The notes under the pieces are model-generated. The model was not told the DNA's origin. It was given only the letters and a program-made list of their open reading frames with translations, and did not search any database. A stretch of DNA of 64,000 bases, from positions 33,890 through 97,889 of the forward strand of contig CAZJFS010000001.1 of the NCBI GenBank assembly GCA_964545075.1, in the 5' to 3' direction. The position numbers and the translations under genes are program-made. This stretch comes from an uncultured bacterium (GTDB lineage: Bacteria > Muiribacteriota > UBA9980). Positions within the stretch are counted from its first letter, which is position 1. Every line of letters begins with the position of its first letter. Shown here piece after piece: positions 1-64,000 of the stretch.

Positions 1-2616
1 TTGAACGGCGTAATTTCCGCCGGCTGCGTAAGACGCCTTTAAAATAAGGTCGAATTTGCCTCTCACGGCCGGCTGCCAGGTTATCTCGCCGCTTTCTTTA
101 TTTAATTTAAAGGTCTTGTCATTTTCAACCGAAGGGTTCGACCTGATGTCGTATGAAAGTTTTGACGGATCTATGATATTCGATTTTTCATCGGTTACCG
201 TTATCTTGTAGCCGTATGCGGCGTTCAAAACGGCCGTTGAAGCGGGCGTTGAAGTTATGGATATTTTTCCGGCGGATCTTTTAACCACGCTTATCATGAT
301 AGCGCGGCTTGTAGAAGGAGTTTTTCCGTCTTCAACGCTGACGCTCACCGAATAATTCTTCGCCAGGCCGATGCAATCGGTCCCAAGAACCGGCGCCGCC
401 CATTTAATTTCAGATCTTTTTAAATTATTCGCAACGGTTTCGGTCGTGCCTTCAATCAAGCCGCCGGAAACCTGCCAGGCGAATTTTAAACTGCCGTTGT
501 TCGGGTTATCGGATGTGACCGAAACTGAAAGCGTATCGCTTTCATATATTTCATAACCGGTTTTATTTATAAGAAGTTCCGAAACCGAAAGCGGCTTTAT
601 TTCAGGGTTTGAGGGCGAAAGGACAAAAGTTGATTTCCTTTCGGCTTCACCGGCCGTAATATATTCGATCTTATTAATATATCCTTCTTTTATTATTTCT
701 AACTTATAGACGCCTTCCGTCAATTCAGCGAAACTCACGGTTCCTTTTTTATTTGTGTACAAATTTTTAATATCGTTCAAAAACACGCGGGCGCTTTGAA
801 GCGGCGCGCCGGACCCATCGGTTACGGTTATTTCAAGGGTCGAAGCGTTAAGCAATTCGAGCGGTTTCGGCATTATATATTCCGGAGTTTCCGACGCTAT
901 ACTCACTATAGTTTCGTTCTTCAAAACGGTTTTATTCGAGTTTTTTTTCAACGACGCGCTCAATATGTAATCGCCGGGCGAAAGGTTTGAGAAATTGAAA
1001 TATCCCATTTTAGAAGTGCTGGTTGAAAAAAGAGGATTCGAGTTCGGCTCGTTTTTTCTTCTGAGTTCGACGGCGGCGCCATCAACGCTGACCCCCGCCT
1101 CATCGGTTTTAGAAGTGTTTCCATAGATAACGTAACCGTTTAAATTCGATATGGACCTTATCGCATAGTAGGTGATACCGGTGCTTCTATAATAGTTGCC
1201 GTTGTTACCGGCCAGATCGGTGATATCAATATTAAAATTTACGATTCCTTCCACTTCATTCGTCGTCATTACGTAAGACGCTATATAATTTTCGCCGTCG
1301 ATTTTAGAAGCTCCGACGATATGCCCGTTGATCTTTACGCCGGGCATGCCGCCTAACGGCTCATTCGCGGTAAACGTCAATTTTATAGTATCGCCGGCTC
1401 TGGCATAATTAACGTTCACGGGATTATCGGAAACCGCCTTGAGCTGCGTCAGTACGGGCGAAACGGTATCTATCACGTATGTGACCCTGGCGATATCGGA
1501 ATCGGACATGCCTTCCTTTAAAGCTATCGCGGCTATCGTTGTCGTCGAATTAATAACTATCGGTTTCCCATCGTATATATTAAAATTCGTAAGTCCGATC
1601 TTTCCCGGATAACTCAAAGAATATTTAATTATGGCGCCAGGCGTATCGCACGATATTAAAACTTCGGTGGTATAATTTAAATTGCCTTCGGCGCGGTTGA
1701 ATTTAGGCGCGGCCGCTTTTTCAAGCGGGATTATTTTATCGGTAAAATCCTTTATCGAACCGGCCTGATCCGAGTTTGAATCGATCGTCGATCCTGAAAC
1801 GGTTATTGACGCGGCGAGTTGATTTTGCGATATAACGCTTTGAGCGCCGGAATACTTGACTATATTTATAAACGTTTTTAAAAGATCCGTCGCGTTCGAT
1901 AATTTCAAGGGTATAAAAGACGCCTTGAAATTTTCAGAAATATTTGAATCGCTCACAACCGATACCGTTTTAACCGCTTTCGCGAGTTCCGATACAATGG
2001 ATGTCCCGCCGCAGCTTTTTTCGATCTGATCGTCGGCCGGCGTTTTCCGGCCGTCATAGTTTAAATTAAAAATATCATTCGCGGACTCGATCTCCGTTGT
2101 GGAGTTCGATATTATTGAAAACATGCCGATCTTTTTTTCAGCGGCTAAAAGCGCCCGGACTGTTGAATTTTCATCAATGTTTATTCCTGATAATTTTATT
2201 TTTTTAACTTTATCCGGTATCTCGGACGAGGCCGGAATTTTTCCGAATACGCACTGATATAATATTCTGCCGTTCGAATTATTTTTTATAACGATCCTCG
2301 CGGTTATCGACGAGGCGCCGGTTGGAACGCTCGCAACATATGAATCGCCGTTTATCGCTACGCTTCCGATCGCTATATTTTCGTTATCGGCGTCAACGAC
2401 CGAAATGGAAATTTTAGCGCTTGATGGGGCCGCGTTGTTTTTCGGCGATATCAGAGGCGCGGACATCGCCGCGGCATTAAATTTTCCTTCCACCTCGATG
2501 GTTTTAGCCGCCTGACCGACGCCGGTTCCTGAATCGCTCCCGCCGCAGCCTGATATTGATAGAGTAATTATCAAGCAGAAAAATAAAAAAAATTTTTGAG
2601 AATAACGGTAAATCAT
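1..2616 (-). CDS. Large cell-surface lipoprotein, partial (C-terminus lies beyond the window start); >=872 aa in-window
   Basis: ATG at complement 2616-2614. I translated the reverse complement by hand for the first ~80 codons and found no stops: MIYRYSQKFFLFFCLIITLSISGCGGSDSGTGVGQAAKTIEVEGKFNAAAMSAPLISPKNNAAPSSAKISIS... This gives a signal peptide plus lipobox (LSISG|C). The ORF is absent from the supplied track, presumably because no stop occurs before the window edge. No other long minus-strand ORFs are listed in 1-2616. Beyond the translated portion the domain content (probably Ig-like or beta-sandwich repeats) is unverified. Confidence 0.6.
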   Translation of the reverse strand, partial: MIYRYSQKFFLFFCLIITLSISGCGGSDSGTGVGQAAKTIEVEGKFNAAAMSAPLISPKNNAAPSSAKISISVVDADNENIAIGSVAINGDSYVASVPTGASSITARIVIKNNSNGRILYQCVFGKIPASSEIPDKVKKIKLSGINIDENSTVRALLAAEKKIGMFSIISNSTTEIESANDIFNLNYDGRKTPADDQIEKSCGGTSIVSELAKAVKTVSVVSDSNISENFKASFIPLKLSNATDLLKTFINIVKYSGAQSVISQNQLAASITVSGSTIDSNSDQAGSIKDFTDKIIPLEKAAAPKFNRAEGNLNYTTEVLISCDTPGAIIKYSLSYPGKIGLTNFNIYDGKPIVINSTTTIAAIALKEGMSDSDIARVTYVIDTVSPVLTQLKAVSDNPVNVNYARAGDTIKLTFTANEPLGGMPGVKINGHIVGASKIDGENYIASYVMTTNEVEGIVNFNIDITDLAGNNGNYYRSTGITYYAIRSISNLNGYVIYGNTSKTDEAGVSVDGAAVELRRKNEPNSNPLFSTSTSKMGYFNFSNLSPGDYILSASLKKNSNKTVLKNETIVSIASETPEYIMPKPLELLNASTLEITVTDGSGAPLQSARVFLNDIKNLYTNKKGTVSFAELTEGVYKLEIIKEGYINKIEYITAGEAERKSTFVLSPSNPEIKPLSVSELLINKTGYEIYESDTLSVSVTSDNPNNGSLKFAWQVSGGLIEGTTETVANNLKRSEIKWAAPVLGTDCIGLAKNYSVSVSVEDGKTPSTSRAIMISVVKRSAGKISITSTPASTAVLNAAYGYKITVTDEKSNIIDPSKLSYDIRSNPSVENDKTFKLNKESGEITWQPAVRGKFDLILKASYAAGGNYAVQ

Positions 2617-3083
2617 TTTTAGCTCCTTTTATTATTATATTATTATATGAAATCAAAGACTATTTTATAGCAAAAGGCGTTTAATTATTTTTCAAATGTG
2701 TTACAAAACCGGATTTTTAAAAGAATAGATCGCATAATTTTTAAAATTATGAATTAATTATTATCAGAACCGGTATTTTATCAAAATTCTTTTGAACCGT
2801 CAAGATGTTTTTGTCTGGTACTATTTTCATAATATTAATCAGTTAATATATTCCCGCATTAAAATATAACCAGGCGTAGAAATCAGGAAAGCGGCTGAAA
2901 AATATACTTTTTAAAATAACGGCGTCTGATAAATCGGACGCCTTGAATTATGATGTCAAATTTTTGTGATAATGTCCTGTTGAATTATGATTGAAATCAG
3001 ACTGATTTTATGTTAGAATATCTTTTCGTAATGGATTCGAGTATAATATTAAAATTCTTAAAAATGTTACAAATGAAGCTTTT

Positions 3084-4139
3084 ATGTTAATGCAATCCCT
3101 CAAGTTATTTTATATAATATCTTTTTTCATCGGTTATCTTATTGGAAATAAGATATTAAATGTTTATGGCAGCCCTTTTTCAAACAAGCCCCTTAACAAA
3201 AAAATAAACGCCGGCATCTTACTTTTTTTTATTTTTCTGGTCTGCCTCGCGGCCTTTATACGGTTCGCCTTCGATATAGAGCTCTATCTTCCGCAGTTTA
3301 TGAGAATGCACGCCACGCACTTTAAATGGTGGGGCGTCGAACTTGTTTTTTCGGCCATATTCGGCTTTACTTACGGGCTTTATATGAAAGAGCCGCGCGG
3401 GGTCAGAGTCCGGCTGATATTGACCTCAGCCATCCTCTTTTCATTCATATTCGCGGGTGAATTTTTCTATACGCGCCCGATATTTGATCAGTGCAAAGAC
3501 ACGGTAAAAGACGGCGTCGTTTTTCAATCGTTTCAATCCACCTGCGGCCCCGCCTCGCTCGCTAATCTTCTGCGCCAGTTCGGCATTACCGCGAGCGAAA
3601 AAGACGTCGCCAGAGCCGCCAGAACTCGCTATACCGGAACGACGGGCGACGAACTCGTAACATCCATCGAAAAACTCGGCGTGAAAATGTACGCGCACTA
3701 TTTCAAGGTGCCGCTCGAAAAAATAGAACTTCTGGGGCTTCCTTGTGTTTTCAGTTTTGGCGAGGAACATTTCGTGATGTTTTTGAGTAAAAGAAAGCAT
3801 CTATATCAGTGCATCGATCCTTCCATCGGAAATATCACCATGAAAAAAGACGATCTGATGAAGGAATGGGACGGCAAATCAATCTTCATATTCGGCGAGG
3901 ACTTTGTTTTTTATATGACGCCGGGCGAGAAAAACGAAAAAATAATCCCGCTGAAAAAAGCCCTCGTTAAAATATTTGAAAAAAACGGTCGGAAAGCGGA
4001 GATACCGCTGGATGATCGCTTCGACGAAAAATTCAGCGCATGCCTTAACGAATTTAAAGCCGAAAAAAAAATAATGGAAGAACCGGGGCTCAACCCTTTC
4101 GTGAACCTTTTAATATTCGCGGACGCTTCTAAAAAGTGA
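3084..4139 (+). CDS. Membrane-anchored C39-like cysteine peptidase domain protein (N-terminal TM helices, C-terminal peptidase)
   Basis: The N-terminal ~140 aa are hydrophobic (several predicted TM helices). The C-terminal part has the papain-like C39 motifs: Q-x4-TCGPASLANLL (Gln/Cys), EEHFVMF (His), CIDPSIG (Asp). It sits 15 nt upstream of the sensor kinase gene, so it is probably co-transcribed with it. Confidence 0.55.
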   Translation: MLMQSLKLFYIISFFIGYLIGNKILNVYGSPFSNKPLNKKINAGILLFFIFLVCLAAFIRFAFDIELYLPQFMRMHATHFKWWGVELVFSAIFGFTYGLYMKEPRGVRVRLILTSAILFSFIFAGEFFYTRPIFDQCKDTVKDGVVFQSFQSTCGPASLANLLRQFGITASEKDVARAARTRYTGTTGDELVTSIEKLGVKMYAHYFKVPLEKIELLGLPCVFSFGEEHFVMFLSKRKHLYQCIDPSIGNITMKKDDLMKEWDGKSIFIFGEDFVFYMTPGEKNEKIIPLKKALVKIFEKNGRKAEIPLDDRFDEKFSACLNEFKAEKKIMEEPGLNPFVNLLIFADASKK

Positions 4140-4153
4140 GGTTTTGAAAACAA

Positions 4154-6376
4154 ATGACCGAAGATAATTTTTTCATTCGCGTGGAAGATCTAAAACCCGG
4201 AAGCCACTTGTGTTTTCTTTATAAAGAAGAGCGCGAGCACGAATTATTTTTCACTTCCTATATCAAATTAGGCCTTGAGCGAAACGAGAAAATCATTTAT
4301 TTCAACCACCTTCATGATAAAAGCATCATTATTTCATATTTAAACAAAGCCGGCATGGACGCCGACGGTTTCATAAAAAAAGGCCAGCTCGTATTCTTAA
4401 ATTTCGTCGAAACCTTTTTTCATGGCGGCGAGTGCGAACCTGACGCGATACTTCAATGGTTCTCGGCCCAGATAAAAGCAGCGGTTGACGAAGGCTACAA
4501 CGCTTTGCGCTCGACCGCCGAAATGGGCTGGATGATAGAAAAATGGCCGGAACTTCAAAAAAATATCATAAGTTATGAGGCTAAAATAAACGACTTCGTT
4601 CCTAAAAATAAATTCGTATGGATATGCCAGTACGATAGAAACATTTTCAGTTCCGAAATTTTACTCACGCTTTTAAACCTTCACGATTATATTTATATTG
4701 AAAACAGGGCATATATCAACAAACATCCGGTTAAAGCCAGCGAACTCGCGAATAATTTTTATGAGCCGATCCTGAAAAAATGGATTGAAACGGTTATCGG
4801 ATATAACGAAACCATAAAAGTCCTCGACGAAAGCCGCCAACGGTATAAACTTCTGACCGAAAACCTGAGCGCGTTGATATGCGAAATCGACATCACGGGC
4901 GCTTACACCTATATCAATCCCGCTTACGAAAAAGTAATGGACTATTCTTCAAAAGACCTTATCGGACATATCGTTTCAGAATTTATTCACCCCGAAGACC
5001 TTTTGAGAGCGATAGATGATTTCAATACAATAGTCAATTCGTGCCAACCCATAACCCGCGAGTGGCGTTTCAAACATAAAAACGGCGAATGGCGCTGGTT
5101 CGAATGCGTCGTCAGTATTTATACCGATAAAAACGGATTTAAAAAAATAGTCGCCGTCTCAAACGATATCACCGACCGTAAAAAAGTTGAAGCTGAAATT
5201 TTAAAGGCTAAATTTGCCGCCGAGGAGGCGAACAGGGCCAAAAGCATGTTCCTGGCGAATATGAGCCATGAAATAAGAACGCCCATGAACGGCATAATAG
5301 GGTTTACAAGCCTTCTTGAACATACCCAGATCAACGCCGAACAGCATGAATTTCTGGAAATGATAAAGATGTCCGCAAAACATTTGTTAACCCTGATAAA
5401 CGATATACTTGATTTTTCGAAGGTCGAAGCCGGAAAATTAATCCTCAACAGAGAATCCATAAACATCAGCGAACTTGTATACAAAACCGTTTCGCTTATG
5501 GAAAATACGGCGAAGCGAAAAGGGATCTATTTAAAATGCAGCGTGAGCGAAAACTTAAATTACAGGATCATGGGCGATAATCTCAGATTGAAACAAATTC
5601 TGACCAACCTCATCGATAACGCTATCAAATTCACATATTCCGGCGGCGTCGAAGTCTGCATCACCGAAGTCGAGAACGATAAAGATAAAGCTCTTCTGGC
5701 TTTTTCAGTAAAAGATACGGGAATCGGCGTTTTGGAAAGTAAAATAACCGAGATGTTTGAATCGTTCAAACAGCTTGACGGTTCAAACACAAGAAAATAC
5801 GGAGGAACCGGCCTTGGCCTCGCCATAGTCAAAAATCTCGTTGAAATGATGGGCGGCGTCATAAGGGTAAAAAGCGGACTGAATATAGGAAGCGAATTCA
5901 TGTTCGCGATACCTTTTAAAATTTCGCGCGAAACGGATAAGCGGTTGCACGAGCTTAAAGAAACCATTAAGAGAGAAGGTATCGGCTTGATCGGAGGAAA
6001 ACTGAGCATCCTTCTGGTCGAAGACGACGCCATGAGCCAGAAGCTTATCCACTCGATACTCGAAAGAAAAGCGGCCGGATCGTTCCTTGAAGTGGCTGAA
6101 AACGGCCTTGAAGCGATTGAAATGATTAAAAGTAAAAACTACGATCTTATTCTGATGGACGGGCAGCTGCCTGAAATGGACGGCTTCGCTACGACCAGAA
6201 TGATACGCGAGCGCGAGCGTTTCAGCAAAACGCATGTTCCAGTTATAGCGGTAACGGCTTTTGCCATAAGCGGGGACCGCGAAAGATTCATAGAAGCCGG
6301 CGCCGACGATTATATCACTAAACCGATAGACGAGAACGAACTTTTCGACAAGATCGAAAAATTCTTATATTATTGA
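4154..6376 (+). CDS. Hybrid sensor histidine kinase: MEDS-like N-terminal sensory domain, PAS, HisKA, HATPase_c, C-terminal REC
   Basis: N-terminus [18 protein letters not shown]... resembles the MEDS/DcmR sensory domain. A PAS region follows ([17 protein letters not shown]). H-box [15 protein letters not shown]; ATPase G-boxes DTGIGV and [11 protein letters not shown]. Receiver domain [13 protein letters not shown]...[15 protein letters not shown]...K. Confidence 0.8.
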
Positions 6377-7765
6377 TTCGCAACAATTGAATTTGCTTCT
6401 CTTCAGATATTTTCCATGCGTTTTAACGCCGCAGAAATTCGAGCCCTTCGCTATTATTTTACCGCGCGATATCGTTAATGTTACCATGCCGTCTAACGAA
6501 AAATTCTCATAAGCCGAATAATCGGCCTTATAATTTAAGTCTTTTATATTTATGACGCCTTTTTTACCTGGATCTATCAGCGTAAAATCCGCATCGGAAC
6601 CAACGGCTATGGAACCTTTTCGAGGATAAAGGCCGAATAGTTTCGCGGGATTGGTCGACATTACCGCGGCAAAACGATTTTTAGATATTTTTCCTTTTTT
6701 CACGCCATAAGAATATATCAGGTTTACGCGCTCGCCGATGCCGGGAGCGCCGTTGGGTATTTTCGTAAAATCGTTTTTCCCGATATCCTTCTGGCCTTTA
6801 AACATAAACGAGCAGTGGTCCGTAGCGATGACCTGAATAAAACCGTCGCGAAGGGCGTTCCAGATGATATCGTTGCCGGAGGCGGCGCGAAGAGGAGGCG
6901 ACATGACATATTTCGCGGCCTCGAAACCGTTCTTATGGTAAAGCTGGTTCGATAACAGCAAATATTGCGGGCAGGTCTCGGCATATACCGGAAGTCCGGC
7001 GGCGCGGGCGGCCTTGATTTCATCGAGGCCTTCATTGCTGCTTAAATGAACTATGTATAGCGGCATCCGGCAATATTGAGCAAGCGCTATTCCGCGGTGT
7101 ATGGCTTCGGATTCGGCTATCGCCGGATGAGCAGCCTCGTGAAATTCGGGCCCTGACTTTCCTTCGGAATGGAGTTTTTTCATCGAATGTTCTAAAATAT
7201 CGCCATTTTCAGCGTGAAGCGTAACTAGCGCCCCGTGTTTTTTAGCCAGATCAAGTATTTCGAGAAACTGGATGTCGGATATGCGCATCGCGGCGTACGC
7301 AAAAAAAGTCTTGAAGCTGGTTATGCCTTCCTTTTCGACAAGCTCGGCTACCTCGGACGCCACGCGGTCATTCACTTCGACGAGAGTAATGTGAAAAGCG
7401 TAATCCACGGCGGAATTGCCATCCGAGCGCTCGCGCCAGTATGCAAGGGCGTCTGAAAGCCTCTGGCCGCGCTTCGGGTTCGCGAAATCGATTATCGTCG
7501 TCGTCCCGCCGCAAGCCGCGGCCATCGTGCCGCTTTCAAAATCGTCGGCGGTGGTTATATTATTTCCGCACGGCATATCCAGATGGGTGTGAACGTCGAT
7601 CGCGCCCGGATAAATTTCAAGGCCGGAAGCGTCTATTACTTCGCAACCGGAAGGCGGGTTTATATTTTCGGCTATCTGTCTTATTTTTTCGCCTTCAACA
7701 AGAATGTCCGCTTTATAAGTTTCACAGGCCGTAATGACGGTCCCGTTCTTTATTATCATGGACAA
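6365..7765 (-). CDS. Dihydropyrimidinase / D-hydantoinase (cyclic amidohydrolase)
   Basis: [12 protein letters not shown]...[12 protein letters not shown] metal-binding motif. Length 466 aa and overall pattern are typical of the DHPase/hydantoinase family. Confidence 0.8.
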
Positions 7766-7858
7766 TTTTAGCCCTCCCGAAAGATTCGTTAAAAGTTAAG
7801 AATTTTCAGTTATATTATACACCAATTCGGGCTAATTTTGAATACGAATTGATATTTT

Positions 7859-8461
7859 TTAATGTTGGAATTTTTCCTTGACGTTTTTAAGGCCGCCTGA
7901 AATTTTTTCAAAAGTTTCGCCTGTATAATATTCTTTCATCCTGTTGGTATCGCTTAACGGCTCTTTCTCATCTTCACCGTCTTTTTCAAACCTTATGGTT
8001 ATAAGAACGACAAGAAGGTAAGCGATCAGAAGCATCGTATTAACGAAATCGGCCCTGTAAAAAGATTCAAGGACCGCCGCGCTTTCTATCTTGCCGCGAT
8101 TTTTAGCTATTTCAAGCGCGCTGGTTCCGTTAACGTCGGTTTTATCGTATCTGGCGCCGTATTTTAATAGCAGGGAAACAGTTTCGGCATTATCCGACGG
8201 ACTCATAGCGGCAAACATAAGAAGGGTCGTTCCGCCAGGACCCGCGGCGTTCACATTCTCGCCTTTTTCAAGAAACGATCTTAAACTTGCCGAATCGCCG
8301 CGATACGCAGCCGCCATAGCCGCCGTCATAACGGGGCCGGCCTGTTGTTCTTCCGGGCCGCCGCTTTTAAAGGTCTGACCATAAGCCATATTAACGAAAA
8401 TCAATGATAAAACGATCGAATATAATATGTTTTTATAGAAGCGGTAAAATAAGTTTTTCAT
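7859..8461 (-). CDS. Ankyrin-repeat protein with N-terminal signal peptide and C-terminal TM segment
   Basis: Signal-like N-terminus (IVLSLIFVNMAYGQ). Ankyrin repeats (GTTLLMFAAMS...LLLKYGARYDKTDVNGTSALEIAKNRG). Hydrophobic stretch near the C-terminus (MLLIAYLLVVLITI). Confidence 0.6.
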   Translation of the reverse strand: MKNLFYRFYKNILYSIVLSLIFVNMAYGQTFKSGGPEEQQAGPVMTAAMAAAYRGDSASLRSFLEKGENVNAAGPGGTTLLMFAAMSPSDNAETVSLLLKYGARYDKTDVNGTSALEIAKNRGKIESAAVLESFYRADFVNTMLLIAYLLVVLITIRFEKDGEDEKEPLSDTNRMKEYYTGETFEKISGGLKNVKEKFQH

Positions 8462-8651
8462 ATTTATCGTCCCTGCCTTTCTTAAGCGCCATCCCTGGCT
8501 ACTTGTAATCCTGGCTTTCTTGCTTCAGTTATCGGCCGGACGTGATAAATCAGATACACCGCTTTTAAAAATAGAACAGTTGAAAATGCTGGCATAGTGA
8601 AGCGGCAATGTATTTAAAAACATTGTAAAACATACTGTTTTTAAAAATGAA

Positions 8652-10052
8652 TTAATTTTTCATTAAAAAATGAAGATTGGCGATCGAAATGCCGCTTAAG
8701 ATGGCCCCGATAATGCCAAGAAATCCCTGATCGGTGCCGCAAATAAAAAGATTTTCAATATGGGTCGTTCCGTTCTTCGACTTGTTCTCGGCGCCGTAAA
8801 CCGCGCCGTTTATATGGCCGGTAAAGCGTTTAACGGTCTTGGGCGTGAAAATATCGTAAAATTTGATCATATCCTCTTCGAAATCAGGAATATATCTTTT
8901 AACCGTATCAATAGTTCTTATAAGGACGTCATCTTTGGCTTTTCTGTATTCGTCGCGTTCAAGCGATTCCCATATATCGTGGTTTGCCATGTTGGTCACT
9001 CGAAGCATATTGTCCCGAAGGGGTTTTTCATATTTAAAATTATTGGGGCAGCAGAGCACTCCGCTAGAATAATCAACTATTTCGTGAGGCATTCTGTAAT
9101 TGAATTTTTCAGAATCGTTATAAAAAATTATAGTGTGCTTATGGCCGAGATCCGCCGGAGGCTTATCGAGAAGAAGTATGACCTCGGTAAATGAAAGTTT
9201 TCCGGGCTTAGCGTCTTTCGAACGCCTTTCACTTTCCGGCCTGTCGGAACACATATCGAGGGTTTCGGGAAGCCCGATAGACGATAATATTTTCGGCGCG
9301 GATAGTTCCTCGCCCGAATCGAGCGTGACTGAAACGGCGCGTCCGTCCTTGATATTGATGGATTTAACCCCGGTTTTGAGACGCAATTCACCGCCGCTTT
9401 CAGCGAGCCGCCTTTCAAGCATCGAAATTATGCGGCGCACCCCTTCATAGGGACGCGAAAACCCTTCAAGGAATATACTTTTAAACATTATTACAAACTG
9501 GCCGAATTCCATATCGTTCTCTATTGCGCTACCGTAGTATGAAAGCGGGCAAAAGATCATTTCGACGAGCAGCGGATCTTTTATAAAGCCGGAAACAATA
9601 TCCCGCGCTGAAAGAGGTTTCGCATTCAGATCGAGTTCATTATAACTTTTGACGTGGGATAACAATTTTTCGAAATTATCCTTTTCGGCTGGAAATGCTT
9701 CATGGATGCCGGATCTGAAATATTGAAAATCATTAGTGAAATTAAGAGTGGCGCCTTTGAAATTGATCTGGGAGCCGGCCTGAGGAAAGAGGCCGAAATC
9801 CTCGTGCTTAAGCCGAAGCTGGCGCAGGATCTTCAGAAAAGGAGTGAGCTGTTTTGTTTCAGGCGGAACAAAATTGGTCATCGCGTGAAGGCCGACGTCT
9901 AAGTCGTAACCCCCGCGCCTGTAATAAGAATTCAGCCCGCCGGCGGCGAAGTGACGTTCTAAAAGGCAGACTTTACGCCCATAATGGGACAGCCTTATGC
10001 CGGCGGCAAGAGCTGACATTCCCGCGCCTATTATTATAGCGTCGTAAGACAA
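8652..10052 (-). CDS. FAD-dependent oxidoreductase, phytoene-desaturase (CrtI)-like family
   Basis: N-terminal Rossmann motif DAIIIGAGMSALAAGIRLSHYGRKVCLLERH. Last gene of the unidirectional ole/fab-like operon. Confidence 0.6.
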   Translation of the reverse strand: MSYDAIIIGAGMSALAAGIRLSHYGRKVCLLERHFAAGGLNSYYRRGGYDLDVGLHAMTNFVPPETKQLTPFLKILRQLRLKHEDFGLFPQAGSQINFKGATLNFTNDFQYFRSGIHEAFPAEKDNFEKLLSHVKSYNELDLNAKPLSARDIVSGFIKDPLLVEMIFCPLSYYGSAIENDMEFGQFVIMFKSIFLEGFSRPYEGVRRIISMLERRLAESGGELRLKTGVKSINIKDGRAVSVTLDSGEELSAPKILSSIGLPETLDMCSDRPESERRSKDAKPGKLSFTEVILLLDKPPADLGHKHTIIFYNDSEKFNYRMPHEIVDYSSGVLCCPNNFKYEKPLRDNMLRVTNMANHDIWESLERDEYRKAKDDVLIRTIDTVKRYIPDFEEDMIKFYDIFTPKTVKRFTGHINGAVYGAENKSKNGTTHIENLFICGTDQGFLGIIGAILSGISIANLHFLMKN

Positions 10053-10111
10053 TTTTACGCTCCACGCAAAAAAAATCGGAATCGGTCTATTGTTCGCCGG
10101 CGGCAGCCGGA

Positions 10112-10363
10112 TTATCTGTCTTTAAGGTGAGGCCTTAAATACTCGACGCAACCGTCAAGAGTCGCGAGTTTCATGTAATCTTCCTCGGGAACGTCAATTT
10201 TATAACGTTTGCGAAGTTCCATTATGATATCGAGGAAATCCATCGAATCCAGTTCGATCTGATCGCGAAGGCGCACGTCAGGCTTAATATTGGTTAGATC
10301 AGCGTCAGGCGCTATGTCGGCGACGATTTCAAGTATGAGGTCTTTGATCTGTTGATCTGTCAT
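10112..10363 (-). CDS. Acyl carrier protein
   Basis: 83 aa, acidic, with the phosphopantetheine attachment motif LDSMDFLD. Confidence 0.7.
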   Translation of the reverse strand: MTDQQIKDLILEIVADIAPDADLTNIKPDVRLRDQIELDSMDFLDIIMELRKRYKIDVPEEDYMKLATLDGCVEYLRPHLKDR

Positions 10364-10420
10364 TTTACTTCTCCCATCATTAATTCCGGCGAACAGTTTT
10401 TTTACTTTTCACCTGTTTTA

Positions 10421-11665
10421 TTACTTTTTATATTTTTTTACTATTACGACCGAATTTATCCCGAGCATTCCGAAGCTCATATTAAGGATGTATTCGATCT
10501 TTTCGGCCTTAACCGGCTTATTCGCGACAAGGTTCGGAAAAGCGCACTCGGGTTCGAGATCGTCGATATTTATCGTCGGATGGACGATATTGTCGTTGAA
10601 CGAATCCAGGTTCCCGGCAAGTTCAAGAGCGCCCGCCGCGCCCATGGTATGGCCTATAAAGCTTTTGGTGTTGTTGACATAGGCGCGTGTTTTTTCGCCG
10701 AATACCGATCTTATAGCTTTGCATTCGGAGATATCGCCCTGCGGCGTCGAAGTCGCGTGGGTGTTGATCAGATCGATATTTTCGGGCGCGAGCTTAGCGT
10801 TCGAAAGCGCGAGTTTTATGCATTCCGCCTGGCGTTCCGAACAGGGAAGTACGAAATCGGTAGCGTCCGAATTCGATGCGTAGCCTGCTATTTCGGCGTA
10901 TATTTTAGCGCCGCGGGCGAGGGCGGAACTGAGCCTTTCAATAACGTATATGCATCCGCCTTCGGAAATGACTATGCCGTTTCTGGCTTTATCGAAAGGC
11001 CTGCAGGCCTTCGTCGGATCGGCGTGAGTCGCGAGCGCGCCCTCGTTCTTGAAGCTCGCGAATATCCCGAAAGTATGGATCGCTTCGGAAACTCCGCCGG
11101 CCAGAGCCATATCGATATCGCCCATTTTAAGCATCTGAAAACCCTGAATCGTGCCAAGGTTTCCCGCGGCGCAAGCGCCGCCGATGGTATAATGCGGACC
11201 GGTTATTTTAAGATTTAAGGTCACTTCGCCGGCCGGATTATTTGCGACCGTACGGGGATTATGATGGTGCGACCACAGTTTCGTGTCATAGCCGCACTGG
11301 GAAAGATTATAAACTTCATTCTCGGTCTCGACGTTTCCGTGTTCGGTAGTTCCAACATAAACGCCTACCCTTGACCTGTCGAGCTTTTCAAGATCAACGC
11401 CGGCGTCGGCGAGCGCCTCGTTCGCGCAGTATATGCTGATGGAACCGGCGCGCGTGCCTCTTCTGAGCTCTTTTTTCTTCTGATATTTAAGAGGATCGAA
11501 ATTACATATTCCAGCGATGGTTTCACCGATATAACGCGTTTCAAACTTTTGAACGCCTGATACGCCGTTTAAAAGATTGTTACGAAACTCCGCAAGCGTG
11601 TTGCCGTTCGGAGACGTCAAGCCGACGCCCGTGATAACGATTCTTTCATCTAAATAGCTGGTCAT
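10421..11665 (-). CDS. Beta-ketoacyl-ACP synthase I/II family (FabF/FabB-like)
   Basis: Active-site Cys in TIGGACAAG. The two His motifs NTHATSTPQGD and IGHTMGAAG. Typical KAS length of 414 aa. Confidence 0.8.
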   Translation of the reverse strand: MTSYLDERIVITGVGLTSPNGNTLAEFRNNLLNGVSGVQKFETRYIGETIAGICNFDPLKYQKKKELRRGTRAGSISIYCANEALADAGVDLEKLDRSRVGVYVGTTEHGNVETENEVYNLSQCGYDTKLWSHHHNPRTVANNPAGEVTLNLKITGPHYTIGGACAAGNLGTIQGFQMLKMGDIDMALAGGVSEAIHTFGIFASFKNEGALATHADPTKACRPFDKARNGIVISEGGCIYVIERLSSALARGAKIYAEIAGYASNSDATDFVLPCSERQAECIKLALSNAKLAPENIDLINTHATSTPQGDISECKAIRSVFGEKTRAYVNNTKSFIGHTMGAAGALELAGNLDSFNDNIVHPTINIDDLEPECAFPNLVANKPVKAEKIEYILNMSFGMLGINSVVIVKKYKK

Positions 11666-11749
11666 AATCGCAACTTCCTTATAATTATAAGATTTTCCGT
11701 TAAATTTAAACTCTTTATTATATCAAACTAACGCCGTTATATTCAAACA

Positions 11750-12247
11750 TTATTTCTCGTTTTTTTTATTTTTTTGAAGGCTTATTATAAATTCAAGGGT
11801 CTCCCGAAATTTTGGCGTCCACCCTACCGGCTGAAAGGTTTCGGGCTTTACTTTCGCTATCGAACGCCGGCCGCTGCAATATATAGTTTCCCGGTCTTCC
11901 GAAATAAAAGCGACCTTGAACGTCGCCCCTGCTTCACGAAGCTTTTCGGGCGCGATCGAAACGTAAAAAGAAACGACGCCGAATATAGGCTTATGATACG
12001 TAAGCTCGATCCCGTGGACGACATGGTGCAGGTCAGGATATTTTACTATGTCAAAGCCTTCGATAACACCCGCGGCGTTGAAAAACAAATATGTCGCCCG
12101 CTCTAAAATATAAGAATACCTTGAATTATGAAGCATGTTAAGCGGGTCCAGCTCGTCGAAATTGGAATTCATTTTAACATAGAATACGCCTTTTTCAAGC
12201 TTTTCTTCAATGGACGCCGTATTTATTATTATTTCGCTGTCTTTCAT
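11750..12247 (-). CDS. Hotdog-fold thioesterase-like protein
   Basis: 165 aa, 4HBT/acyl-ACP thioesterase-like size and pattern, embedded in a lipid-synthesis operon. Assignment is from context and weak motif similarity only. Confidence 0.4.
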   Translation of the reverse strand: MKDSEIIINTASIEEKLEKGVFYVKMNSNFDELDPLNMLHNSRYSYILERATYLFFNAAGVIEGFDIVKYPDLHHVVHGIELTYHKPIFGVVSFYVSIAPEKLREAGATFKVAFISEDRETIYCSGRRSIAKVKPETFQPVGWTPKFRETLEFIISLQKNKKNEK

Positions 12248-12316
12248 ATTAAATTCCAGGTTTTCCGTTATAATTTAAAGCCTTCGATCAATCCGTCGAA
12301 CGTCGCCGCTGCGCGC

Positions 12317-13309
12317 CTATAAAGTTTTTAAATATTCGATCAATTTTTTAAACCCTTCTTCGGTTGAAACAGAAGCTTTATAACCGAAATCTTTTTTAGC
12401 GCGCGATATGTTAAAATAATGATGTTTTGAAAACTGCGACGCTATAAACCTCGTCATGGGCGGTTCGGATGAGGGAAAAAGCGCGCCATAAATTTTTTCA
12501 AGGCAAAAACCCAGCCTGTACGCGAAACCGAAGGATACCTTTTTGTCGATTGGCTCTATACCCACTCCGAGCAAAATCTTATTTATAAATTCCCATAAAA
12601 GCACCGGCTCGCCCTGGCTGATAAAATATGCCGACCCGGCGAGTTTAGAATCTTTTGAAAGGGCGTCGGCGGCGAGCAAATGCGCGTCGGCGGCGTTATC
12701 GATATAAGTTATATCCACGCGGTTAAGCCCATTTCCGACGATCTTAAGCTTGCCTTTTTTTACATATTTAATGATGCGCGCCATAATTTGTTTATCTCCG
12801 GGGCCCCATATCAGATGCGGCCTCAGGGAGACGGTCAAAAGCCCGTTGGTTCCGTTGTTGCGAAGGACCCGCCGTTCAGCCTCGGCCTTTGTTTCGGAAT
12901 AATAAAAGAGATGGTTTTTAGCGTAAGGCGTGGATTCATCAACATTCATAAGATCGGTGTCGGCGAATACTACGCTCGCGGTACTCGTATATATGAGTTT
13001 CTTTACGCCATGTTTGAGGCAGCCGTCTATTACATTCGTCGTTCCGCGCACGTTCACATCGTAATAATCTTCGTACTTGCCCCAGAATCCCTCTTTGGCT
13101 CCGACATGAAAGACCATATCCATTCCGGCGCACGCGTCCGAAACCTTAACGTTATCCGCAAGATCACACTCGACGGATCTTACGCCGAGTTTTTCAAGTT
13201 CAAGGTATTTATGACGGTTCAGGATCGTAACATTTACGCCTTTTTCAACGAGTTTTTTCACTATGACCGATCCAAGAAAACCGCCGCCGCCGGTTACGAG
13301 AGCGTTCAT
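12317..13309 (-). CDS. oleD: OleD-like NAD(P)H-dependent reductase (3-beta-HSD / sugar epimerase family)
   Basis: Rossmann motif MNALVTGGGGFLGSVIVKKL. Start re-assigned to ATG at 13309: the upstream in-frame extension overlaps oleC, and the TGAcATG junction places the start 1 nt after the oleC stop. Lies directly downstream of the oleC homolog. Confidence 0.7.
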   Translation of the reverse strand: MNALVTGGGGFLGSVIVKKLVEKGVNVTILNRHKYLELEKLGVRSVECDLADNVKVSDACAGMDMVFHVGAKEGFWGKYEDYYDVNVRGTTNVIDGCLKHGVKKLIYTSTASVVFADTDLMNVDESTPYAKNHLFYYSETKAEAERRVLRNNGTNGLLTVSLRPHLIWGPGDKQIMARIIKYVKKGKLKIVGNGLNRVDITYIDNAADAHLLAADALSKDSKLAGSAYFISQGEPVLLWEFINKILLGVGIEPIDKKVSFGFAYRLGFCLEKIYGALFPSSEPPMTRFIASQFSKHHYFNISRAKKDFGYKASVSTEEGFKKLIEYLKTL

Positions 13310-13310
13310 G

Positions 13311-15008
13311 TCAATTACGCTCCTTTTTAAGCATATCGAAAGCCCATATTGAAAGTTTCTCCCGGAATATTTTTGCGTTATGACGGATGTCAACCGGCAT
13401 TTTTTCTATGAATAGAATATTTTCAATGTCTTTCGTAAGTTCCGAGTCCTTACCGATCTTTTCAAGCTCAACTCTTATATTTTCAACGCGGTTCTCGTCT
13501 TTAAGGATTTTAGGATCTTTTAATTCTATGACGATAACCGGTTTTTGATAGAGCCTTTCGCCGCAACCGACGAGGGCCGACCTGAAAACTTCGGGGTGAT
13601 TGTTGAATATCGCTTCGCATTTTATAGTGAAATAGGTTTTTTCGCCTGACACGACCCTGTGATCTTTCCGTCCGCAAAACCAAAGGCGGCCGCGTTCGTC
13701 AAGATATCCGGCATCGCCCATTCTATGCCATACTTTGGAGCCGTCATAAATTTTAGAAAGCGTCGTCGCGCGGGCGTTGTTATAATATTCTTTCGTCACG
13801 ACTGGGCCGGAAACGACTATTTCTCCGATTTCGCCGGTTTTTAAGCACAGGCCTTCTTCCCAGCGCGGTAGCGGCTCATCCGTTATCTTAATTATTCGCG
13901 CCTCCATTCCCTTTATAGGCTTCCCGACGCATATGCCTTCGCCCTTCTGAGTTTTAGCCCAGGTTTCGCCGCATATTTCATCTCCCGAGATGCTGCACGT
14001 CGGAAGCGATTCGGTCGCGCCGTAAGGAGTATGGACGTCGCCGCCCTCACCGAGCATTTTTTTGACCCGGCCGATCAGTTCGCCCGAAACCGGCGCCCCG
14101 GCTATCAATATTCGTTTTATAGAATTTAACTTTATGTTTTTCGAATTGCAATAATTACTGACCCGGTTCCATATCGCCGGAGACCCGAAGGAACTTGTTA
14201 TTCCGTGATTTAAAATAGCCTCCACTATATTTTCGGGTTTCACGGACGCGGGCTTCGTGGGGTCCATATCCGGAATAACGCAGGTCGTTCCAAGCGCCAC
14301 GTTAAAAAGCGCGAAAAGCGGAAAACCAGGAAGTTCCATTTCGTTTTCGCCGAATTTATAAGCTTCGTGCAAAAGCGCGATCTGCGCGCCGAACATTTTA
14401 TGTTCGTATAAAACGCCCTTGGCCGGGCCGGTGCTGCCTGAAGTAAAGAGTATCGCGGCCGGATCGCTTCCGCGCGTTTCGCACATTTTAAAGTTAACGC
14501 TTCCCTTTTCGCGTATTTTATCAAGCGTCAGGCCGCCCCAGAATATGCGCTTACCGACGGTAACGTTATATCTCACTTTTTTGAAATGCCATCTGAATAT
14601 AGCCCTGATAGCCTGAGCGACCGGTACGCCGATGACAGCCTCCGGCTCGACGTACGATATGCATTTTAACATATTGAACGGACCCATTCCGGGGTCGATA
14701 AGTATTGGAACGGCGCCTATTTTAAACAGCGCGAAGGTAAGGGTTATAAATTCAAGGCTGGGCCTCACCATTAAAAGCGTCTTCGTGCCTTTACCCATGC
14801 CGTATTTAGAAAGTCCGTCCGCGTACCTGTCGCATTCTTCGTTCATCTGCTGAAATGTAAAATGCGAATACGCCACGTGGCCGGCGGCGTCACGGCCGGC
14901 GGGAAAAACTACGGCGCGCTTGTACGGCATTATCTCCGCCATATAAGGAAGATAGGAGGCTATATTGAATTTTTCATTTTTATAATCAGGTTTTTCTTTT
15001 ATCATCAT
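13311..15008 (-). CDS. oleC: OleC-like AMP-dependent synthetase/ligase (beta-lactone synthetase family)
   Basis: AMP-binding core FTSGSTGPAKGV. N-terminal region LLMVRPSLEFITLTFALFKIGAVPILIDPGMG matches the conserved OleC pattern (MVRPSxEF..FALFKxGAVPxLxDPG). 565 aa. Confidence 0.7.
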   Translation of the reverse strand: MMIKEKPDYKNEKFNIASYLPYMAEIMPYKRAVVFPAGRDAAGHVAYSHFTFQQMNEECDRYADGLSKYGMGKGTKTLLMVRPSLEFITLTFALFKIGAVPILIDPGMGPFNMLKCISYVEPEAVIGVPVAQAIRAIFRWHFKKVRYNVTVGKRIFWGGLTLDKIREKGSVNFKMCETRGSDPAAILFTSGSTGPAKGVLYEHKMFGAQIALLHEAYKFGENEMELPGFPLFALFNVALGTTCVIPDMDPTKPASVKPENIVEAILNHGITSSFGSPAIWNRVSNYCNSKNIKLNSIKRILIAGAPVSGELIGRVKKMLGEGGDVHTPYGATESLPTCSISGDEICGETWAKTQKGEGICVGKPIKGMEARIIKITDEPLPRWEEGLCLKTGEIGEIVVSGPVVTKEYYNNARATTLSKIYDGSKVWHRMGDAGYLDERGRLWFCGRKDHRVVSGEKTYFTIKCEAIFNNHPEVFRSALVGCGERLYQKPVIVIELKDPKILKDENRVENIRVELEKIGKDSELTKDIENILFIEKMPVDIRHNAKIFREKLSIWAFDMLKKERN

Positions 15009-15066
15009 TATTATCTTATAAGCCCTTTAATGTTTTTATCAGGAACACTCGTTCCAGCGGATTCGC

Positions 15067-15948
15067 TTATTTTTTCAGAAACTCTTTTATCCACGGAATT
15101 ATACGTTCATGCGCATCTTCTAAAACGTAATGCCCTGCGTCCGGTATATTTCTGATGTCGGCATCGGGAAAAAGGAAACGCCATTTTTTCAAGAACTCGA
15201 TCCTGAAGCAAAAGTCCTGCGCGCCCCACGCTATAAGCATCGGTTTTTTCTTTAAAAGCGCTAATTTTTCTTCTATTTCAACCAATTGCGAATAACTTTT
15301 ATCATTTTTAGAAAACGGCACGTCCTCAACGAAGCGCAGCGTGGCGATCCTGTCGTGATAATTTCCGTACGGCGCGAGATATCCCAGTTTAACTTCAGGC
15401 GTCATGCGCTCCTGTTTTGAAACCGCCATGCGAACGGCCGCCCTGGCGAAAGCGTTGAAGCACCTGACCGCTATGGTACCGAAAACCGGTATTCTGCAAA
15501 GGTTTATCCTGAAAGGGAATAAATTTGAACGCCAGGCCGCCGTATTTGAAATAACAAGTTTTTTTATGTTTTCAGGATGCCTCGTGGCGTAACCCATTCC
15601 AATGGGACCGCCCCAGTCGTGAACGATGAGCGTTATATTTTTAAGCCCGAGAGTTTCGATTAAATATTCCAAATTCGATATATGATTCGAGAGCTTGTAT
15701 TCATAATCCCGCGGTTTATCGGATAAGCCGCAGCCGATATGATCGGGCGCTACGGCCCTGTATCCGGAGTCTTTAAGAGCGGAAATAAGATTTCTGAAAT
15801 AAAACGACCACGTCGGATTTCCGTGCACCATGACGACGGGTTCACCCGCGCCTTCGTCAACGTAATGATAATTATGGCCTTCTATTTTTAAAAAATGGGA
15901 TTCAAAGGGATATAATTCCTTGAATCCGCTGATATCTGTTTTATTCAT
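15067..15948 (-). CDS. oleB: OleB-like alpha/beta hydrolase (haloalkane-dehalogenase-like)
   Basis: HYVDEGAGEPVVMVHGNPTWSFYFRN...IVHDWGGPIG is the haloalkane dehalogenase-like signature. Positioned between the oleA and oleC homologs. Confidence 0.7.
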   Translation of the reverse strand: MNKTDISGFKELYPFESHFLKIEGHNYHYVDEGAGEPVVMVHGNPTWSFYFRNLISALKDSGYRAVAPDHIGCGLSDKPRDYEYKLSNHISNLEYLIETLGLKNITLIVHDWGGPIGMGYATRHPENIKKLVISNTAAWRSNLFPFRINLCRIPVFGTIAVRCFNAFARAAVRMAVSKQERMTPEVKLGYLAPYGNYHDRIATLRFVEDVPFSKNDKSYSQLVEIEEKLALLKKKPMLIAWGAQDFCFRIEFLKKWRFLFPDADIRNIPDAGHYVLEDAHERIIPWIKEFLKK

Positions 15949-16018
15949 TTTTTTATTCTCCGGTAAGATTTACGAACTTCTTTAGCGGCGGCGAATTTAT
16001 TGCTTATTCACTTTATAA

Positions 16019-17113
16019 TTACCACTCGATTCCGAGCATCAGGCAGTTAATTCCGCTGCCTATCCCAAGCATCGCGAGTTTCTGGCCTTTTTCAATGAGA
16101 CCCTGGTCCACCGCAAGCGCGGCGGTTATGGGAAGCGAAACGGACCCGACGTTCCCCAGAAACTCAAAGGTTGAAAAATCTTTATTAAGGTTAAGATCGA
16201 GCGAGTTATATATCGCGCGGCGGTGCATGGTCCCGACCTGATGGCAGAATATGCGATCCGGCGTATCGTTAGTCCAGGCAAGTTCCTGCTTCATGTTGTT
16301 CCAGTTTTCTTTAGCCAGTTCACATCCGCTCACTAAAAGCGCTTCGGCATTGGTGCACATATGAGGCATATTCGCGGCGTCGCCGTTTTGCGGGGCATCA
16401 CCGTTAGTATCGTCATTGGCTTTTAATGACATGTTCCCCGTGCCGCCTCTGCATAGGGCGTTATGCTCGGTCGCGGCCATGAAGGAACCGCCGACGAGCT
16501 TATGTTTCGCCTTAGATACCGAAATATCCGTCATAACTACAGCCGCGGCCCCCGAACCTATCGTAAGCGAGGGAAATGAATCCTTGATTTTATTTCTGGT
16601 GAGGTTATCGACGTTATTTAAAAGATCGGCAATCGTTCTTTCATAAAGCTGCCCGGCGTTTTCACCGGCCACTACCATGCCGCTTTTAACCTGTCCCAGT
16701 TCTATCATATTAGCGAGCATTATCACGCCATTGATAAAACCAAGGCATGCGTTGGAAATATCAAAAACCATGGATGTTTTTGGAAGTCCGAGATTATCGT
16801 GAACTACCGTCGCCGTCGCCGGCTCTAAAAAATCGCGAGAAACGGAGGCGTGAATAAGGCATTCGATCGATGAGGGATCTATACCGGCGCGTTCGATCGC
16901 CATTTTACCGGCTTTCGTGCTGACGTCACTCGGCATGGTGCCAGCCTTCCAGAAACGGCGTTCCCGGATGCCCGTCATCATCTCGAGCCTGCCCTGCGGC
17001 AGCTTGAGTTTTTCATAAAGCGGGGCTAATCTTTTTTCGATTTCTTCGGATGTGACGACACATTCGGGTATTTCGTACCCAAACGCTTCAATGCATACGC
17101 GTCTGTATTGCAT
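16019..17113 (-). CDS. oleA: OleA-like thiolase (KAS III / FabH superfamily condensing enzyme)
   Basis: N-terminus CIEAFGYEIPECVVTSEEIEKRLAPLYEKLKL...GIRERRFW follows the OleA/FabH pattern. Active-site Cys region ISNACLGF. It is the first gene of the oleABCD-ordered operon. Confidence 0.65.
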   Translation of the reverse strand: MQYRRVCIEAFGYEIPECVVTSEEIEKRLAPLYEKLKLPQGRLEMMTGIRERRFWKAGTMPSDVSTKAGKMAIERAGIDPSSIECLIHASVSRDFLEPATATVVHDNLGLPKTSMVFDISNACLGFINGVIMLANMIELGQVKSGMVVAGENAGQLYERTIADLLNNVDNLTRNKIKDSFPSLTIGSGAAAVVMTDISVSKAKHKLVGGSFMAATEHNALCRGGTGNMSLKANDDTNGDAPQNGDAANMPHMCTNAEALLVSGCELAKENWNNMKQELAWTNDTPDRIFCHQVGTMHRRAIYNSLDLNLNKDFSTFEFLGNVGSVSLPITAALAVDQGLIEKGQKLAMLGIGSGINCLMLGIEW

Positions 17114-17362
17114 GTTGAATGCTCTTCCTTTATTCAGTTTTATTTACAAAAAAACTTTTTGTAAAATAAGATGTACGACAAACCGAAAACCTTTTGCTTT
17201 TAAAGAATTTCCAGTTCAGAAAAAGCAGAATTTTCATAAATACTTTCGCATCAATGAAAAAACTTATTCAATTAAATTTAGTTTAACACAATTCGAAGGT
17301 TTTGTCAATACCCAAAATCGCAAAAAAATATTTAGATCGTTATCCATTCAAAAACAGCTATT

Positions 17363-17602
17363 TTATATGCACCGCTCGACATCTTTCATAGAAACTTCAT
17401 CTCGGGATTCGTATCCGCAGTTCTCGCAATATCCCGCTATTGAATATACCGAATAGCCATAAGAATCTTTTCCGACATACTGCACGCTCTTCTCGTCATA
17501 AAAATAGAACGGCTCGCTGCATCCGATGCAGAAATTAACGGCCCTGGATATTTTTTCAAGATCATTCGCGAGAAAATCGTTTTCTTTCAATTTATCCTCC
17601 AT
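17363..17602 (-). CDS. Small zinc-ribbon-like protein (two CxxC pairs)
   Basis: 79 aa with CIGC...CENCG. Lies in the long 17.1-17.8 kb intergenic region. No further homology recognisable. Confidence 0.3.
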   Translation of the reverse strand: MEDKLKENDFLANDLEKISRAVNFCIGCSEPFYFYDEKSVQYVGKDSYGYSVYSIAGYCENCGYESRDEVSMKDVERCI

Positions 17603-17780
17603 GCGGTCGGCTTTAGCTAATGAAGGAAGGATGTTATTTATACACTCTACACTTATATATATAACGCATATGCTTTAAATTGTCAAGCCGGTTCCGATGA
17701 CCGGTTATATTGAAATTATTTTTAAAATGTGTTACTATCAATTATGCGAAACCATTTATATGCGTAGGAGCTTTTAAATC

Positions 17781-18830
17781 ATGAGCGATAAAAATGAATT
17801 GGAATTGTTTTTAACGAAGGACGTTAAAGACCTCCTGGATTTCATATTTGATGGAATATACGTCGTCGATACCGATAGAAAAATAGTTTTCTGGAACAAA
17901 GGCGCCGAAAATATGACGGGATACAAACAGGATAAAGTTCGCGGCCGGAAATGCAGCGACAATATCTTAAACCATATCGACTGCGACGGAAATCTCGTAT
18001 GCTTATGCGATACATGCCCATTAAAACGCGCCGTTGAAATGGATAAGGAATCAATATATAAACTTTATCCGCTTCATAACGACGGCCACCGCTTCCCTGT
18101 TTCAACGCATATAAGCCCGGTTAAAAATAAGGAAGGTAAAATAATCGGAGCGATAGAAGTATTCCGCGACATTTCCGAGCAGGAAAAACTCGACGCGCTT
18201 CAAAAAAAATTCGATAAACTCGTCCGACAATATATTTCAGTATCCACATACGACTCTATAATAAAAGAGGTTTCAAGCGGCGGTAAAATAAAAGGCGTTT
18301 TAAAGGATATGACCGTATTTTTCATGGATATCGTCAGCTTCACCACGTTCAGCGAAAAACACAAGCCGGAACAGGTGATCGAAATGCTCAATTATTTTTT
18401 CTCGGTCTCGACGCATGTAATAAAAAATAATACCGGAGATATAGATAAATTTATAGGCGATTGCGTAATGGCGATCTTCATAGACGCGTCCGACGCCGTA
18501 AAAGCCGCGAAGGAATTTATTAACGAAGGCCTTCCGTCTCTAAACGAAATGCTTAAACAAAAAGGGCTTCAAAATATAAACGTTCGCATCGGCATAAACA
18601 GCGGAAATCTTATTCAGGGCGATATAGGTTCCGACGCGAGAAAAGATATGACCGTAATAGGAGATGTCGTAAACACCGCTTCAAGGGTAGAACATGAAGC
18701 GCGGCACGGCTCTTTTATGATATCCGAAAGCACTTATTCAAGATTACCGAATCCTCATGATTTCGAATTCGACAAGGAGATACTTCTTAAAGGAAAAGCA
18801 ATACCGGTAAAACTTTTCAGACCAAAATAA
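17781..18830 (+). CDS. PAS-domain class III adenylate/guanylate cyclase
   Basis: N-terminal PAS (FDGIYVVDTDRKIVFWNKGAENMTGY). The cyclase homology domain has the metal-binding Asp (FFMDIVSFTTF) plus FIGDCVMAIF and IGINSGNLIQGDIG...GDVVNTASRVE. Confidence 0.8.
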   Translation: MSDKNELELFLTKDVKDLLDFIFDGIYVVDTDRKIVFWNKGAENMTGYKQDKVRGRKCSDNILNHIDCDGNLVCLCDTCPLKRAVEMDKESIYKLYPLHNDGHRFPVSTHISPVKNKEGKIIGAIEVFRDISEQEKLDALQKKFDKLVRQYISVSTYDSIIKEVSSGGKIKGVLKDMTVFFMDIVSFTTFSEKHKPEQVIEMLNYFFSVSTHVIKNNTGDIDKFIGDCVMAIFIDASDAVKAAKEFINEGLPSLNEMLKQKGLQNINVRIGINSGNLIQGDIGSDARKDMTVIGDVVNTASRVEHEARHGSFMISESTYSRLPNPHDFEFDKEILLKGKAIPVKLFRPK

Positions 18831-18913
18831 TAACCCGTAGCCGAATAGTCGATATTTTCTTCGGGAAATTAATATTTTGAAAAAATTTTAAATGGAAGAG
18901 TTTTGACGCGTGA

Positions 18914-19543
18914 TTACTTTTGAACGCCGACTAGCGCCTGGATCAGACGCTCGGGTTTGAAGGGTTTTGTTACAAAGTCACGCGCGCCAAGTTCTCTGGA
19001 TAATATGACATCCTGCATCGAGCGGCTGGCGGTGACCATTATGACCTCAACTGGCCTTTGAAGCTGGGTCTTTATGACCTTTAAAAATTCGAAGCCGTTT
19101 ACTTCGGGCATTTTGATATCGAGGAAAACCGTGCTTATATGCGGATCGCTGACAAGATGATTCCACGCCTCCAATGCGCTGTTGGCCATCAGCACCTTAT
19201 GGTCTTTTTCCTCGAATATATCTTTCATATAATTGCAGATATCCGCTTCGTCATCAACGACAAGAACCTTTTGTGGAATAACTCGGGCCGGAAGCTGATA
19301 ATCCAGGGTAGAATGCATTTTGGTTTCAAGAACTTCAGCCGTTTCCTCTTCTTTATCGTCATAAACGTATGCGAGACCGACGCCAAATTCCATCGCTTTT
19401 TGGATCGCGTTTTCATCGAGAATATAATTCTTAGCGAACATAATAATGCTGGATTCCCGTGCATAAAAAAGCGGCTTGCTAAGCTTCATTCCAGGTTTTA
19501 ATTCGCTTGTGTGAAGTAAGAGTACTCCCATAAAAATCTCCAA
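18914..19543 (-). CDS. Response regulator with inverted architecture: N-terminal DUF3391-like domain, C-terminal REC
   Basis: N-terminus ELKPGMKLSKPLF...GVGLAYVYD follows the DUF3391 pattern normally found upstream of HD-GYP domains. C-terminal receiver VLVVDDEADI...VFLDIKMPEVNGFEFL...K. Paralog of the adjacent gene. Confidence 0.6.
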   Translation of the reverse strand: MEIFMGVLLLHTSELKPGMKLSKPLFYARESSIIMFAKNYILDENAIQKAMEFGVGLAYVYDDKEEETAEVLETKMHSTLDYQLPARVIPQKVLVVDDEADICNYMKDIFEEKDHKVLMANSALEAWNHLVSDPHISTVFLDIKMPEVNGFEFLKVIKTQLQRPVEVIMVTASRSMQDVILSRELGARDFVTKPFKPERLIQALVGVQK

Positions 19544-19604
19544 AGTATTTTTATTAACCTTTAATTATATCATAAAAAATAAAATTTACAATATTTTTTA
19601 AATA

Positions 19605-20276
19605 TTAATTTTGAAGAGCCTTAGTGAGCCGTTCAGGCGAAAAAGGTTTTGTCACATAATCGCGCGCGCCAAGTTCCCTGGATAGTATAAAATCCTGCAT
19701 CGAACGGCTGGCCGTAACCATTATAACCTCGACCGGCCTTGGAATCTGGCTTTTTATCATTTTAAGAAGTTCAAATCCGCCTATTTCAGGCATTTTGACA
19801 TCCAAAAAAACAGTGTTGATGCTGGGATCGCAGATCAAATGAGACCACGCTTCGTTGACGTTCTGAGCCGTTAAAACTTTATAGTTTTTATCTTCGATTA
19901 TCATTTTAATGTAGTCGCAGATATCTTTTTCGTCATCAACGATCAAAACCTTGGCGGCGGTTTCCCCCTGGAAAGTTTGAGCGGCCAGCGCCATCATGGG
20001 CATTTGGCTTTCCGCCCGCACCGGTATCTGCGGCGCCGGGACGCCAGCGCCGGACGTATCAACTTTATTTTCAGACGCTTTAGGCGGATCAGGCGGCGCG
20101 CTCTTATCGTAAATATAAACAAGACCGACGCCGTTATATATGGCCTTTTTGATCGATTCAGAATTGAGGACATAATCTTTAGGAAAGAGTACCATGCTTG
20201 AGTTTTTAGTAAAAAGCGGTTTGCTCAGCTTCATTCCAGGCTCAAGTTTCTCGGTCTGTATCAGCATGTCGCGCAT
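19605..20276 (-). CDS. Response regulator paralog: N-terminal DUF3391-like domain, Pro-rich linker, C-terminal REC
   Basis: N-terminus EKLEPGMKLSKPLF...GVGLVYIYD. Receiver VLIVDDEKDI...VFLDVKMPEIGGFELL. Same domain order as 18914..19543, with which it shares the LSKPLF / YxYD N-terminal motifs and the receiver motifs listed. Confidence 0.6.
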   Translation of the reverse strand: MRDMLIQTEKLEPGMKLSKPLFTKNSSMVLFPKDYVLNSESIKKAIYNGVGLVYIYDKSAPPDPPKASENKVDTSGAGVPAPQIPVRAESQMPMMALAAQTFQGETAAKVLIVDDEKDICDYIKMIIEDKNYKVLTAQNVNEAWSHLICDPSINTVFLDVKMPEIGGFELLKMIKSQIPRPVEVIMVTASRSMQDFILSRELGARDYVTKPFSPERLTKALQN

Positions 20277-20502
20277 ACTATACTCTCCCTTTTAACTATC
20301 TGTGCTTATTATATGTACTTAATCTTACCACAATTTGTTTCAAAATTTCAACGGCATACTTAAATATTGTTATAAGTTTTTTAGGACCCGTCATCACTTC
20401 ATTAATTCAGATTTTAAGCCAACTAAAACTATCTTACTTGACAAAAAAGTGGTTTAGTATATATAATATCTCCAAAATTGATGTACATACGGGTGATATT
20501 TT

Positions 20503-21384
20503 TTGAAATTCGATTATTTAAGTTATGACGATATCACATCCATAGATTTCGATAAAACCTGGCTTTGCCTTCCAGTTGGATCTTACGAGCAGCACGGCCG
20601 TCATCTTCCCGTTTCGACCGGAATTATGATCGCGCGTTATCTGTGCGAAAGCGTCTGCGAATCCAACAAGATCGAAAAAAATGAATTAAGTTTTCTGGAA
20701 GGCCCGGTGCTTCCATTCGCCACGGCGCCCGCATCCGAAGGCATTGGGTCAGTTCCTCAATTATCGCCTAAAACTTTTTCGGACGGGCTGAGCGAATTGC
20801 TCATTCAGTTCGCCGGCGCCGGTTTTAAAAACATTCTTCTGACATCGCACCATTTCGACCTCAAATTTATAAAATCCGTAATGAACGCGATATCCGCGTG
20901 CGAATCTAAATTTCCCGGAATAAACATAATCGAACCGCTTTCGGCGTATTATTATTCAGGCGAATATAACAAGACAATCACTGATTTTTTAAAACTCAAA
21001 AAATTTTCGGACAGAAAAGAAGACGAAGTCTTCAAAATTTATGAGCATATCGATTTTAAAAGCGAGATCCACGCGGACGTTAAAGAAACATCGCTCATGC
21101 TCTATCTCCTTCCGCGCGCCGTTAAATCCGAAAAATTGCCTCATTTAAAACCTTTCATCATAAACCCGACCGCCGAATTTTTAAAGATGAATTTCACATA
21201 TAAAAACATGAAATCGCCAGACGGCTATATAGGAACGCCCGCGAAAGCCTCGGTTTATTTCGGCGAGTCTATCTTCAAAATGCTTCGAAACCATCTTTTA
21301 AGAATATGCCAGAATATATCGCGCGGCCAGAAATCTGAAATTTCAATTCCGCTTCACATAAAGGCGATACTTACAGTTATATAA
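20503..21384 (+). CDS. Creatininase-family amidohydrolase (TTG start as called in the track)
   Basis: Signature LPVGSYEQHGRHLPVSTG matches the creatinine amidohydrolase family (VGSxEQHGxHLP). Confidence 0.65.
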   Translation: MKFDYLSYDDITSIDFDKTWLCLPVGSYEQHGRHLPVSTGIMIARYLCESVCESNKIEKNELSFLEGPVLPFATAPASEGIGSVPQLSPKTFSDGLSELLIQFAGAGFKNILLTSHHFDLKFIKSVMNAISACESKFPGINIIEPLSAYYYSGEYNKTITDFLKLKKFSDRKEDEVFKIYEHIDFKSEIHADVKETSLMLYLLPRAVKSEKLPHLKPFIINPTAEFLKMNFTYKNMKSPDGYIGTPAKASVYFGESIFKMLRNHLLRICQNISRGQKSEISIPLHIKAILTVI

Positions 21385-21397
21385 AGGATTTTCAAAA

Positions 21398-22108
21398 ATG
21401 CATATTATAGAAACGATAAAAAAAGAGCTGGCCTCTTATAATGATCGCAAAAGGGCCGGCGAGCTCGAAAATTTCTTTAAGGCATTTCCGGGCGGCTACG
21501 GCGAGGGCGATAAATTCATAGGGATCACGGTGCCGAACCAGCGCAGGACCGCGAAAAAATTCTTCAGTGAAATAAATTTGAGCGACGCCGAAAAGCTTCT
21601 GAATGAACCGTTTCACGAATACCGGCTGACGGCGCTTTTCATGATGGTCTATAAATTCGAAAAAGCCGGAGAAAAAGAAAAAACGGCGATCGCGAATATG
21701 TATTTGAAAAACACAGCGCGCGTTAACAACTGGGACCTCGTGGACTCTTCCGCCGAAAAAATACTGGGCGCGTATCTTCTGGAGCGGCCAAAAAAAATAC
21801 TGTACGAACTTGTGCGTTCGAAAGATCTGTGGGAGCAGCGGATCGCCATGATCGCCTCCTTTAATTTCATAAAAAACAATCAATTTTCCGACGCGTTAAA
21901 GTTAGCCGAAATGCTCATCGATCACGAACACGACCTCATACATAAGGCCAGCGGCTGGATGCTTCGCGAAGTCGGAAACCGCGACTTCGACGCCGAATAC
22001 GCCTTTCTAAAAAAACATTACGCGAAAATGCCCCGGACGATGCTCAGATACGCTATCGAAAAATTCGACGAAGGCCTTCGCCAAAGATTTTTAAAAGGCC
22101 TTATATAA
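21398..22108 (+). CDS. DNA alkylation repair enzyme (AlkD/AlkC-like HEAT-repeat glycosylase family)
   Basis: 236 aa, matches the DNA alkylation repair protein family pattern (...FIGITVPNQRRTAKKF..., WDLVDSSA, HKASGWMLREVG). Confidence 0.6.
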   Translation: MHIIETIKKELASYNDRKRAGELENFFKAFPGGYGEGDKFIGITVPNQRRTAKKFFSEINLSDAEKLLNEPFHEYRLTALFMMVYKFEKAGEKEKTAIANMYLKNTARVNNWDLVDSSAEKILGAYLLERPKKILYELVRSKDLWEQRIAMIASFNFIKNNQFSDALKLAEMLIDHEHDLIHKASGWMLREVGNRDFDAEYAFLKKHYAKMPRTMLRYAIEKFDEGLRQRFLKGLI

Positions 22109-22188
22109 TAAATATAAATGCCGGAAAAAAAGACGGCGAGCATTTACACCCGCCGTCTTTTACAAAATTGCCCGTTTATTAAAATTTA

Positions 22189-23079
22189 TTATTTGGTCCA
22201 GTCATGGCCGGCTGAAGTTTTTATCGTTGAATATAAGAATTGTTTTGGAAAAATCGTAACGTGCTTGCCCTTTCCGTTCATATCAAGAGCGACCATTTCT
22301 ATGCTTATAACGGGCTTGAATAACGTTATAAGGTTCGGGTTGTTTTTATCCTTGACGGCGACTTTTTCGATAAGTCCGGGAAACGTTTCGGCTATCGTTT
22401 TAAACATAGTGCATCCGTTGCCATAAGCAGTCGCGGTCATTTTAGCAAGTATCGCGTCGCATTTTTCGAAATCGTCGGTTATAACTCTTTCTTCGGTGAC
22501 GTTAACGCCGTTTAAGATCGAACTGACGTTAATGCTGACTCTTAATGAAACCTTATTCAAAGGTTTTGCCTTGAAAAAAAAGTTTATCATATTGTTGTTG
22601 TCGCAATAAACCATGGTATCTTTTTTTACCTTGATAACGTAGCCGTTTTTAACGACGGCGAGATCCCTGAACGAATGATACAGACGCAGATCGATACGGT
22701 TAATTTTTTGAAAAGTCATGAGGTTTGGATACACGCATGAAAAGTGGTCGGATTTAATAAAATGGTATAAAATCTCTTCGACGTCTGAAGGCGTGTGAGG
22801 TTCGGCGACGCAATAAAAATATTTATTTTCAGCGACGGGACTCCAGGGCGAGCCGTCATCGCGCGTGGGATAGAGGGTATATGACGGTTTCATGCCGGAA
22901 AATCCCAGCGAACTTGCGGGAGCAAAAGCGGGTTCGGCGGATTCTCCGCCGGCGTTGACTCCCATTAAAGCCTTAGTTTTCAAAAAATCTTCCCTGTCGG
23001 TTTCGGGGCTGGCATAAGAAAAATTTGTAATACCCGCCAGCATAACTATCAGTAAAGCCATAATCACTTTTTTCAACAT
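22189..23079 (-). CDS. Secreted protein of unknown function (paralog A)
   Basis: Signal peptide MLKKVIMALLIVMLAGITNFSYA. C-terminal ~150 aa align with the next gene (ATAYGNGCTMFKTIAETFPGLIEKVAVK...KHVTIFPKQFLYSTIK vs KTPYGRNNTMFKTIAKAFPGLLDKVTVK...KHVTMFYQQFAYKTIK). Confidence 0.5.
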   Translation of the reverse strand: MLKKVIMALLIVMLAGITNFSYASPETDREDFLKTKALMGVNAGGESAEPAFAPASSLGFSGMKPSYTLYPTRDDGSPWSPVAENKYFYCVAEPHTPSDVEEILYHFIKSDHFSCVYPNLMTFQKINRIDLRLYHSFRDLAVVKNGYVIKVKKDTMVYCDNNNMINFFFKAKPLNKVSLRVSINVSSILNGVNVTEERVITDDFEKCDAILAKMTATAYGNGCTMFKTIAETFPGLIEKVAVKDKNNPNLITLFKPVISIEMVALDMNGKGKHVTIFPKQFLYSTIKTSAGHDWTK

Positions 23080-23333
23080 TTTTTACTCCTTCTAAAATAG
23101 TTTTTAACGTTAATTTGTTGTCTTCGCTTTTTAAGTTTTGGTTTAAACTGTTTTTATAGATATATCTTTTGAAACTCCGTTTTGTTTGCTTTTTTATTTT
23201 TAATTGCAATATACAAAAGGGCTGTTTACAAAATATTCTGTAACAGCCCTTTTTATTTTATATGAACCGGTTAAGCAAAAAATTCAACTCATGATAAACG
23301 ACGATTATAAATCGATCACGCGCGTCACGCCGA

Positions 23334-24155
23334 TTATTTTCCCCACTGATAGCTATCGTCATGTTTTATGGTCTTATAAGCGAACTGCTGATAGAACATC
23401 GTAACGTGCTTATCTTTTCCGTTCATATTCAGAGCGGTCAATTCGATGGTTACGATAGGATTGAATAGCATTTTGCGTTTTTTACCAAGGCCCATGTATT
23501 CGTTGATTTTTACCGTTACCTTATCGAGAAGGCCGGGGAACGCTTTAGCTATCGTTTTAAACATAGTATTGTTTCTTCCGTAAGGCGTTTTGAGCATGGC
23601 GGTGAGTATCTCTTCATTGGGTTCGAATTCATTCTTAAGAGCGCCTTCGGCTGAATTATTTACGTTATGCGCAAGCGAACTTACGGACACGCTGACTCTA
23701 AGTGAAACTTTTCTGAGAGGCTTCGCGCTGTAGAGTTTACGGAGCTGTTCGATAAAATACGTATCTTTAGGATTTACTTTTACGAGAACGCCGAGTCTTT
23801 TGAAAACCATGAGCTGGTTGAACGAACGATAAACGCTCATCGGCGCGTTATATTTAGCGCAAAGAGTCTCGAGATTTTTTATCTGGTCGTTAGCGATAAC
23901 GCAATAGTATTGGCTGACCTTGGTATCGATAGGAGCGGACGGATCTTCCGGAGTCGGTATCGAGGGAGCCGTCGGAGTGCCGTTCGGAGCCTGGTCGGCG
24001 GGAGCGGGATCTTCTTCCGCCGGAGCTTCGCCGGCTTTATCCATAAGAACCTGAGTCTTTTTAAGCTGCGATTCGTCTTTTTTATTCATCGCAAATGCTG
24101 ATGTTACGGAAAGGATCATTGAAATAACCACTAACGCAACCAATAATTTTTTCAT
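23334..24155 (-). CDS. Secreted protein of unknown function (paralog B, Pro/Ala-rich linker)
   Basis: Signal peptide MKKLLVALVVISMILSVTSAFA. Low-complexity PAPADQAPNGTPTAPSIPTPEDPSAP segment. C-terminal domain homologous to 22189..23079. Confidence 0.5.
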   Translation of the reverse strand: MKKLLVALVVISMILSVTSAFAMNKKDESQLKKTQVLMDKAGEAPAEEDPAPADQAPNGTPTAPSIPTPEDPSAPIDTKVSQYYCVIANDQIKNLETLCAKYNAPMSVYRSFNQLMVFKRLGVLVKVNPKDTYFIEQLRKLYSAKPLRKVSLRVSVSVSSLAHNVNNSAEGALKNEFEPNEEILTAMLKTPYGRNNTMFKTIAKAFPGLLDKVTVKINEYMGLGKKRKMLFNPIVTIELTALNMNGKDKHVTMFYQQFAYKTIKHDDSYQWGK

Positions 24156-24257
24156 TGAATTCCTCCATTATTTTTTTGTTTCAATAATTATACTAAAAAA
24201 ATATTATTTTGTAAAGTAACGTTTATTCAGAATGTTTTTAGTTGAACGCAAAATAAG

Positions 24258-25070
24258 TTGAAATTATTTCATTATTCTGTTATTATACATTCTATTATGA
24301 AAAATAAAAAACCAGACTTAAAGTATAACTCAAATGAAGGTCTTTGCGCGCTGTACCGCGCACTGTCAAAAATGTCGTTCTGCTCGCGCAACGCGGCTAA
24401 AGAATTAGTATTGTCGGGCGTCGTCACGGTCAACGGCAAAAAAATAACGAATCTGATGCATCCCGTCAACGTAAAAATAGACAAGATCGAGGTCAACGGA
24501 GACTCGGTAAAAGCGAAGCCACATAAATATTACGCGATCAATAAACCCGTCGGATACGAAACCACGAAAGCCAAACCCGGCGCGGCTAAAACGAAAAAAA
24601 CCGTTTACGATCTTATTTACAATTCGATCGAAAACAACCTCAATCCCGCCGGCCGGCTGGATAAAGACTCCCACGGCCTGATCATCATGACCAACGACAA
24701 TGATTTTTTAAACGCGATCTCAGGCAGCGAACACGGAATAACTAAGTGTTACCTCGTTAAGACGAACGCCGAACTCACCGAAAGCCAGCTTAACCATTTC
24801 AAGACCGGCGTACCGGTGGAAAAAGACAACGGCGATATGGAAACGACCATGCCGTGCGTAATAAAACTTGTCGAAGCGAATACTTACGACGTCCACCTCA
24901 AACAGGGAATAAAAAGACAGATCAGAAAAATGTTCGCATACTTCAAAATCAAAGTCATCGATCTCTTCAGATATCGCATCGGAAAACTCGAAATCGGAAA
25001 TCTTGGCGAAGGCGGTTCGGAAAAAATAGAGCCTGAAGCAGTCACGGGAAAAAAGACTTTAAAATTATAA
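24258..25070 (+). CDS. Pseudouridine synthase, RsuA/RluB family (S4 + catalytic domain)
   Basis: S4-like N-terminus. Catalytic motif AGRLDKDSHGLIIMTNDNDF (GRLDxDSxGLLLLTNDG). The true start may be the internal Met (MKNKKPD...). Confidence 0.75.
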   Translation: MKLFHYSVIIHSIMKNKKPDLKYNSNEGLCALYRALSKMSFCSRNAAKELVLSGVVTVNGKKITNLMHPVNVKIDKIEVNGDSVKAKPHKYYAINKPVGYETTKAKPGAAKTKKTVYDLIYNSIENNLNPAGRLDKDSHGLIIMTNDNDFLNAISGSEHGITKCYLVKTNAELTESQLNHFKTGVPVEKDNGDMETTMPCVIKLVEANTYDVHLKQGIKRQIRKMFAYFKIKVIDLFRYRIGKLEIGNLGEGGSEKIEPEAVTGKKTLKL

Positions 25071-25332
25071 ATATAACTTGCGTAATTAAAAAACAATTCA
25101 GTGTTTTTTAATTCATCATTTTTATTTTTTGTTTACATTTTTAAACAGTGGCGAACATTTTCAAAAGGTTCATATTTTTATGATTAAGTTATTAAACCAT
25201 TCAATTAAGTTGGATTCCAATTATGACTTGATCATTTTTATTTACACGGCATAATAATTGCTTTTTGTTAAAGTGATATTATCGCAAAAATAAATCGGAA
25301 TGAATTAACCTGGCGAGGAGGTTCTAGCAGAA

Positions 25333-26727
25333 ATGATTAAAAAGAAAGCTTCAGACGCGGTTGAAGAACCAGTGAAAAAAACTGGCGCGGCTAAAAAAGC
25401 GGTGAAAAAATCACCTGTAAAAGCCGCACAAGAAAATAAAGCAGAAAAGACGGCGAAACCTGCGAAAGCCGTGAAAGCCGAGAAAATCGTGAAAATTGAA
25501 AAAACGGAAAAAGCCACAAAAACTGAAAAACCTTTGCAAACCAAGAAAATCGTCAATAATGAAAAAAGCATAAAAGCTGAAAAAAACGAAACCAAAACGA
25601 AGACGGTATCGACGGACAAAAAGCCATCGGCTAAAACCTCGAAAGGCCATAACAGGCCGACGGGAAAAAATAAAGGAAACTCCGAAAAAGCGAAAAAAAC
25701 CGCTGGAACGGCGAAAGCCGCGGTCGCTAAAGAAATTTCAAAGACGGCTAAAACTTCAACCGGAAAAAAAGAAGAGGATAAAAGCGCGGCACGCGCGTCA
25801 GAAACGACCTCCGTCACTTCATCACAGGTTGAAAATTTATACGGACGCCACTACATAATCGACACCGCTCAGGAGCTTCCAAAATCATACGGAAAAGACC
25901 GCCTCACCGTGCTTGTACGCGATCCCGAATGGATATACGCTTTCTGGGATGTATCCGATAAAAAAGTCGACGAGGTCAAAGGCATCGTCGGATCGAAAGA
26001 TTTTGAAAATTCGAAAAGGGTTCTCAGATTGCATAACGTCGATGAGAATGGAAAACCCGTCGAAGGCCCGCTGGATATAGAACTCACAAAAACGGCGAGT
26101 TCATGGTATATAAACGTCAAGCCTAATTTTTCATACTCCGTCGAATACGGCTATAAAACGCCGGCCGGAAAATTCGTAAGCGTCGTAAAGTCTAATCCAG
26201 TGGACGCGCCCAGTCATAAAATATCCGACGTCAAAGACGAAAAATGGATGGTAAAAGACGGCGAATTCAAGAAATTATATGAGCTTTCGGGCGGAGCGAA
26301 GATAGGCATGAGCTCGGCCGATATAATGCAGGCAATGGCGCGCGGCATGAAGATGGAAGAGCTTTCCGAACTCGCGTCCGCCGGAATATCTTCGGCGCAG
26401 GGGCTTTCATCGGAATCGCTTTCGTCTCAGGTAATGGCCGAACGCTCGATAACCGAAGAAGAAAAGAAAAAACAGAGAAAATTCTGGATGGTTTTAAACA
26501 CCGAACTCATAGTTTACGGCGCGACCGAACCCGACGCGAGCGTTACGATAATGGGGCAACCGATAAAACTCCGCGAAGACGGAACGTTCTCAATCCGAAT
26601 GGCGCTGCCGGACACCGATATCGATATTCCCGTAAAAGGCATTTCAAACGACAGGATAGATGAGATAACCATCACTCCGTGCGTTCACAAACACACCGAA
26701 TACGATAAAAAGGAGAACGCCGAATAA
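25333..26727 (+). CDS. Lys/Ala-rich (histone H1-like) N-terminal region fused to a DUF4912-like C-terminal domain
   Basis: First ~150 aa are a KA-rich low-complexity region (AKKAVKKSPVKAAQENKAEKTAKPAKAVKAEK...). The C-terminal domain (LTVLVRDPEWIYAFWDVS...SWYINVKPNFSYSVEYGYKTPAGKF) resembles DUF4912, which is commonly encoded next to GH57 enzymes. Its stop overlaps the start of the GH57 gene. Confidence 0.55.
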   Translation: MIKKKASDAVEEPVKKTGAAKKAVKKSPVKAAQENKAEKTAKPAKAVKAEKIVKIEKTEKATKTEKPLQTKKIVNNEKSIKAEKNETKTKTVSTDKKPSAKTSKGHNRPTGKNKGNSEKAKKTAGTAKAAVAKEISKTAKTSTGKKEEDKSAARASETTSVTSSQVENLYGRHYIIDTAQELPKSYGKDRLTVLVRDPEWIYAFWDVSDKKVDEVKGIVGSKDFENSKRVLRLHNVDENGKPVEGPLDIELTKTASSWYINVKPNFSYSVEYGYKTPAGKFVSVVKSNPVDAPSHKISDVKDEKWMVKDGEFKKLYELSGGAKIGMSSADIMQAMARGMKMEELSELASAGISSAQGLSSESLSSQVMAERSITEEEKKKQRKFWMVLNTELIVYGATEPDASVTIMGQPIKLREDGTFSIRMALPDTDIDIPVKGISNDRIDEITITPCVHKHTEYDKKENAE

Positions 26728-28316
26728 TGGAAAAAGGCTATATAACGATGGTGCTGCACGCGCATCTGCCATATGTGCGCCACCCGGAATATAAGTATTT
26801 TCTCGAGGAAAACTGGCTTTTCGAAGCCATAAATGAAACATATCTCCCATTGCTTCACGCTTTCGAGAGAATGGCGCACGACCGCGTTAACTTCAAACTG
26901 ACGATGTCTCTGACGCCCACGCTTCTGGCGATGCTTTCCGACCCGCTGCTGCAGGAACGTTATGTGAAACACTTAGACGCCCTCATCGAACTCGCGGAAA
27001 AAGAGGTCGTAAGGACCAGGCTCATGCCCGATCTGAACAAGGTCGCCGTCATGTACCTCGATAAGTTCATATTGAACAGGAAAACCTTCGTCAATCAATA
27101 CAACAACAACATAATCGAAGGCTTTAAAAAATTCCACTACAGCGGAAACCTCGAGATCATAACTTGCTGCGCCACGCACGGCTTCCTTCCGCTCATGTCG
27201 GTGAACGAACGCGCGGTCGAGGCCCAGATAAAAATCGCCGTCGATTCCCACATCCGCCACATCGGAAAAGCACCCAAAGGCATATGGCTCGCCGAATGCG
27301 GATATTTTCCGGGTCACGACAAAGTCCTTAAAAAATACGGAATCCAATATTTCTTCACCGATACGCACGGCATCCTTCACGGCTCGCCGCGACCTAAATA
27401 TGGCGTTTTCGCGCCGGTTTTCTGCGATTCTGGCGTGGCCGCTTTCGGACGCGACATCGAATCGTCAAGATCGGTATGGAGCGCGAACGAAGGATATCCG
27501 GGCGATTACAACTATCGCGAATTTTATCGCGACGTCGGATATGACCTCGACCTGGACTACATAAGGCCGTACATCCACCCCGACGGCATCAGGATAAACA
27601 CCGGCATCAAATATTATAAAATAACAGGGAAAACCCAGGAAAAACAGGTTTATGACCCTGAAAAAGCCCTCCACATGGCGCGCGAACACGCAGCAAACTT
27701 CCACTTCAACCGCGTGAAACAGGTCGAGCACTTAAATCAGTATATGGACAGAAAGCCGCTCGTCGTTTCACCTTATGACGCCGAGCTTTTCGGGCACTGG
27801 TGGTACGAGGGACCGAGTTTCGTCGAGCAATTCCTGCGCATGTCGTGCGACAGCAGAAGCGCCATAAAAGCCATAACGCCGCCGGAATACCTCGAAATGT
27901 ATCCTAAAAACCAGATTGTAACGCCGTCCTTCAGCTCATGGGGCCACAAGGGCTACAGCGAAGTATGGCTTTCGCCCTCGAACGATTGGATATATCCGCA
28001 TCTGATAGAAATATCCGAGCGCATGGTTGAGCTCGCGACGCATTATCAAAATCAAAGCTCCGACCTTCTGGTCAACCGCGCGCTCGCTCAGGCCGCGAGA
28101 GAGCTTCTGCTCGCTCAAAGCTCGGACTGGGCCTTCATCATAAGAAATAACACGACCGTCGAGTATGCCGAAAAGCGCACGAAGGACCATGTGAACCGGT
28201 TCAATTCGCTGTACGAACAGATAAAGGACCGCCGTATAAACCCTGAGTTCCTGCAAGCGCTCGAATATCACGACAACATATTCCCCGACATAGATTACAG
28301 GATCTATGCCGTATAA
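26727..28316 (+). CDS. Glycoside hydrolase family 57 (1,4-alpha-glucan branching enzyme-like)
   Basis: N-terminus MVLHAHLPYVRHPEY (HxHLP motif of GH57). ECGYFPG, SPYDAELFGHWWYEG. The 529-aa size is similar to short GH57 branching enzymes. Confidence 0.8.
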   Translation: MEKGYITMVLHAHLPYVRHPEYKYFLEENWLFEAINETYLPLLHAFERMAHDRVNFKLTMSLTPTLLAMLSDPLLQERYVKHLDALIELAEKEVVRTRLMPDLNKVAVMYLDKFILNRKTFVNQYNNNIIEGFKKFHYSGNLEIITCCATHGFLPLMSVNERAVEAQIKIAVDSHIRHIGKAPKGIWLAECGYFPGHDKVLKKYGIQYFFTDTHGILHGSPRPKYGVFAPVFCDSGVAAFGRDIESSRSVWSANEGYPGDYNYREFYRDVGYDLDLDYIRPYIHPDGIRINTGIKYYKITGKTQEKQVYDPEKALHMAREHAANFHFNRVKQVEHLNQYMDRKPLVVSPYDAELFGHWWYEGPSFVEQFLRMSCDSRSAIKAITPPEYLEMYPKNQIVTPSFSSWGHKGYSEVWLSPSNDWIYPHLIEISERMVELATHYQNQSSDLLVNRALAQAARELLLAQSSDWAFIIRNNTTVEYAEKRTKDHVNRFNSLYEQIKDRRINPEFLQALEYHDNIFPDIDYRIYAV

Positions 28317-28380
28317 CTTTGAACCGATAATTCCAATAAAATAATAGCGGCGGATAATAAGAAAAACAAAAATAAGATTT

Positions 28381-28418
28381 AAAAGAGCTGTTTGAATCAA
28401 TTTTAAGCGGCTCTTTTT
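28381..28418 (+). terminator. Possible rho-independent terminator after the GH57 gene
   Basis: AAAAGAGC...GCTCTTTTT imperfect hairpin with a long loop followed by a T-run. Weak. Confidence 0.3.
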
Positions 28419-28476
28419 AAATTAATGGCCGAGGTAAAACTTATCAGCAATGTGATATATTTTTACCGTTAAATTC

Positions 28477-29649
28477 ATGGAAAAAATCCGAACCCATAAA
28501 ATAAATTATAATGTGGAGGCCGTCATGTTAAAAATTAAATTTCACGCAGTTATTATCATGGTCGCAATGATCTTTTTATGGGCCGCGCAGACCGGTTCAG
28601 CGCATGCGAATGAAACTGAATCCGCGCTGGAGTCACAAAAGATATCGAAGATCGAGCAAGTTATCGAAAAGACCATGGAAACTGAAAAATTGCCTGGCGT
28701 TATCGCGCTTGTTTCCGCGCCCGATTTCAATCCTCTGATAATAACCAAAGGCTACGCCAACCTTTCAACTAAACGCCCTATGAGCGCGAACGACATTGTA
28801 AGGATCGCAAGCCTCACGAAAACCTTCACAGCGACCGTCATCATGCAGCTCGCCGGGGAAGGCCGCCTCGACCTGGATGATAAAATCTCAAAATTCGAAA
28901 ACAAGATACCGGTCATAAAAAAGATGAGATACAGAAACAGCATCACGATCAGAAATTTATTGACCCATAACAGCGGCCTGGAAAATTATTTTATCGACAA
29001 AAAATTCGAAAGCGACTATTACAACAGGCCGCTTCTTTCCTGGACCCCGGAGCAGCTCATAAACATCAGCCTCAAACACAGACAGAAACGCCCGGGCGGC
29101 AAGGCCGTCTATTCGAACACGAATTTCATCCTTCTCGGCATGATCATCGAGGCTCTGACGGCTAACTCTTATGAAAGCGAGGTCGTGCAAAGGATATTGA
29201 TCCCTGCCGGGCTAACTCACACATATTTTCCGAAAAGCGTCTCGATCAAAGGCGTATTCGCGCACGGATACATGAACGGAAAAGACGTAACGCTCATCGA
29301 CTCTTCCTGCGGCTGGGCCGCCGGATCGCTGATCTCCAACCTCGAAGATCTCTGGAAGTGGAACGGCATATTCGCCGAAGGCGAACTGCTCGATCCGAAG
29401 ATAAACGCGGAACGTCAAAAAACCGTTCCGGTTAAAGGCTCTCCGCAGATGACCTACGGGCCGGGTTCAATGAATATCGGCAACCTTACCGGACACACGG
29501 GCTCGATCACGGGTTATAAACACGCCATGCTCTACCTTCCTTCGAAAAAGGCGACAATAATTGTTTTATCCAATTACGAATCGCCGGCTGCCGACCTTTT
29601 ATGCCTTACGATCGCGAAGATAGCGTTCCCGGAAGCGGTAGGTTATTAA
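28477..29649 (+). CDS. Secreted serine hydrolase of the beta-lactamase / DD-peptidase (class C-like) family
   Basis: Signal peptide. S-x-x-K (ASLTKTF), Y-x-N (YSNTNF) and H-x-G (HTGSITGY) motifs. Confidence 0.7.
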   Translation: MEKIRTHKINYNVEAVMLKIKFHAVIIMVAMIFLWAAQTGSAHANETESALESQKISKIEQVIEKTMETEKLPGVIALVSAPDFNPLIITKGYANLSTKRPMSANDIVRIASLTKTFTATVIMQLAGEGRLDLDDKISKFENKIPVIKKMRYRNSITIRNLLTHNSGLENYFIDKKFESDYYNRPLLSWTPEQLINISLKHRQKRPGGKAVYSNTNFILLGMIIEALTANSYESEVVQRILIPAGLTHTYFPKSVSIKGVFAHGYMNGKDVTLIDSSCGWAAGSLISNLEDLWKWNGIFAEGELLDPKINAERQKTVPVKGSPQMTYGPGSMNIGNLTGHTGSITGYKHAMLYLPSKKATIIVLSNYESPAADLLCLTIAKIAFPEAVGY

Positions 29650-29708
29650 CAGCCGCCTCATCAACAATGCGAAAAAAATAACACACATAAAAAAAGGAAG
29701 AATGAAAA

Positions 29709-31352
29709 ATGAAAAAAATATTACTTGTTGCGATAGTTTTATTATTAATCTGCGGCGGCGCGGCGCGCGCGGAAAACACATTTGATGATCTGAAAAAGAA
29801 AGCCGCAAGCGGAGACGCGGCTGCGCTGGGGCTTTTAGGCGAAGCGTATTCCTGCGGCTGGAACGGCGCGCCAAAAGACGATAAAAAAGCCGTCGAATGT
29901 TTTGAAAAAGCGGCCGCGCAGGGCGATCCTGTCGGTCAATACTATATGGGAACGATATTTTATTTCGGCAATACGGTTAATAAAGATTATAAGAAAGCCG
30001 CGGAATGGTTTGAAAAAGCCGCGCTTCATGGCGAGATCAGGGCCCAGGGCAATATCGCGATGATGTATTACGAGGGAACCGATTTCCCTCAGAACAATAT
30101 CATGGCTTACGCATATTATAATATCATCGCCTCGGGTCCGACCGCGGATCCGATCAGTAAAAAAGCGGCCGCTGAAAGCCTCGATAAACTTCAAAAAAAA
30201 ATGAGCCCGCAACAGATCGATAAGGCTAAAGAAAAAAGCCGGGATCTGTTAAAAAAGATCGATGAAAATTTTAAAAAAACTAAAATAACGCCGGCGGCGC
30301 CTAAGTATCCGGTTAACACGGCAAGAATCCTCAAAACCGATGAAATATTTATTGAGGCCGTATCTTCGCTGGACATTAAAACGATCAACGAATTAATAAA
30401 AAAAGGCTATAAAATTAAAGATCTTCCTTCCGATTACGCGCCTGTGTTAATAACGGTGATCGGTTCGCAGAACGCTAATTTCGCCAGATTCATGGGGGCC
30501 AAGGCGGAAGCCGCGAAAGGTTACACGGAAGAGTCACTAAAAAAATCGGTCGCAGCCAAAAAAAACGTTGTTTTTAAATTACTGGCCGAAAACGGAGCGG
30601 AATGTAACATAGCGAACAGCGGCGGAGAAAAACTTATCGCTCTTGCCGCAGCGACAGGCGATTCCGAAATAGTTAAATACCTTCTCGCCAAAAAGAGCGA
30701 CGTGACAAACCTGAATAAAAACGGCGACGATCTCTTATACTGCGCCATAGGTTCACATTCTTTAGAAACTGTCAAGACTGTAGTTGAAAGCGCTTATGGA
30801 CCAGGACTTATCAAATCAGGCGCGCGCTCGGCGGCCAGGGCGGCCACTTTAAAAGAAGACGGCATTTTAAAGTATTTGATTGAAAAAGGAATTAATATAA
30901 ATGGCAATACCGGAAGCGCCGCAGGAAATGAAAGCGGAAACAATTCCTCATGGAAACCTTTAAAAGCCGCACTATACAATAAAAATATCGACGCCCTCAA
31001 ACTTCTTATAGAAAAAGGCGCGGACTTAAAAATAATCAATAAGAACGGTGAGAACTGCCTTTTCGAATTAACGGGAGGCATTACCGGCGATGAGATGGAT
31101 GACAAAACAGTTGAAATCGCTAAAATGCTCGTAGCCCGCGGCGTAACCGCCAACATCAAAAACAACTCCGGCGAAACAGTATTAATGATGGCCGCCAGGA
31201 ATGGAAGCGTGCCCTTCATGAAATTTTTGATTGAAAACGGCTCCGATGTGAACGCGAGAAATAATAACGGCATTACGGCAATGGGTTACGCTAAAAAAGC
31301 CAGGCAGCAAAATTCGATCGCGTTTCTCAATTCCGTTAACGCCGTTGAATAA
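29709..31352 (+). CDS. Secreted Sel1-repeat + ankyrin-repeat protein
   Basis: Signal peptide MKKILLVAIVLLLICGGAARA. Sel1-like repeats (GDAAALGLLGEAYSCG...AVECFEKAAAQGDPVGQYYMG...AAEWFEKAALHGEIRAQGNIAMMY). C-terminal ankyrin repeats (GETVLMMAARNGSVPFMKFLIENGSDVNARNNNGITAMGYA). Confidence 0.65.
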   Translation: MKKILLVAIVLLLICGGAARAENTFDDLKKKAASGDAAALGLLGEAYSCGWNGAPKDDKKAVECFEKAAAQGDPVGQYYMGTIFYFGNTVNKDYKKAAEWFEKAALHGEIRAQGNIAMMYYEGTDFPQNNIMAYAYYNIIASGPTADPISKKAAAESLDKLQKKMSPQQIDKAKEKSRDLLKKIDENFKKTKITPAAPKYPVNTARILKTDEIFIEAVSSLDIKTINELIKKGYKIKDLPSDYAPVLITVIGSQNANFARFMGAKAEAAKGYTEESLKKSVAAKKNVVFKLLAENGAECNIANSGGEKLIALAAATGDSEIVKYLLAKKSDVTNLNKNGDDLLYCAIGSHSLETVKTVVESAYGPGLIKSGARSAARAATLKEDGILKYLIEKGININGNTGSAAGNESGNNSSWKPLKAALYNKNIDALKLLIEKGADLKIINKNGENCLFELTGGITGDEMDDKTVEIAKMLVARGVTANIKNNSGETVLMMAARNGSVPFMKFLIENGSDVNARNNNGITAMGYAKKARQQNSIAFLNSVNAVE

Positions 31353-31361
31353 ATAAATCCA

Positions 31362-31910
31362 TTATTTCCCCAGGACTATCATAGTTATGCGCAATGCCAC
31401 GGCGACGATCACGATCGAAGAGACGCTCAAAAGGACTAAAATAAGTTTGACGCGCTTGATCGTTTTATTGTAACTTTCGTCGGCTTCGGGAATGAGGCTG
31501 TGATAGAGGTTCAGCGAGGCGCAGGTCAGAATCAGGACGTCGTCGAAAATGCTGACGATGTAACCGCCTGGGACAAGATCGAACGGCGAAACTGCGTATG
31601 CTATGGCCAGAAGCATCATCACGATGGACGGAAAAAATTCGAGCTTATAAGGGTCTCTGCGAATGGGGACCTCATGCCTGGTTTCATCGGGTTTGGCGGT
31701 CCCGGAAGGAACTTCCGGAGCGCTTTTTTCTTTTACGGTTTCAGGGGGCGATGGAGGCTTCACTCCAAAAGGCGGATAATTAGCTATAGGACGACCGCAC
31801 TTCACGCACGCGGGCGCCTCGGACGAAACGTCGTTTCCGCAATCGGGACATTTAACGAGGGCCATAGGCTGATTCAACCTTTCAGTCAAGTATCGATAAA
31901 CATTATACAC
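31362..31910 (-). CDS. Zinc-ribbon + DUF1232 (YkvA-like) membrane protein
   Basis: N-terminal CPDCG...CVKCG zinc ribbon, then a Pro-rich linker. C-terminal SPFDLVPGGYIVSIFDDVLIL motif resembles DUF1232, with TM segments. Confidence 0.45.
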   Translation of the reverse strand: MYNVYRYLTERLNQPMALVKCPDCGNDVSSEAPACVKCGRPIANYPPFGVKPPSPPETVKEKSAPEVPSGTAKPDETRHEVPIRRDPYKLEFFPSIVMMLLAIAYAVSPFDLVPGGYIVSIFDDVLILTCASLNLYHSLIPEADESYNKTIKRVKLILVLLSVSSIVIVAVALRITMIVLGK

Positions 31911-32029
31911 CAGGTCCGCGTAAAATAAAAGTTAAAAATATTTATTTCAGCTAATATAAAATTGACAATTTCGGCTTTTTTAAATATACTATACTATGAT
32001 GACTTTAACAATTCAAATATTTTGACGAG

Positions 32030-33826
32030 GTGCTAAAGCTTATGAAATTACGCCATGCCTTATTAAGCCTTTTATTTGTGATTATTTACACAACCTCCGC
32101 TTATGGCGAAGATATGAACGCGGTTATAAAATCAAGGGCGCAAAATCCTGACATTAAAAGGACCATCATGGGCATTCTCGTCTATCTCGACGATATGCAG
32201 GTGCGTAACAGGCCCGGCACCAGAAGCAGCGTTTTCGACTCCAGCGATGCGGGCGACGGATGCGACGGCAAGGTCGAATTCAACCTTCCTCATATTCAAA
32301 AAGCTCTTTTTCTGCCGGCGCTTCCGCCGATAAAAATCAGCAACGTCGAAGGCGAATGGGAAAGCACCGTTCATTTTATGCCTAAAAAATTCGGCTCAAA
32401 CGGCAAATCGCTAGTCGCGATACCCGATTCGAACCTTTTCGTGCCGGCGTTCGTCTCATATCCGCTCTTTTTATTCCGTGAAAACGTAAAACCAGGCGAA
32501 AGACGCATAGCCAATATGCTTAAACTCTGCTGGAACATCGATAAAAAATATAAAAGAGGCGACGCTTATAACTTCTGGCTTCCGATGAAAGACCATCCAA
32601 GCTATTCGGGCCCCTGTAATATCCCGCTGGAAAAAGCCATAGAACCGCTGGCTAAGGCATATATAAACCCGAAACTCAAATTCATCTTCGGAAAACTCGC
32701 GAAAGGCATGAACGTTCCTCCGCCCGACTGGGTCATCGCGTGCCTCGATAAAAATCAGAATCAGACCGGCGCCGCGGCGCTTTTCAACATTCCAAACGAC
32801 TCCGACGATACAGCGACGGCCGTCGCCATACAAAAAATCAAAAACAACCTGCTATATGCTTATAAAGACGACGCTTTCTTTAACGATACCGCGAATTTCG
32901 CGATCGATATGAACGCCATGAACGTAACTCTTAAATTCAGAGATATAAACCGCAATCCGAAAAAAGAGGACGGCCGCGACGCGTGGAAAGGCTCAAACAC
33001 GGGCGCATTTATGACATGGCTTTTAGACGAAAATAAGCCTGCGTTCTCTCAGGCCGATAAAGGCGTCATTCCTCTGGAAAAAAACAACGTGGACGCGGTC
33101 GTAAATTCAAACGTGCTTCTGGCGCTAGGGCTTTTGGATATGAAAAATGTTCCGGGATGCGCCGAAGCGCTCGCCGTAGTCTCGAAGGCGATCTTTCAGA
33201 GGACATGGCCGGGAAGCGGACTTTACTATCCGCAATTTATGATATTTCCGTACACCGCTTCAAGAGCCTACCGCGACGGCGGAAACGAAGCCTTAAAACC
33301 GTCGATGAAATGGCTCATGAGAGATATCATATTTCACCAGAATTCATACGCGGCCAAATACCCTAAAAAAACAGGCGCATTCCCGGGCGGCGAGGATCTA
33401 ACCGATTATGTATCGACCGCGCTCGGCGTTATAACGCTTTTGAACATCGGAATAGACAACGCGCGCGAAGAGAACATGGAAGCTCAATATAAAGCAGCGA
33501 TAGACGCCGGAATAAACTACCTTTTAAACACAAGGAAAAAACACAAGATCAAAAACGATGAAACTTTCAGAAGCGAATACGGCAATAACGGGCTATACGG
33601 AATCAAATGGGATTCAGGCCTGTTCTTCTCCGCCTCCTTCTGGGACCTGGCGCACTGGAGAAGCGAGCCTTTCTGCAACGCGATGGCGCTGGAGGCGTTC
33701 TCAAAATATATCATGGCTTATGAATATGGCGGCGCGAATATGACCAACGGAAGAAAAATATATATAAATAGATATGCGACAGACATGGACGACGGTATGG
33801 ATAATTTTAATCTAGAGGTAAGGTAA
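32030..33826 (+). CDS. Secreted hypothetical protein; contains a DxDDTA-like motif (class II terpene cyclase-like / alpha-alpha-toroid?)
   Basis: Signal peptide (LLSLLFVIIYTTSAYG). Internal NDSDDTATAVAIQKI resembles the DxDDTA(V) catalytic motif of squalene-hopene-type cyclases. Nothing else could be assigned by eye. Confidence 0.3.
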   Translation: MLKLMKLRHALLSLLFVIIYTTSAYGEDMNAVIKSRAQNPDIKRTIMGILVYLDDMQVRNRPGTRSSVFDSSDAGDGCDGKVEFNLPHIQKALFLPALPPIKISNVEGEWESTVHFMPKKFGSNGKSLVAIPDSNLFVPAFVSYPLFLFRENVKPGERRIANMLKLCWNIDKKYKRGDAYNFWLPMKDHPSYSGPCNIPLEKAIEPLAKAYINPKLKFIFGKLAKGMNVPPPDWVIACLDKNQNQTGAAALFNIPNDSDDTATAVAIQKIKNNLLYAYKDDAFFNDTANFAIDMNAMNVTLKFRDINRNPKKEDGRDAWKGSNTGAFMTWLLDENKPAFSQADKGVIPLEKNNVDAVVNSNVLLALGLLDMKNVPGCAEALAVVSKAIFQRTWPGSGLYYPQFMIFPYTASRAYRDGGNEALKPSMKWLMRDIIFHQNSYAAKYPKKTGAFPGGEDLTDYVSTALGVITLLNIGIDNAREENMEAQYKAAIDAGINYLLNTRKKHKIKNDETFRSEYGNNGLYGIKWDSGLFFSASFWDLAHWRSEPFCNAMALEAFSKYIMAYEYGGANMTNGRKIYINRYATDMDDGMDNFNLEVR

Positions 33827-33832
33827 GTGTAA

Positions 33833-35062
33833 ATGATGCAAAAAAAAAGCAAACTCATTCTCATCATCAATTGCGGAAGCTCCTCACTCAAGTATGAAGT
33901 TTATGACATGCCATCCAAAAACAGCCTTGGAAAAGGTCTCATTGAAAGAATCGGCGAAAAAAACGGCAAAATAATGCAGGACACCATAAAAGGAAAATTC
34001 CAGCAGGAACTTCCAATTCCCGATCATAAAGCGGCTATGGGCCTGATGGCGAAAGCCCTTACCGATTCGATACTCGGCATCTTGAAAAATATAAATGAAA
34101 TTTCAGGCATCGGGCACAGAGTGGTCCACGGCGGAGAAAAGTACGCTGAATCAGTTTTAATCACGAGCGACGTGATTCAAGCCGTCGAGGAAAATTGCAA
34201 TATCGCGCCGCTTCATAATCCTCCGAATCTCGTGGGTATAAGGGAAGCGATCGCTCTTCTGCCTCACGTCAAACAGGTCGCCGTATTCGACACGGCTTTT
34301 CATCAAACGCTCGCGCCGGCCGCTTATTTATATGGACTGCCGCGCGAATTATACGATAAATACAAGATCAGGCGCTACGGTTTTCACGGCACGAGCCACA
34401 GGTACGTCGCCAACAGAGCCGTAAAATTCATGAAGCGTTCTCCTGAAAATACAAACGTAATATCCTGCCACCTTGGAAACGGAGCGTCAATAACGGCTAT
34501 CGAATGCGGAAGATCGGTCGACACTTCGATGGGCTTCACGCCGCTCGAAGGACTTATGATGGGAACGCGCTCAGGCGATATAGACCCGGCGATAACGCTT
34601 TACCTTATTGAACGCGGATATAAAATCGATGAAGTAAATAAAATATTGAATAAAAAAAGCGGTCTTCTTGGTTTATCGGGTATTTCCAACGATCTGCGCG
34701 ATATCGAAAAGGCGGCCGAAGAAGGCAATAAAAACGCGCAGGAAGCTCTGGAAGTATATGCTCACAGCGTAAGAAAATATATCGGAGCATATGCCGCGAA
34801 TCTTTATAAGGTCGATATCCTCGTTTTCACGGGAGGAGTGGGCCAGAACGCCGTTAAAATGCGCGAACGGATATGCCATCGCCTCGAACACATAGGCATA
34901 ATAATGGATTATGACAAAAACCGCGAAGGCGGAACGCATGAAGGCATTATTTCAACGGATTATTCCCCGACATCGATCATAGTGGTGCCGACCAATGAAG
35001 AGCTTCAAATAGCCAAAGACGCATACACGATAATATTCGGGGAAGAAGTAGATATCGGGTAG
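33833..35062 (+). CDS. ackA: Acetate kinase
   Basis: N-terminus KLILIINCGSSSLKYEVYDM (acetate/propionate kinase signature). Also ...HRVVHGGEKY..., VFDTAFHQT, GTRSGDIDP. Confidence 0.9.
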   Translation: MMQKKSKLILIINCGSSSLKYEVYDMPSKNSLGKGLIERIGEKNGKIMQDTIKGKFQQELPIPDHKAAMGLMAKALTDSILGILKNINEISGIGHRVVHGGEKYAESVLITSDVIQAVEENCNIAPLHNPPNLVGIREAIALLPHVKQVAVFDTAFHQTLAPAAYLYGLPRELYDKYKIRRYGFHGTSHRYVANRAVKFMKRSPENTNVISCHLGNGASITAIECGRSVDTSMGFTPLEGLMMGTRSGDIDPAITLYLIERGYKIDEVNKILNKKSGLLGLSGISNDLRDIEKAAEEGNKNAQEALEVYAHSVRKYIGAYAANLYKVDILVFTGGVGQNAVKMRERICHRLEHIGIIMDYDKNREGGTHEGIISTDYSPTSIIVVPTNEELQIAKDAYTIIFGEEVDIG

Positions 35063-35131
35063 CAAAATCAGCGTTTCCGCTCGTCATTTTGCGGTAAGAA
35101 CCGAATAATAATACTATACAAAGGGGTTGAA

Positions 35132-35614
35132 ATGAAATATAATAAAAAAATAATATTTATTATTATAACTGCTTTGGCGCCGCTGCTTTTATCTTTCAAT
35201 CACGCCCTTGCGGCTGACGTAAAAAAAACGGCGGAAGAACTCAAGCCAAAGGAAATCACGACGGCTGAAAAACACAAAATAGATAAAGAACTCGACGCTT
35301 GCATGGACAAGAACCCTTCTACCGCCGGAATGGTCGAATGCATAGACAACGCCGCGAAACAATGGGACGGCGAACTCAATAAATATTATAAACTTTTATC
35401 GGGCGTTCTTGATAAGGAAGGGCAGGCCAACCTCAAAAAATCCCAGCTTGAATGGATAAAACTCCGCGACGCGGACATTAAACTGATAGATTCCGTATAT
35501 TCAAAAAAAGAAGGGACGATGTACGTCCCGATGGTGGCCGATTCGATAATGGAACTGACGAAAAAGAGAGCGCTTGAGCTTAAAGCTTATTACGAGCTCA
35601 TTATTGAAAAATAA
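35132..35614 (+). CDS. DUF1311 (LprI-like) periplasmic protein
   Basis: Signal peptide. ELDACMDKNPSTAGMVECIDNAAKQWDGELNKYYKLL...QLEWIKLRDAD pattern of the DUF1311 / lysozyme-inhibitor LprI family. Confidence 0.55.
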   Translation: MKYNKKIIFIIITALAPLLLSFNHALAADVKKTAEELKPKEITTAEKHKIDKELDACMDKNPSTAGMVECIDNAAKQWDGELNKYYKLLSGVLDKEGQANLKKSQLEWIKLRDADIKLIDSVYSKKEGTMYVPMVADSIMELTKKRALELKAYYELIIEK

Positions 35615-35628
35615 AAAGGAGCGTAAAA

Positions 35629-36246
35629 ATGTCTAAAAAAACTTTTATAGTATCATACCTTCCCGGCGAGGAACGCTCGAACACGAAAAAATTACTGGAT
35701 CACTTTTTAAGCGAAGCCAAACCGTCGAATATGGAAAAACTGGACCTTTGCAAAAGCGCTCCCGATTTTTTCACGCACGAAAGCCTCATGGTTTATTACG
35801 AAAGAAACTACGGCGGCCAAAAGATCAGTCCCGAACGCGAAGCAATCATAAAAAAAATGGATGAAATGACGGCGCAGTTTAAAAAAGCGGATATCGTTAT
35901 AATGGCCTTTCCGATGCATAACTTCGGAATGCCGGGAATAGTGAAGACTTATTTCGACTCGATAATGCAGAAAGGCGAGACGTGGACCATAACGCCCGAA
36001 GGTTACAGGGGAATGATGGGCGGCAAAAAAGCTCTCGTACTGACATCCAGCGGCGGAACGTATGAAGGCCCGCGGGCCGCTTACGACACGCTTTCGGCAC
36101 TCACCAAGATCGAATTTAATTTCATGGGCTTTTCTGAAGTCGAGATAATCTCCGCGGCCGGAATAAACATGCATCCCGAAAAAACAGATGAGATCGTCGA
36201 AAACGCCAATAAAAAAGTAAGCGAACTTGTCAAAAAATGGTATTAA
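35629..36246 (+). CDS. azoR: FMN-dependent NADH-azoreductase / flavodoxin-like NAD(P)H quinone oxidoreductase
   Basis: MSKKTFIVSYLPGEERSNTKKL... and ADIVIMAFPMHNFGMPGIVKTYFDSI match the AzoR/ACP-phosphodiesterase-like family. 205 aa. Confidence 0.7.
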   Translation: MSKKTFIVSYLPGEERSNTKKLLDHFLSEAKPSNMEKLDLCKSAPDFFTHESLMVYYERNYGGQKISPEREAIIKKMDEMTAQFKKADIVIMAFPMHNFGMPGIVKTYFDSIMQKGETWTITPEGYRGMMGGKKALVLTSSGGTYEGPRAAYDTLSALTKIEFNFMGFSEVEIISAAGINMHPEKTDEIVENANKKVSELVKKWY

Positions 36247-36356
36247 AATAAATACAATTTTATAAATTCAATTATCTCAACGGCGCCATGTTCATTCGTG
36301 GCGCCGTTATCGTTTATTCATTTAATCTTTGAAAAGCCGCCGGAGCGAAATAAATA

Positions 36357-37121
36357 TCAATCGTTAAATATCGCCATTCCGTCATAATTTTCAATGAAAT
36401 TTTTGAGTCCGGCCCCGAGTTCCGAACAATCCGCGCCGTCGGCTATTCTATGATCGTACGTAAGAGTTATATAGGCCGAAGATCTGGGCTCCGTTTTTTT
36501 ATCCACCGCCATCGGCCTTTCAGCCACGCGGCCAAGAGAAAACGTTATCGATCCCGATGAAAGCGGCGCCGCAAAATCCGCGCCATATTTACCGACCGAT
36601 GTGAACGCGCATGTCCCGCATATTTTACGCATTCTATCCGGAAAAGGTTTGTATAAAAGACCAAAAAGCGCCATACGCATAAAATTTGGAAATATTTTAA
36701 AGAATTCTTGTATCTTATATTCAGGCGTTTCATCGTGTTTGATGGTTTTGAGAGCTCCGAGATGGTTGATAATATCCATGAATTTTTTTCCATCGGAATT
36801 TCTTATCACCGAAAAAACGCTGGCTCCTGTAAGGCTGATATCGATGCCTTCATATACGGCAAGTTTTAACGTGGGAAACTCGCGAAGATAGCTGTTGAAT
36901 TTTTTATGAGAGTTTAAAACGCGTGAAATGGCGTATAACATAAAAGCCGAATAAGAAGGCGGCTTCATATTTTTTTTAGAGAACATAGCTCTTATATCTT
37001 CGATCCTAGTGAAATCCGCCATAAAAACATGGTGATCGATATAACGGGAGCCGCCGCCAGATAAAACAGGTAACGCCGCGCGCCGGTCCCTTGAAAGTTC
37101 AGTCATTTTATATTTTTTCAA
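36357..37121 (-). CDS. 2-oxoacid dehydrogenase acyltransferase (E2 catalytic domain / CAT-like) stand-alone protein
   Basis: C-terminal catalytic motif LTYDHRIADGADCSELG (DHRxxDG). Confidence 0.5.
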   Translation of the reverse strand: MKKYKMTELSRDRRAALPVLSGGGSRYIDHHVFMADFTRIEDIRAMFSKKNMKPPSYSAFMLYAISRVLNSHKKFNSYLREFPTLKLAVYEGIDISLTGASVFSVIRNSDGKKFMDIINHLGALKTIKHDETPEYKIQEFFKIFPNFMRMALFGLLYKPFPDRMRKICGTCAFTSVGKYGADFAAPLSSGSITFSLGRVAERPMAVDKKTEPRSSAYITLTYDHRIADGADCSELGAGLKNFIENYDGMAIFND

Positions 37122-37191
37122 ACAATACGCCTCCCGTATTTTTTCCGGTACTCCGACGCATATTAGTCACTCTTCTTACTTTGCCAGAATC

Positions 37192-38181
37192 TTAATAATC
37201 GTATTTTTTCTTTATTTCAAAGATATTGTCGAATATTTTATCGAGTTTAACTTTTCCGATCTTGTCGCGCGAATAATTGAAGGGTGAAAGGGTGAATCCT
37301 ACATTTCCAACGTTATACGACACTTCATTAGCGTTATATTTGTCCGTTGAGATATCCTGCAAGAGATTAACTATGGCCGTATCAAGCCTTTTAATAACTG
37401 AAGTTATCACAAAGCCTTTAGCGATAGAGTCCTGGTCCGAATCGACGCCTATAATATATTTTTCATTGGCGCGGGCGGCGTTGATCGAACCGAAACCCGA
37501 AGCGCCGGCGGCCGCGAAAACTATGTCGCATCCGCTTTTATACATCTCATCGGCGATGTCGAAACCGGCCTTTGAGTTTGAATAACCGTCATTGCCTTTA
37601 GATATCATTTTCGAGGAAACCGCGACCGAATTATTAATGATATTTACGGCGTCCCTGAAACCCTTTTCAAAATCCAATATCGGTTTTGATTCGCGGCCGC
37701 CTATGAATCCGACTTTTTTTGTTTCGCTGATCACTGATGCTACTACTCCGGCGAGATATCCGGCTTCATAGTTATTGAAAGTTATCGATTTAACGTTCTT
37801 TTTCTTAGACTTGCCGTCAATGACTATAAAATTTTTATTCGGAAAACGGTCCGCTATCTTATCGAAGGCCTCGGCGTAATAAAAACCTATGCCTATGATA
37901 TAGTCATGTCCGCGCATAGCGCTGAATTTTATATATTCCTGAATGTATTCGTCGCTAAAAGGATACACGCGGGAAATTTTTAAATTTGGAAAAAGGCTCG
38001 ACGCGGCTATAATACCGATCTCCGACATATGTATAAAAGGGTTCGCCGGATCGCCGACCGGCATAAAAAATATTATCGCGGCTTCTTTATTAGCTACCTG
38101 AGTCGCGGCCGAAAGCTTTGAAGCGCCAAAAGACGAGATAAATATCACGGCAACGAAAAACAGGATCAACGTTTTTTTCAT
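37192..38181 (-). CDS. BMP-family (PnrA/Med-like) ABC transporter substrate-binding lipoprotein
   Basis: Signal peptide. Family pattern GFIGG...DIVFAAAGASGFGSINAARANEKYIIGVDSDQ. Confidence 0.7.
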   Translation of the reverse strand: MKKTLILFFVAVIFISSFGASKLSAATQVANKEAAIIFFMPVGDPANPFIHMSEIGIIAASSLFPNLKISRVYPFSDEYIQEYIKFSAMRGHDYIIGIGFYYAEAFDKIADRFPNKNFIVIDGKSKKKNVKSITFNNYEAGYLAGVVASVISETKKVGFIGGRESKPILDFEKGFRDAVNIINNSVAVSSKMISKGNDGYSNSKAGFDIADEMYKSGCDIVFAAAGASGFGSINAARANEKYIIGVDSDQDSIAKGFVITSVIKRLDTAIVNLLQDISTDKYNANEVSYNVGNVGFTLSPFNYSRDKIGKVKLDKIFDNIFEIKKKYDY

Positions 38182-38272
38182 TCAATTCACTCCTTGAACT
38201 ATTTTTAATAATTTTATCATAATCGTCTTCATAATGTCAAAAATTATGCGATATGGTCATAACTGCATGCCG

Positions 38273-39121
38273 CTATATCCGTATATTGCTTTTTTTGTTG
38301 AATGGCTTTTTATCGATCCGGTCGCTGAAAGCCTCGACGAGTTTCTTTTCCCATATGAGACAGGCTTTATAATAACCAATTTTCCCAAGAACTTTAAAAT
38401 ATTGAGGCATTAGGCCGTTAAGCATGGCATGCCTTTGATAAGGCTTGGGCCCGTGAAAATGAATTATGGCGGCTTTACCAAGGCTTCCCCAGTACGGCTT
38501 CCAGTTATATTCGGGCGGAATGCGGTCATATTTGCCGGCATAGTAGGAACGATAGGCGGCCTGATCATAAGATGAATTCACGAATTCATCCATGTTTTTT
38601 CTGATATGCGCCATAAAACCTGCGAGGGTCTTTCCGAGATTTTCAATATTCATTATCATTACGCCCGTGTTCATGGCCGTATAATTAGACTTCGTAAATT
38701 CCGGACCGACCGTGAAATATTCAGGCTTTAATTTTTTAAAGTAATCGACGCAATTTTTCATGAACATCACATCGCAGTCCGTATAGAGTACGAACTTATC
38801 CTTCCAACCGCGTTCAGCCATTATGGCCGGAATCTCGACCCTTAAAAACGCTCCCGTGGCGGCCGAAAAAGCCCAGGGCGTATTATCGATGCCGCTGGCG
38901 GACTTTATTTCATCATAAAAAGCGGTTCTTTTATTGATTATGGTGACGGGCTTACCTTCAAGCCATTTCAATAGATGATTTCCATCGTCCTCGCCGTCGT
39001 ATAGAAATACAGGCTCGAGGCATGGATTGTGCTTCATAGCGGTATAAAACGCTACCTGCAGCATATTTGCGTAATAATCGAACGCCATGGAATCGCGTCC
39101 GAGCGCGAAAAACCATTTCAT
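38273..39121 (-). CDS. Putative nucleotide-sugar glycosyltransferase (DxD motif)
   Basis: FVLYTDCDVMFMKN (DxD). No firm family assignment. Overlaps the upstream gene by 4 nt (operon). Confidence 0.3.
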   Translation of the reverse strand: MKWFFALGRDSMAFDYYANMLQVAFYTAMKHNPCLEPVFLYDGEDDGNHLLKWLEGKPVTIINKRTAFYDEIKSASGIDNTPWAFSAATGAFLRVEIPAIMAERGWKDKFVLYTDCDVMFMKNCVDYFKKLKPEYFTVGPEFTKSNYTAMNTGVMIMNIENLGKTLAGFMAHIRKNMDEFVNSSYDQAAYRSYYAGKYDRIPPEYNWKPYWGSLGKAAIIHFHGPKPYQRHAMLNGLMPQYFKVLGKIGYYKACLIWEKKLVEAFSDRIDKKPFNKKSNIRI

Positions 39122-40047
39122 CTCAGCTTCTCCATAAAATCGTTCTTAAAAATATTTCTTATGCTGCGGTAATAGCTTATACTATTCATTTTGGACGCGG
39201 CATAGTGATGCGCGACGGTATTTTGATTCACGGGACATGTAACGTGATCGTCATCGAAAGCCGAGATCTGGTATCCGGTTCCAAGGCATTCAAATATATT
39301 CGAATACTTTGATATTATAAGCGCATGAAGCGTTTGTTCTATCCACCATTGGGCTATTTTGTTCTTTTCTATAAAAATCAGCTCAAGGTAATTTTCTATA
39401 AAATCCATTTCGTATATGTTTTTATCGGGAATAAAAACCAGCCCGGCGTTCACCCGGTCCGTAATTTCAAAAGGAAATTTTGAACTCAGATATTTTATGG
39501 GCAAGGCATAAGCGTTAATGCTGTCGCGCATGAAAAACCCTCTTCCGGTTTCGATACAGTTTATAATTTGCGAACAGTGGTTGAAAAATAAAATATCGGC
39601 GTCCATCATTAAATAGCCCGGAGTTGACGAAAGAAATAAAAAATCAAGAAGCTTGAGCGCAAAAATATGCCGGTTCCGGCCAAACCTGTATTCATTTGAA
39701 AATCTGTATCCTTTAAGAGCGCCGGCCATTTTTTCGTCGGCTTCTTTTTTGCTGATTATTTTACAGCCTGATAAATGCCGCTTGAGCGTTTCAACGCTTT
39801 TATCGTTTAAGGAACCATCGTCATGTATCACGAGCCGGCCGTCATATTTAGAGTGATAATAAAATGTTTTAAGACACCACAGGGCCGCCGCCACGTCCCT
39901 TTCACAAAGCAGCATATGGATCTCGTATTTATCAGCATCGTCAAACGAAACGGGAGGGGAATTCAATATCCGCTGGTTGTAGGAGCCGCACATGATATCG
40001 TTGCAGTCGGGTTCAAATTTATATTCGTTCATTGAATTCATTCGCAA
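39118..40047 (-). CDS. Putative nucleotide-sugar glycosyltransferase (DxD motif)
   Basis: LVIHDDGSL and MMDADILFF motifs. No firm family assignment. Confidence 0.3.
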   Translation of the reverse strand: MRMNSMNEYKFEPDCNDIMCGSYNQRILNSPPVSFDDADKYEIHMLLCERDVAAALWCLKTFYYHSKYDGRLVIHDDGSLNDKSVETLKRHLSGCKIISKKEADEKMAGALKGYRFSNEYRFGRNRHIFALKLLDFLFLSSTPGYLMMDADILFFNHCSQIINCIETGRGFFMRDSINAYALPIKYLSSKFPFEITDRVNAGLVFIPDKNIYEMDFIENYLELIFIEKNKIAQWWIEQTLHALIISKYSNIFECLGTGYQISAFDDDHVTCPVNQNTVAHHYAASKMNSISYYRSIRNIFKNDFMEKLR

Positions 40048-40239
40048 ATTATAAATAATTGAAAGGCCGTTGTCAATAAAATTATTCGGCGGCGGTCTTG
40101 TTTTCCATTGACAAATTATGTTCCACTGGTATAATATGATCTTGTTTCTTCAAATGTTTTTAATGTAAAATTTCGTCCGGTATTGTTTCAAATCAACTTT
40201 TATATAACGTTTTTCAAATTGAATTATAAAAAAAGAAAA

Positions 40240-41610
40240 ATGAACATTAAAAAGAAAAATTCTAAAATAACTATTATAGGCGGGGGGCTTGCGGGATGCG
40301 AGGCTGCATGGCAGGCCGCCAAACTCGGGGTCGAAGTCGATCTTTATGAAATGAGGCCGCTGGTAAAAAGCGGAGTTCATCGCAGCGATCATCTGGGAGA
40401 ACTTGTCTGCACCGATTATCTGGGGCCTAAAGATTTTCCTGAAACTCAGTTTGAGATCGCTCTCAGCCATATGTTATTGCGTGAAGAATTAAGGACCATG
40501 GATTCGCTGATCATGGACTGCGCGGATAAAGCTAAAATCAATACTAAAAAATATTTCGCGGTAAATAGAAACGATTTCGCGGTAAATATCACCAGACGTA
40601 TTTCATCTCATCCGCTTATAAAAGTTATTAACGAAGAAATCAAAAAAATCCCCGAAGGGCCGGTGATAATATCGACCGGCCCGCTAACGTCATGCGACAT
40701 GGCAAAGTCGATATCAGGATTCGCGGGCGCCGAAAATTTTTTTGGATTTGAATCGTCCGCCCCGCTGATACATTCCGGCTCCATCGGCAACGGCGCAATG
40801 GTCCCTGAAGTCTATACCGACGAAAACGGGGCGGATCATGAATGCCTGTACTGCCGGATGAAAAAAGACGAATTTGAAAAATTTCACAAAGCCCTCGTAG
40901 AGGCCGTTCAGGTAAAAGCTCATGTTATTGAAAAAGTTTACATGGACGATATAACGCTGCCAAAGCTTTCATGGATAGATCATCTGGGCGGAAAAGCGAT
41001 CGAGGCCCTCGATAAAACAAGCCTGCTCGAAAAAGTTTTATCGCCGCGAGATATGCCGTCCTTTAAAAGCGGCGCCGAAAAAGATTATGCCGTTTTAAAA
41101 TTGATAAAAATGTATGGCCAGGACGCCTATAAAATGCTCGGATTTCAAACCAAATTAAAATACGGCGAGCAGAAACGGGTCTTTTCGATGATTCCGGGGC
41201 TTGAAAACGCGAACTTTATTCGTTACGGCCACATGCACCTGAGCTGCTATATTAATTCCGGCCAGTGCCTGCCGACGCTTCAGCACAAAAGCAGAAACGA
41301 TCTTTTCTTTGCCGGAGAAATAGCCGGAACCGACACGTATCTCGCCGCGGCCGGAACCGGCTGGATCGCGGGACAAAATGCCACGAGACTTATAAAAAAT
41401 GAACCGCTTTTAATATTACCTCAAAACACTATGTTCGGAGCCTTGTGTTTTTATCTGGCCTATTGCCCTCCGGATAAATTTCAGCCAATCTGCCCTACGC
41501 TATTTTTATTAAGACCAGCGCCTTCAACCGATGACCTTTCTAATTCAGAAAAAATAAAATCTTTTTACCAAAAGTCTTTATCAGGCTTAAAAGAATACCT
41601 TGCCGGATAA
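40240..41610 (+). CDS. trmFO: Methylenetetrahydrofolate--tRNA-(uracil54-C5)-methyltransferase TrmFO (Gid)
   Basis: KITIIGGGLAGCEAAWQAAKLGVEVDLYEMRP...ELVC matches the TrmFO N-terminus. Start moved to the internal ATG at 40240 (MNIKKKN...) because the upstream extension is not conserved-looking. Confidence 0.8.
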   Translation: MNIKKKNSKITIIGGGLAGCEAAWQAAKLGVEVDLYEMRPLVKSGVHRSDHLGELVCTDYLGPKDFPETQFEIALSHMLLREELRTMDSLIMDCADKAKINTKKYFAVNRNDFAVNITRRISSHPLIKVINEEIKKIPEGPVIISTGPLTSCDMAKSISGFAGAENFFGFESSAPLIHSGSIGNGAMVPEVYTDENGADHECLYCRMKKDEFEKFHKALVEAVQVKAHVIEKVYMDDITLPKLSWIDHLGGKAIEALDKTSLLEKVLSPRDMPSFKSGAEKDYAVLKLIKMYGQDAYKMLGFQTKLKYGEQKRVFSMIPGLENANFIRYGHMHLSCYINSGQCLPTLQHKSRNDLFFAGEIAGTDTYLAAAGTGWIAGQNATRLIKNEPLLILPQNTMFGALCFYLAYCPPDKFQPICPTLFLLRPAPSTDDLSNSEKIKSFYQKSLSGLKEYLAG

Positions 41611-41649
41611 TCACAAAATCGATTTTTTAGCCAGGTAACTTTTAACCAC

Positions 41650-41676
41650 TTGACAAAGTTTAAATTATGATATAAT
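41650..41676 (+). promoter_or_regulatory. Candidate sigma70 promoter for the RiPP precursor (TTGACA-15nt-TATAAT)
   Basis: Consensus -35 TTGACA at 41650-41655 and consensus -10 TATAAT at 41671-41676 (15-nt spacer, on the short side). A 6-bp inverted repeat CCGTTA-n7-TAACGG follows at 41696-41714 in the 5'UTR. Strong SD AAGGAGG 7 nt before the ATG at 41738. Confidence 0.45.
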
Positions 41677-41737
41677 ATCTTTGTATGGAACGATGCCGTT
41701 AAACTAAATAACGGCGATATAGTTAAGGAGGATTTCG

Positions 41738-42046
41738 ATGGACGTAAAAAACCAATCAAAAAAGTATATGCAGGTAATCGCTAAATGTTGGTCAGACCCG
41801 GCTTTCAAAACTAGTTTTATAAAAGATCCGGCTAAAGTACTCAAAGAAAATGGCGTTGAAATGCCTGCCGGCATGAAACTGCATGCCGTTGAAAATACCG
41901 AAAAAGAATGTTACATAATAATTCCGCCGAAACCTTCAACCGAGCTCTCGGACGATCAGCTTGATAAGGTCGCCGGTGGCGGCACTTGGGGAACTATAGG
42001 TTCCGCCTGCATCGCAACCGCTGGAACGGCTTATTGCCACGGTTAA
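41738..42046 (+). CDS. RiPP precursor peptide, nitrile-hydratase-like leader peptide (NHLP / proteusin-type) with Cys/Ser/Thr/Gly-rich core
   Basis: Leader MDVKNQSKKYMQVIAKCWSDPAFKTSFIKDPAKVLKENGVEMPAGMKLHAVENTEKECYIIIPPKPSTELSDDQLDKVAGG follows the NHLP pattern (...AWxDPAF...L.V.ENT......P.....ELSDEELE.VAGG) with a double-Gly cleavage motif. Predicted core GTWGTIGSACIATAGTAYCHG (2 Cys, 1 Ser, 4 Thr). Perfect SD. Immediately upstream of the cyclodehydratase gene. Confidence 0.85.
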   Translation: MDVKNQSKKYMQVIAKCWSDPAFKTSFIKDPAKVLKENGVEMPAGMKLHAVENTEKECYIIIPPKPSTELSDDQLDKVAGGGTWGTIGSACIATAGTAYCHG

Positions 42047-42083
42047 TCCATAAGAATTAATACAGCAAAATAATCAAATGAAA

Positions 42084-42130
42084 AACGGCCATCGTTAAGA
42101 GGCATTAAGCCTGCTGATGGCTGTTTTTCA
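42084..42130 (+). terminator. Hairpin + T-run after the precursor gene (probable partial terminator / attenuator)
   Basis: AACGGCCATC...GATGGCTGTT ~10-bp stem (one G-T wobble) with a ~22-nt loop, followed by TTTTT. Sits in the 132-nt gap between the precursor and the first modification enzyme. Confidence 0.4.
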
Positions 42131-42178
42131 TAGCATATGGCTTTTGATTTATTTATTTTTTGTTAAGGCGTTCATAAC

Positions 42179-44461
42179 TTGAATAAAAAAATTATTTTTA
42201 AAAACCACTTTCATGTCGAAATCATCGATTCCGATAGTTGCGTCATACTGGTTTCCGAAAATTCGAACTTTGTCCTGAAAGGCCGGCTTTATTGCCTCAT
42301 CGCAAGAATGCTCGACGGTTCGAAAGACGCCGATGAAATAGTCGACGCGCTGGAAACCGAAGTTTCAGGGGCCGAGGTTTATTTCACGCTTGAAAAGCTC
42401 AAGCATAAAGGCTATATTACCGAAAAAAACGAAACCGTGTCTTCAACATTCGCCGCTTACTGGAGCCTTCTTGGCGTTTCCGAATTCAGCGCAAAAGAAG
42501 CGCTTGAAAACACGCTTATCAAATTAACGGCGATCGCTGATACAGATGTCGGGCCGCTTGAAGTCGCGATAAAAAACGCCGGCATGAGCGTCGAAGTATG
42601 CGGAACCGACAGCGCATTCGAAGGAAAGCACCGGGCAAGACAAATTATCGTGATCGCGGCTCCTGATTATCTTTATCCTGAACTTTTCGAAATAAACAGA
42701 AACTCCATCAAAAAAAACATTCCATGGATGCTCATCAAGCCTTCAGGCGCGATCATCTGGATCGGCCCTATTTTTATTCCGGGTAGGACCGGCTGCTTTG
42801 AATGCCTCGCTCAGCGCCTTAAAACCAATCGCGACATCGAAATGTTCATCCAATCGAAAAAAAATGATCTTTCGCCTATCGTCACATCGAGAGGAACCAT
42901 TCCGTCAAGCGTTCAAATGGCGTATCAGATGGCCGCCCAACAACTGGCGATCTGGGCGGTGCAAAACGAAGGAGCGAACCTGGCCGGACGCGTCATAAGC
43001 GTAAACACCACTACGCTTTTATCGCAGGAGCATATTTTAACGAAACGTCCGCAATGTCCTGCCTGCAATATAGGTTCACCCGCGGATGAAAAACCTAACC
43101 CGCCCGTCCTGAAAAGCATAATCAAAGATACCGATTCACTTTACGGCGGCTGCCGGACGATGAGCCCGGAGGAAACTTTCAATAAATTTTCAAACCACGT
43201 AAGCCCTATAACCGGAGTGGTAAATTCCCTGGTCAAGGCCGAAAGCGGCAGCGACGGAATCTTGAACGTTTACTTCGCCGGCCAGAATTCGGCGATGCGC
43301 AACAATAACATCATGGCGCTTCAAAAAAATCTGCGCAGCATGAGCGCGGGAAAAGGCATAACTGAAATAGCCGCCAAAACCGGTGCTTTATGCGAAGCAA
43401 TTGAAAGATATTCAGGTCTTTATAACGGCAACGAGCCTAAAATAAAAACAAGCTATTCTAAAATAAAAGATCAGGCCGTTCTACCCAACGACTGCATGAA
43501 TTACAGCGACGAACAATTTAAGAACAGGAACATAATAAACTCTCAAGGCCATCATTTCCAGACGGTTCCGGAACCGTTCGATGAAAACGCCGTCGTCGAA
43601 TGGACGCCATTTTGGTCGCTCGAAAAAAAAGAATGGCGTTACGTCATCTCCAGCTATTGTTACTACGGTTATCACGACCCCGAAGGGCATTTTTTTTCGT
43701 GGCCGAATTCGAACGGATGCGCGTCAGGCAATACACTCGAGGAAGCTATTCTACAGGGATTTTTCGAAATAAACGAACGCGACGCTGTAGCCCTGTGGTG
43801 GTATAATATGATAAAAAGGCCTGCCGTGGACCTCGAAAGTTTTAACATCGCCTATATCGAAAAATTATATTACGCGTATAAAAAGAAGAACAGGAAATTC
43901 TGGGTGCTCGACATTACCAGCGATACCGGAATTCCGACTTTTACGGCCGTCTCTTACAAGCCGGATTCGGACCGCGAAGAAATAGTTTTCGCCTTCGGGT
44001 CTCATTTCGACCCCAAAACGGCGCTTATAAGAGCGCTCACGGAAATGAATCAGTTCATGCCTTCCGTCCTCGAAGATTCTCCCGGCGAGTATTCATTCAA
44101 GGACCCGTTCGTAACGTCGTGGTGGAAGAACGCTAAACTCCGTAATGAATCATATCTGGCTCCGGATAAGACTCAGCCGGCCAGAAAGCTGTCGGATTTC
44201 AATGATATTTCGTCTAACGATATGCTCGCGGATATTAACCGGTGCGTGAATTTGATGGATGAGCGCGGCATGCGGACGCTTATACTGGACCAGACCCAGC
44301 CGGACGTCGGATTGAACGTGGTTAAAATCATAGTGCCTGGAATGCGCCATATGTGGCAGCGTCTCGGCCCCGGAAGGTTATACGACATACCAGTCGAAAT
44401 GGGATGGCTCAAAAAACCTAAAAAAGAAAATGAAATGAATAAAACCGCCATTTTCGTTTAG
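42179..44461 (+). CDS. Fused E1-like (ocin-ThiF/RRE) + YcaO azoline-forming cyclodehydratase (PatD/TruD-like), copy 1
   Basis: 760 aa. Two CxxC motifs (GRTGCFECLAQRL, RPQCPACNIG), as in the Zn-binding PatD/TruD class. YcaO motifs GKGITEIAAKTGALCEAIERYSG and FFEINERDAVALWWYN. TTG start as called; the true start is uncertain. Confidence 0.85.
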   Translation: MNKKIIFKNHFHVEIIDSDSCVILVSENSNFVLKGRLYCLIARMLDGSKDADEIVDALETEVSGAEVYFTLEKLKHKGYITEKNETVSSTFAAYWSLLGVSEFSAKEALENTLIKLTAIADTDVGPLEVAIKNAGMSVEVCGTDSAFEGKHRARQIIVIAAPDYLYPELFEINRNSIKKNIPWMLIKPSGAIIWIGPIFIPGRTGCFECLAQRLKTNRDIEMFIQSKKNDLSPIVTSRGTIPSSVQMAYQMAAQQLAIWAVQNEGANLAGRVISVNTTTLLSQEHILTKRPQCPACNIGSPADEKPNPPVLKSIIKDTDSLYGGCRTMSPEETFNKFSNHVSPITGVVNSLVKAESGSDGILNVYFAGQNSAMRNNNIMALQKNLRSMSAGKGITEIAAKTGALCEAIERYSGLYNGNEPKIKTSYSKIKDQAVLPNDCMNYSDEQFKNRNIINSQGHHFQTVPEPFDENAVVEWTPFWSLEKKEWRYVISSYCYYGYHDPEGHFFSWPNSNGCASGNTLEEAILQGFFEINERDAVALWWYNMIKRPAVDLESFNIAYIEKLYYAYKKKNRKFWVLDITSDTGIPTFTAVSYKPDSDREEIVFAFGSHFDPKTALIRALTEMNQFMPSVLEDSPGEYSFKDPFVTSWWKNAKLRNESYLAPDKTQPARKLSDFNDISSNDMLADINRCVNLMDERGMRTLILDQTQPDVGLNVVKIIVPGMRHMWQRLGPGRLYDIPVEMGWLKKPKKENEMNKTAIFV

Positions 44462-44482
44462 TTATATTAAAAAGGATTCAGA

Positions 44483-45916
44483 ATGAATAAAGACTCGGAT
44501 ATTTTAAAATTTCGCGACGCGATTAATATTTCGGTGGTCTCCGGCGACGAAATCATAGTGCAGGACGAGATGTTTTCGCTAAAAATCCAGAATTGCTCAA
44601 AAGCGATAAGCTGTTTTTTAGACGCGATAAAAAACAGCGGCGGAAGCGAAGACTGTCTTTCGGAAATCGTTCTGGCCAATGGCGACAACAATGATCTGAT
44701 GAACTTTTATTACTATCTTGAAAGGTTTTCAAAACTTTGCATGATATCCAGAACGTTATGCGATAAAGGATTGAAAATGGTTACGCTAGAACCTATATCG
44801 CTTGGTTTTAAATGGAACGCTGAGCGCAAACTCGACGAAAATCAAAAACATGTGATGTCGCGGTTCGTCTTCTCTCGAAGAGACGGCGCGAAACATATAT
44901 GCGAATCGCCTTTATCGCTGGCCCGTCTGGTGATCATCGATGAAAAGTGCGCCGATTTTCTTCATTTCCTCTCATCGCCAATAAGCCTTGACGGGCTATG
45001 CGCGAAACTCCCTTCGCTCACGAAGGAATTTATCGAATATTTTCTTGAAACGCTTTTCAATTCAGGGTTCGTCGTCCCGGTTGCCGATGACGGGACGAGC
45101 GTCGAGGATAAGAGCGAAGCGCTGTTGCAGTGGGACTTCCATGATCTTTTGTTTCACTCGCGGACGCGCATAGGCCGTCATAATTACCCGAACGGCGCGA
45201 CATATCCTTATCTAAAAAAGATAGAGCCTCTTCCGGCGTATAAAGAGCCCATGACCGAAAACGGCATTGATTTATACAAACCCGATATCGAAACGCTTAA
45301 ATCCGAAGATTTTCCATTCACGCTCGTTTTAGAGCAGCGTCAATCGGTCAGAACTTACTCCGACCGGCCAATAAAGATGGAACAGCTCGGCGAATTTTTA
45401 TACCGGTCCTTCCGCATCAAGGAAGTGATCGACGCTCCGCCCGGCGAAGCCGAATCATATCAGGTCGGCCGCAGGACCTACGCCGGCGGCGGCGCATGCT
45501 ATGAACTTGAAATTTATCCGGTAATCAATAAATGCGAAGGGCTTGCGCGCGGAATATATCATTATGATCCGTTGAACCACAGATTGCATCTTATAAATGA
45601 TGATATGTTTTTCGTAGAGACGCTCGTACGGAGGGCGTCGATGTCCGCGGCCAAACTTTGCGTTCCGGAAGTATTATTCGCGATAACAGCCAGATTCGCT
45701 AGAATTTCATGGAAATACAGCGGAATGGCGTACGCCGCGATCTTAAAAAACGTGGGGTCATTATATCAAAATATGTATCTGGTCGCGACCGCCATGGACC
45801 TCGCCCCCTGCGCGCTCGGCAACGGCGAATCCGACGTCATCTGCAAAGCGGCGGGACTTGATTATATTTCAGAATCCGCCGTCGGCGAATTTATATTAGG
45901 CAATAAAAGGATTTAA
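44483..45916 (+). CDS. SagB/ThcOx-type FMN-dependent azoline dehydrogenase with N-terminal extension
   Basis: C-terminal nitroreductase-like domain (RQSVRTYSD...YAGGGACYELEIYPV...CALGNG) typical of SagB/McbC. The ~200-aa N-terminal extension is reminiscent of the RRE-like domains of cyanobactin ThcOx. 477 aa. Confidence 0.75.
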   Translation: MNKDSDILKFRDAINISVVSGDEIIVQDEMFSLKIQNCSKAISCFLDAIKNSGGSEDCLSEIVLANGDNNDLMNFYYYLERFSKLCMISRTLCDKGLKMVTLEPISLGFKWNAERKLDENQKHVMSRFVFSRRDGAKHICESPLSLARLVIIDEKCADFLHFLSSPISLDGLCAKLPSLTKEFIEYFLETLFNSGFVVPVADDGTSVEDKSEALLQWDFHDLLFHSRTRIGRHNYPNGATYPYLKKIEPLPAYKEPMTENGIDLYKPDIETLKSEDFPFTLVLEQRQSVRTYSDRPIKMEQLGEFLYRSFRIKEVIDAPPGEAESYQVGRRTYAGGGACYELEIYPVINKCEGLARGIYHYDPLNHRLHLINDDMFFVETLVRRASMSAAKLCVPEVLFAITARFARISWKYSGMAYAAILKNVGSLYQNMYLVATAMDLAPCALGNGESDVICKAAGLDYISESAVGEFILGNKRI

Positions 45917-45918
45917 TT

Positions 45919-47271
45919 ATGCGTAGAGTTATATGCACGTTTCCGGTGATGAAATTCACCGACGAGAAACCGGTCCAGATAAAAAACAGCTTTATCTCTC
46001 GAAGCTCTTCTCCATATAATATTTACCTGCTCGCATCGATAATGGAAAACAACGGATACGAGGTCGATATCAAGGATTGGATAAGCCTGAACTGCGACGT
46101 CGAAGAGGCCGCGAAGGAACTTCTGGAATATGATCTCGTTATGATATCGTGCCTTTCATGGTCATGGCCTCCGGTTATATTTATCATCGATTATCTTCGC
46201 AAAAAAAGAAACGACCAGATAATCGTCGTCGGCGGAGTGCAGGCATCTTTATTCGGCGTTCAGATCCTCGAAGAATTCGAGGTCGATTACGCAGTTTGCG
46301 GCGAGGCTGAAAGATCCATAATTCCGCTGATAGAAACTATAGAAAAAAAGGGCGATCCGCGCCGCGTACCAGGGCTCGTATATAAGGAAAACGGCGCTAT
46401 TATAAAAAACGAGCTGGCGTCCCTGCTGAATCCGTCGGAAATCGGCGAACTTCCGCTTCCGCTATATGAACGCCTTCCTAAAGATTCATGCAACTGGCTT
46501 TCGATACAATCCTCGCGCGGGTGCAGGAACCGCTGCATTTATTGCTCGGTGCCGTATCATCGCAGCTGGCGCCCGCTCGAACCGGAAAAATTCGTCGAAA
46601 AGATCATCGAATATTCGCCATTTCTTAAACGCACGCTTTCAGGAAAATTCATGATCATCGACGATAACTTCACCATAAATCCCGAAAGGTCCATCGCGAT
46701 AGCCAAGCTCTCGAAACAAAAAGGCGTTAAATTTGACGCCATCTGGAACGCCGAAGTTCCGGACCTTTATAATAGCGAGCTGCTCAGCGAAATGGCGCCA
46801 TTCACCGACGGGATTCTTGTAGGCGCGGAATCCTTCGATGCTGAAACGATCATCAAGATCGGCAAGGGTTATAAACCCGAAGATATCGTCGCTGGCGCCT
46901 TGAACGCTCAAAAATGCGGCATATCAAACAAACTCATATGCTCTTTTATTATAGGTTTTCCGTGGCAAACTAAAGAAATGATCATCGAGGAAATTAACCA
47001 AATATACGACCTGGTAAATCTGGCCGATCTAAACGTTATAATCAATTGGCTCACCCTTTCGCCGGGATCTCGGCTGTGGGCTGAAAAATTCAAACAGCCG
47101 ATCAAATTACGTGAATTTTCAAAACAATTCAGACGGATGCAGGAAAATATAAACATTCTTACGAATCAGGATATCGAAGAAATAAAAATGTATATAAAGC
47201 TTCTGCAATCCAACATAGAAAACGGTTATTACAGGTTCCAGCACCATCCCAGCATTTTTTATATTGTCTGA
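45919..47271 (+). CDS. B12-binding radical SAM enzyme (class B rSAM, probable C-methyltransferase)
   Basis: N-terminal B12-binding Rossmann-like region (IIVVGGVQAS...DYAVCGEAE), then the radical SAM cluster motif SSRGCRNRCIYCSVPY (CxxxCxxC). Confidence 0.75.
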   Translation: MRRVICTFPVMKFTDEKPVQIKNSFISRSSSPYNIYLLASIMENNGYEVDIKDWISLNCDVEEAAKELLEYDLVMISCLSWSWPPVIFIIDYLRKKRNDQIIVVGGVQASLFGVQILEEFEVDYAVCGEAERSIIPLIETIEKKGDPRRVPGLVYKENGAIIKNELASLLNPSEIGELPLPLYERLPKDSCNWLSIQSSRGCRNRCIYCSVPYHRSWRPLEPEKFVEKIIEYSPFLKRTLSGKFMIIDDNFTINPERSIAIAKLSKQKGVKFDAIWNAEVPDLYNSELLSEMAPFTDGILVGAESFDAETIIKIGKGYKPEDIVAGALNAQKCGISNKLICSFIIGFPWQTKEMIIEEINQIYDLVNLADLNVIINWLTLSPGSRLWAEKFKQPIKLREFSKQFRRMQENINILTNQDIEEIKMYIKLLQSNIENGYYRFQHHPSIFYIV

Positions 47272-47360
47272 TGGCATTCACTGATTTATCCGTGATTTTT
47301 CCATTCATGGATATTTCTTAATTCCGCGGCGAAAAAATATAATAAACGAAGGCGTGAATA

Positions 47361-49592
47361 ATGATAGAAAAACCTCTAATTAAACATCATTTCCAGATGG
47401 AGATCTTGAAAGAAAAAGTTTATCTTTTTTCTGAAAATGAAAATTTTATTCTTAAAGGTCGCCTTTATACCTCAATAGCGTCTCTTATGGATGGAAAAAG
47501 GTCCTGCCACGAAATAGCGGATATGCTTTCGGAAAATTTTTATCCCGCGGAAGTTTATTATGCTTTTGAAATAATGGAAAAAAAAGGCTATATAACCGAG
47601 GATTCACCATGTTTTAACGCTGAAGAAAAAAAATTCTGGAATTCGCTTGGGTTTCATACAAAAGACGTAGAAGAAAAACTTAAAAACACCCATCTTTCGC
47701 TTATATCTATAGGAAATCATCGGAAAATGGCTTCCCTTCTGAAGAAATATAAAATAGAAGTCTCTTCCGAGTCGAAATTTATGGTCGTTATAACGGATGA
47801 TTACATGCACGAAAGCCTTTCGGAGATCAACAGAGAAAACCTGAAAACCTGCAGGCCGTGGCTTCTAGTAAAACCTTCAGGGCTCATCCCTTCAATCGGG
47901 CCGCTTTTTATTCCCGGTAAAACTGCTTGTTATGAGTGCTTTTCCAACCGCTACAAAGCTAACAGGGAAATAAACGATTCTATTTTTCAAAAAATGCTGA
48001 AAGATAAAATTATGCCCTCGGCCACTATGCCTTTTACGGGCGATATTGTTTATCAAATGTCAGTTATGGAGATCGCCAGATATATAGCAGAAGGGAAAAA
48101 TGAAAGACTGGAAGGAAAAATCATAAGTTTTAATTCCCTGAATCTAAAAACAAAGGAACACATTCTCATAAAGCGACCCGAATGTAACTCTTGCGGAAAC
48201 CCTCATGAAAGAAGCCTTCTCTTTCCGGCGCAGATAAATTTACAAAGCAGAAAAAAGACGTATGTCACGGATGGAGATCATAGATCGTGCGACCCAGAAG
48301 CGACATTTGAAAAATATAAACACAATATCAGTGAATTTACAGGAGTTATAGCAAAATTTATAAACAATACAAGCGGTAATAAAGGGCCGCTTCACGTTTA
48401 CTTTTCCGGGCATAATCTCGCCCTTAATCCAGCCCATATAGCGGTCGAAAAGAACAGCCTTAGAAATCTCAGCGCCGGCAAAGGCATGACAGATATTCAG
48501 GCAAAGGTAAGTTCTCTCGCGGAAGCTTTGGAAAGATATTCGGGTATTTTTCGCGGCGACGAATACAGAATAAAAAGCACTTATAAAAAACTTGGCGATC
48601 AGGCAATTCATCCTAATAACTGCATGAATTACAGTAAAAGCCAGTATATAAATAGAATTGCCCTCAATAAAAGGGGGCTTCTTTTTCACACCGTCCCTCT
48701 TCCTTTCGATGAAGACATTGAAATAGAATGGTCTCCCGTCTGGTCTATATCGAAAAAAAACTGGAAATATCTGCCTACTTCTTACTGCTATTTCGGATAT
48801 AGGTATAAATACGAGGACGGCCGTGATTTTTTCGCCTGGGGAGATTCTAACGGTTTCGCTTCAGGCAATACCATAGAAGAAGCCATACTTCATGGTTTTT
48901 TTGAACTCGTAGAAAGAGACGCCGTCGCGATATGGTGGTATAATAAATTAACAAAGCCGGCCGTCGATCTTTCAAGTTTCAATCATCCATATATAAAAAA
49001 ATTAATGGATTATTATAATCTTTTAGGAAGAAACCTGTGGGTATTAGATCTCACTACCGATTTTAATATTCCTGTTTTCGCCGCCATTTCCATGAACCTG
49101 AAAAATAATATGGATGAAATTCTTTTTGCCTTTGGATGTCATTTCGATCCGGAAATTGCTCTTCTCAGATCTCTGTGTGAACTAAACCAGTTCGTTTCAA
49201 TCGCGATCGACAAACCTGAACACGATAACAATCATAATAACGATACGTCAAAGGCATGGTTGAAAAGCGCCGCGGTAAAAGATCATTCATATCTCGTGCC
49301 CGGAAAAACAATAAAAAGATTTCCGGATTATAAATCGCGTGCCACGGACGATCTTCTCAAAGATATACAATTATGTAACCAAGTAGTTGAAGAACTCGGC
49401 ATGGAAATGCTCGTACTCGATCAAACAAGAGCTGACGTAGGAATGAATGTAGTGAAGGTTATCGTACCGGGAATGAGGCATATGTGGGAAAGATTCAAGG
49501 AAGGACGTCTTTATGACGTTCCCGTAAAAATGAGATGGCTATCTGAAAAGAAAAATGAAAAAGAATTAAATCCAATAGGAGTATTTGTATAA
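47361..49592 (+). CDS. Fused E1-like + YcaO cyclodehydratase (PatD/TruD-like), copy 2 (paralog of 42179..44461)
   Basis: 743 aa. N-terminus HHFQMEILKEKVYLFSENENFILKGRLY parallels copy 1. CxxC motifs GKTACYECFSNRY and RPECNSCGNP. YcaO motifs GKGMTDIQAKVSSLAEALERYSG and FFELVERDAVAIWWYN. Both copies look intact. Confidence 0.85.
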   Translation: MIEKPLIKHHFQMEILKEKVYLFSENENFILKGRLYTSIASLMDGKRSCHEIADMLSENFYPAEVYYAFEIMEKKGYITEDSPCFNAEEKKFWNSLGFHTKDVEEKLKNTHLSLISIGNHRKMASLLKKYKIEVSSESKFMVVITDDYMHESLSEINRENLKTCRPWLLVKPSGLIPSIGPLFIPGKTACYECFSNRYKANREINDSIFQKMLKDKIMPSATMPFTGDIVYQMSVMEIARYIAEGKNERLEGKIISFNSLNLKTKEHILIKRPECNSCGNPHERSLLFPAQINLQSRKKTYVTDGDHRSCDPEATFEKYKHNISEFTGVIAKFINNTSGNKGPLHVYFSGHNLALNPAHIAVEKNSLRNLSAGKGMTDIQAKVSSLAEALERYSGIFRGDEYRIKSTYKKLGDQAIHPNNCMNYSKSQYINRIALNKRGLLFHTVPLPFDEDIEIEWSPVWSISKKNWKYLPTSYCYFGYRYKYEDGRDFFAWGDSNGFASGNTIEEAILHGFFELVERDAVAIWWYNKLTKPAVDLSSFNHPYIKKLMDYYNLLGRNLWVLDLTTDFNIPVFAAISMNLKNNMDEILFAFGCHFDPEIALLRSLCELNQFVSIAIDKPEHDNNHNNDTSKAWLKSAAVKDHSYLVPGKTIKRFPDYKSRATDDLLKDIQLCNQVVEELGMEMLVLDQTRADVGMNVVKVIVPGMRHMWERFKEGRLYDVPVKMRWLSEKKNEKELNPIGVFV

Positions 49593-49621
49593 ATGGCAGG
49601 TTTTAAATTTTGGAGGAATAA

Positions 49622-52600
49622 ATGAGCGATAAAAAATTTTTTCGTCTCACGCATCCGCAGAAACGCATCTGGTACACTGAAAAAACATATTTAAATACGG
49701 CATTCGCGAATCTGGCCAACGTCATCAGATACAGGCGTGAAATAAACGTCGAAATTCTCGAAAAAGCTATAAAATCAGTAATCTCAAAGCACGAAGGCAT
49801 TCGCCTCAGACTTTCCGGCGAACGCGAAGGCATCGAAGAATTTCAATACGTTTCTGATTCAATCCCTGAAAAGATCGACCACCTTGATTTTTCAGGCCCG
49901 CGCGGAACGGATAAATTAGAGGAATGGATCTGCTCAAACGCTTCAACCCCGTTTCCGATATTTGACTCCCCGCTTTACTATTTCGCGACCATCCGCTTTG
50001 CAAATAACGATTCGGGCTATTCGGATACGGGATTTTATTTCAAGCTTCATCATATAATTTCCGACGGCTGGACGCTCGCCATTATTTATAATCAGGTTCT
50101 CGATCATTATTTAAAGATTGAAAGCGGACTTGAAAGCGAAATCAGCGACAATCCGACTTATTTGAATTACATCGGGGACGAGGACAATTATTTAACTTCT
50201 CCGGAATTCGCGGAAGACGAAAAATTCTGGTTTGACGACCTGTCAGACAAGCTGGACGTATCATCATTGAATCAGGACAAACCGGTCGCCTCTTCCATAC
50301 GATCTAAAAGGGCTATTTTTACGATTTCAAGAGAATTGCGCGAAAAAATCCACGAATATAAGCGATCGGGAAGCACCACGGTCTTTAAAATTATAACCGC
50401 GGCATTCTTCATATATATTTCGCGCGTCAATTCGGCGAAGAATATAGCGATCACGACGGCCGTCCACGGCCGGAACAATTCAAAAATGAGATCCACCGCG
50501 GGAATGTTCGTCGGCACCATACCATTGCGGATAACGATAGACGGGCGGGACACCTTTGAAAAGATCGTCTCGAGCCTCGGCGAAAAATTGAACTACATAA
50601 TTAAGAAGCCCGCCAGATACCCTTTTGACATGCTCATCAACAGGATGCGCGAAGAAAAAAATCCCAACGCCGATATTATGCTTGAATGCCCGAGCGTCGT
50701 CGGCCATCCTGACGATAAAAACGAGGACATATCGTTTATAAACCATTATCAGAGCTATGAACCTTCATGCCTTGCCATGCACATAAATCCCTTTGGAACC
50801 GACGCAAAAGGCAAACTTGACATCATACTCGATTACCAGACGGAACTATTTTCCCATGAAAATATCGAAACGGTCTTTAATTCACTTTCATGCATATTGA
50901 ACGATGCGCTGGATAACGTTAAAAAGTCCGTCTGCGATTTGAATATGATTTCGGAAGAAGAAAAAAGAAAGGTCTTAGTAGATTTTAACCGGACCGAAGA
51001 ACAATTTTCTGGCGGAGAGACGCTTTTCGATCTTTTCGAGGAGGCGTCAAAAAAATATCCGCGAAGGACGGCGCTCGTTTACGACGACGTTTCCATAACC
51101 TATTCGGAGCTTTCGGACAAAGTCGGGCGGCTCGCCTCGAGGCTCGCGAATCTCGGCGTCGGACCCGAAAAAATAGCGGCGATATACGCGCAACGCTCGC
51201 AATATTACGTTATAGCTATGCTCGCCATAATGAAGGCGGGCGGAGCGTATCTGCCGATCGACGTTTCATATCCCCGCGAACGGGTCAATTTCATGCTTAA
51301 AGACGCCGAAGTCTCGGCCGTGCTTACCATGGAAAACCTTAACGATAAATTCGACTGCGACGCTTCACGCGTCTTTTTAGATGACGAAAATTCATATACC
51401 GGCGCTCCATGCGATTTAAAATCTCAGGCTGCGGCAAGAAATCTCGCGTATATAATATATACCTCGGGTTCCACCGGCAAACCCAAAGGCGTTATGATAG
51501 AACACCGCTCGGCCGTAAACATGATATGCTGGAGCATAAAGCATTATCAAATGAGCCACCAGGACCGGTGCGCCCAGTTCGCGTCGTTCGCTTTCGACGC
51601 CTCGGTGCCGCAGACATTTTCGCCTCTCGCCAGAGGCGCGGAGCTTCATATTTTAAAAGACGATTTGCGTTATTCGCCATTGCTCGCCAACGATTATTTT
51701 GAAAAAAACGGCATAACCTATGCCGATCTTCCGACCCAGTTCTGCGAGCAATTCATCAGGGAAACGAACAATCACTCGTTAAGAAGGGCTACCACTGGCG
51801 GTGAAAAATTAAAAAATGCGCCGGAGAACATAAATTTCGTGCTTACCGATGAATACGGCCCGACCGAATGCACCGTCACCGCGACATATTATGACGTGGA
51901 CGGAAAATATTCAAAGACGCCCATTGGAAAACCTATATCTAACATCAGGGTGTATATTCTCGATAAAAAAGATCTTCCCGTTCCGGTAGGAGCGCCGGGA
52001 GAACTATGCGTCGCGGGCGCGGGCCTGGCCAGAGGCTATCTCAACAGGCCCGAGCTGACGGTGGAAAAATTCGTCGCCGACCCGTTCATGCCGGGCGAAA
52101 AAATGTACCGCACCGGCGATCTCGCCAGGTGGCTGCCCGACGGCAATATCGATTATCTCGGCCGCATCGATCATCAAGTCAAAATAAGAGGATTCAGAGT
52201 CGAGCTGGAAGAGATACAAAATGAGATAATCAAACATCCAATGGTCAGCGACGCCGTTATAGCGAACGGCAAGAACGCCGACGGCGATGATTTTATTTCG
52301 GCGCATATAATACTGAAAAAAGAAGCGGACGGGATTAATTTTTCACATGAGCGAATCAATGAATTTCTTTCAAAAACTCTTCCAAATTATATGCTGCCCT
52401 CGAAAATAATGTTCATCGACAGGATACCGCTGACATCGGGCGGCAAGGCCGATAAAAAAGCGCTTCTGGCAATGCTGCCTGAAGAAGGCCGACTGGCCGC
52501 GTTCGTCGCGCCGTCGAATGAAACGGAAAAAACGCTGGCCGGAATCTGGTCGGAACTTTTAAACGTCAAAAAAATCGGCGTAACGGATGATTTTTTTGAG

Positions 52601-55600
52601 CTCGGCGGCCATTCGCTGAAAGCGGCCTCTCTTCAATTGAGCGTTAAAAAGGCTTTCGCAGTTGAAATATCGCTTCACGATATTTTTTCGGCCCCGACGA
52701 TAAAGGCGCTGGCCGGAATCATTAAAAATAATTCGCGCACGGCCGGTTCTTCGATCACGCGAGCGCCTGAAAGAAAACACTATCCGCTTTCAGCCGCGCA
52801 AAAAAGGCTTTTCGTGATGGACCGGATATCCGGCGGAAAAACCACATATAACCTGACCTCGGCATTTAAGATACGCGGCCCGCTCGACGCGACGAGGTTT
52901 GGAAACGCCATTCGCGCGGCCATCGAAAGGCATTCGGCTTTCGGCACCCGCTTCGAGGAGGTCGACGGCGAGCCGGTGGCCGTCATCGAAAAAAACGTTA
53001 AATTCAAACGCAATTATATTGAAACCAATGAAGAAAGCGCCATCGCAGCGATCAGGGATTTCATAAAGCCTTTCGATCTTAAAAGAGCGCCGCTTTTCAG
53101 GATACTGCTCATTAAGTACGCCGAAGACGGGCATATTTTCGTCTTCGACGCCCATCACATAATTTTCGATGGTATATCGTCTAACGTATTTATGCATGAA
53201 ATCTGCGAGTTATACGCCGGACGCACTTTAGAAAAACTCGAATTCGATTATCAGGATTACGCGGTATGGCAGAACGAGGTCATGCCCGAATCCTCTTCAA
53301 TTCAAAAACAGCAGGATTACTGGTTGAACGTTTTTAAAAACGACGTCGAGCCCCTTGAGATCCCGACCTCCAGGCCCAGAAATGCCGACATATCATATTC
53401 GGGTTCGAGGGTGCTTTTAAATCTCGACGGGCTTTCAAACGATCTTGAAAAGCTTTCGACGAGATGCTCGGCGACTAATTTCACGACGCTGATGGCTTTA
53501 TTTTTCGTATTGCTGCATAAATATTCCGGCCAGTCCGATATCGTTTCAGGGGTTCCGGCCGCCGGCCGTGAAAACGCCGAATTCGAGAAAACCGTCGGCA
53601 TGTTCGTGAACACTCTGGCCATAAGATCTTACCCGGAAGCATGTAAGCCCTTCGCTTCGTTCGTAAATGAAATTAAAAATTCCTTTGTTTCGGCGCTCGA
53701 CAATCAACAATATCAGTTCGACCGGCTCGTCGAAAAGCTCGGCTTGAAACGCATGCCGGGCCGCAATCCTCTCTTCGACGTCATGTTCGCCTATGAAGAC
53801 ATGGAAAACTCGACCTTCAAAACGGAAAACATCGAAATGACCAATTACGCCTTCGACGCCGGCATATCGAAATTCGACCTCACTCTTTTCGCCTCGCGCG
53901 GAAACGGCTCTCTGGAACTTTCGCTCGAATACCGCGACTCTCTTTTTGAAAGAGCCATGGCTGAGAGGTTTTTAAATCATTTCGCCGCTCTCTTGAAAAA
54001 CGCCGCGGCCGATCCCGAAGCCACGATAGGCGACATCGACGCAATGGGGGAAAACGACCTTCAAAAATTAATACGAGGTTTCAATGCAACCGGCGCCGCT
54101 TATCCGGCGGACACCACTCTAATCTCGCTTTTCGAAAAAAAAGCCTCGGAAAGCCCTGATTTGTGCGCGCTCGTATATGACGGTAAAACAATGACTTACT
54201 CGGAACTCAATGAAAAGGCCAACCGCCTCGCGTGGCGGCTCAAAGAAAATATATATTCTAAAAATGAAATATTCGGGATACTCCTAGACCGATCTTTTGA
54301 AATGGTGGTTTCGATACTTGCGGCGCTCAAGGCCGGCGGCGCTTACCTTCCTATAGATCCGTCCTATCCGGCCGAAAGGATAGAGTATGTCATTTCAGAC
54401 AGCGGGATTAAAACGCTTTTAACCGAAAAAAAGCATATGGCGGCCGTTTCCTTTAATAACAATATGATCGATATTCATGAAGGAACATCGTATTCCGCCA
54501 GAACCGAAAACCCCGAACCCGTAAATAGCGGCGAGGACATAATATACATAATTTATACTTCCGGTTCCACGGGCCGGCCGAAAGGCGTAATGGTAAAGCA
54601 CAAGGGCGCGCTCAATTATATCTGGTGGTGCAAAAAAGTCTACGCCGAAGACGGCGCGTGCGATTTTCCGCTTTATTCCTCCATATCTTTCGATCTCACC
54701 GTAACTTCCATATTCACTCCGCTTATTTGCGGCGGAAAGATCGTCATATACGGCGAGCGTGAAAAGGAAACGCTTATCGACAGAATTATAGCGGAAGATA
54801 ACGTCGATATAGTGAAGCTCACTCCAACTCACCTTCAGATCATTGAAGGTATGAAGATAAACTGTAAAAAGATCAGAAAATTCATAGTCGGCGGCGAAGA
54901 TCTCAAGGCCGATCTGGCCATGAAGATATTCAAAAAATTCAATAATAAAATCCGGATATTCAACGAATATGGCCCGACGGAAACCACCGTCGGCTGCATG
55001 ATCTACGAATTTTCACCTTCCGACGCAAAAGCGTTATCGGTTCCGATAGGAATTCCGGCCGCGAACACCATGATTTACATACTTGGAAAAGACCTGAAAC
55101 CCGTTCTTCCCGGAACGACGGGCGAGATATATATTTCCGGAGACGGCGTGGCCCGCGGATATCTCAATAAAAGCGAAATGACTGCCGCTAAATTCGTCAG
55201 CGATCCGTTCAACCCGGAAAGGACAATGTACAAAACCGGCGATCTTGCGCGAATGCTTCCAAGCTGGAATGTAGAATTTCTGGGGCGCATCGACGATCAG
55301 GTAAAACTCAGAGGCTTCAGGATCGAGATTGGAGAGATCGAGGCCGAACTTTTAAGGCATTCATCGATCCGCGAAACCGCAGTATTATTAAGGGAAGACG
55401 CGCAGTCGGGCAAATATCTTTGCGCATACTACACCGTTTCAGGCGAAACCGGGCCCGGGCCCGAGCCTGATATTAAAGAGCTCAAGGCGCACCTCGCCAA
55501 ACGGCTGCCTTATTATTTCATTCCGGACGTTTTCATGAAGCTTGAAAATATTCCGGTAACGGCCAACGGCAAACTGGACAGAAAGGCGCTGCCGGACCCG

Positions 55601-57523
55601 CGCGAAAACGCGGACGCAAGGGCGCAATATGCAAGCCCCCGAAACGATACCGAACGATACATGGCGAAAGTCTGGTCCGATATTCTCGGCGTAAAACGGA
55701 TAGGTATCGACGATAATTTTTTCGAGCTCGGCGGTCATTCCCTAAAAGCGGTTAAAGTCGCGATGCGGCTTTCGGGCGATTTTGAAATTTCCGTCAACGA
55801 TATTTTTGAGCATCAGAGCATACGCAGCTTATCGGAATCGGTGAAGCCCGTTTCAGGAAATTTAAAAACGAAACTCAACGAATTGAAATATTTCGCGCCG
55901 CGGCCGATGAAAATGCGGGATGAAAAGATACTTCAAAAACTTCAAGAATATAACGAATCAATTCAAAAAATCGAATATACTGCGACGGATCGGCAAAAAA
56001 AATATGAAAACATCTTTCTCAGCGGTTCCACGGGTTATTTAGGTTCATACATTCTTAACGAGCTCCTCGAAAATAAAAGCGGAAATATACATCTTTTGAT
56101 AAGGGCGAAAGATCGCGATGAAGCATTTTCGCGCCTTAAAGAAAGATATGAATATTATTTCGGGAAAGGCTCGCTCGATAAACACGGCGGCAGGATCTTC
56201 GCGCACGCCGGCGATCTGTCAAAAGAAAATTTCGCGCTCGCGAACGATGAATATTCCATCTTATGCAAAAGCGTGGACTGCATAATTAATTCAGCGGCCG
56301 ATGTGAGGCATTTCGGACATTATCAGCAATTTTTCGACGCCAACGTATCGAGCCTGGAAAATCTTATAAAATTCGCGTCGACAGAAAAAAACAAGGACAT
56401 AAACCACATTTCCACGATGTCGGTGGCTTCGGGGGACATCTCCGGAGTTTCAGAAACGCTTTTCACCGAAGATGACGTAGATATCGGACAAGCGCTGACA
56501 AATTACTATCTCAAGACGAAGTTTCTGGCGGAAAAAGCCGCGGTTGCGGCAAGATCAGCCGAAATAAGCGTCAATATATTCAGGGTGGGAAACCTCACAT
56601 TCAATTCGAAAACGGGATTGTGTCAGCGCAATATCCAGGAAAACGCCTTTTATAAAATAATAAAATCCCTTACCGTCCTCGGATACGTTCCAAATTCATC
56701 CGATGAAGCCGAATTTTCATTCGTCGATTGCGCCGCCCGCGCAATAACGCTCTTATTCGACAGAAATGAAAACGGGATCTTCCACATAGTCAACCCTAAA
56801 GCCGTAAAGCTTTCAAAGCTGCTTTCGGCGGTTGAAACCGGGCTCGATATAAAGGTGTGCGATTTTAAAAGCTTTATCGGCGAACTTCAAAAAAATTGCG
56901 ACGACAGAATTTTCAGGCCGGAAATAGACGAACTTTTGCTTCACCGCGACTGGGCCGATGAAATGCAATGCCAGACAAGATATTGCACGCTTTCAGACCG
57001 GACGGTCAATCTGCTTTTAAAACTGGGTTTTGAATGGCCCGACGCTGACGGTTCGAAATGCTTCGAAATGATAGTCACGGCGCTCGGCGAGCGGATAAAT
57101 TTTTTGAAACGCCATCCCTTGTTCGCGAAATTATCCGACAAAACGATTAAACGCGCGGCCCTGATGATGCGCGAAATACATTATAAAGACGAGGAAACGA
57201 TCGCGTGGGAAAACGAACCTTCCCCGGGGGCGAACATTATAACCGAAGGCGTGGTCGAAATATCGATGCATTCGAAAAATTCATGGATCGGCACGATCGG
57301 CGTCCTTGGAAAAGACGAACTTATCGGATTCGACAGCGCATTTAACGGAGGGATTTCAAGCATCATAGCTGGGGCCGTCATGGGACAGGCCAACGCTTTA
57401 TATATTTCAAATGAAAATATTATCAAAATAGCTATGATAGAACCGCTTTTTGCGATCAATATCGCGTCGGAATTATCTAAAAAATTGATCAATGCGCAAA
57501 ATATAATAATCAATCTCGACTGA
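49622..57523 (+). CDS. Bimodular non-ribosomal peptide synthetase C-A-T-C-A-T-R with an extra C-terminal cNMP-binding-like domain
   Basis: 2633 aa, SD GGAGG. C1 HHIISDGWT (aa ~143). A1 YTSGSTGKPKGV (~aa 610) and YRTGDLARW...GRIDHQVKIRGFRVELEEI. T1 FFELGGHSLKA (~aa 990). C2 HHIIFDGIS (~aa 1175). A2 YTSGSTGRPKGV (~aa 1644) and YKTGDLARM...GRIDDQVKLRGFRIEIGEIE. T2 FFELGGHSLKA (~aa 2037). Thioester reductase LSGSTGYLGSYILNELL (~aa 2135). The last ~140 aa match the cNMP-binding fold. Starts 29 nt after the second cyclodehydratase gene. Confidence 0.9.
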   Translation: MSDKKFFRLTHPQKRIWYTEKTYLNTAFANLANVIRYRREINVEILEKAIKSVISKHEGIRLRLSGEREGIEEFQYVSDSIPEKIDHLDFSGPRGTDKLEEWICSNASTPFPIFDSPLYYFATIRFANNDSGYSDTGFYFKLHHIISDGWTLAIIYNQVLDHYLKIESGLESEISDNPTYLNYIGDEDNYLTSPEFAEDEKFWFDDLSDKLDVSSLNQDKPVASSIRSKRAIFTISRELREKIHEYKRSGSTTVFKIITAAFFIYISRVNSAKNIAITTAVHGRNNSKMRSTAGMFVGTIPLRITIDGRDTFEKIVSSLGEKLNYIIKKPARYPFDMLINRMREEKNPNADIMLECPSVVGHPDDKNEDISFINHYQSYEPSCLAMHINPFGTDAKGKLDIILDYQTELFSHENIETVFNSLSCILNDALDNVKKSVCDLNMISEEEKRKVLVDFNRTEEQFSGGETLFDLFEEASKKYPRRTALVYDDVSITYSELSDKVGRLASRLANLGVGPEKIAAIYAQRSQYYVIAMLAIMKAGGAYLPIDVSYPRERVNFMLKDAEVSAVLTMENLNDKFDCDASRVFLDDENSYTGAPCDLKSQAAARNLAYIIYTSGSTGKPKGVMIEHRSAVNMICWSIKHYQMSHQDRCAQFASFAFDASVPQTFSPLARGAELHILKDDLRYSPLLANDYFEKNGITYADLPTQFCEQFIRETNNHSLRRATTGGEKLKNAPENINFVLTDEYGPTECTVTATYYDVDGKYSKTPIGKPISNIRVYILDKKDLPVPVGAPGELCVAGAGLARGYLNRPELTVEKFVADPFMPGEKMYRTGDLARWLPDGNIDYLGRIDHQVKIRGFRVELEEIQNEIIKHPMVSDAVIANGKNADGDDFISAHIILKKEADGINFSHERINEFLSKTLPNYMLPSKIMFIDRIPLTSGGKADKKALLAMLPEEGRLAAFVAPSNETEKTLAGIWSELLNVKKIGVTDDFFELGGHSLKAASLQLSVKKAFAVEISLHDIFSAPTIKALAGIIKNNSRTAGSSITRAPERKHYPLSAAQKRLFVMDRISGGKTTYNLTSAFKIRGPLDATRFGNAIRAAIERHSAFGTRFEEVDGEPVAVIEKNVKFKRNYIETNEESAIAAIRDFIKPFDLKRAPLFRILLIKYAEDGHIFVFDAHHIIFDGISSNVFMHEICELYAGRTLEKLEFDYQDYAVWQNEVMPESSSIQKQQDYWLNVFKNDVEPLEIPTSRPRNADISYSGSRVLLNLDGLSNDLEKLSTRCSATNFTTLMALFFVLLHKYSGQSDIVSGVPAAGRENAEFEKTVGMFVNTLAIRSYPEACKPFASFVNEIKNSFVSALDNQQYQFDRLVEKLGLKRMPGRNPLFDVMFAYEDMENSTFKTENIEMTNYAFDAGISKFDLTLFASRGNGSLELSLEYRDSLFERAMAERFLNHFAALLKNAAADPEATIGDIDAMGENDLQKLIRGFNATGAAYPADTTLISLFEKKASESPDLCALVYDGKTMTYSELNEKANRLAWRLKENIYSKNEIFGILLDRSFEMVVSILAALKAGGAYLPIDPSYPAERIEYVISDSGIKTLLTEKKHMAAVSFNNNMIDIHEGTSYSARTENPEPVNSGEDIIYIIYTSGSTGRPKGVMVKHKGALNYIWWCKKVYAEDGACDFPLYSSISFDLTVTSIFTPLICGGKIVIYGEREKETLIDRIIAEDNVDIVKLTPTHLQIIEGMKINCKKIRKFIVGGEDLKADLAMKIFKKFNNKIRIFNEYGPTETTVGCMIYEFSPSDAKALSVPIGIPAANTMIYILGKDLKPVLPGTTGEIYISGDGVARGYLNKSEMTAAKFVSDPFNPERTMYKTGDLARMLPSWNVEFLGRIDDQVKLRGFRIEIGEIEAELLRHSSIRETAVLLREDAQSGKYLCAYYTVSGETGPGPEPDIKELKAHLAKRLPYYFIPDVFMKLENIPVTANGKLDRKALPDPRENADARAQYASPRNDTERYMAKVWSDILGVKRIGIDDNFFELGGHSLKAVKVAMRLSGDFEISVNDIFEHQSIRSLSESVKPVSGNLKTKLNELKYFAPRPMKMRDEKILQKLQEYNESIQKIEYTATDRQKKYENIFLSGSTGYLGSYILNELLENKSGNIHLLIRAKDRDEAFSRLKERYEYYFGKGSLDKHGGRIFAHAGDLSKENFALANDEYSILCKSVDCIINSAADVRHFGHYQQFFDANVSSLENLIKFASTEKNKDINHISTMSVASGDISGVSETLFTEDDVDIGQALTNYYLKTKFLAEKAAVAARSAEISVNIFRVGNLTFNSKTGLCQRNIQENAFYKIIKSLTVLGYVPNSSDEAEFSFVDCAARAITLLFDRNENGIFHIVNPKAVKLSKLLSAVETGLDIKVCDFKSFIGELQKNCDDRIFRPEIDELLLHRDWADEMQCQTRYCTLSDRTVNLLLKLGFEWPDADGSKCFEMIVTALGERINFLKRHPLFAKLSDKTIKRAALMMREIHYKDEETIAWENEPSPGANIITEGVVEISMHSKNSWIGTIGVLGKDELIGFDSAFNGGISSIIAGAVMGQANALYISNENIIKIAMIEPLFAINIASELSKKLINAQNIIINLD
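57100..57520 (+). other. C-terminal cyclic-nucleotide-binding (CAP-effector)-like domain within the NRPS (coordinates approximate)
   Basis: LKRHPLFAKLSDKTIKRAALMMREIHYKDEETIAWENEPSPGANIITEGVVEISMH...GVLGKDELIGFDSAF...ALYISNENIIKIAMIEPLFAINIASELSKKL follows the cNMP-binding consensus (hP.F..L.......a.....y..ge.I..eG......y.I..G.v......g.l..Ge.fGe.a........A.....l.....f..l....P.f...l...l). Confidence 0.5.
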
Positions 57524-57542
57524 TAACGGAGGAAGGAAAAAA

Positions 57543-58994
57543 GTGGTAAATAACAGCGAATCTGACGGCGGAACCGGAAAAAAGACCGGACCGTCTTCAG
57601 TTTATATTATATTCGTCCTCGCGCTGGGCGTTTTCATGGTCAATCTCGACGCCAGCATAGTCAATATAGTTCTGCCCACGCTGGCCAAATTATTCAGCGT
57701 AGACATGTACGTAGTGTCGCGCGTGGTGCTTTCATATCTGCTTTCATTCAGCGGTTTTCTGCTGATATTCGGCCGGTTGAGCGACATTCACGGCGCCAAT
57801 AAAATATTTGGATACGGTTTTCTCGTCTTCACATTGTCATCGGTATTATGCGCGACATCGCGGACTTTTGTAATGCTTGAAATTTCAAGATTCATGCAGG
57901 GAATAGGGGCGGCCATGCTGGCCTCGACATATTCGGCTCTTGTAATAAAGCTTCTGCCGCCTGAAATAAGAGGACGGGCGTTCGGCTTCATCACCGTCGC
58001 CGGAGGAGCCGGTTTCGCCATGGGCGCGCCCGTCGGAGGCTATCTCACCCATTATTTCAACTGGCGCTGGATATTTTGGATGAACGTCCCTATCGGCATA
58101 TTTTCACTTATCTCGTCGTGGAAACTGATAAAGGAAAGATCTGAAGGCAATATAACAACCGGAGCTTTTGATAGGACCGGAGCTTTTTTAAGTTTCGGAG
58201 GGCTCGTCCTGATCACTTATCTTTTAAATTCAGCAAAAAATTATCCGCCGACATCTATCATACCGTGGGCCGGAATCGCCGTTTTCATAGCGGTTTTCGC
58301 GTATTTTTTAAGAGTCGAAAAACGCCACCCTGAACCGCTGCTCGATCTTTCATTGTTTTCGAACAGAAATTTCAATTTTTCTTTCATCGCAAATTTTTTC
58401 GTTGTAATGACGCTGGACGGAATGAATTTTCTGTTTCCATTTTTTTTCGAACTCGGACGCGGCATGAAGCCCGATAAAATAGGAATGCTGCTGATGCTGT
58501 TTCCTCTGATTTCAATGTTTGTAAGCCCGGTGGCCGGATATTTCGCCGATCGAAAAGGCCCGAGGGCGGTCTGCGTTTTTTCTACGGTCATGCTGGCTTT
58601 ATCGGTCGCAATGCTCTGCTTCATAGATCTGACCACTTCGATCTATTACATAATAATCACTCTTATAATATTCGGGTGCTCGCTCGCCATGTTCTTCACC
58701 GCGAACACGAGCCTTATGATGTGCCACGCCCCGGCCGGCCGCGAAGGCATCACTTCGGCCATGGTTTCTTTTAACGCCAATCTTGGAACGCTTTTAGGCG
58801 TTTGTTTTTTTGAAAGTATTTTTTCATACGGGCTTCCGGCGGGCATAGTTTCAAACCAGCTCATGGAAGGCGCTTCAAGGATGATAGCCACCGGCTTTAA
58901 CCACGGCGCCATTTTCGCGCTGATAATAAGCCTGATGGCCGCCAGATCGTCTTTCATAGCGCGTGAAAAAAAGACCGGCGCCATTTCCGCATGA
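57543..58994 (+). CDS. MFS transporter, DHA2 (EmrB/QacA, 14-TMS) drug-efflux family
   Basis: 483 aa with ~14 hydrophobic segments. N-terminal MFS motifs (LGVFMVNLDASIVNIVLP, GRLSDIHG). Immediately downstream of the NRPS, consistent with export of the product. Confidence 0.75.
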   Translation: MVNNSESDGGTGKKTGPSSVYIIFVLALGVFMVNLDASIVNIVLPTLAKLFSVDMYVVSRVVLSYLLSFSGFLLIFGRLSDIHGANKIFGYGFLVFTLSSVLCATSRTFVMLEISRFMQGIGAAMLASTYSALVIKLLPPEIRGRAFGFITVAGGAGFAMGAPVGGYLTHYFNWRWIFWMNVPIGIFSLISSWKLIKERSEGNITTGAFDRTGAFLSFGGLVLITYLLNSAKNYPPTSIIPWAGIAVFIAVFAYFLRVEKRHPEPLLDLSLFSNRNFNFSFIANFFVVMTLDGMNFLFPFFFELGRGMKPDKIGMLLMLFPLISMFVSPVAGYFADRKGPRAVCVFSTVMLALSVAMLCFIDLTTSIYYIIITLIIFGCSLAMFFTANTSLMMCHAPAGREGITSAMVSFNANLGTLLGVCFFESIFSYGLPAGIVSNQLMEGASRMIATGFNHGAIFALIISLMAARSSFIAREKKTGAISA

Positions 58995-59003
58995 TAAAAA
59001 AGT

Positions 59004-59921
59004 TTAGCGCTCTATAGCGTCGAGTATCCGCTTCCCGCCGCCGTCTAAAAGCTCGTTGGCCAGTTCAAAACCCACTATGACGTTTTTAATGCCAACGCGG
59101 GTCCCTTCAACCTTCGTTTTACCTTCAGGATCGAATATGGCCCCGGTCATGTGAAAACGTCCGTCGGACAATTGTTCGCAATAAACCCCTACGGGCATCT
59201 GACATCCGCCGTTAAGCCGGGCCAGAAAAGTTCTTTCAGCCTCAACCTCTAAAAAACTCCTGACATCGTTAAGGCATTTGACGAGAGCGTCGATATTTTT
59301 GTCTCCACGCCTGCTTTCAATAGCCAGAGCGCCCTGGCCGCAGCATGGAACTATGATTCTGTCGTCTAATATCTGAGAAATTCTCTCTCCCCAGCCCATT
59401 CTTTTCACGGAAGCGCACGCGAGAACTATCGCGTCATACTGCCCTTCATCGAGTTTTTTCAATCGCGTGTTGACGTTGCCGCGAAGCTCGACTATTTTCA
59501 AGTCAGGGCGCTGATATAGCAACTGCGCCTTTCTTCTCATGCTTGAAGTGCCTATGCTGGCGCCTTTCGCCAGATCGACAAGCCTTTTCTTATCCCGGGT
59601 TATCAGAGCGTCGAAAGGATCTTCCCTCTTCATTACCGCGCTGATATAAAGTTTCCTGGTCATTTCCACGGGCATATCTTTAGCGCTGTGGACGGCCAGA
59701 TCCGCCCTTCCTTCAATAACCGCGTTTTCGATATCTTTTACGAAAAGCCCCTTGCCGCCTATTTTAGCGAGCGAAGAATCAAGCATTTTGTCGCCTTCGG
59801 TAACTATTTCAAGAAATTCATAATCGTTGCCGGGATGATTTTTTTTCAAAATTTCACGAACATGCTCAGCCTGCCATATCGCGAGCGGGCTTTTTCTCGT
59901 TGCTATTATAATTTTCGACAT
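59004..59921 (-). CDS. hemC: Hydroxymethylbilane synthase (porphobilinogen deaminase)
   Basis: IIIATRKSPLAIWQAEHV...GGKGLFVKDIENAVIEGRADLAVHSAKDMP matches HemC closely. Confidence 0.9.
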   Translation of the reverse strand: MSKIIIATRKSPLAIWQAEHVREILKKNHPGNDYEFLEIVTEGDKMLDSSLAKIGGKGLFVKDIENAVIEGRADLAVHSAKDMPVEMTRKLYISAVMKREDPFDALITRDKKRLVDLAKGASIGTSSMRRKAQLLYQRPDLKIVELRGNVNTRLKKLDEGQYDAIVLACASVKRMGWGERISQILDDRIIVPCCGQGALAIESRRGDKNIDALVKCLNDVRSFLEVEAERTFLARLNGGCQMPVGVYCEQLSDGRFHMTGAIFDPEGKTKVEGTRVGIKNVIVGFELANELLDGGGKRILDAIER

Positions 59922-60418
59922 TTGGACTCCTTGATAGATGATTTAAGTGAACGCGCCGGAACTTTCTCGATGGAAAGCAGTTTTTCCTTCACGTCCGTTC
60001 CGCAGCCGAACCCGCCTATGGAACCGTCGGCCGCTATGATCCTATGGCACGGCAGGATCAAGGGAAGCGGATTTTTATTCAGGGCATTTCCGACCGCCCT
60101 GGCCGCCCCAGGAGCGCCTATTTCCCCCGCCAGCCATTTATACGATCTTACCTCGCCGTAAGGTATCTTTAAAAGCGCCAGCCATACTTTCTTTTGAAAA
60201 TCGGTACCTTTTAAAAATTTAATTTTCTGCCCGAACTTTTTTAATTTTCCTGAAAAATACGCCAGAAGTTCATTCTGAAAAGCGAACTCATCATCTTCTT
60301 TTTCTATTTCCCGTTTTTTTATTTCAGGCAATATGGTTAATTCAACAAGAAAAGCGCCGTCAAACGAACACACTATCTCGCCGATCGGACTCGCAAGCGA
60401 ATATTTTTTAATTTTCAT
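59906..60418 (-). CDS. ogt: Methylated-DNA--protein-cysteine methyltransferase (Ogt/Ada-C family)
   Basis: Active-site LPCHRIIAADGSIGGF (PCHRV motif). YGEVRSYKWLAGEIG helix-turn-helix region. Overlaps the hemC start by 16 nt. Confidence 0.85.
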   Translation of the reverse strand: MKIKKYSLASPIGEIVCSFDGAFLVELTILPEIKKREIEKEDDEFAFQNELLAYFSGKLKKFGQKIKFLKGTDFQKKVWLALLKIPYGEVRSYKWLAGEIGAPGAARAVGNALNKNPLPLILPCHRIIAADGSIGGFGCGTDVKEKLLSIEKVPARSLKSSIKESKCRKL

Positions 60419-60796
60419 GGATCACGCTCTCCCCAAAAATTTATACATGGCAGCTTTATTAACCTTTATCATGCTTATTTTATCATTAATATTTTTTTTA
60501 TGCAATTGTTTTACGGATCAATTATTTACGGTAAAAATTTGATTATTTATAAAATTTATTGTATAATATTTTCACTAATTGACAAAATAAATGAAGTGGC
60601 TGAAAAAGGCCACTCGAAGAAAACCCGACCGCATGGACGAACCCTGAAAAACGGTTTCGAATATGATGGTCACGTTTTTGATTTCCGCCAATTCTTTATT
60701 GAGCGGTATCAATAACGGCATTGTTTTCAGGCCGGCGGAACAGGGGCCGCCGCTCGTGTACATTCTTCTTCTAAAGCACTGATTAATTTATATTCC

Positions 60797-61459
60797 GTGC
60801 TTATAAAAATAAAAAAAGAATGGAGAAAAGGTATGAAGAACGGTTTAATCATTGAAGGAATCAGCGGCGCGGGAAAATCGAAGGTCATTTCAGAAATAAA
60901 AAAATTAATGGCTGGCCGCACCAGTAAAAAGTTAGAAGTTATTTATGAAGCCAGAACCTATGGCGAACTTATGGACGAGCTTAAAGACGCTTCGCGGACG
61001 GACAGGGAACGCTGCGAAAGGCTCGAAAACGTCTGCGACCTGATCGCGTGCGAAACCGGAAAATTTTTCATCGTCGAAAGATTTCATCCATCATATTACG
61101 CGATAATGCCCGACAGGTCGCTTTATGAAAAAATAGACCGTAAAATGGGGGCCATGGGCTTTAAACTGGTCCTGCTTTCTTACCGGGATGAAAATTTACG
61201 CGAAAGAGCCATGAACCATACGGACGGCGGCCCGAAACTTCCGCAAAAGATCGAAGAATATTTCGGCAGCGCCGAAGCGGCCATGAATAAATATACCGAT
61301 TCGAAAGCCAGGCGCGAAGAATATCTAAAATTCACCAGCATGGACCACATGGTCATCATGACGGATGAAATGAACTGGACCGAATATGCCATTCGCGCGC
61401 TCGAATTCGCGGGAATTGAGATAGATCGCCATGCGGTCGCAAAATCGGCGTCAAATTAA
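60797..61459 (+). CDS. P-loop NTPase / kinase-like hypothetical protein
   Basis: Walker A GISGAGKSKV. No further assignment. The true start may be the internal Met (MKNGLIIEG...). Confidence 0.35.
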   Translation: MLIKIKKEWRKGMKNGLIIEGISGAGKSKVISEIKKLMAGRTSKKLEVIYEARTYGELMDELKDASRTDRERCERLENVCDLIACETGKFFIVERFHPSYYAIMPDRSLYEKIDRKMGAMGFKLVLLSYRDENLRERAMNHTDGGPKLPQKIEEYFGSAEAAMNKYTDSKARREEYLKFTSMDHMVIMTDEMNWTEYAIRALEFAGIEIDRHAVAKSASN

Positions 61460-61515
61460 CAAATAATAGCCCTTTGAAGATTTACTCTAATGTTGTTTTA
61501 TCCCTTAAATAATTA

Positions 61516-61558
61516 AAAAGATCACGGCAGGCTTTTTTACGGCGCCGTGATCTTTTTT
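61516..61558. terminator. Bidirectional rho-independent terminator between convergent genes
   Basis: Perfect 13-bp inverted repeat AAAAGATCACGGC / GCCGTGATCTTTT around a GC-containing loop, with U-runs on both strands. Lies between the convergent 60797..61459 (+) and 61676..62674 (-) genes. Confidence 0.6.
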
Positions 61559-61675
61559 ACTTAACGCATTATTTTATTTCACGTTTTTACGAACTTACCC
61601 TTTGATTCATTTCCTTTTAAAGCATCAGCCATTTATTGTCAAATTCATTTATTCCGGCTGTATTTTAAAATGTTA

Positions 61676-62674
61676 TTACTCATAATTCTTAATGAGAACC
61701 TGCGCCCCGGCCGCCTCTCCGCCGTCGGCGACCTGCGTGCCGCCGCTTTCAAAAAATATTTGGTTTTTGTTGTTTTTAGCGCCGGTGAGATTTATAAAGT
61801 GAGTTCCGGGAATTATTAAACCTTTTGATGGATCAGCGCTCGTAAAACCCGCGGCGAATTTTATTATTATTTCCTTCGAGTCGCTGCCCCATGTTATCAT
61901 GGGAAGAGGGCTTATGGCCGGATCTCCGGCGTCGGACTGCGACCATTTCATCTGCGCCCCGGCGGAAGCCGCGGTGAGGTCGGCCGGAAGGTCAGTTCCA
62001 AGAGGAACGGCGGAATTGCTCGCGCTGGTGTAATATCTGAACGTGGAAGATGCGGCCTGCGCGTCCGATGTCGTCGAAGCGGCGGAAACTGAGGCTGCGG
62101 AACCAAGATTAACGGAGGCCGGCACCGAAACTTCCTTGTTGAAGTATAAATGAAGCACGTCGAAGCATTTGTTTAATTCGGCGGGGTCCTGAAAGTTTCC
62201 GGCCTTGGGATTGACCTCGAGTTTAGCGTTGACGAGCGTGAGGGCGCCAATATACGCTACGAATATGTCATCCTTGTTTGATGGGCTGCCCGACCCTCCG
62301 CCATCCGTATGTTTGCCGTCCGGGCCTTTCGAATAAACTATTCCCTTTCTGTATTCCTGCTCGTATCTGTTTCCCCACGGATCTCTAAGCGTTTCCCACG
62401 TGGATATATACTTTCCCTTGAGCTCTTTCATATATTTATCCTGAACGGTCGTGCCTTCAAGCGAGTTGAACTTCTGGATGGCTTCCACAAGTATATCGCA
62501 ATCCTGTTTAGACTTCGTTTTTTTCGCTCCATCGGCCACGTCAAGAAATTGTGGAAGAGCGACCGCGACAAGTATTCCTATGATCGCTATTACTATCATA
62601 AGTTCGATCAATGAAAACCCCTTAGTGTTCTTTGAATTAACGATATTCATCATAAAAACTCCTCCTCGTTTCAT
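61676..62674 (-). CDS. Type IV pilin / pseudopilin-like protein with a large C-terminal domain
   Basis: Prepilin N-terminal cleavage/methylation motif KG|FSLIELMIVIAIIGILVAVALPQF. 332 aa, with a Ser/Ala/Thr-rich C-terminal half. Confidence 0.75.
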   Translation of the reverse strand: MKRGGVFMMNIVNSKNTKGFSLIELMIVIAIIGILVAVALPQFLDVADGAKKTKSKQDCDILVEAIQKFNSLEGTTVQDKYMKELKGKYISTWETLRDPWGNRYEQEYRKGIVYSKGPDGKHTDGGGSGSPSNKDDIFVAYIGALTLVNAKLEVNPKAGNFQDPAELNKCFDVLHLYFNKEVSVPASVNLGSAASVSAASTTSDAQAASSTFRYYTSASNSAVPLGTDLPADLTAASAGAQMKWSQSDAGDPAISPLPMITWGSDSKEIIIKFAAGFTSADPSKGLIIPGTHFINLTGAKNNKNQIFFESGGTQVADGGEAAGAQVLIKNYE

Positions 62675-63017
62675 TTTTTATTTTATTTCATTTTTTTGTT
62701 TTTGTTTTCCACGCCATCTGTTAATGCATAGCCCGTGCCAACCGTATCATAAATCATATTTTCTTCTGTTTTCAAGCTTTTTGACGAATAAGAGCAGGAA
62801 AAAAAGAAGAACGGCCAGCCCCATAAAAACAACATTGTGCAAATTGCAACATTTTCCCGCAACAATAGAACTTTGCCGCGCATCAACGGAATATCCGCCG
62901 CAATTTGGCTAAAAAACGTCAAGCTTAAGTTGAAACATCCCCGTCAGACACAAAAAAATTGACTTAAAGGCTTCCATTATGATAAAATATGCGTAAAAAC
63001 TTCAACCAAAAATTATT

Positions 63018-63365
63018 TTGAGGTGGTATAAAATGGGAAAAATGCCAATGATGGGCGGTCAGATGAATAATCTTGTCAGACAGGCGCAGTCCATGCAGAA
63101 TAAAATATCGAAAATGCAGGAAGAACTGGCTACTTACGAAGTCAGCGGAACCTCCGGCGGCGGAATGGTAACGGCGAAGGTCAACGGAAAACAGGAACTT
63201 CTCTCGCTCAAGATCGAAAAGGAAGTCGTAAACCCCGACGATATCGAAATGCTCCAGGACCTTATCATGGCGGCGGTAAAAGAAGCCATAAAAAAATCAT
63301 CGGAGCACTCTCAGAACGAACTTAACAAGATCACGGGCGGCCTTTCAATACCCGGCCTTTTCTAA
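63018..63365 (+). CDS. ybaB: Nucleoid-associated protein YbaB/EbfC
   Basis: MMGGQMNNLVRQAQSMQNKISKMQEELA...VSGTSGGGMVTAKVNGKQELLSLKI matches the YbaB family. SD GAGGTGG. Start may be the internal Met. Confidence 0.85.
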   Translation: MRWYKMGKMPMMGGQMNNLVRQAQSMQNKISKMQEELATYEVSGTSGGGMVTAKVNGKQELLSLKIEKEVVNPDDIEMLQDLIMAAVKEAIKKSSEHSQNELNKITGGLSIPGLF

Positions 63366-63386
63366 GATAAGGAATTAAACATATAA

Positions 63387-63983
63387 ATGGCTCTTACACC
63401 AAGCCTTGACAGGCTTACCCACGAGCTCGAAAAACTGCCCGGCGTCGGGCCCAAATCAGCGCAGCGCCTGGCCCTTTTCATTTTCAAAAAAGGAAGTGAA
63501 TTCGGCTCGGCGCTCAGTTTTTCTATCGAAGAGGTCATCAAAAACGTCAGGTTCTGCGAGAACTGCTTCGGGATATGCGAATCCGAGATATGCGACATCT
63601 GCTCCAACGATATGCGCGATCGCTCGAGGATATGCGTCGTCGAAAAGCCGACCGATATTCCATACATTGAAAACACGGGCCAGTATAACGGCGTTTATCA
63701 TGTTTTAAACGGCCTTATATCGCCGATGGATTTCATGACCTCCGACAAGCTCAAGATAAAACAGTTGATAGCGAAGATAAACGCGCCCGAGCCGCTTGTA
63801 AAGGAAATATTTTTCGCGCTTCCTCCGAAAGTGGAGGGCGACGCCACCATGGCCTTCATAAAAAAACAGATAACGCGCGGCGAAATAAAAATAACGCGCC
63901 TGGCGCAGGGGATACCGACGGGCTGCGAGATAGAGCACCTCGATTCTATGACGCTCGCCAGGGCTCTTTGCAACCGTAACTGA
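63387..63983 (+). CDS. recR: Recombination protein RecR
   Basis: Helix-hairpin-helix LPGVGPKSAQRLALFI. C4 zinc finger CENCFGICESEICDICSN. Toprim region. Conserved ybaB-recR gene pair. Confidence 0.9.
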   Translation: MALTPSLDRLTHELEKLPGVGPKSAQRLALFIFKKGSEFGSALSFSIEEVIKNVRFCENCFGICESEICDICSNDMRDRSRICVVEKPTDIPYIENTGQYNGVYHVLNGLISPMDFMTSDKLKIKQLIAKINAPEPLVKEIFFALPPKVEGDATMAFIKKQITRGEIKITRLAQGIPTGCEIEHLDSMTLARALCNRN

Positions 63984-64000
63984 TAGTTATGCGCAATATG

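Follow-up and report, generated by a model that had tools for sequence, protein, structure and literature searches.

An ole operon adjoining ketosynthase, acyl carrier protein and flavoenzyme genes in an uncultured Muiribacteriota bacterium

Characterised Ole hydrocarbon systems need only the four ole genes. The pathway is summarised in PMC6463001, which reports that the Pfa synthase supplies OleA with acyl chains, most probably through its ACP domains, and which links PfaT, a hotdog thioesterase, to ole/pfa operons. Desulfotalea psychrophila produces C31:8 and C31:9 hydrocarbons but lacks pfa genes, and its fatty-acid-synthesis clusters contain phytoene-dehydrogenase-like genes (PMC2649909). 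In that paper, which predates the ole genes and drew no connection between the clusters and ole, Rattray et al. 2009 proposed the extended FASII clusters of D. psychrophila and anammox bacteria as an anaerobic source of polyunsaturated chains. The function of these clusters was still unproven in 2023-2026 (PMC10139942, PMC13459092), and no polyunsaturated fatty acids formed when putative proteins of the anammox ladderane clusters were heterologously expressed (PMC10139942). UfaD, from the furan fatty acid pathway of Rhodobacter sphaeroides, is a proven fatty-acyl desaturase with a predicted NAD/FAD-binding domain and similarity to phytoene dehydrogenases and desaturases (PMC7380195). PMC7064751 describes OleA, OleC and OleD homologues that also make beta-lactone natural products, and gives OleB as the enzyme present in hydrocarbon producers.

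The window analysed here, a stretch of 64,000 nucleotides, contains an ole operon that is itself an already known kind of system; its linkage to an acyl-chain module looks like an undescribed variant. As in the Shewanella/Photobacterium Pfa-Ole-PfaT system, which makes a C31:9 polyunsaturated hydrocarbon, an ole operon is joined to what may be a factory for its acyl chains that includes a separate ACP and a hotdog thioesterase, the latter likened to PfaT by class. However, the factory here consists of discrete type II proteins and a CrtI-fold flavoenzyme, whereas Pfa is a multidomain polyketide-type synthase. The window contains no gene of the pfa type, and its sole giant gene encodes an NRPS; in other ole loci (Desulfobacter, Ozemobacteraceae) a PfaC-like megasynthase gene stands directly before oleA. 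With the clusters of Rattray et al. 2009 the window shares a clustered FabF paralogue, an ACP and amine-oxidase/phytoene-dehydrogenase-like flavoenzymes, but not the radical-SAM enzymes, and its flavoenzyme is likened to DP2405/DP2406 and Kuste3336/3607 by annotation. UfaD offers a precedent for the role proposed below for this flavoenzyme, by family description; it differs in its substrate, a phospholipid-bound methylated 18:1, in its apparent O2 dependence (PMC7380195) and in a setting without ACP, ketosynthase or ole genes. The beta-lactone clusters have thiolase, reductase and beta-lactone synthetase chemistry in common with the window, which in addition encodes an intact OleB.

The four ole genes

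The initial annotation described a complete oleABCD operon. Four consecutive minus-strand ORFs do lie in oleA-B-C-D order at 12317-17113, with one base between the oleC stop and the oleD start (TGAcATG), but the run does not end at oleD; it extends four genes further, to 8652.

16019..17113, minus strand: oleA, 364 aa, thiolase-superfamily head-to-head Claisen condensing enzyme
15067..15948, minus strand: oleB, 293 aa, subfamily III haloalkane-dehalogenase-like alpha/beta hydrolase
13311..15008, minus strand: oleC, 565 aa, ANL-superfamily beta-lactone synthetase homologue
12317..13309, minus strand: oleD, 330 aa from its ATG, 3-beta-HSD/extended-SDR reductase (the listed ORF starts further back, at a TTG at 13393 within oleC)

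Sequence comparison supports the ole reading of all four genes. The top family or structure match of each protein is an Ole enzyme or its parent family; OleA, OleB and OleD have every catalytic residue that was looked for, and OleC has its adenylation motifs. They resemble Xanthomonas campestris and Stenotrophomonas maltophilia OleABCD in enzyme families and gene order, in the OleA Cys/His/Asn residues and LEP-motif Glu, in the subfamily III dehalogenase pentad of OleB, in the OleC adenylation motifs and in the SDR Tyr-Lys pair of OleD. Identities to a Lysobacterales ole locus (L022) are 36/46/43/41% for OleA/OleB/OleC/OleD; no thioesterase, ketosynthase, ACP or flavoenzyme gene was detected beside oleABCD in that locus, whereas the window has all four.

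OleA scores 454 bits against NF006720 (cut-off 285), compared with at most 111 bits for FabH profiles, far under their cut-offs. Among solved structures its closest match is X. campestris OleA (E 4e-62; FabH 6e-20 or weaker), to which it is 37% identical. Catalytic Glu97, Cys123, His291 and Asn321 occupy positions that are all invariant in our alignment A1, and the LEP-motif Glu (Xc Glu117) is invariant across the OleA family. In structural work on OleA this Glu counts as specific to OleA, and FabH, such as that of E. coli, is not known to have it. The OleAs encoded in ole loci of the Desulfobacter, Lysobacterales and Bdellovibrionota types are only 35-41% identical to the window protein, which groups with OleAs linked to a ketosynthase-ACP-flavoenzyme module rather than with the Xanthomonas type. 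An Asn/Asp/Gly-rich insertion, put at about 50 aa in the initial annotation, exists but is shorter:

16361..16444, minus strand: lineage-specific OleA inter-domain loop expansion, residues 224-251, GTGNMSLKANDDTNGDAPQNGDAANMPH

This loop, flanked by invariant G223 and M252, has 28 residues in the window and in the sister contig L042. Five aligned relatives have 17 residues there, most have 14, and X. campestris OleA has 4; thus, the insertion amounts to about 24 aa relative to Xanthomonas and 11-14 aa relative to relatives. It contains no tandem repeat, and 12 of the 13 codons that differ between window and sister are synonymous, the remaining one being non-synonymous.

A Ser-His-Asp triad had been expected in OleB, but OleB-type enzymes carry Asn/Asp/Trp/Asp/His with an Asp nucleophile, and this pentad is found here as Asn44, Asp111, Trp112, Asp245 and His273. 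It aligns with N63, D129, W130, D258 and H286 of the best solved relative, DhmeA (8CKP, E 1.5e-49), a subfamily III haloalkane-dehalogenase-like protein; X. campestris OleB falls in the same subfamily. The OleC peptides named in the initial annotation are present (MVRPSLEF at residues 80-87, FALFKIGAVPILIDPG at 92-107), and the region is kept, in looser form, in OleC orthologues of 17 other ole loci; TSGSTGPAKG (189-198), GATES, GRKDH and PVDIRHNAKI are likewise conserved among OleC orthologues. OleC scores 707 bits against NF006754 (cut-off 478) and matches two OleC equivalogs over their full length (572 and 556 bits, E 1e-171 and 1e-167), under NCBI's narrow cut-offs of 900 and 850, compared with 193 bits for the next unrelated ligase model. 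OleD, with TGGGGFLG at 6-13 and Tyr137-x3-Lys141, matches its equivalogs at 381 and 368 bits (E 1e-114 and 1e-110), under NCBI's narrow cut-off of 580; the next model reaches 138 bits.

Genes downstream of oleD

Four co-directional genes follow oleD at gaps of 57-84 nt:

11750..12247, minus strand: hotdog-fold thioesterase-like protein, 165 aa, YbgC/4HBT class, invariant Asp34 at the catalytic-Asp position
10421..11665, minus strand: FabF-like elongating ketosynthase, 414 aa, with Cys165, His303, Lys334 and His339
10112..10363, minus strand: discrete acyl carrier protein, 83 aa, phosphopantetheine-attachment Ser40 in LDSMD
8652..10052, minus strand: CrtI/CrtD-fold FAD-dependent oxidoreductase, 466 aa, TTG start, GxGxxG at 9-14

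The thioesterase-like protein falls slightly under the Pfam 4HBT_2 cut-off (23.4 bits), has profile matches to 5v10, 6fdg and YbgC, and gives a predicted model of hotdog topology (pLDDT 79.8) whose best Foldseek matches are YbgC-type and polyene-ACP thioesterases. Wallbacteria-type loci retain this gene behind oleD, as does, at 32% identity, an Akkermansia ole locus. In the ketosynthase, the gating Phe is replaced (NSFGMLGINS) throughout the aligned family. The flavoenzyme is annotated as 'phytoene dehydrogenase-like', and the best folds for its predicted model (pLDDT 80.8) are the carotenoid desaturases 4rep and 4dgk.

All eight genes lie on the same strand with gaps of 1-84 nt, and a minus-strand terminator search between them, by consensus matching only, gave no match. 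One strong promoter-like site, the best sigma-70-like match upstream of oleA (17280..17308, minus strand; TTGACA-17-TAAACT with extended TG, 10/12, by consensus match only), stands about 170 nt ahead of the oleA start codon. Closer to the gene, some 12-20 nt from the ATG, comes a Shine-Dalgarno-like AAGGAAGAG stretch. The sister contig L042 has all eight genes in identical order, and L041 has all eight as well; L038-L040 have all but the flavoenzyme. The ketosynthase-ACP-flavoenzyme module of the window is a minimal version; homologues of a second flavoenzyme, FabG, FabZ, FabI-like protein and PPTase were found nowhere in the 64 kb.

The module and ole genes in other genomes

The trio adjoins ole genes in Planctomycetota, Bdellovibrionota, Wallbacteria and one Pseudomonadota genome. 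Among 37 loci of species-representative genomes found with OleC, seven have module genes beside ole, counted as ketosynthase-ACP-flavoenzyme or as a second flavoenzyme with FabG, FabZ and FabI-like genes; they come from Pirellulales, Planctomycetota, Bacteriovoracaceae, Halobacteriovoraceae, Oligoflexia and a Pseudomonadota MAG. Of 79 metagenome loci gathered with the ketosynthase, 59 have at least 1.5 kb upstream and are informative for OleA; 31 of these carry an OleA gene. Sukovich et al. 2010 reportedly found ole genes to be rare among genomes; on that basis this share is far above chance. The gene next after the ketosynthase encodes an ACP in 69 of 74 informative metagenome loci, and the flavoenzyme follows the ACP in 53 of 60. 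Of 16 loci with long flanks, 5 contain oleB, oleC or oleD. Where the flanks of a ketosynthase locus are usable, an ole gene is missing within reach in about half of the cases, and thus the module is not exclusive to Ole.

The arrangement also varies. L122 has the order oleABCD-KAS-ACP-FADox, whereas the 12-gene clusters L083 and L084 read oleA-KAS-ACP-FADox1-FADox2-FabG-FabZ-FabI-like-PPTase-oleB-oleC-oleD, placing a dedicated, complete type II fatty-acid synthase and two flavoenzymes between oleA and oleBCD; L101 has the same order, but FabG-like and PPTase-like genes were not detected there. Across phyla, the ketosynthase keeps 62-79% identity, compared with 35-49% for the Ole proteins.

Proposed pathway and alternatives

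The content and order of the genes, the catalytic residues and the co-localisation across phyla are direct observations; every chemical step and the nature of the product are inferred from them. We consider it fairly likely that the eight-gene co-directional run, probably one operon, couples an Ole hydrocarbon pathway to a dedicated supply of acyl chains. Judging by conserved gene neighbourhood and family membership, the FabF-like ketosynthase would lengthen a chain on the dedicated ACP, the CrtI/CrtD-fold flavoenzyme would dehydrogenate or isomerise the ACP-held chain, the hotdog thioesterase would release or proofread it, and the modified chain would arrive at OleA as acyl-ACP or acyl-CoA. 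By established Ole enzymology, OleA would then be acylated at Cys123, Glu97 of the partner subunit would deprotonate the second acyl chain, and non-decarboxylative Claisen condensation would give a 2-alkyl-3-keto acid, which OleD with NADPH would reduce to the 3-hydroxy acid, OleC with ATP would close to a beta-lactone, and OleB, with Asp111 as nucleophile, would decarboxylate to a cis internal olefin. The trio may thus do for Ole here what the Pfa polyketide-type synthase does in Shewanella.

The run could instead hold a plain oleABCD operon that makes C25-C33 mono-olefins from ordinary housekeeping fatty acyl-CoAs, like that of Xanthomonas/Stenotrophomonas, followed by four genes of an unrelated lipid pathway. 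The sufficiency of the four ole genes in characterised systems, the many module loci without a nearby ole gene and the Wallbacteria relative L038, which has no flavoenzyme at that position, are in keeping with this. However, the adjacency repeats in several gene orders and several phyla, including with the module between oleA and oleBCD, and the frequency of OleA in module loci, the clustering of the window OleA with module-linked OleAs and the 57-84 nt gaps without a terminator match also speak against it, making it unlikely.

Two further readings concern the enzymes themselves. Chemistry that ends at the lactone, or an OleA product that spontaneously decarboxylates to a ketone, would have parallels in the beta-lactone natural products of OleA, OleC and OleD homologues, and the many module clusters that hold oleA without nearby oleBCD could end at a ketone. 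We regard such an outcome as highly unlikely here, where a full-length OleB with an intact pentad, the enzyme that hydrocarbon producers have according to PMC7064751, is encoded between oleA and oleC. It is more improbable still that 'OleA' is the FabH-like priming ketosynthase of a dedicated fatty-acid-synthase module and not a head-to-head condensing enzyme, even though a type II synthase normally requires a KAS III primer and an OleA homologue directly precedes the elongating ketosynthase in module-only clusters. The low FabH-profile scores and the invariant LEP-motif Glu argue against this role, and OleA is the only thiolase able to serve oleBCD in the window and in the L083, L084 and L101 loci.

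For an Ole pathway with its own chain supply, the presence of OleB leads us to expect an olefin and not a beta-lactone as end product. This would be a long-chain olefin with extra unsaturation or another chain modification, unlike the products of plain housekeeping fatty acids; on the sequence evidence, a polyunsaturated product is plausible. The extra fatty-acid-building genes may feed the ole pathway special unsaturated chains.

The oleABCD genes and the variable loop of OleA

The assignment of four consecutive minus-strand genes to oleABCD is, in our judgement, very probably correct. They are contiguous and co-directional in A-B-C-D order, with gaps of 70, 58 and 1 nt, and are followed by four further minus-strand genes with gaps of 69, 84, 57 and 59 nt downstream of oleD. 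The ole coordinates of the initial annotation proved exact, and the 1-nt spacing that it reported between the oleC stop and the oleD start reads TGAcATG in the sequence.

Genes of the minus-strand run from oleA onward (window positions)
16019-17113, minus strand: oleA, thiolase superfamily, 364 aa
15067-15948, minus strand: oleB, 293 aa
13311-15008, minus strand: oleC, ANL superfamily, 565 aa
12317-13309, minus strand: oleD, 3-beta-HSD family, 330 aa counted from the ATG
11750-12247, minus strand: hotdog protein of the YbgC/4HBT class, 165 aa, invariant Asp34
10421-11665, minus strand: FabF-like ketosynthase (KAS), Cys165/His303/Lys334/His339
10112-10363, minus strand: acyl carrier protein (ACP), 83 aa, attachment Ser40
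8652-10052, minus strand: FAD enzyme of CrtI fold, 466 aa

OleA clears the cut-off of the OleA-type NCBIfam model NF006720 (454 bits against 285), and FabH models reach at most 111 bits against it, under their own cut-offs. Among solved structures, Xanthomonas campestris OleA matches at E 4e-62 and the best FabH at 6e-20, so that profile and structures of the OleA type are both far ahead of FabH/KAS III. Glu97, Cys123, His291 and Asn321 correspond to Glu117 (of the LEP motif), Cys143, His285 and Asn315 of the X. campestris enzyme, and all four fall in invariant columns of a 16-sequence alignment that includes it. The active-site Cys and Glu that the initial annotation wanted aligned are thus both in place, and the putative activity is a head-to-head, non-decarboxylative condensation of two long acyl chains.

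The best solved relative of OleB is DhmeA (8CKP, E 1.5e-49), a subfamily III haloalkane-dehalogenase-like enzyme, and X. campestris OleB has been assigned to the same subfamily. Residues N44, D111, W112, D245 and H273 align to N63, D129, W130, D258 and H286 of DhmeA, the pentad of these subfamily III (HLD-III) alpha/beta hydrolases. Across 13 other OleB orthologues the Asn, Asp and Trp do not vary, and all 13 keep the acid Asp and the base His, one of them with its HxxxED motif offset. The pentad makes the nucleophile an Asp, so the Ser-His-Asp triad by which the initial annotation would have judged OleB was mistaken. No OleB-specific model was among the profile matches, and generic haloalkane dehalogenase models gave at most 170 bits against cut-offs of 241 and above; OleB is assigned by its pentad and its position between oleA and oleC.

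Against two OleC equivalog models, OleC reaches 572 and 556 bits (E about 1e-170) over profile positions 2-541 of 544 and 2-551 of 552, and the next non-Ole ligase model reaches 193 bits. OleC also exceeds the cut-off of NF006754 (707 bits against 478), but its equivalog scores fall under the NCBIfam cut-offs of 900 (Xanthomonas type) and 850 (Shewanella type), so that it is not a close orthologue of either type. The model names, OlefBLtnSynXan and OlefBLtnSynShew, suggest that they were built for those two lineages. Consistent with this, OleC is 36-49% identical to the OleC of ole loci in other phyla, and we class it as OleC only in a broad sense. Its motifs, TSGSTGPAKG (189-198), PYGATES (328-334), GRKDH (446-450) and PVDIRHNAKI (538-547), represent the adenylation core and the C-terminal PVDxRHNxKI motif common to OleC orthologues. 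The OleC peptides quoted earlier are present, and the same stretch is kept in the OleC orthologues of 17 other ole loci; no solved OleC structure matched at E<=1e-30. OleD gives 381 and 368 bits against its equivalogs, with the next family at 138, and as these scores lie under the equivalog cut-off of 580 it carries the same caveat as OleC. It matches PF01073 at 1e-61 and has the Rossmann motif TGxxGxxG as TGGGGFLG (6-13) and a catalytic Tyr137-x3-Lys141. A profile check of the four ORFs, as earlier proposed, thus places OleA, OleC and OleD nearest to Ole models, and OleB joins them by pentad and position.

The insertion that the initial annotation described in OleA is real, with a size of about 24 aa relative to X. 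campestris and not about 50. Between invariant G223 and M252, the loop has 28 residues in the window and in its sister contig L042, 17 in five relatives, 14 in most relatives and 4 in X. campestris OleA. It separates the halves of the thiolase fold, exactly where the HMMER match to the X. campestris enzyme breaks. Between the window and L042, 12 synonymous and 1 non-synonymous codon changes separate the loops (114 and 14 over the whole gene), and this predominance of synonymous changes indicates that the loop is translated and constrained. An origin by tandem duplication or low-complexity slippage was rejected, since TRF found nothing and the loop is under purifying selection. Judged by the alignment, the insertion is a lineage-specific expansion of a variable loop by about 24 aa.

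The closest relatives of these proteins point to Wallbacteria. The ketosynthase has exactly the sequence of HNY13136.1, a protein of a Candidatus Wallbacteria MAG, and the nearest OleA relatives, some labelled Wallbacteria, are 72-76% identical. L042 (GCA_964551445.1) shares these genes and their flanks, with proteins 82-96% identical, and the best OleC match among species-representative genomes is 49% identical.

The genes downstream of oleD and their surroundings

The four genes after oleD encode a hotdog thioesterase, a ketosynthase, an ACP and a flavoenzyme. In known systems, the link between Pfa synthase and Ole is reported to go through OleA, most likely via the Pfa ACP domains, and the hotdog thioesterase PfaT, which is genetically linked to pfa/ole operons, is required for full hydrocarbon yield (PMC6463001). 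As a candidate PfaT counterpart, the window protein has the hotdog fold and the 4HBT/YbgC catalytic Asp; a sequence search of solved structures likewise gave no match annotated as Orf6. It has profile matches to YbgC-class structures, and its structural model (pLDDT 79.8) retrieves YbgC-type thioesterases and the polyene-ACP thioesterases SgcE10 and DynE7 in Foldseek; no Orf6-annotated structure appeared in the profile search (E<=10) or among the 50 best Foldseek matches listed. Its family is narrow, with 17 proteins at 64% identity or more. A homologue with 32% identity follows oleC-oleD in an Akkermansia muciniphila MAG (L024:12632-13147), the family being otherwise found only in Wallbacteria-like sequences.

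The other three genes resemble a type II module known from other loci (such as L043 and L083) and from the clusters of Rattray 2009: a ketosynthase with Cys165/His303/His339, an ACP with Ser40 and a CrtI-fold flavoenzyme, in that order. The ketosynthase gating motif GFGG is changed to GMLG in 10 of 10 aligned orthologues, and the best folds for the flavoenzyme model are the carotenoid desaturases CrtD (4rep) and CrtI (4dgk). In contrast to the full complement of this module in L043, L045, L083 and many other loci, the whole 64-kb window has no second flavoenzyme and no FabG, FabZ, FabI-like or PPTase gene (E<=0.01), and we therefore regard it as a reduced version. It also differs from the Pfa-linked Ole system, since no pfa-type KS/AT/ACP/DH megasynthase and no PKS-type KS were found in the 64 kb.

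No minus-strand terminator was matched between any of the eight genes, and the best promoter-like match sits some 170 nt before oleA. Across window positions 1-64000, no Rfam family (tRNA, riboswitch or sRNA) reached its gathering score. Divergent from oleA is a gene for a PAS-domain adenylate/guanylate cyclase (17781-18830, plus strand), and since the same neighbour is present in L042, it may be a regulator of the ole cluster. Between it and oleA, upstream of the promoter-like site, lies a 78-aa ORF (about 17365-17601, minus strand) with two CxxC pairs, zinc-ribbon-like; in L042 only about 290 nt separate the cyclase gene from oleA, and the cyclase has a 75-aa gene on its far side. Beyond the cyclase, 18914-19543 and 19605-20276 (minus strand) are tandem paralogues whose translations, judged by eye, have similar N-terminal regions and response-regulator-like C-terminal regions. 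Ankyrin-repeat proteins are encoded at 7859-8461 (minus strand), directly after the flavoenzyme gene as in L042, and at 29709-31352 (plus strand), the second also with Sel1 repeats.

A separate biosynthetic cluster occupies 42179-58994 on the plus strand. Its 2633-aa gene, the only giant one in the window, was considered as a pfa synthase and rejected: it encodes an NRPS, whose domains are of the condensation, AMP-binding, PP-binding and reductase types.

Genes of the YcaO/radical-SAM cluster (window positions)
42179-44461, plus strand: YcaO cyclodehydratase
44483-45916, plus strand: ThcOx-like nitroreductase-type oxidase
45919-47271, plus strand: B12-binding radical-SAM enzyme
47361-49592, plus strand: second YcaO cyclodehydratase
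49622-57523, plus strand: two-module NRPS, 2633 aa, terminal reductase domain
57543-58994, plus strand: MFS transporter

Ole genes and the type II module across phyla

OleC retrieved 37 genome loci, and in seven of them the ole genes adjoin parts of the module; these seven are from Pirellulales, Planctomycetota, two Bacteriovoracaceae, Halobacteriovoraceae, Oligoflexia and a Pseudomonadota MAG. The parts found there are either the trio of ketosynthase, ACP and flavoenzyme or a second flavoenzyme together with FabG-, FabZ- and FabI-like genes. Identity to the window proteins across these phyla is 62-66% for the ketosynthase and 35-49% for OleA, OleB, OleC and OleD.

A metagenome scan with the ketosynthase alignment added 79 loci at 65-78% identity. 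Among loci whose flanks are long enough to be counted, the gene after the ketosynthase encodes an ACP in 69 of 74, the flavoenzyme comes next in 53 of 60 and the second flavoenzyme (FADox2, after FADox1) in 38 of 50; an OleA homologue is present in 31 of 59, and oleB, oleC or oleD in 5 of the 16 with long flanks. Several gene orders occur. Two loci (L083 and L084) read oleA-KAS-ACP-FADox1-FADox2-KR-DH-ER-PPTase-oleB-oleC-oleD, with KR, DH, ER and PPTase being FabG-like, FabZ-like, FabI-like and Sfp/HetI-type by NCBIfam, and L101 has the same order with the FabG-like KR and the PPTase not detected. The order is oleABCD-KAS-ACP-FADox in L122 and KAS-ACP-FADox1-FADox2-DH-ER-oleA-oleB up to the contig end in L102 and L110. 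By gene content, the fuller clusters are a complete dedicated type II fatty-acid synthase with two CrtI-family enzymes.

Some clusters have further genes. Three (L066, L068 and L077) carry two OleA-ketosynthase pairs each, as small ORF-OleA-KAS-ACP-OleA-KAS-flavoenzyme, and in two others (L074 and L075) two ketosynthase genes flank a single OleA gene. Module-only clusters have a conserved ORF of 133-139 aa before oleA (L043:6728-7129, L045:6624-7115 and many metagenome loci); this ORF has no NCBIfam match and no counterpart in the window.

In a neighbour-joining tree of 62 OleA sequences, built without bootstrap support, the window OleA groups with that of L122, and the pair is sister to a large clade of OleAs linked to the module. 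The window protein is 49-57% identical to the members of this clade. The OleAs of X. campestris and a Lysobacterales relative are placed elsewhere, as are those of the Desulfobacter/Ozemobacteraceae type. In Desulfobacter, Desulfobacula and Ozemobacteraceae loci, a PfaC/PfaA-like KS...FabA-type-DH megasynthase lies directly before oleA (L034:3052-7308, L009:770-7993), and ORF size with weak KS matches suggests such a megasynthase in L003, L004, L007 and L008. No oleD was found for several kb after oleC in L001 and L034. Together, tree and gene neighbourhoods distinguish three settings of the ole genes: alone, beside a Pfa-type synthase and beside the type II module. Of these, the Pfa setting is already tied to C31:9 hydrocarbons. 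Apart from Rattray 2009 and a possible remark in Sukovich et al. 2010, we found no description in the searchable literature of a link between ole genes and a FabF/ACP/phytoene-dehydrogenase module, and, with the same possible exception of Sukovich et al., no report of ole genes in Wallbacteria. The coupling of ole genes to a type II KAS-ACP-flavoenzyme module is conserved and apparently undescribed.

Candidate pathway and its products

By established Ole enzymology, OleA would join two acyl chains head-to-head to a 2-alkyl-3-keto acid, OleD would reduce it, OleC with ATP would close the beta-lactone, and OleB would decarboxylate the lactone to a cis-olefin. Neighbourhood and family membership suggest that, before these steps, the ketosynthase lengthens a chain carried by the dedicated ACP, that the flavoenzyme then dehydrogenates or isomerises this chain and that the thioesterase releases or edits it, after which the chain would be handed to OleA. 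We consider a functional link between module and Ole enzymes probable. That the product is polyunsaturated is a tentative proposal, and slightly more tentative still is the wider one, in which the trio with FADox2, FabG-, FabZ- and FabI-like enzymes and PPTase would form a type II pathway that makes polyunsaturated or polyene acyl chains with neither Pfa nor oxygen, and OleABCD would convert these chains to polyunsaturated hydrocarbons.

The window could instead hold a plain oleABCD operon with unrelated neighbours, but this seems rather unlikely, as the adjacency recurs in several gene orders and in several phyla. Much less probable is a lactone or ketone as end product, against which stands an intact OleB. 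We give the least credence to the idea that the protein called OleA is a FabH-type primer for the module: the OleA profile scores and the conserved LEP-motif Glu speak against it, and it is the only thiolase available for oleBCD. In earlier lipid work, Desulfotalea psychrophila was found to make C31:8 and C31:9 hydrocarbons without pfa genes, and its fatty-acid-synthesis clusters contain the phytoene-dehydrogenase-like genes DP1860, DP2405 and DP2406; Rattray et al., writing in 2009, before the 2010 ole-gene papers, proposed an anaerobic desaturase extension of FASII (PMC2649909). In a survey of 80 genomes, 44 had pfa-like clusters alongside ole genes (PMC3098273), and n-C31:9 is characteristic of Gemmataceae planctomycetes (PMC7534041). 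UfaD is a phytoene desaturase relative able to desaturate a fatty acyl chain (PMC7380195), and the role of phytoene-dehydrogenase-like enzymes in such clusters was still called unproven or hypothetical in 2023 and 2026 (PMC10139942, PMC13459092).

The ole finding of the initial annotation is correct and, taken alone, ordinary, being a known pathway in a candidate phylum; by itself it adds Wallbacteria, an uncultured candidate phylum, to the likely olefin producers. The wider pattern, a third ole setting beside a compact and highly conserved type II module, outweighs the ole genes alone. A defined set of 8-12 genes could bear on the source of polyunsaturated hydrocarbons in pfa-less anaerobes, a question raised in 2009, and on what phytoene-dehydrogenase-like enzymes do in the fatty-acid-synthase clusters of bacteria. 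Fuels and lubricants are a further reason for interest in tailored long-chain olefins. If true, the proposed polyunsaturated route would account for C31:8 and C31:9 in pfa-less anaerobes such as D. psychrophila, and would give a first function to the phytoene-dehydrogenase-like enzymes of fatty-acid-synthase clusters, including the anammox 'ladderane' cluster.

Follow-up and report, generated by a model that had tools for sequence, protein, structure and literature searches.

A Proteusin-Type NHLP-Leader RiPP Cluster with Two Fused Heterocyclases in a Candidatus Wallbacteria Genome: A Probable Pathway to a Linear Azole-Containing Peptide

Gene Content and Layout of the Locus

The window, that is, the whole 64,000-nt stretch of DNA analyzed here, comes from a Candidatus Wallbacteria MAG that occurs in anaerobic-digester metagenomes; all sequences compared were MAGs or metagenome contigs. 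A coordinate check located five intact, full-length ORFs at 41738-49592, which are separated by gaps of 2-132 nt in an operon-like layout (Table 1). They encode a precursor peptide, a fused heterocyclase (D1), a ThcOx-type dehydrogenase, a cobalamin-binding radical SAM enzyme (M), and a second heterocyclase (D2). Family membership of all five was above curated cut-offs in HMM searches (for M via PF02310/PF04055 and not via equivalog models), with E-values far beyond chance. The initial annotation had described the same five ORFs, all of which were found where it had placed them, and its family calls (NHLP leader, two PatD/TruD-type cyclodehydratases, ThcOx-type dehydrogenase, and class-B radical SAM enzyme) are supported by HMM and PDB comparisons. 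The span that it gave, 41611-49592, holds for the genes and not for the start, position 41611 being merely the end of trmFO. This adjoining gene was found to be split in several population variants. At the other end, the same-strand gene run goes on 3' of D2 into an NRPS gene and then an MFS gene, a continuation absent from that annotation, as are the family context and the lack of a protease and exporter described below.

Table 1. Positions of the features discussed, numbered along the window
Feature	Position	Strand	Evidence or description
Candidate leader peptidase, membrane-anchored stand-alone C39 cysteine peptidase, 351 aa	3084..4139	+	PF03412, E 1e-18, residues 145-269
Promoter-like site	41650..41676	+	TTGACA, 15 nt, then TGATATAAT (extended -10); consensus scan and sequence read
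Shine-Dalgarno AAGGAGG	41725-41731		Sequence read
Precursor gene, 102 aa	41738..42046	+	TIGR03793, 83.5 bits (cut-off 50.9)
NHLP leader, aa 1-81	41738-41980	+	L70-x4-L75 motif; GG cleavage motif G80-G81
Core, aa 82-102	41981-42043	+	GTWGTIGSACIATAGTAYCHG
Stem-loop, ~17 bp	42077..42131	+	In 132-nt spacer 3' of precursor gene; U-rich stretch behind
D1, fused winged-helix (RRE)/E1-like/YcaO heterocyclase, 760 aa	42179..44461	+	PF21084 (winged helix); TIGR03882, 135.6 bits (cut-off 36.9); TIGR03604, 263.7 bits (cut-off 219); PF02624 (YcaO), E 2e-96; all above cut-off
ThcOx/CyaGox-type FMN-dependent azoline dehydrogenase, 477 aa	44483..45916	+	PF18679, PF22767, PF00881; TIGR03605, 166 bits (cut-off 78)
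M, cobalamin-binding radical SAM enzyme, 450 aa	45919..47271	+	PF02310, PF04055
D2, second paralogous fused heterocyclase, 743 aa	47361..49592	+	Same domains as D1, above cut-off; TIGR03604, 270 bits
NRPS and MFS cassette adjoining the cluster	49622..58994	+	Separable; outside conserved RiPP gene set
NRPS, 2633 aa, C-A-T-C-A-T-R	49622-57523	+	Domain searches; weak C-terminal cNMP-binding match
DHA2-family MFS efflux pump	57543-58994	+	Domain searches

The Precursor Peptide and Its Expression Signals

The precursor consists, as had been proposed, of an NHLP leader with a GG motif, ending in ...STELSDDQLDKVAGG, and the 21-aa core; it passes the NHLP leader model TIGR03793, whose match covers residues 10-81. 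In the PDB it best matched the leader of the proteusin MprE7 (8TB1, E 2.9e-16, with ~40% identity to the leader here), which was also the sole significant Foldseek match of an AF2 model of the precursor. The identical precursor was present on 7 contigs, i.e., in natural populations. Between the window and an Eremiobacterota locus (L009), the leader is 65% identical and the 20-aa core is completely identical despite 13 differing codons out of 20 (13 synonymous and 0 non-synonymous changes), which shows strong purifying selection on the core peptide. The family core motif is T-x-G-T-x-x-[S/C]-x-C-x-x-T-x-G-T-x-x-[C/S]; seven nucleophile positions are conserved across four divergent cores (window/L009, L012, L014, and L071), swaps being limited to S-to-C or C-to-S at positions 8 and 19, and family cores are rich in aliphatic residues. 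The computed monoisotopic mass of the unmodified core is 1996.877 Da, and that predicted with seven azoles is 1856.694 Da. Full-text searches of the available literature returned no match for the core sequence or its relatives, which agrees with the earlier description of the cluster as uncharacterised.

A promoter-like site, whose consensus match suggests that it may drive transcription, lies ~60 nt 5' of the precursor start. The Shine-Dalgarno sequence ahead of the precursor is strong. The stem-loop behind the gene has a fold energy of -38.4 kcal/mol (z -3.7), which none of 200 shuffles equalled, and terminator-like hairpins lacking sequence similarity to it occur at the matching position in L009, L012, and L014; none was found after the precursor gene in L010, so that four of five family members have one. 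The stem-loop is likely to be a partial terminator or mRNA stabiliser that would hold the precursor level above that of the enzymes.

Two Heterocyclases and an Azoline Dehydrogenase

D1 carries two CxxC pairs (CFEC at 206 and CPAC at 293) and both ExxER motifs (EAIERY at 406 and EINERD at 530), and matched MusD, LynD, and TruD in the PDB (E 4e-196 to 6e-184). It retains 108 of the 116 residues that are near-invariant in the family, those of both ExxER motifs among them; the deviations include K317D, H325C, Q398A, and P755K, at positions conserved by the Eremiobacterota orthologues. Orthologues with 56-67% identity were detected in L009, L010, L012, and L014. The dehydrogenase, to which HTH_57, ThcOx, and Nitroreductase domains were assigned and which starts with two RRE-like domains at its N-terminus, matches CyaGox (5LQ4, E 4e-79, residues 22-474), and retains the Lys-Tyr motif (SWKYSG at 411). 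The previous assignments of a fused E1/YcaO protein with Zn-binding CxxC and ExxER motifs, a paralogous second cyclodehydratase, and a SagB/ThcOx-type dehydrogenase with an RRE-like N-terminal extension were thus confirmed, with the catalytic motifs of the YcaO and dehydrogenase proteins intact.

The cluster family is small, with members also in Eremiobacterota MAGs. Precursor, D-type heterocyclase, oxidase, and M co-occur in several lineages with shuffled gene order. A D1-type heterocyclase was found in every member, whereas D2 orthologues (at least 71% identity) were detected only in L070, L072, and L009. D2 is 43% identical to D1 over its full length and belongs to a rare clade, which an NJ tree places as the sister of that of D1. 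Its motifs are CYEC, CNSC, EALERY, and ELVERD. D2 orthologues share clade-specific replacements at five near-invariant sites (L71F, L214Y, Q292E, G324D, and Q526H in D1 numbering), one of them 4 residues before the ExxERD motif and one within the GGHR motif. Furthermore, of all the enzymes, D2 has diverged least between the window and L009 (71% versus 51-56% for the others), and single-heterocyclase relatives evidently manage with D1 alone. These features could suit a D2 without catalysis of its own, acting as a scaffold or as the partner of D1 in a heterodimer, or a different YcaO backbone chemistry (amidine or macroamidine). Such a role seems rather unlikely, however, given that D2 has kept every residue of the YcaO ATP/Mg motifs as well as the two CxxC pairs, its RRE domain, and 107 of 116 near-invariant residues, scores above the TIGR03604 cut-off, and matches LynD at E 2e-186 (LynD, MusD, and TruD, E 2e-186 to 3e-172). 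To our knowledge, fused E1-YcaO proteins of this type have no chemistry other than azoline formation.

The Cobalamin-Binding Radical SAM Enzyme

The identity of M as a B12-dependent radical SAM enzyme stands (PF02310, PF04055, and CRNRCIYC at 202-209, with CxxxCxxC retained), whereas the C-methylation assigned to it in the initial annotation is a family-level expectation. M scored below every curated equivalog cut-off (best ~76 bits against 250-360), including TIGR04014 (76 bits, cut-off 360) and TIGR03975 for PoyB/C-type RiPP C-methyltransferases (38 bits, cut-off 282). The latter score rules out a PoyB/C-type enzyme; in contrast, NstA of the nostatin A pathway was likened to PoyB/C in its paper (PMC11583998). 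Approximately 28 close relatives exist before identity falls to 29%, and only 105 representatives were found at E <= 1e-30 among 1.84 billion, indicating at the sequence level that M is a member of a small uncharacterised clade. A homologue with 65% identity lies within a YcaO-TfuA thioamide-type cluster (L011), and hence the chemistry of M is not tied to azoles. Among solved proteins, M is closest to the MCR glutamine C-methyltransferase QCMT/MgmA (9CCB, E 9e-12), which resembles M in its B12-binding plus radical SAM architecture, its size (450 aa), and its action on a polypeptide (PMC11796369). This similarity is remote and the substrate is a folded archaeal enzyme and not a RiPP core, so no methylation site of M was inferred from it.

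M is presumed to be a C-methyltransferase. Another radical change on the peptide, such as a cross-link, epimerisation, or rearrangement, is improbable, and the evidence is mixed: besides the low equivalog scores and the lack of a characterised clade member, the PDB matches include OxsB, and class-B enzymes such as OxsB are known to catalyze non-methylation reactions (PMC12931638). The nearest characterised relatives (QCMT/MgmA, CysS, TokK, and TsrM), on the other hand, are methyltransferases. The relatives of M occur as arrays of 2-5 paralogues, which could be read in favor of another reaction, but polytheonamide and other multiply C-methylated proteusins typically involve such arrays of class-B paralogues (PMC11583998; PMC9259500), the nostatin A pathway has a class-B enzyme for methylation (PMC11583998), and the aliphatic residues of the cores likewise argue for methylation.

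Neighbouring Genes

The NRPS gene starts 30 bp 3' of the D2 stop on the same strand, no terminator-like structure was found in this gap, and the MFS pump is the sole transporter nearby. Since NHLP-like genes occur inside NRPS/PKS loci in other cases (L059, L060, and L062), a hybrid RiPP-NRPS pathway may be conceived, in which the NRPS and MFS proteins would, for example, acylate or extend the azole peptide or make a co-exported, co-acting dipeptide aldehyde. This is quite unlikely: hemC comes immediately after the D2 stop in L070, a sister contig with 84-85% nucleotide identity, and window positions 49593-58993 have no counterpart there, so that the 9.4-kb NRPS-MFS block represents a clean indel. 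In addition, the NRPS was not found in the Eremiobacterota clusters L009 (identical core), L012, and L014, and it resembles self-sufficient AusA-type dipeptide-aldehyde/pyrazinone synthetases (NF047350, 1559 bits, below cut-off). As both genes are missing from the sister genome, the cassette very probably lies outside the RiPP pathway.

No protease or exporter was found within the cluster, and the conserved family set contains no protease, transporter, or immunity gene, a point against the operon reading given below. A C39 peptidase with a hydrophobic N-terminal region and a Cys motif (QSTCGPAS) is encoded 38 kb 5' of the cluster; its best NCBIfam match, a weak one, was TIGR03796 (peptidase domain of the NHLP-family export ABC transporter), and it may be linked to the cluster. 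The missing dedicated protease, exporter, and immunity gene, the split trmFO, and the four D1 substitutions might also be taken as signs of a silent or decaying remnant without product. Such decay is highly improbable in view of five intact ORFs, a precursor shared by 7 contigs, exclusively synonymous core changes, and the presence of a promoter-like site, a strong Shine-Dalgarno sequence, and a hairpin.

Comparison with Known Systems

Azole-bearing NHLP peptides are already known, namely those of MprC/MprD, nostatin A, and carnazolamide. Processing of NHLP precursors by a fused YcaO enzyme and an FMN oxidase has been reconstituted with MprC/MprD of Methylovulum psychrotolerans (MprE1-10 precursors, MprC YcaO cyclodehydratase, and MprD FMN oxidase). 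Both systems share a ~81-aa NHLP leader with L(X)4L at Leu70/Leu75 and a GG junction, and in both the heterocyclase is a fused RRE-E1-YcaO protein accompanied by an FMN-dependent oxidase of azolines; L(X)4L in MprE7 is needed for MprC activity (PMC12455567). Mpr relies on a single cyclodehydratase and on ten precursors whose cores are short and variable, and no radical SAM enzyme is named in the part of the paper covered, whereas the present cluster has one precursor with a strongly conserved core, two heterocyclases, and a B12-radical SAM enzyme.

Azole proteusins have also been isolated. The nostatin A cluster (Nostoc sp., NstA-G) resembles the present one in its NHLP precursor, its cyclodehydratase NstD, and its azoline oxidase NstE. 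It likewise encodes a cobalamin radical SAM enzyme of class B, NstA, for which iterative proline C-methylation was proposed, and its product is linear with several azole rings (PMC11583998). However, nostatin A contains Dha/Dhb residues and a sactionine bridge, and its biosynthesis further requires a LanM-like dehydratase and an epimerase of the PoyD type, genes that are absent here; its core, AASCQTTASSACTTPSCLSSASTASSNSCS, is unrelated to the present core, which has no Pro. The carnazolamide/dehydrazole (Cca) system, a proteusin sub-clade, shares the NHLP leader and the YcaO-dehydrogenase pair, which forms thiazole, oxazole, and methyloxazole rings on a core rich in Ser, Thr, and Cys (PMC10676384), but the LanMbC dehydratase that defines dehydrazoles, as well as the radical SAM epimerase, S-methyltransferase, and S8 peptidase, are absent here. 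Among cyanobactin enzymes (PatD, TruD, LynD, and MusD), TruD, LynD, and MusD are the nearest solved relatives of D1/D2 over their full length, as is CyaGox of the dehydrogenase; the three-domain architecture, Zn CxxC pairs, and leader L(X)4L recognition logic are shared. In contrast, PatA/PatG subtilisin-like proteases/macrocyclase, a PatE-type leader, recognition cassettes, and a prenyltransferase are absent, the product here is predicted to be linear and not macrocyclic, and the source is not a cyanobacterium.

Proposed Pathway and Product

Taken together, the locus is most probably a working RiPP operon of the NHLP-leader (proteusin-type) kind that yields a linear azole-containing peptide. 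The precursor would be transcribed from its own promoter, with the hairpin behind it probably holding it above enzyme levels. By homology, its 81-aa leader may fold like the MprE7 leader and dock through the L70-x4-L75 strand on the heterocyclase winged-helix (RRE) domain. D1 and D2 would then convert core Cys/Ser/Thr residues to thiazolines and (methyl)oxazolines in an ATP-driven manner (-18 Da each), probably at T2, T5, S8, C10, T13, T16, and C19, which are mostly three residues apart. D1 might be the general heterocyclase, as it is the only one in single-heterocyclase relatives, while D2 probably serves a site or chemistry poor for D1; Ser8 or a near-C-terminal site is a guess. The choice of cyclised residues and the division of work between D1 and D2 draw on two D2-bearing precursor lineages versus three without D2. 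The ThcOx-type FMN enzyme would, again by homology, oxidize azolines to azoles (-2 Da each), and M, on family-level grounds, may add at least one methyl group to an unactivated carbon (+14 Da each). A C39-type peptidase from another locus, for which the one in Table 1 is a candidate, would cut off the leader after G80-G81. The pathway type should be regarded as already known and the product as undescribed in the literature searched; its predicted form is a linear ~21-residue peptide that bears several azoles and, probably, extra methyl groups.

Gene content of the cluster

All five genes that the initial annotation had proposed for an NHLP-leader RiPP cluster, namely a precursor, two paralogous fused E1-YcaO heterocyclases (D1 and D2), a ThcOx-type FMN dehydrogenase and a B12-binding radical SAM enzyme (M), were recovered in the ORF list exactly where it had placed them. 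Protein families were assigned by Pfam and NCBIfam scans against curated cut-offs, which agreed with the proposed NHLP leader, two fused cyclodehydratases, SagB/ThcOx dehydrogenase and B12-radical SAM enzyme. Every motif that had been quoted was also found, and the catalytic residues whose loss had been named as grounds for doubt are in place (ExxER motifs intact in D1 and D2, Lys-Tyr in the dehydrogenase). In exact-sequence look-ups, seven contigs carried an identical precursor. They come from JGI and ENA metagenomes, an NCBI MAG and a Logan run assembly; the JGI samples are presumably anaerobic digesters.

Features of the cluster and its surroundings (window coordinates)
Feature	Coordinates	Strand	Length	Remarks
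C39 cysteine peptidase	3084-4139			stand-alone; 38 kb from precursor; N-terminal half hydrophobic, probably membrane-spanning
trmFO	40183-41610			upstream of cluster; NF003739 380 bits, cut-off 262
Precursor gene	41738-42046	+	102 aa	ORF list
D1	42179-44461	+	760 aa	ORF list
Dehydrogenase	44483-45916	+	477 aa	ORF list
Radical SAM enzyme M	45919-47271	+	450 aa	ORF list
D2	47361-49592	+	743 aa	ORF list
NRPS	49622-57523	+	2633 aa	C-A-T-C-A-T-R; between D2 and hemC
DHA2-family MFS pump	57543-58994	+		between NRPS and hemC
hemC	59004-59921	opposite to cluster		downstream

Precursor and leader

The precursor translation reads ...STELSDDQLDKVAGG followed by GTWGTIGSACIATAGTAYCHG, with a short core after a leader-core junction of the double-glycine type (...LDKVAGG); at the aligned position, about 80 related precursors of metagenome loci have GG, AG or GA. 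Residues 10-81 are covered by the NHLP leader family TIGR03793 (83.5 bits, cut-off 50.9), and the match to PF02979 (57 bits, cut-off 27) reflects homology of the leader to the nitrile hydratase alpha subunit. The leader also matches the proteusin leader 8TB1 (E 2.9e-16), that is, MprE7 of the reconstituted Mpr system, and carries an L(X)4L motif at Leu70 and Leu75 with the same numbering; in MprE7, both leucines are required for processing by the cyclodehydratase MprC (PMC12455567). AF2 modelled the precursor with low confidence (pLDDT 57 overall, 70-83 over residues 1-40); three helices and a beta-hairpin are predicted, and the sole significant Foldseek match is 8TB1 (E 4e-4, TM 0.47-0.54). 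At this pLDDT the model would be weak support at most for a compact helix plus beta-hairpin leader like that of MprE7. No second precursor was detected in the window by tblastn, and full-text literature searches using sub-strings of the window core and of its relatives' cores returned no relevant match.

Related clusters and conservation of the core

Further loci were reached through homologues of the precursor and of M. A word-indexed search with the precursor yielded only four homologues, and a metagenome scan with the precursor alignment yielded 54 loci. Among the related loci, the gene order is precursor-D-D-dehydrogenase-M in L009 (from an Eremiobacterota MAG), precursor-D-dehydrogenase followed by four M paralogues and a larger radical SAM gene in L012 and L013, precursor-D-dehydrogenase-M-M in L014 and L015, precursor-D-dehydrogenase-M in L071, and M-precursor-D-dehydrogenase in L010. 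The cores are GTWGTIGSACIATAGTAYCH(G) in the window and L009, ..NTAGTIGCACIVTAGTAYSH in L012, ..HTAGTIGCACIVTAGTAYSH in L014 and YTTLGTMACVCFVTVGTVACGTLPD in L071. In all of these a cyclisable residue is present at seven positions (T2, T5, S/C8, C10, T13, T16 and C/S19), mostly three residues apart, and the sole changes among them are Ser/Cys swaps, which is the pattern expected if these positions are heterocyclisation sites. The seven conserved Cys/Ser/Thr positions lend indirect support to the predicted azol(in)e rings in the product. The calculated mass of the unmodified core is 1996.877 Da, which seven azoles would lower to 1856.694 Da. When the window is compared with L009, identity is 65% for the leader and 51-71% for the enzymes. 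The 20-aa core is identical even though 13 of its 20 codons differ, all synonymously, which argues strongly for a functional product under selection. Some 50 other metagenomic NHLP loci, in contrast, have multiple precursors, short hypervariable cores and no M-type radical SAM enzyme.

A GT28 glycosyltransferase, a protein of about 280 aa and a small radical SAM protein flank the Eremiobacterota clusters and were considered as missing members of the pathway; since none has a homologue in the window, they represent local synteny or lineage-specific additions. The flanks of the window and L009 share trmFO alone (65% over 111 aa; L009 16816-17167), which in both the Wallbacteria window and the Eremiobacterota contig is no more than two genes away from the RiPP cluster. 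This neighbourhood may reflect co-transfer, an integration hotspot or ancient linkage, one shared gene being too little to decide. In L002-L005 (about 4800-6230), the trmFO call is broken into two ORFs (285-304 aa and 185 aa), and the window and L001 have an intact gene; the split in these four population variants may be a genuine frameshift or an artefact of assembly.

Other precursor-like genes were observed as well. In L071 (5593-7341), another small ORF that has a GG junction (...GMISGG, then ADKGANHFCAFDGTDLICWPPSK) precedes a radical SAM protein of 509 aa containing a Fer4_12 domain, which looks like a second RiPP module beside the family cluster. L059 (9983-10288), L060 (9983-10288) and L062 (9833-10285) each have an NHLP-like gene with the conserved C-terminal peptide YFIFSRGGFS[C/F]DFV[V/I]HNR, located between very large ORFs that are 28-41% identical to the window NRPS; the NHLP context here is of another kind.

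Heterocyclases and dehydrogenase

Both heterocyclases exceed the cut-offs of the SagD-type family TIGR03604 (D1 263.7 bits, D2 270.1 bits, cut-off 219) and the leader-binding/E1-like family TIGR03882 (135.6 and 124 bits, cut-off 36.9), match PF02624 (E 2e-96 and 1e-99) and contain PF21084, and MusD, LynD and TruD match them over their full length (E 1e-172 to 1e-196). The motifs are CFEC at 206, CPAC at 293, EAIERY at 406 and EINERD at 530 in D1, and CYEC at 190, CNSC at 275, EALERY at 388 and ELVERD at 515 in D2. When aligned with 114 other fused heterocyclases, D1 keeps 108 and D2 107 of the 116 near-invariant residues, including both ExxER motifs.

Orthologues of D1 occur in every family member (56-67% identity), and a scan of genome contigs with D1 returned one relative, L008, the window's own contig not being among the matches. 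Orthologues of D2 at 71% identity or more were found only in L070 (the sister contig of the window), L072 and L009, beyond which identities fall to 49% or less and over 2000 fused heterocyclases form a continuum. D1 and D2 form sister clades among NHLP-associated enzymes in a neighbour-joining tree. Five near-invariant sites are replaced in all D2 orthologues (L71F, L214Y, Q292E, G324D and Q526H in D1 numbering), one of which adjoins the ExxERD motif. D2 therefore has the look of a paralogue that has specialised and is still catalytically competent. Among loci with a known precursor, D2 occurs only with the Ser8 and Cys19 core variant (two lineages versus three), an association that we treat as a lead, not a result.

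The dehydrogenase has HTH_57, ThcOx and Nitroreductase domains, scores 166 bits against SagB family TIGR03605 (cut-off 78.4) and is matched over residues 22-474 by CyaGox/ThcOx (5LQ4, E 4e-79). Its Lys-Tyr motif lies in SWKYSG at 411 (K411-Y412), and in BcerB studies this motif reportedly matters for dehydrogenase activity.

Radical SAM enzyme

M has both the N-terminal B12-binding domain (PF02310, residues 32-132, 53.7 bits, cut-off 32.1) and the CxxxCxxC radical SAM core (PF04055, residues 197-360, 66.5 bits, cut-off 29.5) of class B, cobalamin-dependent enzymes, with CRNRCIYC at 202 (C202-x3-C206-x2-C209). It is remote from all characterised enzymes, its best solved relative being 9CCB (E 9e-12), the MCR glutamine C-methyltransferase QCMT/MgmA (PMC11796369). 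In the NCBIfam scan it reached no curated equivalog (best about 76 bits, cut-offs 250-360), and it scored 38 bits against TIGR03975, the PoyB/C-type RiPP C-methyltransferases (cut-off 281.85). Some 28 sequences that are at least 41% identical make up its clade, the next level being 29%; when 1.84 billion representatives were scanned exhaustively with HMMER, one close representative and only 105 at E <= 1e-30 were obtained. The most probable role of M would be to methylate an aliphatic carbon.

Homologues of M were also observed in other arrangements. In L011 (10001-15821), a thioamide-type cluster of the same MAG as L010, a 65% identical homologue precedes a precursor of 96 aa (its leader different, its core KINEKTKTGIGTGGGVAGAAAAAAF), a stand-alone YcaO and TfuA; the presence of this homologue beside a YcaO-TfuA pair makes it unlikely that the chemistry of M depends on azoles. 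In L012 (5745-13115), five B12-binding radical SAM genes follow the dehydrogenase in a row, four of them M paralogues and one of 544 aa. L012 shares the last 19 core residues (TAGTIGCACIVTAGTAYSH) with L014, which has only two such genes, and this suggests multiple or iterative modifications.

Boundaries, adjacent NRPS and expression signals

The NRPS and MFS genes lie on the RiPP strand, with gaps of about 29-30 nt (D2 to NRPS) and 19 nt (NRPS to MFS). The NRPS is AusA/MxcG-like below equivalog cut-offs. It has an additional condensation domain at the N-terminus and, at the C-terminus, a weak cyclic-nucleotide-binding match (residues 2519-2597, 19 bits, cut-off 27.5). The 30-bp spacing prompted a hybrid RiPP-NRPS reading. 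In blastn, L070 (84-85% DNA identity) aligns to window 43631-49592 and then directly to 58994-59939, that is, hemC; the 9.4-kb NRPS-MFS block is thus a clean indel, and it is also missing from the Eremiobacterota clusters. The hybrid reading was rejected on these grounds, and the NRPS is judged not to be part of the RiPP pathway.

No peptidase domain turned up in the genes between 36.3 and 60.4 kb, and no ABC transporter between 36 and 60 kb. The C39 peptidase, whose best, weak NCBIfam match is the peptidase domain of an NHLP-family export ABC transporter, is a possible candidate for cleavage at the GG motif despite its distance from the precursor.

A consensus scan for promoters and terminators gave overall counts no higher than shuffled expectation, and of its hits a single one, upstream of the precursor, is retained here: a promoter-like TTGACA / TGATATAAT pair at 41650-41676. 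A Shine-Dalgarno sequence, AAGGAGG, lies at 41725-41731. Separate folding detected a 17-bp hairpin 3' of the precursor gene (42077-42131, z -3.7), and terminator-like hairpins without mutual sequence similarity occupy the equivalent position in L009, L012 and L014. Such a hairpin would fit the usual RiPP layout in which precursor levels exceed enzyme levels.

Elsewhere in the window, a ketoacyl synthase (414 aa) and an AMP-binding enzyme (565 aa) on the minus strand (10421-15008), near an amine-oxidase-like flavoprotein (8652-10052), may form another small lipid or secondary-metabolite locus. Three ORFs had no match above curated cut-offs: 32030-33826 (598 aa), 38273-39121 (282 aa) and 39118-40047 (309 aa). 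The 598-aa and 309-aa ORFs had no Pfam or NCBIfam match whatsoever, and the 282-aa ORF had a sub-threshold Pfam match to GT8 (24.0 bits, cut-off 24.3). The latter two of the three lie between a substrate-binding protein gene and trmFO, on the strand opposite to the cluster.

Relationship to known systems and significance

Leader docking, azoline formation and azoline oxidation would proceed as in the reconstituted systems, to which the homology is close; the cyclised sites, the division of labour between D1 and D2, methylation and leader removal are steps that we infer. Azole-bearing NHLP peptides are already established, including those of MprC/MprD (PMC12455567), carnazolamide (PMC10676384) and nostatin A, which also involves a class B radical SAM enzyme (PMC11583998). 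Cyanobactin clusters combine PatA/PatG-type subtilisin proteases or a macrocyclase with a PatE-type precursor, whereas the window cluster lacks both and has an NHLP precursor instead; peptidase domains were absent from all genes at 36.3-60.4 kb. Without PatA/G proteases and a PatE-type precursor, the cluster is not a cyanobactin. Similarly, classical proteusins (polytheonamide, aeronamide, landornamide) have a PoyD-type epimerase and/or a PoyB/C-type C-methyltransferase. The window cluster has no second radical SAM enzyme. Lacking a PoyD epimerase, and with a single radical SAM enzyme that falls outside the PoyB/C type, it does not belong to the classical proteusins of the polytheonamide type. 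The cluster is the first described representative of a small family with a conserved core in uncultivated phyla; it would extend a known class and would overturn no current understanding.

A broader joint reading, which we consider rather improbable, is that of an unrecognised RiPP family with the periodic core T-x-G-T-x-x-[S/C]-x-C-x-x-T-x-G-T-x-x-[C/S], amino-acid-identical across the NCBI-labelled candidate phyla Wallbacteria and Eremiobacterota, in which a neofunctionalised D2 works with D1 and the QCMT-like M adds a modification new to azole peptides. The rare D2 would pair with D1, possibly as a heterodimer, for sites beyond a single enzyme, and M would introduce, e.g., C-alpha or beta methylation next to Gly/Thr, or azole C-methylation. 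If this joint reading were true, the strict core conservation would point to a specific, possibly new molecular target.

Wallbacteria are uncultivated, and in the literature searched a single paper names them together with biosynthetic gene clusters, as a passing mention. The cluster is a good genome-mining target, not a surprise, and its compactness (five genes in 7.9 kb) makes it a tractable entry point for heterologous expression. It raises the enzymological questions of why two paralogous LynD-like heterocyclases serve a single 21-aa core and how a rare QCMT-like B12-radical SAM clade acts on a peptide. In addition, the 20-aa core has stayed exactly the same although synonymous change is saturated, which suggests that the product has a precise target; it is therefore a reasonable lead for antibiotics or ecology.

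Follow-up and report, generated by a model that had tools for sequence, protein, structure and literature searches.

The 64 kb window (the whole stretch of 64,000 nucleotides analyzed here) very probably carries a biosynthetic gene cluster for an azol(in)e-containing peptide with a leader of the NHLP type, in which one short precursor is accompanied by two complete but diverged cyclodehydratases of the LynD/PatD type, D1 and D2. We lean toward a pathway in which both enzymes are competent and act on different subsets of residues of this single precursor. The cluster is a variant of the known azole-containing NHLP (proteusin-type) peptide clusters, and all functions discussed below, including each chemical step, the residues attributed to each enzyme and the cleavage site, are predictions by homology. 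Its features are the following (window positions, strand, description and basis):

41650..41678, + strand: promoter-like element TTGACA-17 nt-TAATAT upstream of the precursor gene (putative function; consensus scan, 10/12 matches)
41738..41980, + strand: leader of the precursor, NHLP type, residues 1-81 (TIGR03793, PF02979; VAGG end, L(X)4L at L70/L75)
41981..42046, + strand: core GTWGTIGSACIATAGTAYCHG, residues 82-102, plus stop codon (translation)
42078..42131, + strand: stable hairpin followed by a T-run, 3' of the precursor gene (RNA fold)
42179..44461, + strand: D1, cyclodehydratase of 760 aa with fused winged-helix, E1-like and YcaO parts, LynD/PatD type (PF02624, PF21084, TIGR03604, TIGR03882)
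44483..45916, + strand: azoline oxidase, FMN-dependent, ThcOx/CyaGox (SagB) type, two RRE-like domains at its N-terminus (PF22767, PF18679, PF00881)
45919..47271, + strand: class B (B12-binding) radical-SAM enzyme, 450 aa, presumed peptide C-methyltransferase (PF02310 and PF04055)
47361..49592, + strand: D2, the other cyclodehydratase with fused winged-helix, E1-like and YcaO parts, 743 aa, from a clade that is small and distinct (PF02624, TIGR03604)
49622-57523, + strand: bimodular NRPS, C-A-T-C-A-T-R, 2633 aa (Pfam domains)
57543-58994, + strand: DHA2-type MFS exporter (Pfam domains)

The precursor and its gene cluster

The open reading frame at 41738-42046 (+) is real, and its translation, a precursor of 102 amino acids, matches the one on which the initial annotation was based. 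Positions 6-77 of the 77-position NHLP model TIGR03793 align with residues 10-81 (83.5 bits against a cut-off of 50.9; E 7e-24), and because the model stops at residue 81, we place the leader end at ...DKVAGG and the start of the core at residue 82. The double-glycine-type leader end (...LDKVAGG, residues 75-81; ...VAAG in the orthologue) falls where the model ends and is the predicted cleavage site. Similarity to the nitrile hydratase alpha subunit profile PF02979 (E 2e-15) covers only profile positions 38-93, and the CxxCSC metal-binding motif is absent from the leader, whose only cysteines, as read from the sequence, are C17 and C58. Resemblance to the nitrile hydratase alpha subunit without a CxxCSC motif is the criterion for NHLP leaders (PMC4603692). 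The leader sequence also contains an L(X)4L motif (L70-SDDQ-L75), and the role of this motif in cyclodehydratase binding is known from MprE7/MprC (PMC12455567).

The core (codons 41981-42043 without the stop; GTWGTIGSACIATAGTAYCHG, 21 aa) contains seven heterocyclizable residues, C10, C19, S8, T2, T5, T13 and T16. The composition of two Cys and five Ser/Thr given in the initial annotation is thus correct, though its serine sits at position 8 and not 9, and the statement that all seven sites are flanked by Gly/Ala holds for the preceding residue in six cases but not for C19, which lies between Tyr and His. No second precursor gene was found by tblastn in the 64 kb window, leaving a single copy that is preceded by an AGGAGG ribosome-binding site. 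The hairpin downstream of it (-30.3 kcal/mol, z -4.54, with 0 of 200 shuffles equally stable) is probably a partial terminator or attenuator; a consensus terminator scan after the precursor gene returned nothing, and the hairpin escaped it because its loop exceeds 8 nt.

The azoline oxidase is a clear member of its family (TIGR03605, 166 bits against a cut-off of 78) and matches CyaGox (5LQ4) over its full length with 270 bits. The radical-SAM enzyme carries CxxxCxxC at residues 202-209 and its gene is kept in all related loci; its matches to named NCBIfam families are all sub-threshold, and those to PDB entries (9CCB, OxsB, CysS, TsrM and TokK) are weak. Among the methylation targets proposed for it in the initial annotation (the terminal CHG and the Trp/Tyr), Gly21 and Trp3 are weakened, given that the Eremiobacterota orthologues lack Gly21 and that relatives with the same radical-SAM enzyme have Ala or Val in place of Trp3; Tyr18 and His20 are still candidates. 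A PoyD-type radical-SAM epimerase is not encoded in the cluster, in which the class B enzyme is the only radical-SAM protein. Neither a C39 peptidase-ABC transporter nor a C1A leader protease is found among the cluster genes, the only ORF with a C39 domain encoding a stand-alone protein of 351 aa at 3084-4139, 38 kb away, and the ORFs scanned from 3 kb to 60 kb contain no PatA/PatG subtilisin-like protease or macrocyclase domains.

Among characterized systems, the Mpr cluster of Methylovulum psychrotolerans (MprC/MprD/MprE, PMC12455567) shares the NHLP leader of ca. 81 residues with L(X)4L (L70/L75) before the double glycine, and MprC/MprD act on their NHLP precursors via this motif. It likewise combines a LynD-like fused YcaO cyclodehydratase with an FMN oxidase, which make thiazoles in Mpr, but has one cyclodehydratase, ten hypervariable precursors and no described radical-SAM enzyme, whereas the window has one invariant precursor, two cyclodehydratases and a B12 radical-SAM enzyme. 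The nostatin A cluster of Nostoc (nst, PMC11583998) shares an NHLP precursor, a YcaO cyclodehydratase, an azoline oxidase and, in NstA, a class B cobalamin radical-SAM C-methyltransferase that iteratively methylates Pro. It differs in its single cyclodehydratase, in having a PoyD-like epimerase and LanM-like dehydratase without counterpart in the present cluster, and in a Ser/Cys-rich core of 30 aa that is unrelated to the one studied here. Cyanobactin clusters have the three-domain architecture in common (LynD/TruD/PatD, 39-45% identity), along with catalytic motifs and the oxidase type (ThcOx/CyaGox), but they employ PatA/PatG, a PatE-type precursor with recognition sequences and one heterocyclase, none of which applies to the present cluster with its two heterocyclases and their clade-specific changes at family-invariant positions.

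Two intact cyclodehydratases

D1 and D2 each consist of a winged-helix/RRE domain, an E1-like domain and a full YcaO domain (PF02624 1-325/325; 323 bits for D1 and 334 bits for D2), and both exceed the cut-offs of TIGR03604 (264 and 270 bits against 219) and TIGR03882 (136 and 124 bits against 37). They are only 43% identical to each other in the window. Both retain two ExxER motifs, RxxxE, GKG, SNGxASGNT and two CxxC (zinc) motifs. The ExxER and RxxxE residues, which we take to correspond to LynD E423/E426 and the ATP motif of Ec-YcaO, are intact in D1 (E406/E409/R410, E530/E533/R534 and R618/E622) as well as in D2 (E388/E391/R392, E515/E518/R519 and R603/E607). The roles assigned to these residues rest on their conservation in the family, on the McbBCD paper (PMC6395948) and on general background on these enzymes. 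Compared with the sister genome L004, dN/dS is 0.07 for D1 and 0.12 for D2, so that both are under purifying selection, with 0.08 for the oxidase, 0.10 for the radical-SAM enzyme and 0.06 for the housekeeping gene hemC as points of comparison.

The statement in the initial annotation that both paralogs are intact is therefore borne out by their full length, complete motifs, joint conservation and low dN/dS. Mutated ATP-binding Glu/Arg residues in one copy, which had been named as the observation that would speak against two working enzymes, are not found in either of them. The intact Mg/ATP motifs and low dN/dS make a dead copy unlikely, and the suggestion of a leader-binding scaffold is disfavored in the form of a catalytically inactive paralog. 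As both enzymes are intact, constrained and conserved as a pair, they are very probably both needed.

This does not imply canonical activity. In comparison to 111 other PatD-like enzymes, which retain at least 145 of 153 family-invariant columns, the D1 and D2 clades retain only 134 and 140. The D1 clade differs at near-invariant positions by LynD Ser419 to Gly, the Pro of YLPT to Ile/Leu and the loss of the C-terminal NPxP; the D2 clade shows DGGHR to DGDHR, Gln to His and Thr to Cys. Changes specific to the D1 clade fall in the YcaO domain and the C-terminal tail, and those specific to the D2 clade cluster at the first CxxC and the next helix (CWxCL..RL to CYxCF..RY). Where the family consensus ends in LNPxP plus three hydrophobic residues, D2 reads NPIGVFV (second Pro to Gly) and D1 NKTAIFV (both Pro lost). 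In LynD and McbD, this Pro-rich tail extends into the active site (PMC6395948). Active MusD (NPIS) and PatD (NPTN) likewise lack the second Pro of NPxP. With these deviations at near-invariant positions, D1 and D2 may have an altered or non-canonical activity.

Bottromycin biosynthesis also involves two YcaO enzymes (for the thiazoline and the macroamidine) and B12 radical-SAM methyltransferases, thus sharing with the window this combination of chemistries on one short core, but the bottromycin YcaOs are stand-alone proteins without E1-like domain or RRE and unrelated in sequence, and the precursor has a follower instead of an NHLP leader. Two cyclodehydratases for one core are indeed uncommon, as the initial annotation had stressed, yet precedents for two YcaO proteins in one TOMM cluster exist in coryneazolisin (PMC4603692) and the Thioglobus dehydrazole cluster (PMC10676384), and two distinct YcaO enzymes share azole installation in sulfomycin (Du et al. 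2020, cited in PMC10849128). The enzymes in these systems have discrete or mixed architectures, separate E1-like/Ocin-ThiF partners or different precursors, whereas both YcaOs of the window are fused LynD-type proteins with one shared precursor. We rejected curacozole (CzlD/CzlBC) as a precedent for split specificity: it has one YcaO and an E1-like/oxidase fusion, not two cyclodehydratases.

Conservation, a possible division of sites and alternatives

An orthologous D1/D2 pair is encoded in an Eremiobacterota genome, where window D1 is 56% identical to E_Da and window D2 is 71% identical to E_Db, against only 43-46% in any comparison of D1 with D2. Since the orthologues from different phyla are closer to each other than D1 is to D2, the pair predates its Wallbacteria and Eremiobacterota versions. 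The window is placed in Wallbacteria through P0005 and P0071, proteins with 100% identity that carry the NCBI label Candidatus Wallbacteria. Neighbor-joining with the 111 other PatD-like enzymes recovers the D1 clade and the D2 clade with bootstraps of 100 each and their grouping with P0009 with 76. In total, four loci from two phyla retain orthologues of both enzymes, although the gene order has been reshuffled. D2, 86% identical in the sister genome, is with its 71% the most conserved cluster enzyme across phyla and also a rare one: a search of 5.8 billion proteins returned only four protein clusters above 70% identity (the next at 49%), and a scan of the genome collection only one Eremiobacterota/Vulcanimicrobiota genome.

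A word-prefiltered protein search with the precursor found at least four relatives, and a metagenome scan for the core pattern ACIxTAGTAYxH two loci only, one of them from the genome of the window itself (99.87% identity). Two loci from Eremiobacterota, L001 and L009, match core residues 1-20 without exception (20/20), although 13 of the 20 codons show synonymous differences and the leader is only 56% identical; at the substitution rate of the leader, an identical 20/20 core would arise by chance with a probability of about 8e-6. The terminal Gly21 is the only variable residue in this comparison. The identical cores of Wallbacteria and Eremiobacterota may have one shared origin. Beyond these, five of the six core types keep His20 unchanged, and Ser and Cys interchange among relatives at core positions 8 and 19, as would be expected for heterocyclized sites.

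Position 19 links core and enzyme content. It is Cys in the D2-containing loci (the window, L015+L004, L001 and L009), and the locus with a D2-like enzyme only, L005, has Cys at the matching position. Both complete loci with D1 only (L007 and L013) have Ser19, and so do L011 and L012, in whose covered parts D1 is directly followed by the oxidase, flanked by PfkB as in L009. The suggestion of residue-type or position-specific heterocyclization in the initial annotation fits this pattern of Cys19 with D2 and Ser19 without it, but not in the form of a simple chemical split, which is disfavored because closely similar cores occur in clusters that have only D1 or only a D2-like enzyme; one enzyme apparently can suffice there. 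The comparison points to a site-specific division of labor over a clean Cys versus Ser/Thr split, and the D2/Cys19 link may reflect only one or two evolutionary events. Comparison with characterized enzymes does not reveal a Cys or Ser/Thr preference of either paralog, as both D1 and D2 are equidistant (39-45%) from LynD, TruD, MusD and PatD. Among solved structures, D1 scores 657 bits with MusD, 633 with LynD and 617 with TruD, and D2 scores 625 with LynD and 606 with MusD; we rejected likeness to known enzymes as a guide to specificity because these MusD and LynD scores are too close.

We regard it as an even call that D1 and D2 divide the sites between them. In our model, the precursor would yield a linear azol(in)e-containing peptide from a single proteusin-type precursor, whose structured leader would dock on the winged-helix/E1-like clamp of the LynD-type cyclodehydratases via L70(X)4L75 just before VAGG. 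The anciently diverged D1 and D2 would both be competent and, driven by ATP, would cyclodehydrate the seven Cys/Ser/Thr residues in different subsets. Going by the comparative data, D1 may handle the central sites, including the invariant Cys10, and D2 may be tied to the C-terminal Tyr18-Cys19 site and/or the Trp3-containing N-terminus. The ThcOx-type flavoprotein would turn azolines into azoles, the B12 radical-SAM enzyme would modify one invariant core residue, most likely by C-methylation, and a protease encoded elsewhere would cut off the leader at the double glycine.

Different roles for the two paralogs are also conceivable if they formed an obligate heteromer in which leader binding falls mainly to one protomer and most of the catalysis to its partner. 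LynD-type enzymes are head-to-tail dimers whose leader clamp combines domain 1 of one subunit with its partner's domain 2, the two E1-like subunits of McbBCD adopt different roles (PMC6395948), and the paralog-specific changes fall near the first CxxC and its helix in D2 but in the YcaO domain and tail in D1. We nevertheless consider such a heteromer improbable given that catalytic motifs and leader-binding domains are complete in both proteins, that related clusters have a D1-type or a D2-like enzyme by itself, which there must act as a homomer, and that the D1 and D2 genes are non-adjacent in the window and differ in order among lineages. The same single-enzyme clusters with closely related cores (L007, L013 and L005) could be taken to mean that the second cyclodehydratase is redundant or being lost and that one enzyme does everything, but this is extremely unlikely for two full-length, constrained enzymes with intact motifs whose orthologous pair has been retained in four loci of two phyla through rearrangements of gene order, with D2 as the best conserved enzyme of all.

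One paralog might instead perform other YcaO chemistry, either amidine formation or an ATP-dependent cleavage that trims the C-terminal His or His-Gly. The model for such trimming is MusD from the muscoride pathway (Zheng and Nair 2023; PDB 7U58), a fused LynD-like YcaO that also cleaves the follower peptide and removes C-terminal residues after the azoles (reviewed in PMC10885120). MusD is the best solved-structure match of D1, it lacks, as D1 and D2 do, the second Pro in the C-terminal NPxP, family-invariant columns are altered unusually often in both clades, and variation of Gly21 alone would be immaterial if the tail were removed. At the same time, MusD shows no further D1- or D2-specific substitution, the ordinary heterocyclase PatD lacks the second Pro, too, conservation of His20 in most core types is unexpected for a discarded residue, and no TfuA or other thioamide-formation partner is present, so we think this reading unlikely. 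A hybrid pathway, e.g., one joining an acyl-dipeptide aldehyde made by the NRPS to the ribosomal peptide, is suggested by the start of the NRPS gene 29 nt past D2 on the same strand with an AGGAGG-like site of its own and by the MFS exporter next to it. However, hemC begins 16 nt past the D2 stop codon at this exact junction in the sister genome, where the window has 9.4 kb with NRPS and MFS; both genes are also absent from L001, L009, L007 and L013 and all other related loci with the core unchanged, and we see no coupling enzyme of the ligase or condensation type. We therefore rejected the NRPS as a default pathway member based on the sister genome and consider a hybrid pathway very unlikely; NRPS and MFS exporter are a strain-specific insertion outside the conserved peptide gene set.

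Significance for YcaO enzymes and their hosts

The choice of residues by YcaO cyclodehydratases is still poorly understood, and PatD and TruD, though close relatives, differ in their acceptance of Ser/Thr. The family to which the cluster belongs amounts to a natural experiment: nearly the same core is handled by D1 on its own, by a D2-like enzyme on its own or by D1 and D2 together, and the Ser/Cys swaps at defined positions along with the clade-specific substitutions at otherwise invariant sites make site selectivity directly testable. More speculatively, and with considerable doubt, D2 could be a new LynD-like subtype dedicated to the Tyr-Cys-His end of a partly modified core, installing the last thiazole or performing MusD-like trimming, that was acquired with the change from Ser19 to Cys, and the identical product could hit a specific conserved target.

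To the best of our knowledge, Wallbacteria and Eremiobacterota have yielded hardly any natural products so far. That the core is identical at 20/20 residues across two candidate phyla while leader and enzymes drift to 50-70% implies a sequence-specific activity, making the peptide product worth isolating and its gene cluster a good case for asking why one short peptide takes two ring-forming enzymes.

Precursor peptide and gene neighbourhood

The genes of the peptide cluster, their signals and the adjacent NRPS and MFS genes are arranged in the window as listed here, with hemC as the next gene past the MFS exporter on the opposite strand. NCBI assigns the label Candidatus Wallbacteria to proteins that match D1 and D2, the two fused cyclodehydratases, at 100% identity.

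41650-41678: promoter-like TTGACA-17-TAATAT (consensus scan)
41738-42046 (+): precursor, 102 codons, with AGGAGG ribosome-binding site
42078-42131: very stable hairpin with T-run, 3' of the precursor gene (-30.3 kcal/mol, z -4.5, RNA folding)
42179-44461 (+): D1, fused cyclodehydratase, 760 aa
44483-45916 (+): oxidase of ThcOx/CyaGox type (270 bits to 5LQ4)
45919-47271 (+): B12-binding radical-SAM enzyme (CxxxCxxC at residues 202-209)
47361-49592 (+): D2, fused cyclodehydratase, 743 aa
49622-57523 (+): bimodular NRPS, C-A-T-C-A-T-R, 2633 aa
57543-58994 (+): MFS exporter, DHA2 type

The precursor matches the NHLP leader model TIGR03793 with 83.5 bits (cut-off 50.9), and since this model ends at residue 81, the leader terminates in ...L70SDDQL75DKVAGG and the core comprises residues 82-102 (GTWGTIGSACIATAGTAYCHG). 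Translation bears out the two Cys and five Ser/Thr counted in the initial annotation, though the Ser that it placed at core position 9 is at position 8, and the Gly/Ala flanks that it described for the heterocyclisable residues do not hold for C19, which lies between Tyr and His. A tblastn search of the 64 kb window revealed no other precursor gene. The leader carries an L(X)4L motif at L70/L75, as is required in the recognition of MprE7 by MprC and of PatE by LynD (PMC12455567). By analogy with its family, we infer that the leader is cut at the double glycine. The cluster genes include neither a protease nor a peptidase-ABC exporter; the window's only candidate for a protease acting on double-glycine leaders is a stand-alone 351-aa protein, encoded 38 kb from the precursor (3084-4139, +), whose Peptidase_C39 domain (residues 145-269) comes without an ABC transporter part.

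We regard the NRPS and MFS genes as a separate insertion specific to this strain. The sister genome (L004) has just 16 nt between the stop codons of D2 and hemC, whereas the window carries the 9.4 kb pair (49622-58994, +) at precisely this junction, and no other related locus has it. It may be co-transcribed with the peptide genes, and the architecture of the NRPS suggests an N-acyl dipeptide aldehyde or alcohol as its likely product.

State of the two cyclodehydratases

Both D1 and D2 have the full winged helix, E1-like and YcaO architecture and match LynD, TruD and MusD over their whole length at ca. 45% identity, with 43% identity to each other. When both enzymes and their orthologues are aligned with 111 further members of the PatD-like family, each retains GKG, SNGxASGNT, both CxxC pairs, the first ExxER (D1 E406/E409/R410; D2 E388/E391/R392), the second ExxER (D1 E530/E533/R534; D2 E515/E518/R519) and RxxxE (D1 R618/E622; D2 R603/E607). 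Measured against the sister genome (L004, plus L015 of the same sample), D1 has a dN/dS of 0.07 and D2 one of 0.12, similar to the values for hemC (0.06), the oxidase (0.08) and the radical-SAM enzyme (0.10). Because of these kept motifs and low ratios, neither copy appears as the enzyme with mutated ATP-binding residues that the initial annotation had considered, and its description of two intact but diverged paralogs is confirmed.

Each clade nevertheless has its own substitutions at positions with 95% or higher conservation in the family. D1 enzymes carry Gly for the equivalent of LynD S419, Ile or Leu for the Pro of YLPT, an altered DGGHR and a C-terminal N(K/Q/H)xA in place of NPxP, while D2 enzymes have DGDHR for DGGHR, His for the Gln of EEAILQG, Cys for the Thr of RAxTE, CYxCF..RY for the CWxCL..RL after the first zinc ligands, and an NPxG tail. 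Overall, D1 retains 134 and D2 140 of 153 conserved columns, compared to at least 145 in each of the 111 other enzymes, a somewhat circular control given that the columns were defined from these 111. In LynD and McbD the C-terminal tail extends to the active site (PMC6395948); its second Pro is also absent from the active enzymes MusD (NPIS) and PatD (NPTN). Judged by sequence, D1 and D2 are very probably both functional and non-redundant.

Related loci and the distribution of D2

Loci with related clusters (A, precursor; Ox, oxidase; rSAM, radical-SAM enzyme)
Window, L010 (same genome), L015+L004 (two contigs from one sample, taken as one cluster); Wallbacteria; A-D1-Ox-rSAM-D2; GTWGTIGSACIATAGTAYCHG
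L001/L003, L009; Eremiobacterota/Vulcanimicrobiota genome and JGI contig; A-D1-D2-Ox-rSAM; GTWGTIGSACIATAGTAYCH
L007/L008; metagenome; A-D1-Ox-rSAM-rSAM, no D2 within 10 kb; KSCDHTAGTIGCACIVTAGTAYSH
L013/L014; metagenome; A-D1-Ox-rSAM, no D2; SSCDSTAGTIGSICIATAGTAYSH
L011; metagenome; A-D1-Ox (visible part of cluster); GGSSNTAGTIGCACIVTAGTAYSH
L012; metagenome; A-D1-Ox (visible part of cluster); SSSNTVGSIGSACIVTAGTAYSH
L005; metagenome; A-D(P0009)-Ox-rSAM, D2-like enzyme only; YTTLGTMACVCFVTVGTVACGTLPD
L002; genome assembly GCA_964551445.1 (NCBI); rSAM-A-D1-Ox, then contig end; KSGQTGCCCTGLCCCTGHGV

Window D1 is 56% identical to its Eremiobacterota orthologue and D2 71% to its own, compared to 43-46% in the cross-comparisons, and this clean orthology makes the pair older than the split of the two versions. 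Neighbour-joining recovered D1 and D2 with bootstraps of 100 each and grouped both with P0009, the D2-like enzyme of L005, at 76 against the 111 other enzymes, which points to an old duplication within this peptide family. Between the window and L001 and L009, 13 of 20 shared core codons differ, all synonymously, and leader identity is only 56%. D2 is rare, with more than 70% identity in only four protein clusters of a 5.8-billion-protein collection (next, 49%), and tblastn with D2 matches only D1 in L013 and L007. An upstream PfkB gene is common to L011, L012, L009 and L001 (82-88% identity); in L011 and L012 the oxidase directly follows D1, in the slot that D2 occupies in L009 and L001.

Over 19 shared residues, the D1-only cores depart from the D1+D2 core chiefly at position 3 (Ala or Val versus Trp), position 8 (Cys or Ser versus Ser), position 12 (Val or Ala versus Ala) and position 19 (always Ser versus always Cys). 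Interchange of Ser and Cys is the expected pattern at heterocyclised positions. Cys19 accompanies D2 or a D2-like enzyme in every locus seen, without exception, and this link is the best available hint to the purpose of D2. It points to a role that would be site-specific at the C-terminal Tyr-Cys-His end or tied to the Trp-bearing N-terminus, and we prefer such a site-specific reading over a clean division into Cys and Ser/Thr. Of the residue- or position-specific heterocyclisation proposed initially, some site or residue specialisation thus stays the best reading, while the Cys versus Ser/Thr split is unproven. The link is statistically weak: both D2-containing lineages share one core and may reflect a single event, and L011 and L012 are seen only as A-D1-Ox. 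As one enzyme handles similar cores elsewhere, the second enzyme is an add-on tied to particular core changes and not a general requirement.

L002 encodes a very different, Cys-rich core (10001-10306, +) next to D1-type and radical-SAM enzymes of 67% and 64% identity, so poly-Cys cores, too, are served by the same enzyme set; the contig breaks off before a possible D2 would be reached. L010 is 99.87% identical to the window over 10.3 kb. Compared with window 40183-41610, its trmFO (4802-6228) is broken into ORFs of 304 and 212 aa, pointing to a frameshift between the records or to an error in assembly.

Tailoring, flanking genes and known systems

The radical-SAM gene is present in all related loci (two copies in L007), and its target is therefore most likely an invariant residue, among G4, I6, G7, C10, I11, T13, A14, G15, T16, A17, Y18 and H20. 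Of the methylation sites suggested earlier, Tyr18 and His20 are still candidates, while Trp3 and Gly21, not conserved among relatives, are unlikely. The window enzyme has only sub-threshold matches to named families; its class B architecture and precedents such as the C-methyltransferase NstA of nostatin (PMC11583998) suggest C-methylation. In L007, the 452-aa radical-SAM enzyme is encoded twice in tandem, and five B12 radical-SAM genes (1-7177, -; ca. 583-586 aa each) lie in a row just upstream of the D1-only cluster, reminiscent of polytheonamide-type proteusins with their several C-methyltransferases.

Both D2-containing lineages have a gene for a TrmFO-like folate/FAD tRNA methyltransferase beside the cluster (56% identity between phyla), at differing positions and orientations. 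No such gene lies near L007 and L013, the clusters with D1 only; the pattern may reflect chance, a common origin of the insertion site or a function linked to the cluster. Eremiobacterota-type loci conserve a GT28/EryCIII-like glycosyltransferase and a 273-279-aa protein without Pfam match (65-78% identity), a neighbour that suggests glycosylation of the peptide there. Just upstream in the window is an unrelated pair, conserved in L015: one protein, of 282 aa, matches GT8 weakly (24.0 bits, slightly under the cut-off of 24.3), and the other, of 309 aa, has no Pfam match.

Window 40183-41610 (+), L009 13962-15377 (-), L015 4526-5896 (+): TrmFO-like gene
L007 17017-19429, L009 11759-13855, L013 15616-17723 (all -): glycosyltransferase and 273-279-aa protein
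Window 38273-40047 (-): 282-aa and 309-aa proteins
Window 16019-17113 (-): KAS III/thiolase-like
Window 15067-15948 (-): alpha/beta hydrolase
Window 13311-15008 (-): AMP-binding enzyme
Window 12317-13393 (-): 3-beta-HSD/NAD-dependent reductase
Window 10421-11665 (-): beta-ketoacyl synthase
Window 29709-31352 (+), also with Sel1 repeats, and 7859-8461 (-): ankyrin-repeat proteins
L013 4415-6274 (+): Nif11-type precursor (93 aa, Cys/Trp-rich tail) and radical-SAM/SPASM enzyme
L005 5593-7341 (+): 60-aa peptide ending ...ISGGADKGANHFCAFDGTDLICWPPSK, then radical-SAM enzyme

The run at 12317-17113 (-), near the beta-ketoacyl synthase gene, resembles the OleABCD long-chain olefin cluster in gene order and domain set. 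Eukaryote-like repeat proteins (ankyrin, Sel1) are unusual in free-living bacteria. The L013 and L005 entries are second, unrelated small-peptide systems.

The bottromycin cluster also contains two YcaO enzymes. The same is true of the coryneazolisin cluster (PMC4603692), one dehydrazole cluster (PMC10676384) and, as cited in PMC10849128, the sulfomycin cluster, and the LynD-like YcaO MusD has a second activity, peptide-bond cleavage (PMC10885120). With enzymes of the cyanobactin heterocyclase and ThcOx families, the window cluster is not a new kind of system but an azole-type NHLP/proteusin cluster, a kind predicted bioinformatically earlier (PMC4603692) and established with MprC/D/E (PMC12455567) and nostatin A (PMC11583998). 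We found no description in the literature of a conserved fused LynD-type pair with a single NHLP precursor and a B12 radical-SAM enzyme, nor of the GTIGxxCIxTAGTAYxH core family. As a natural experiment on how YcaO enzymes select their sites, the cluster is clean and amenable to laboratory work, and its strongly conserved product comes from phyla that have hardly been explored.
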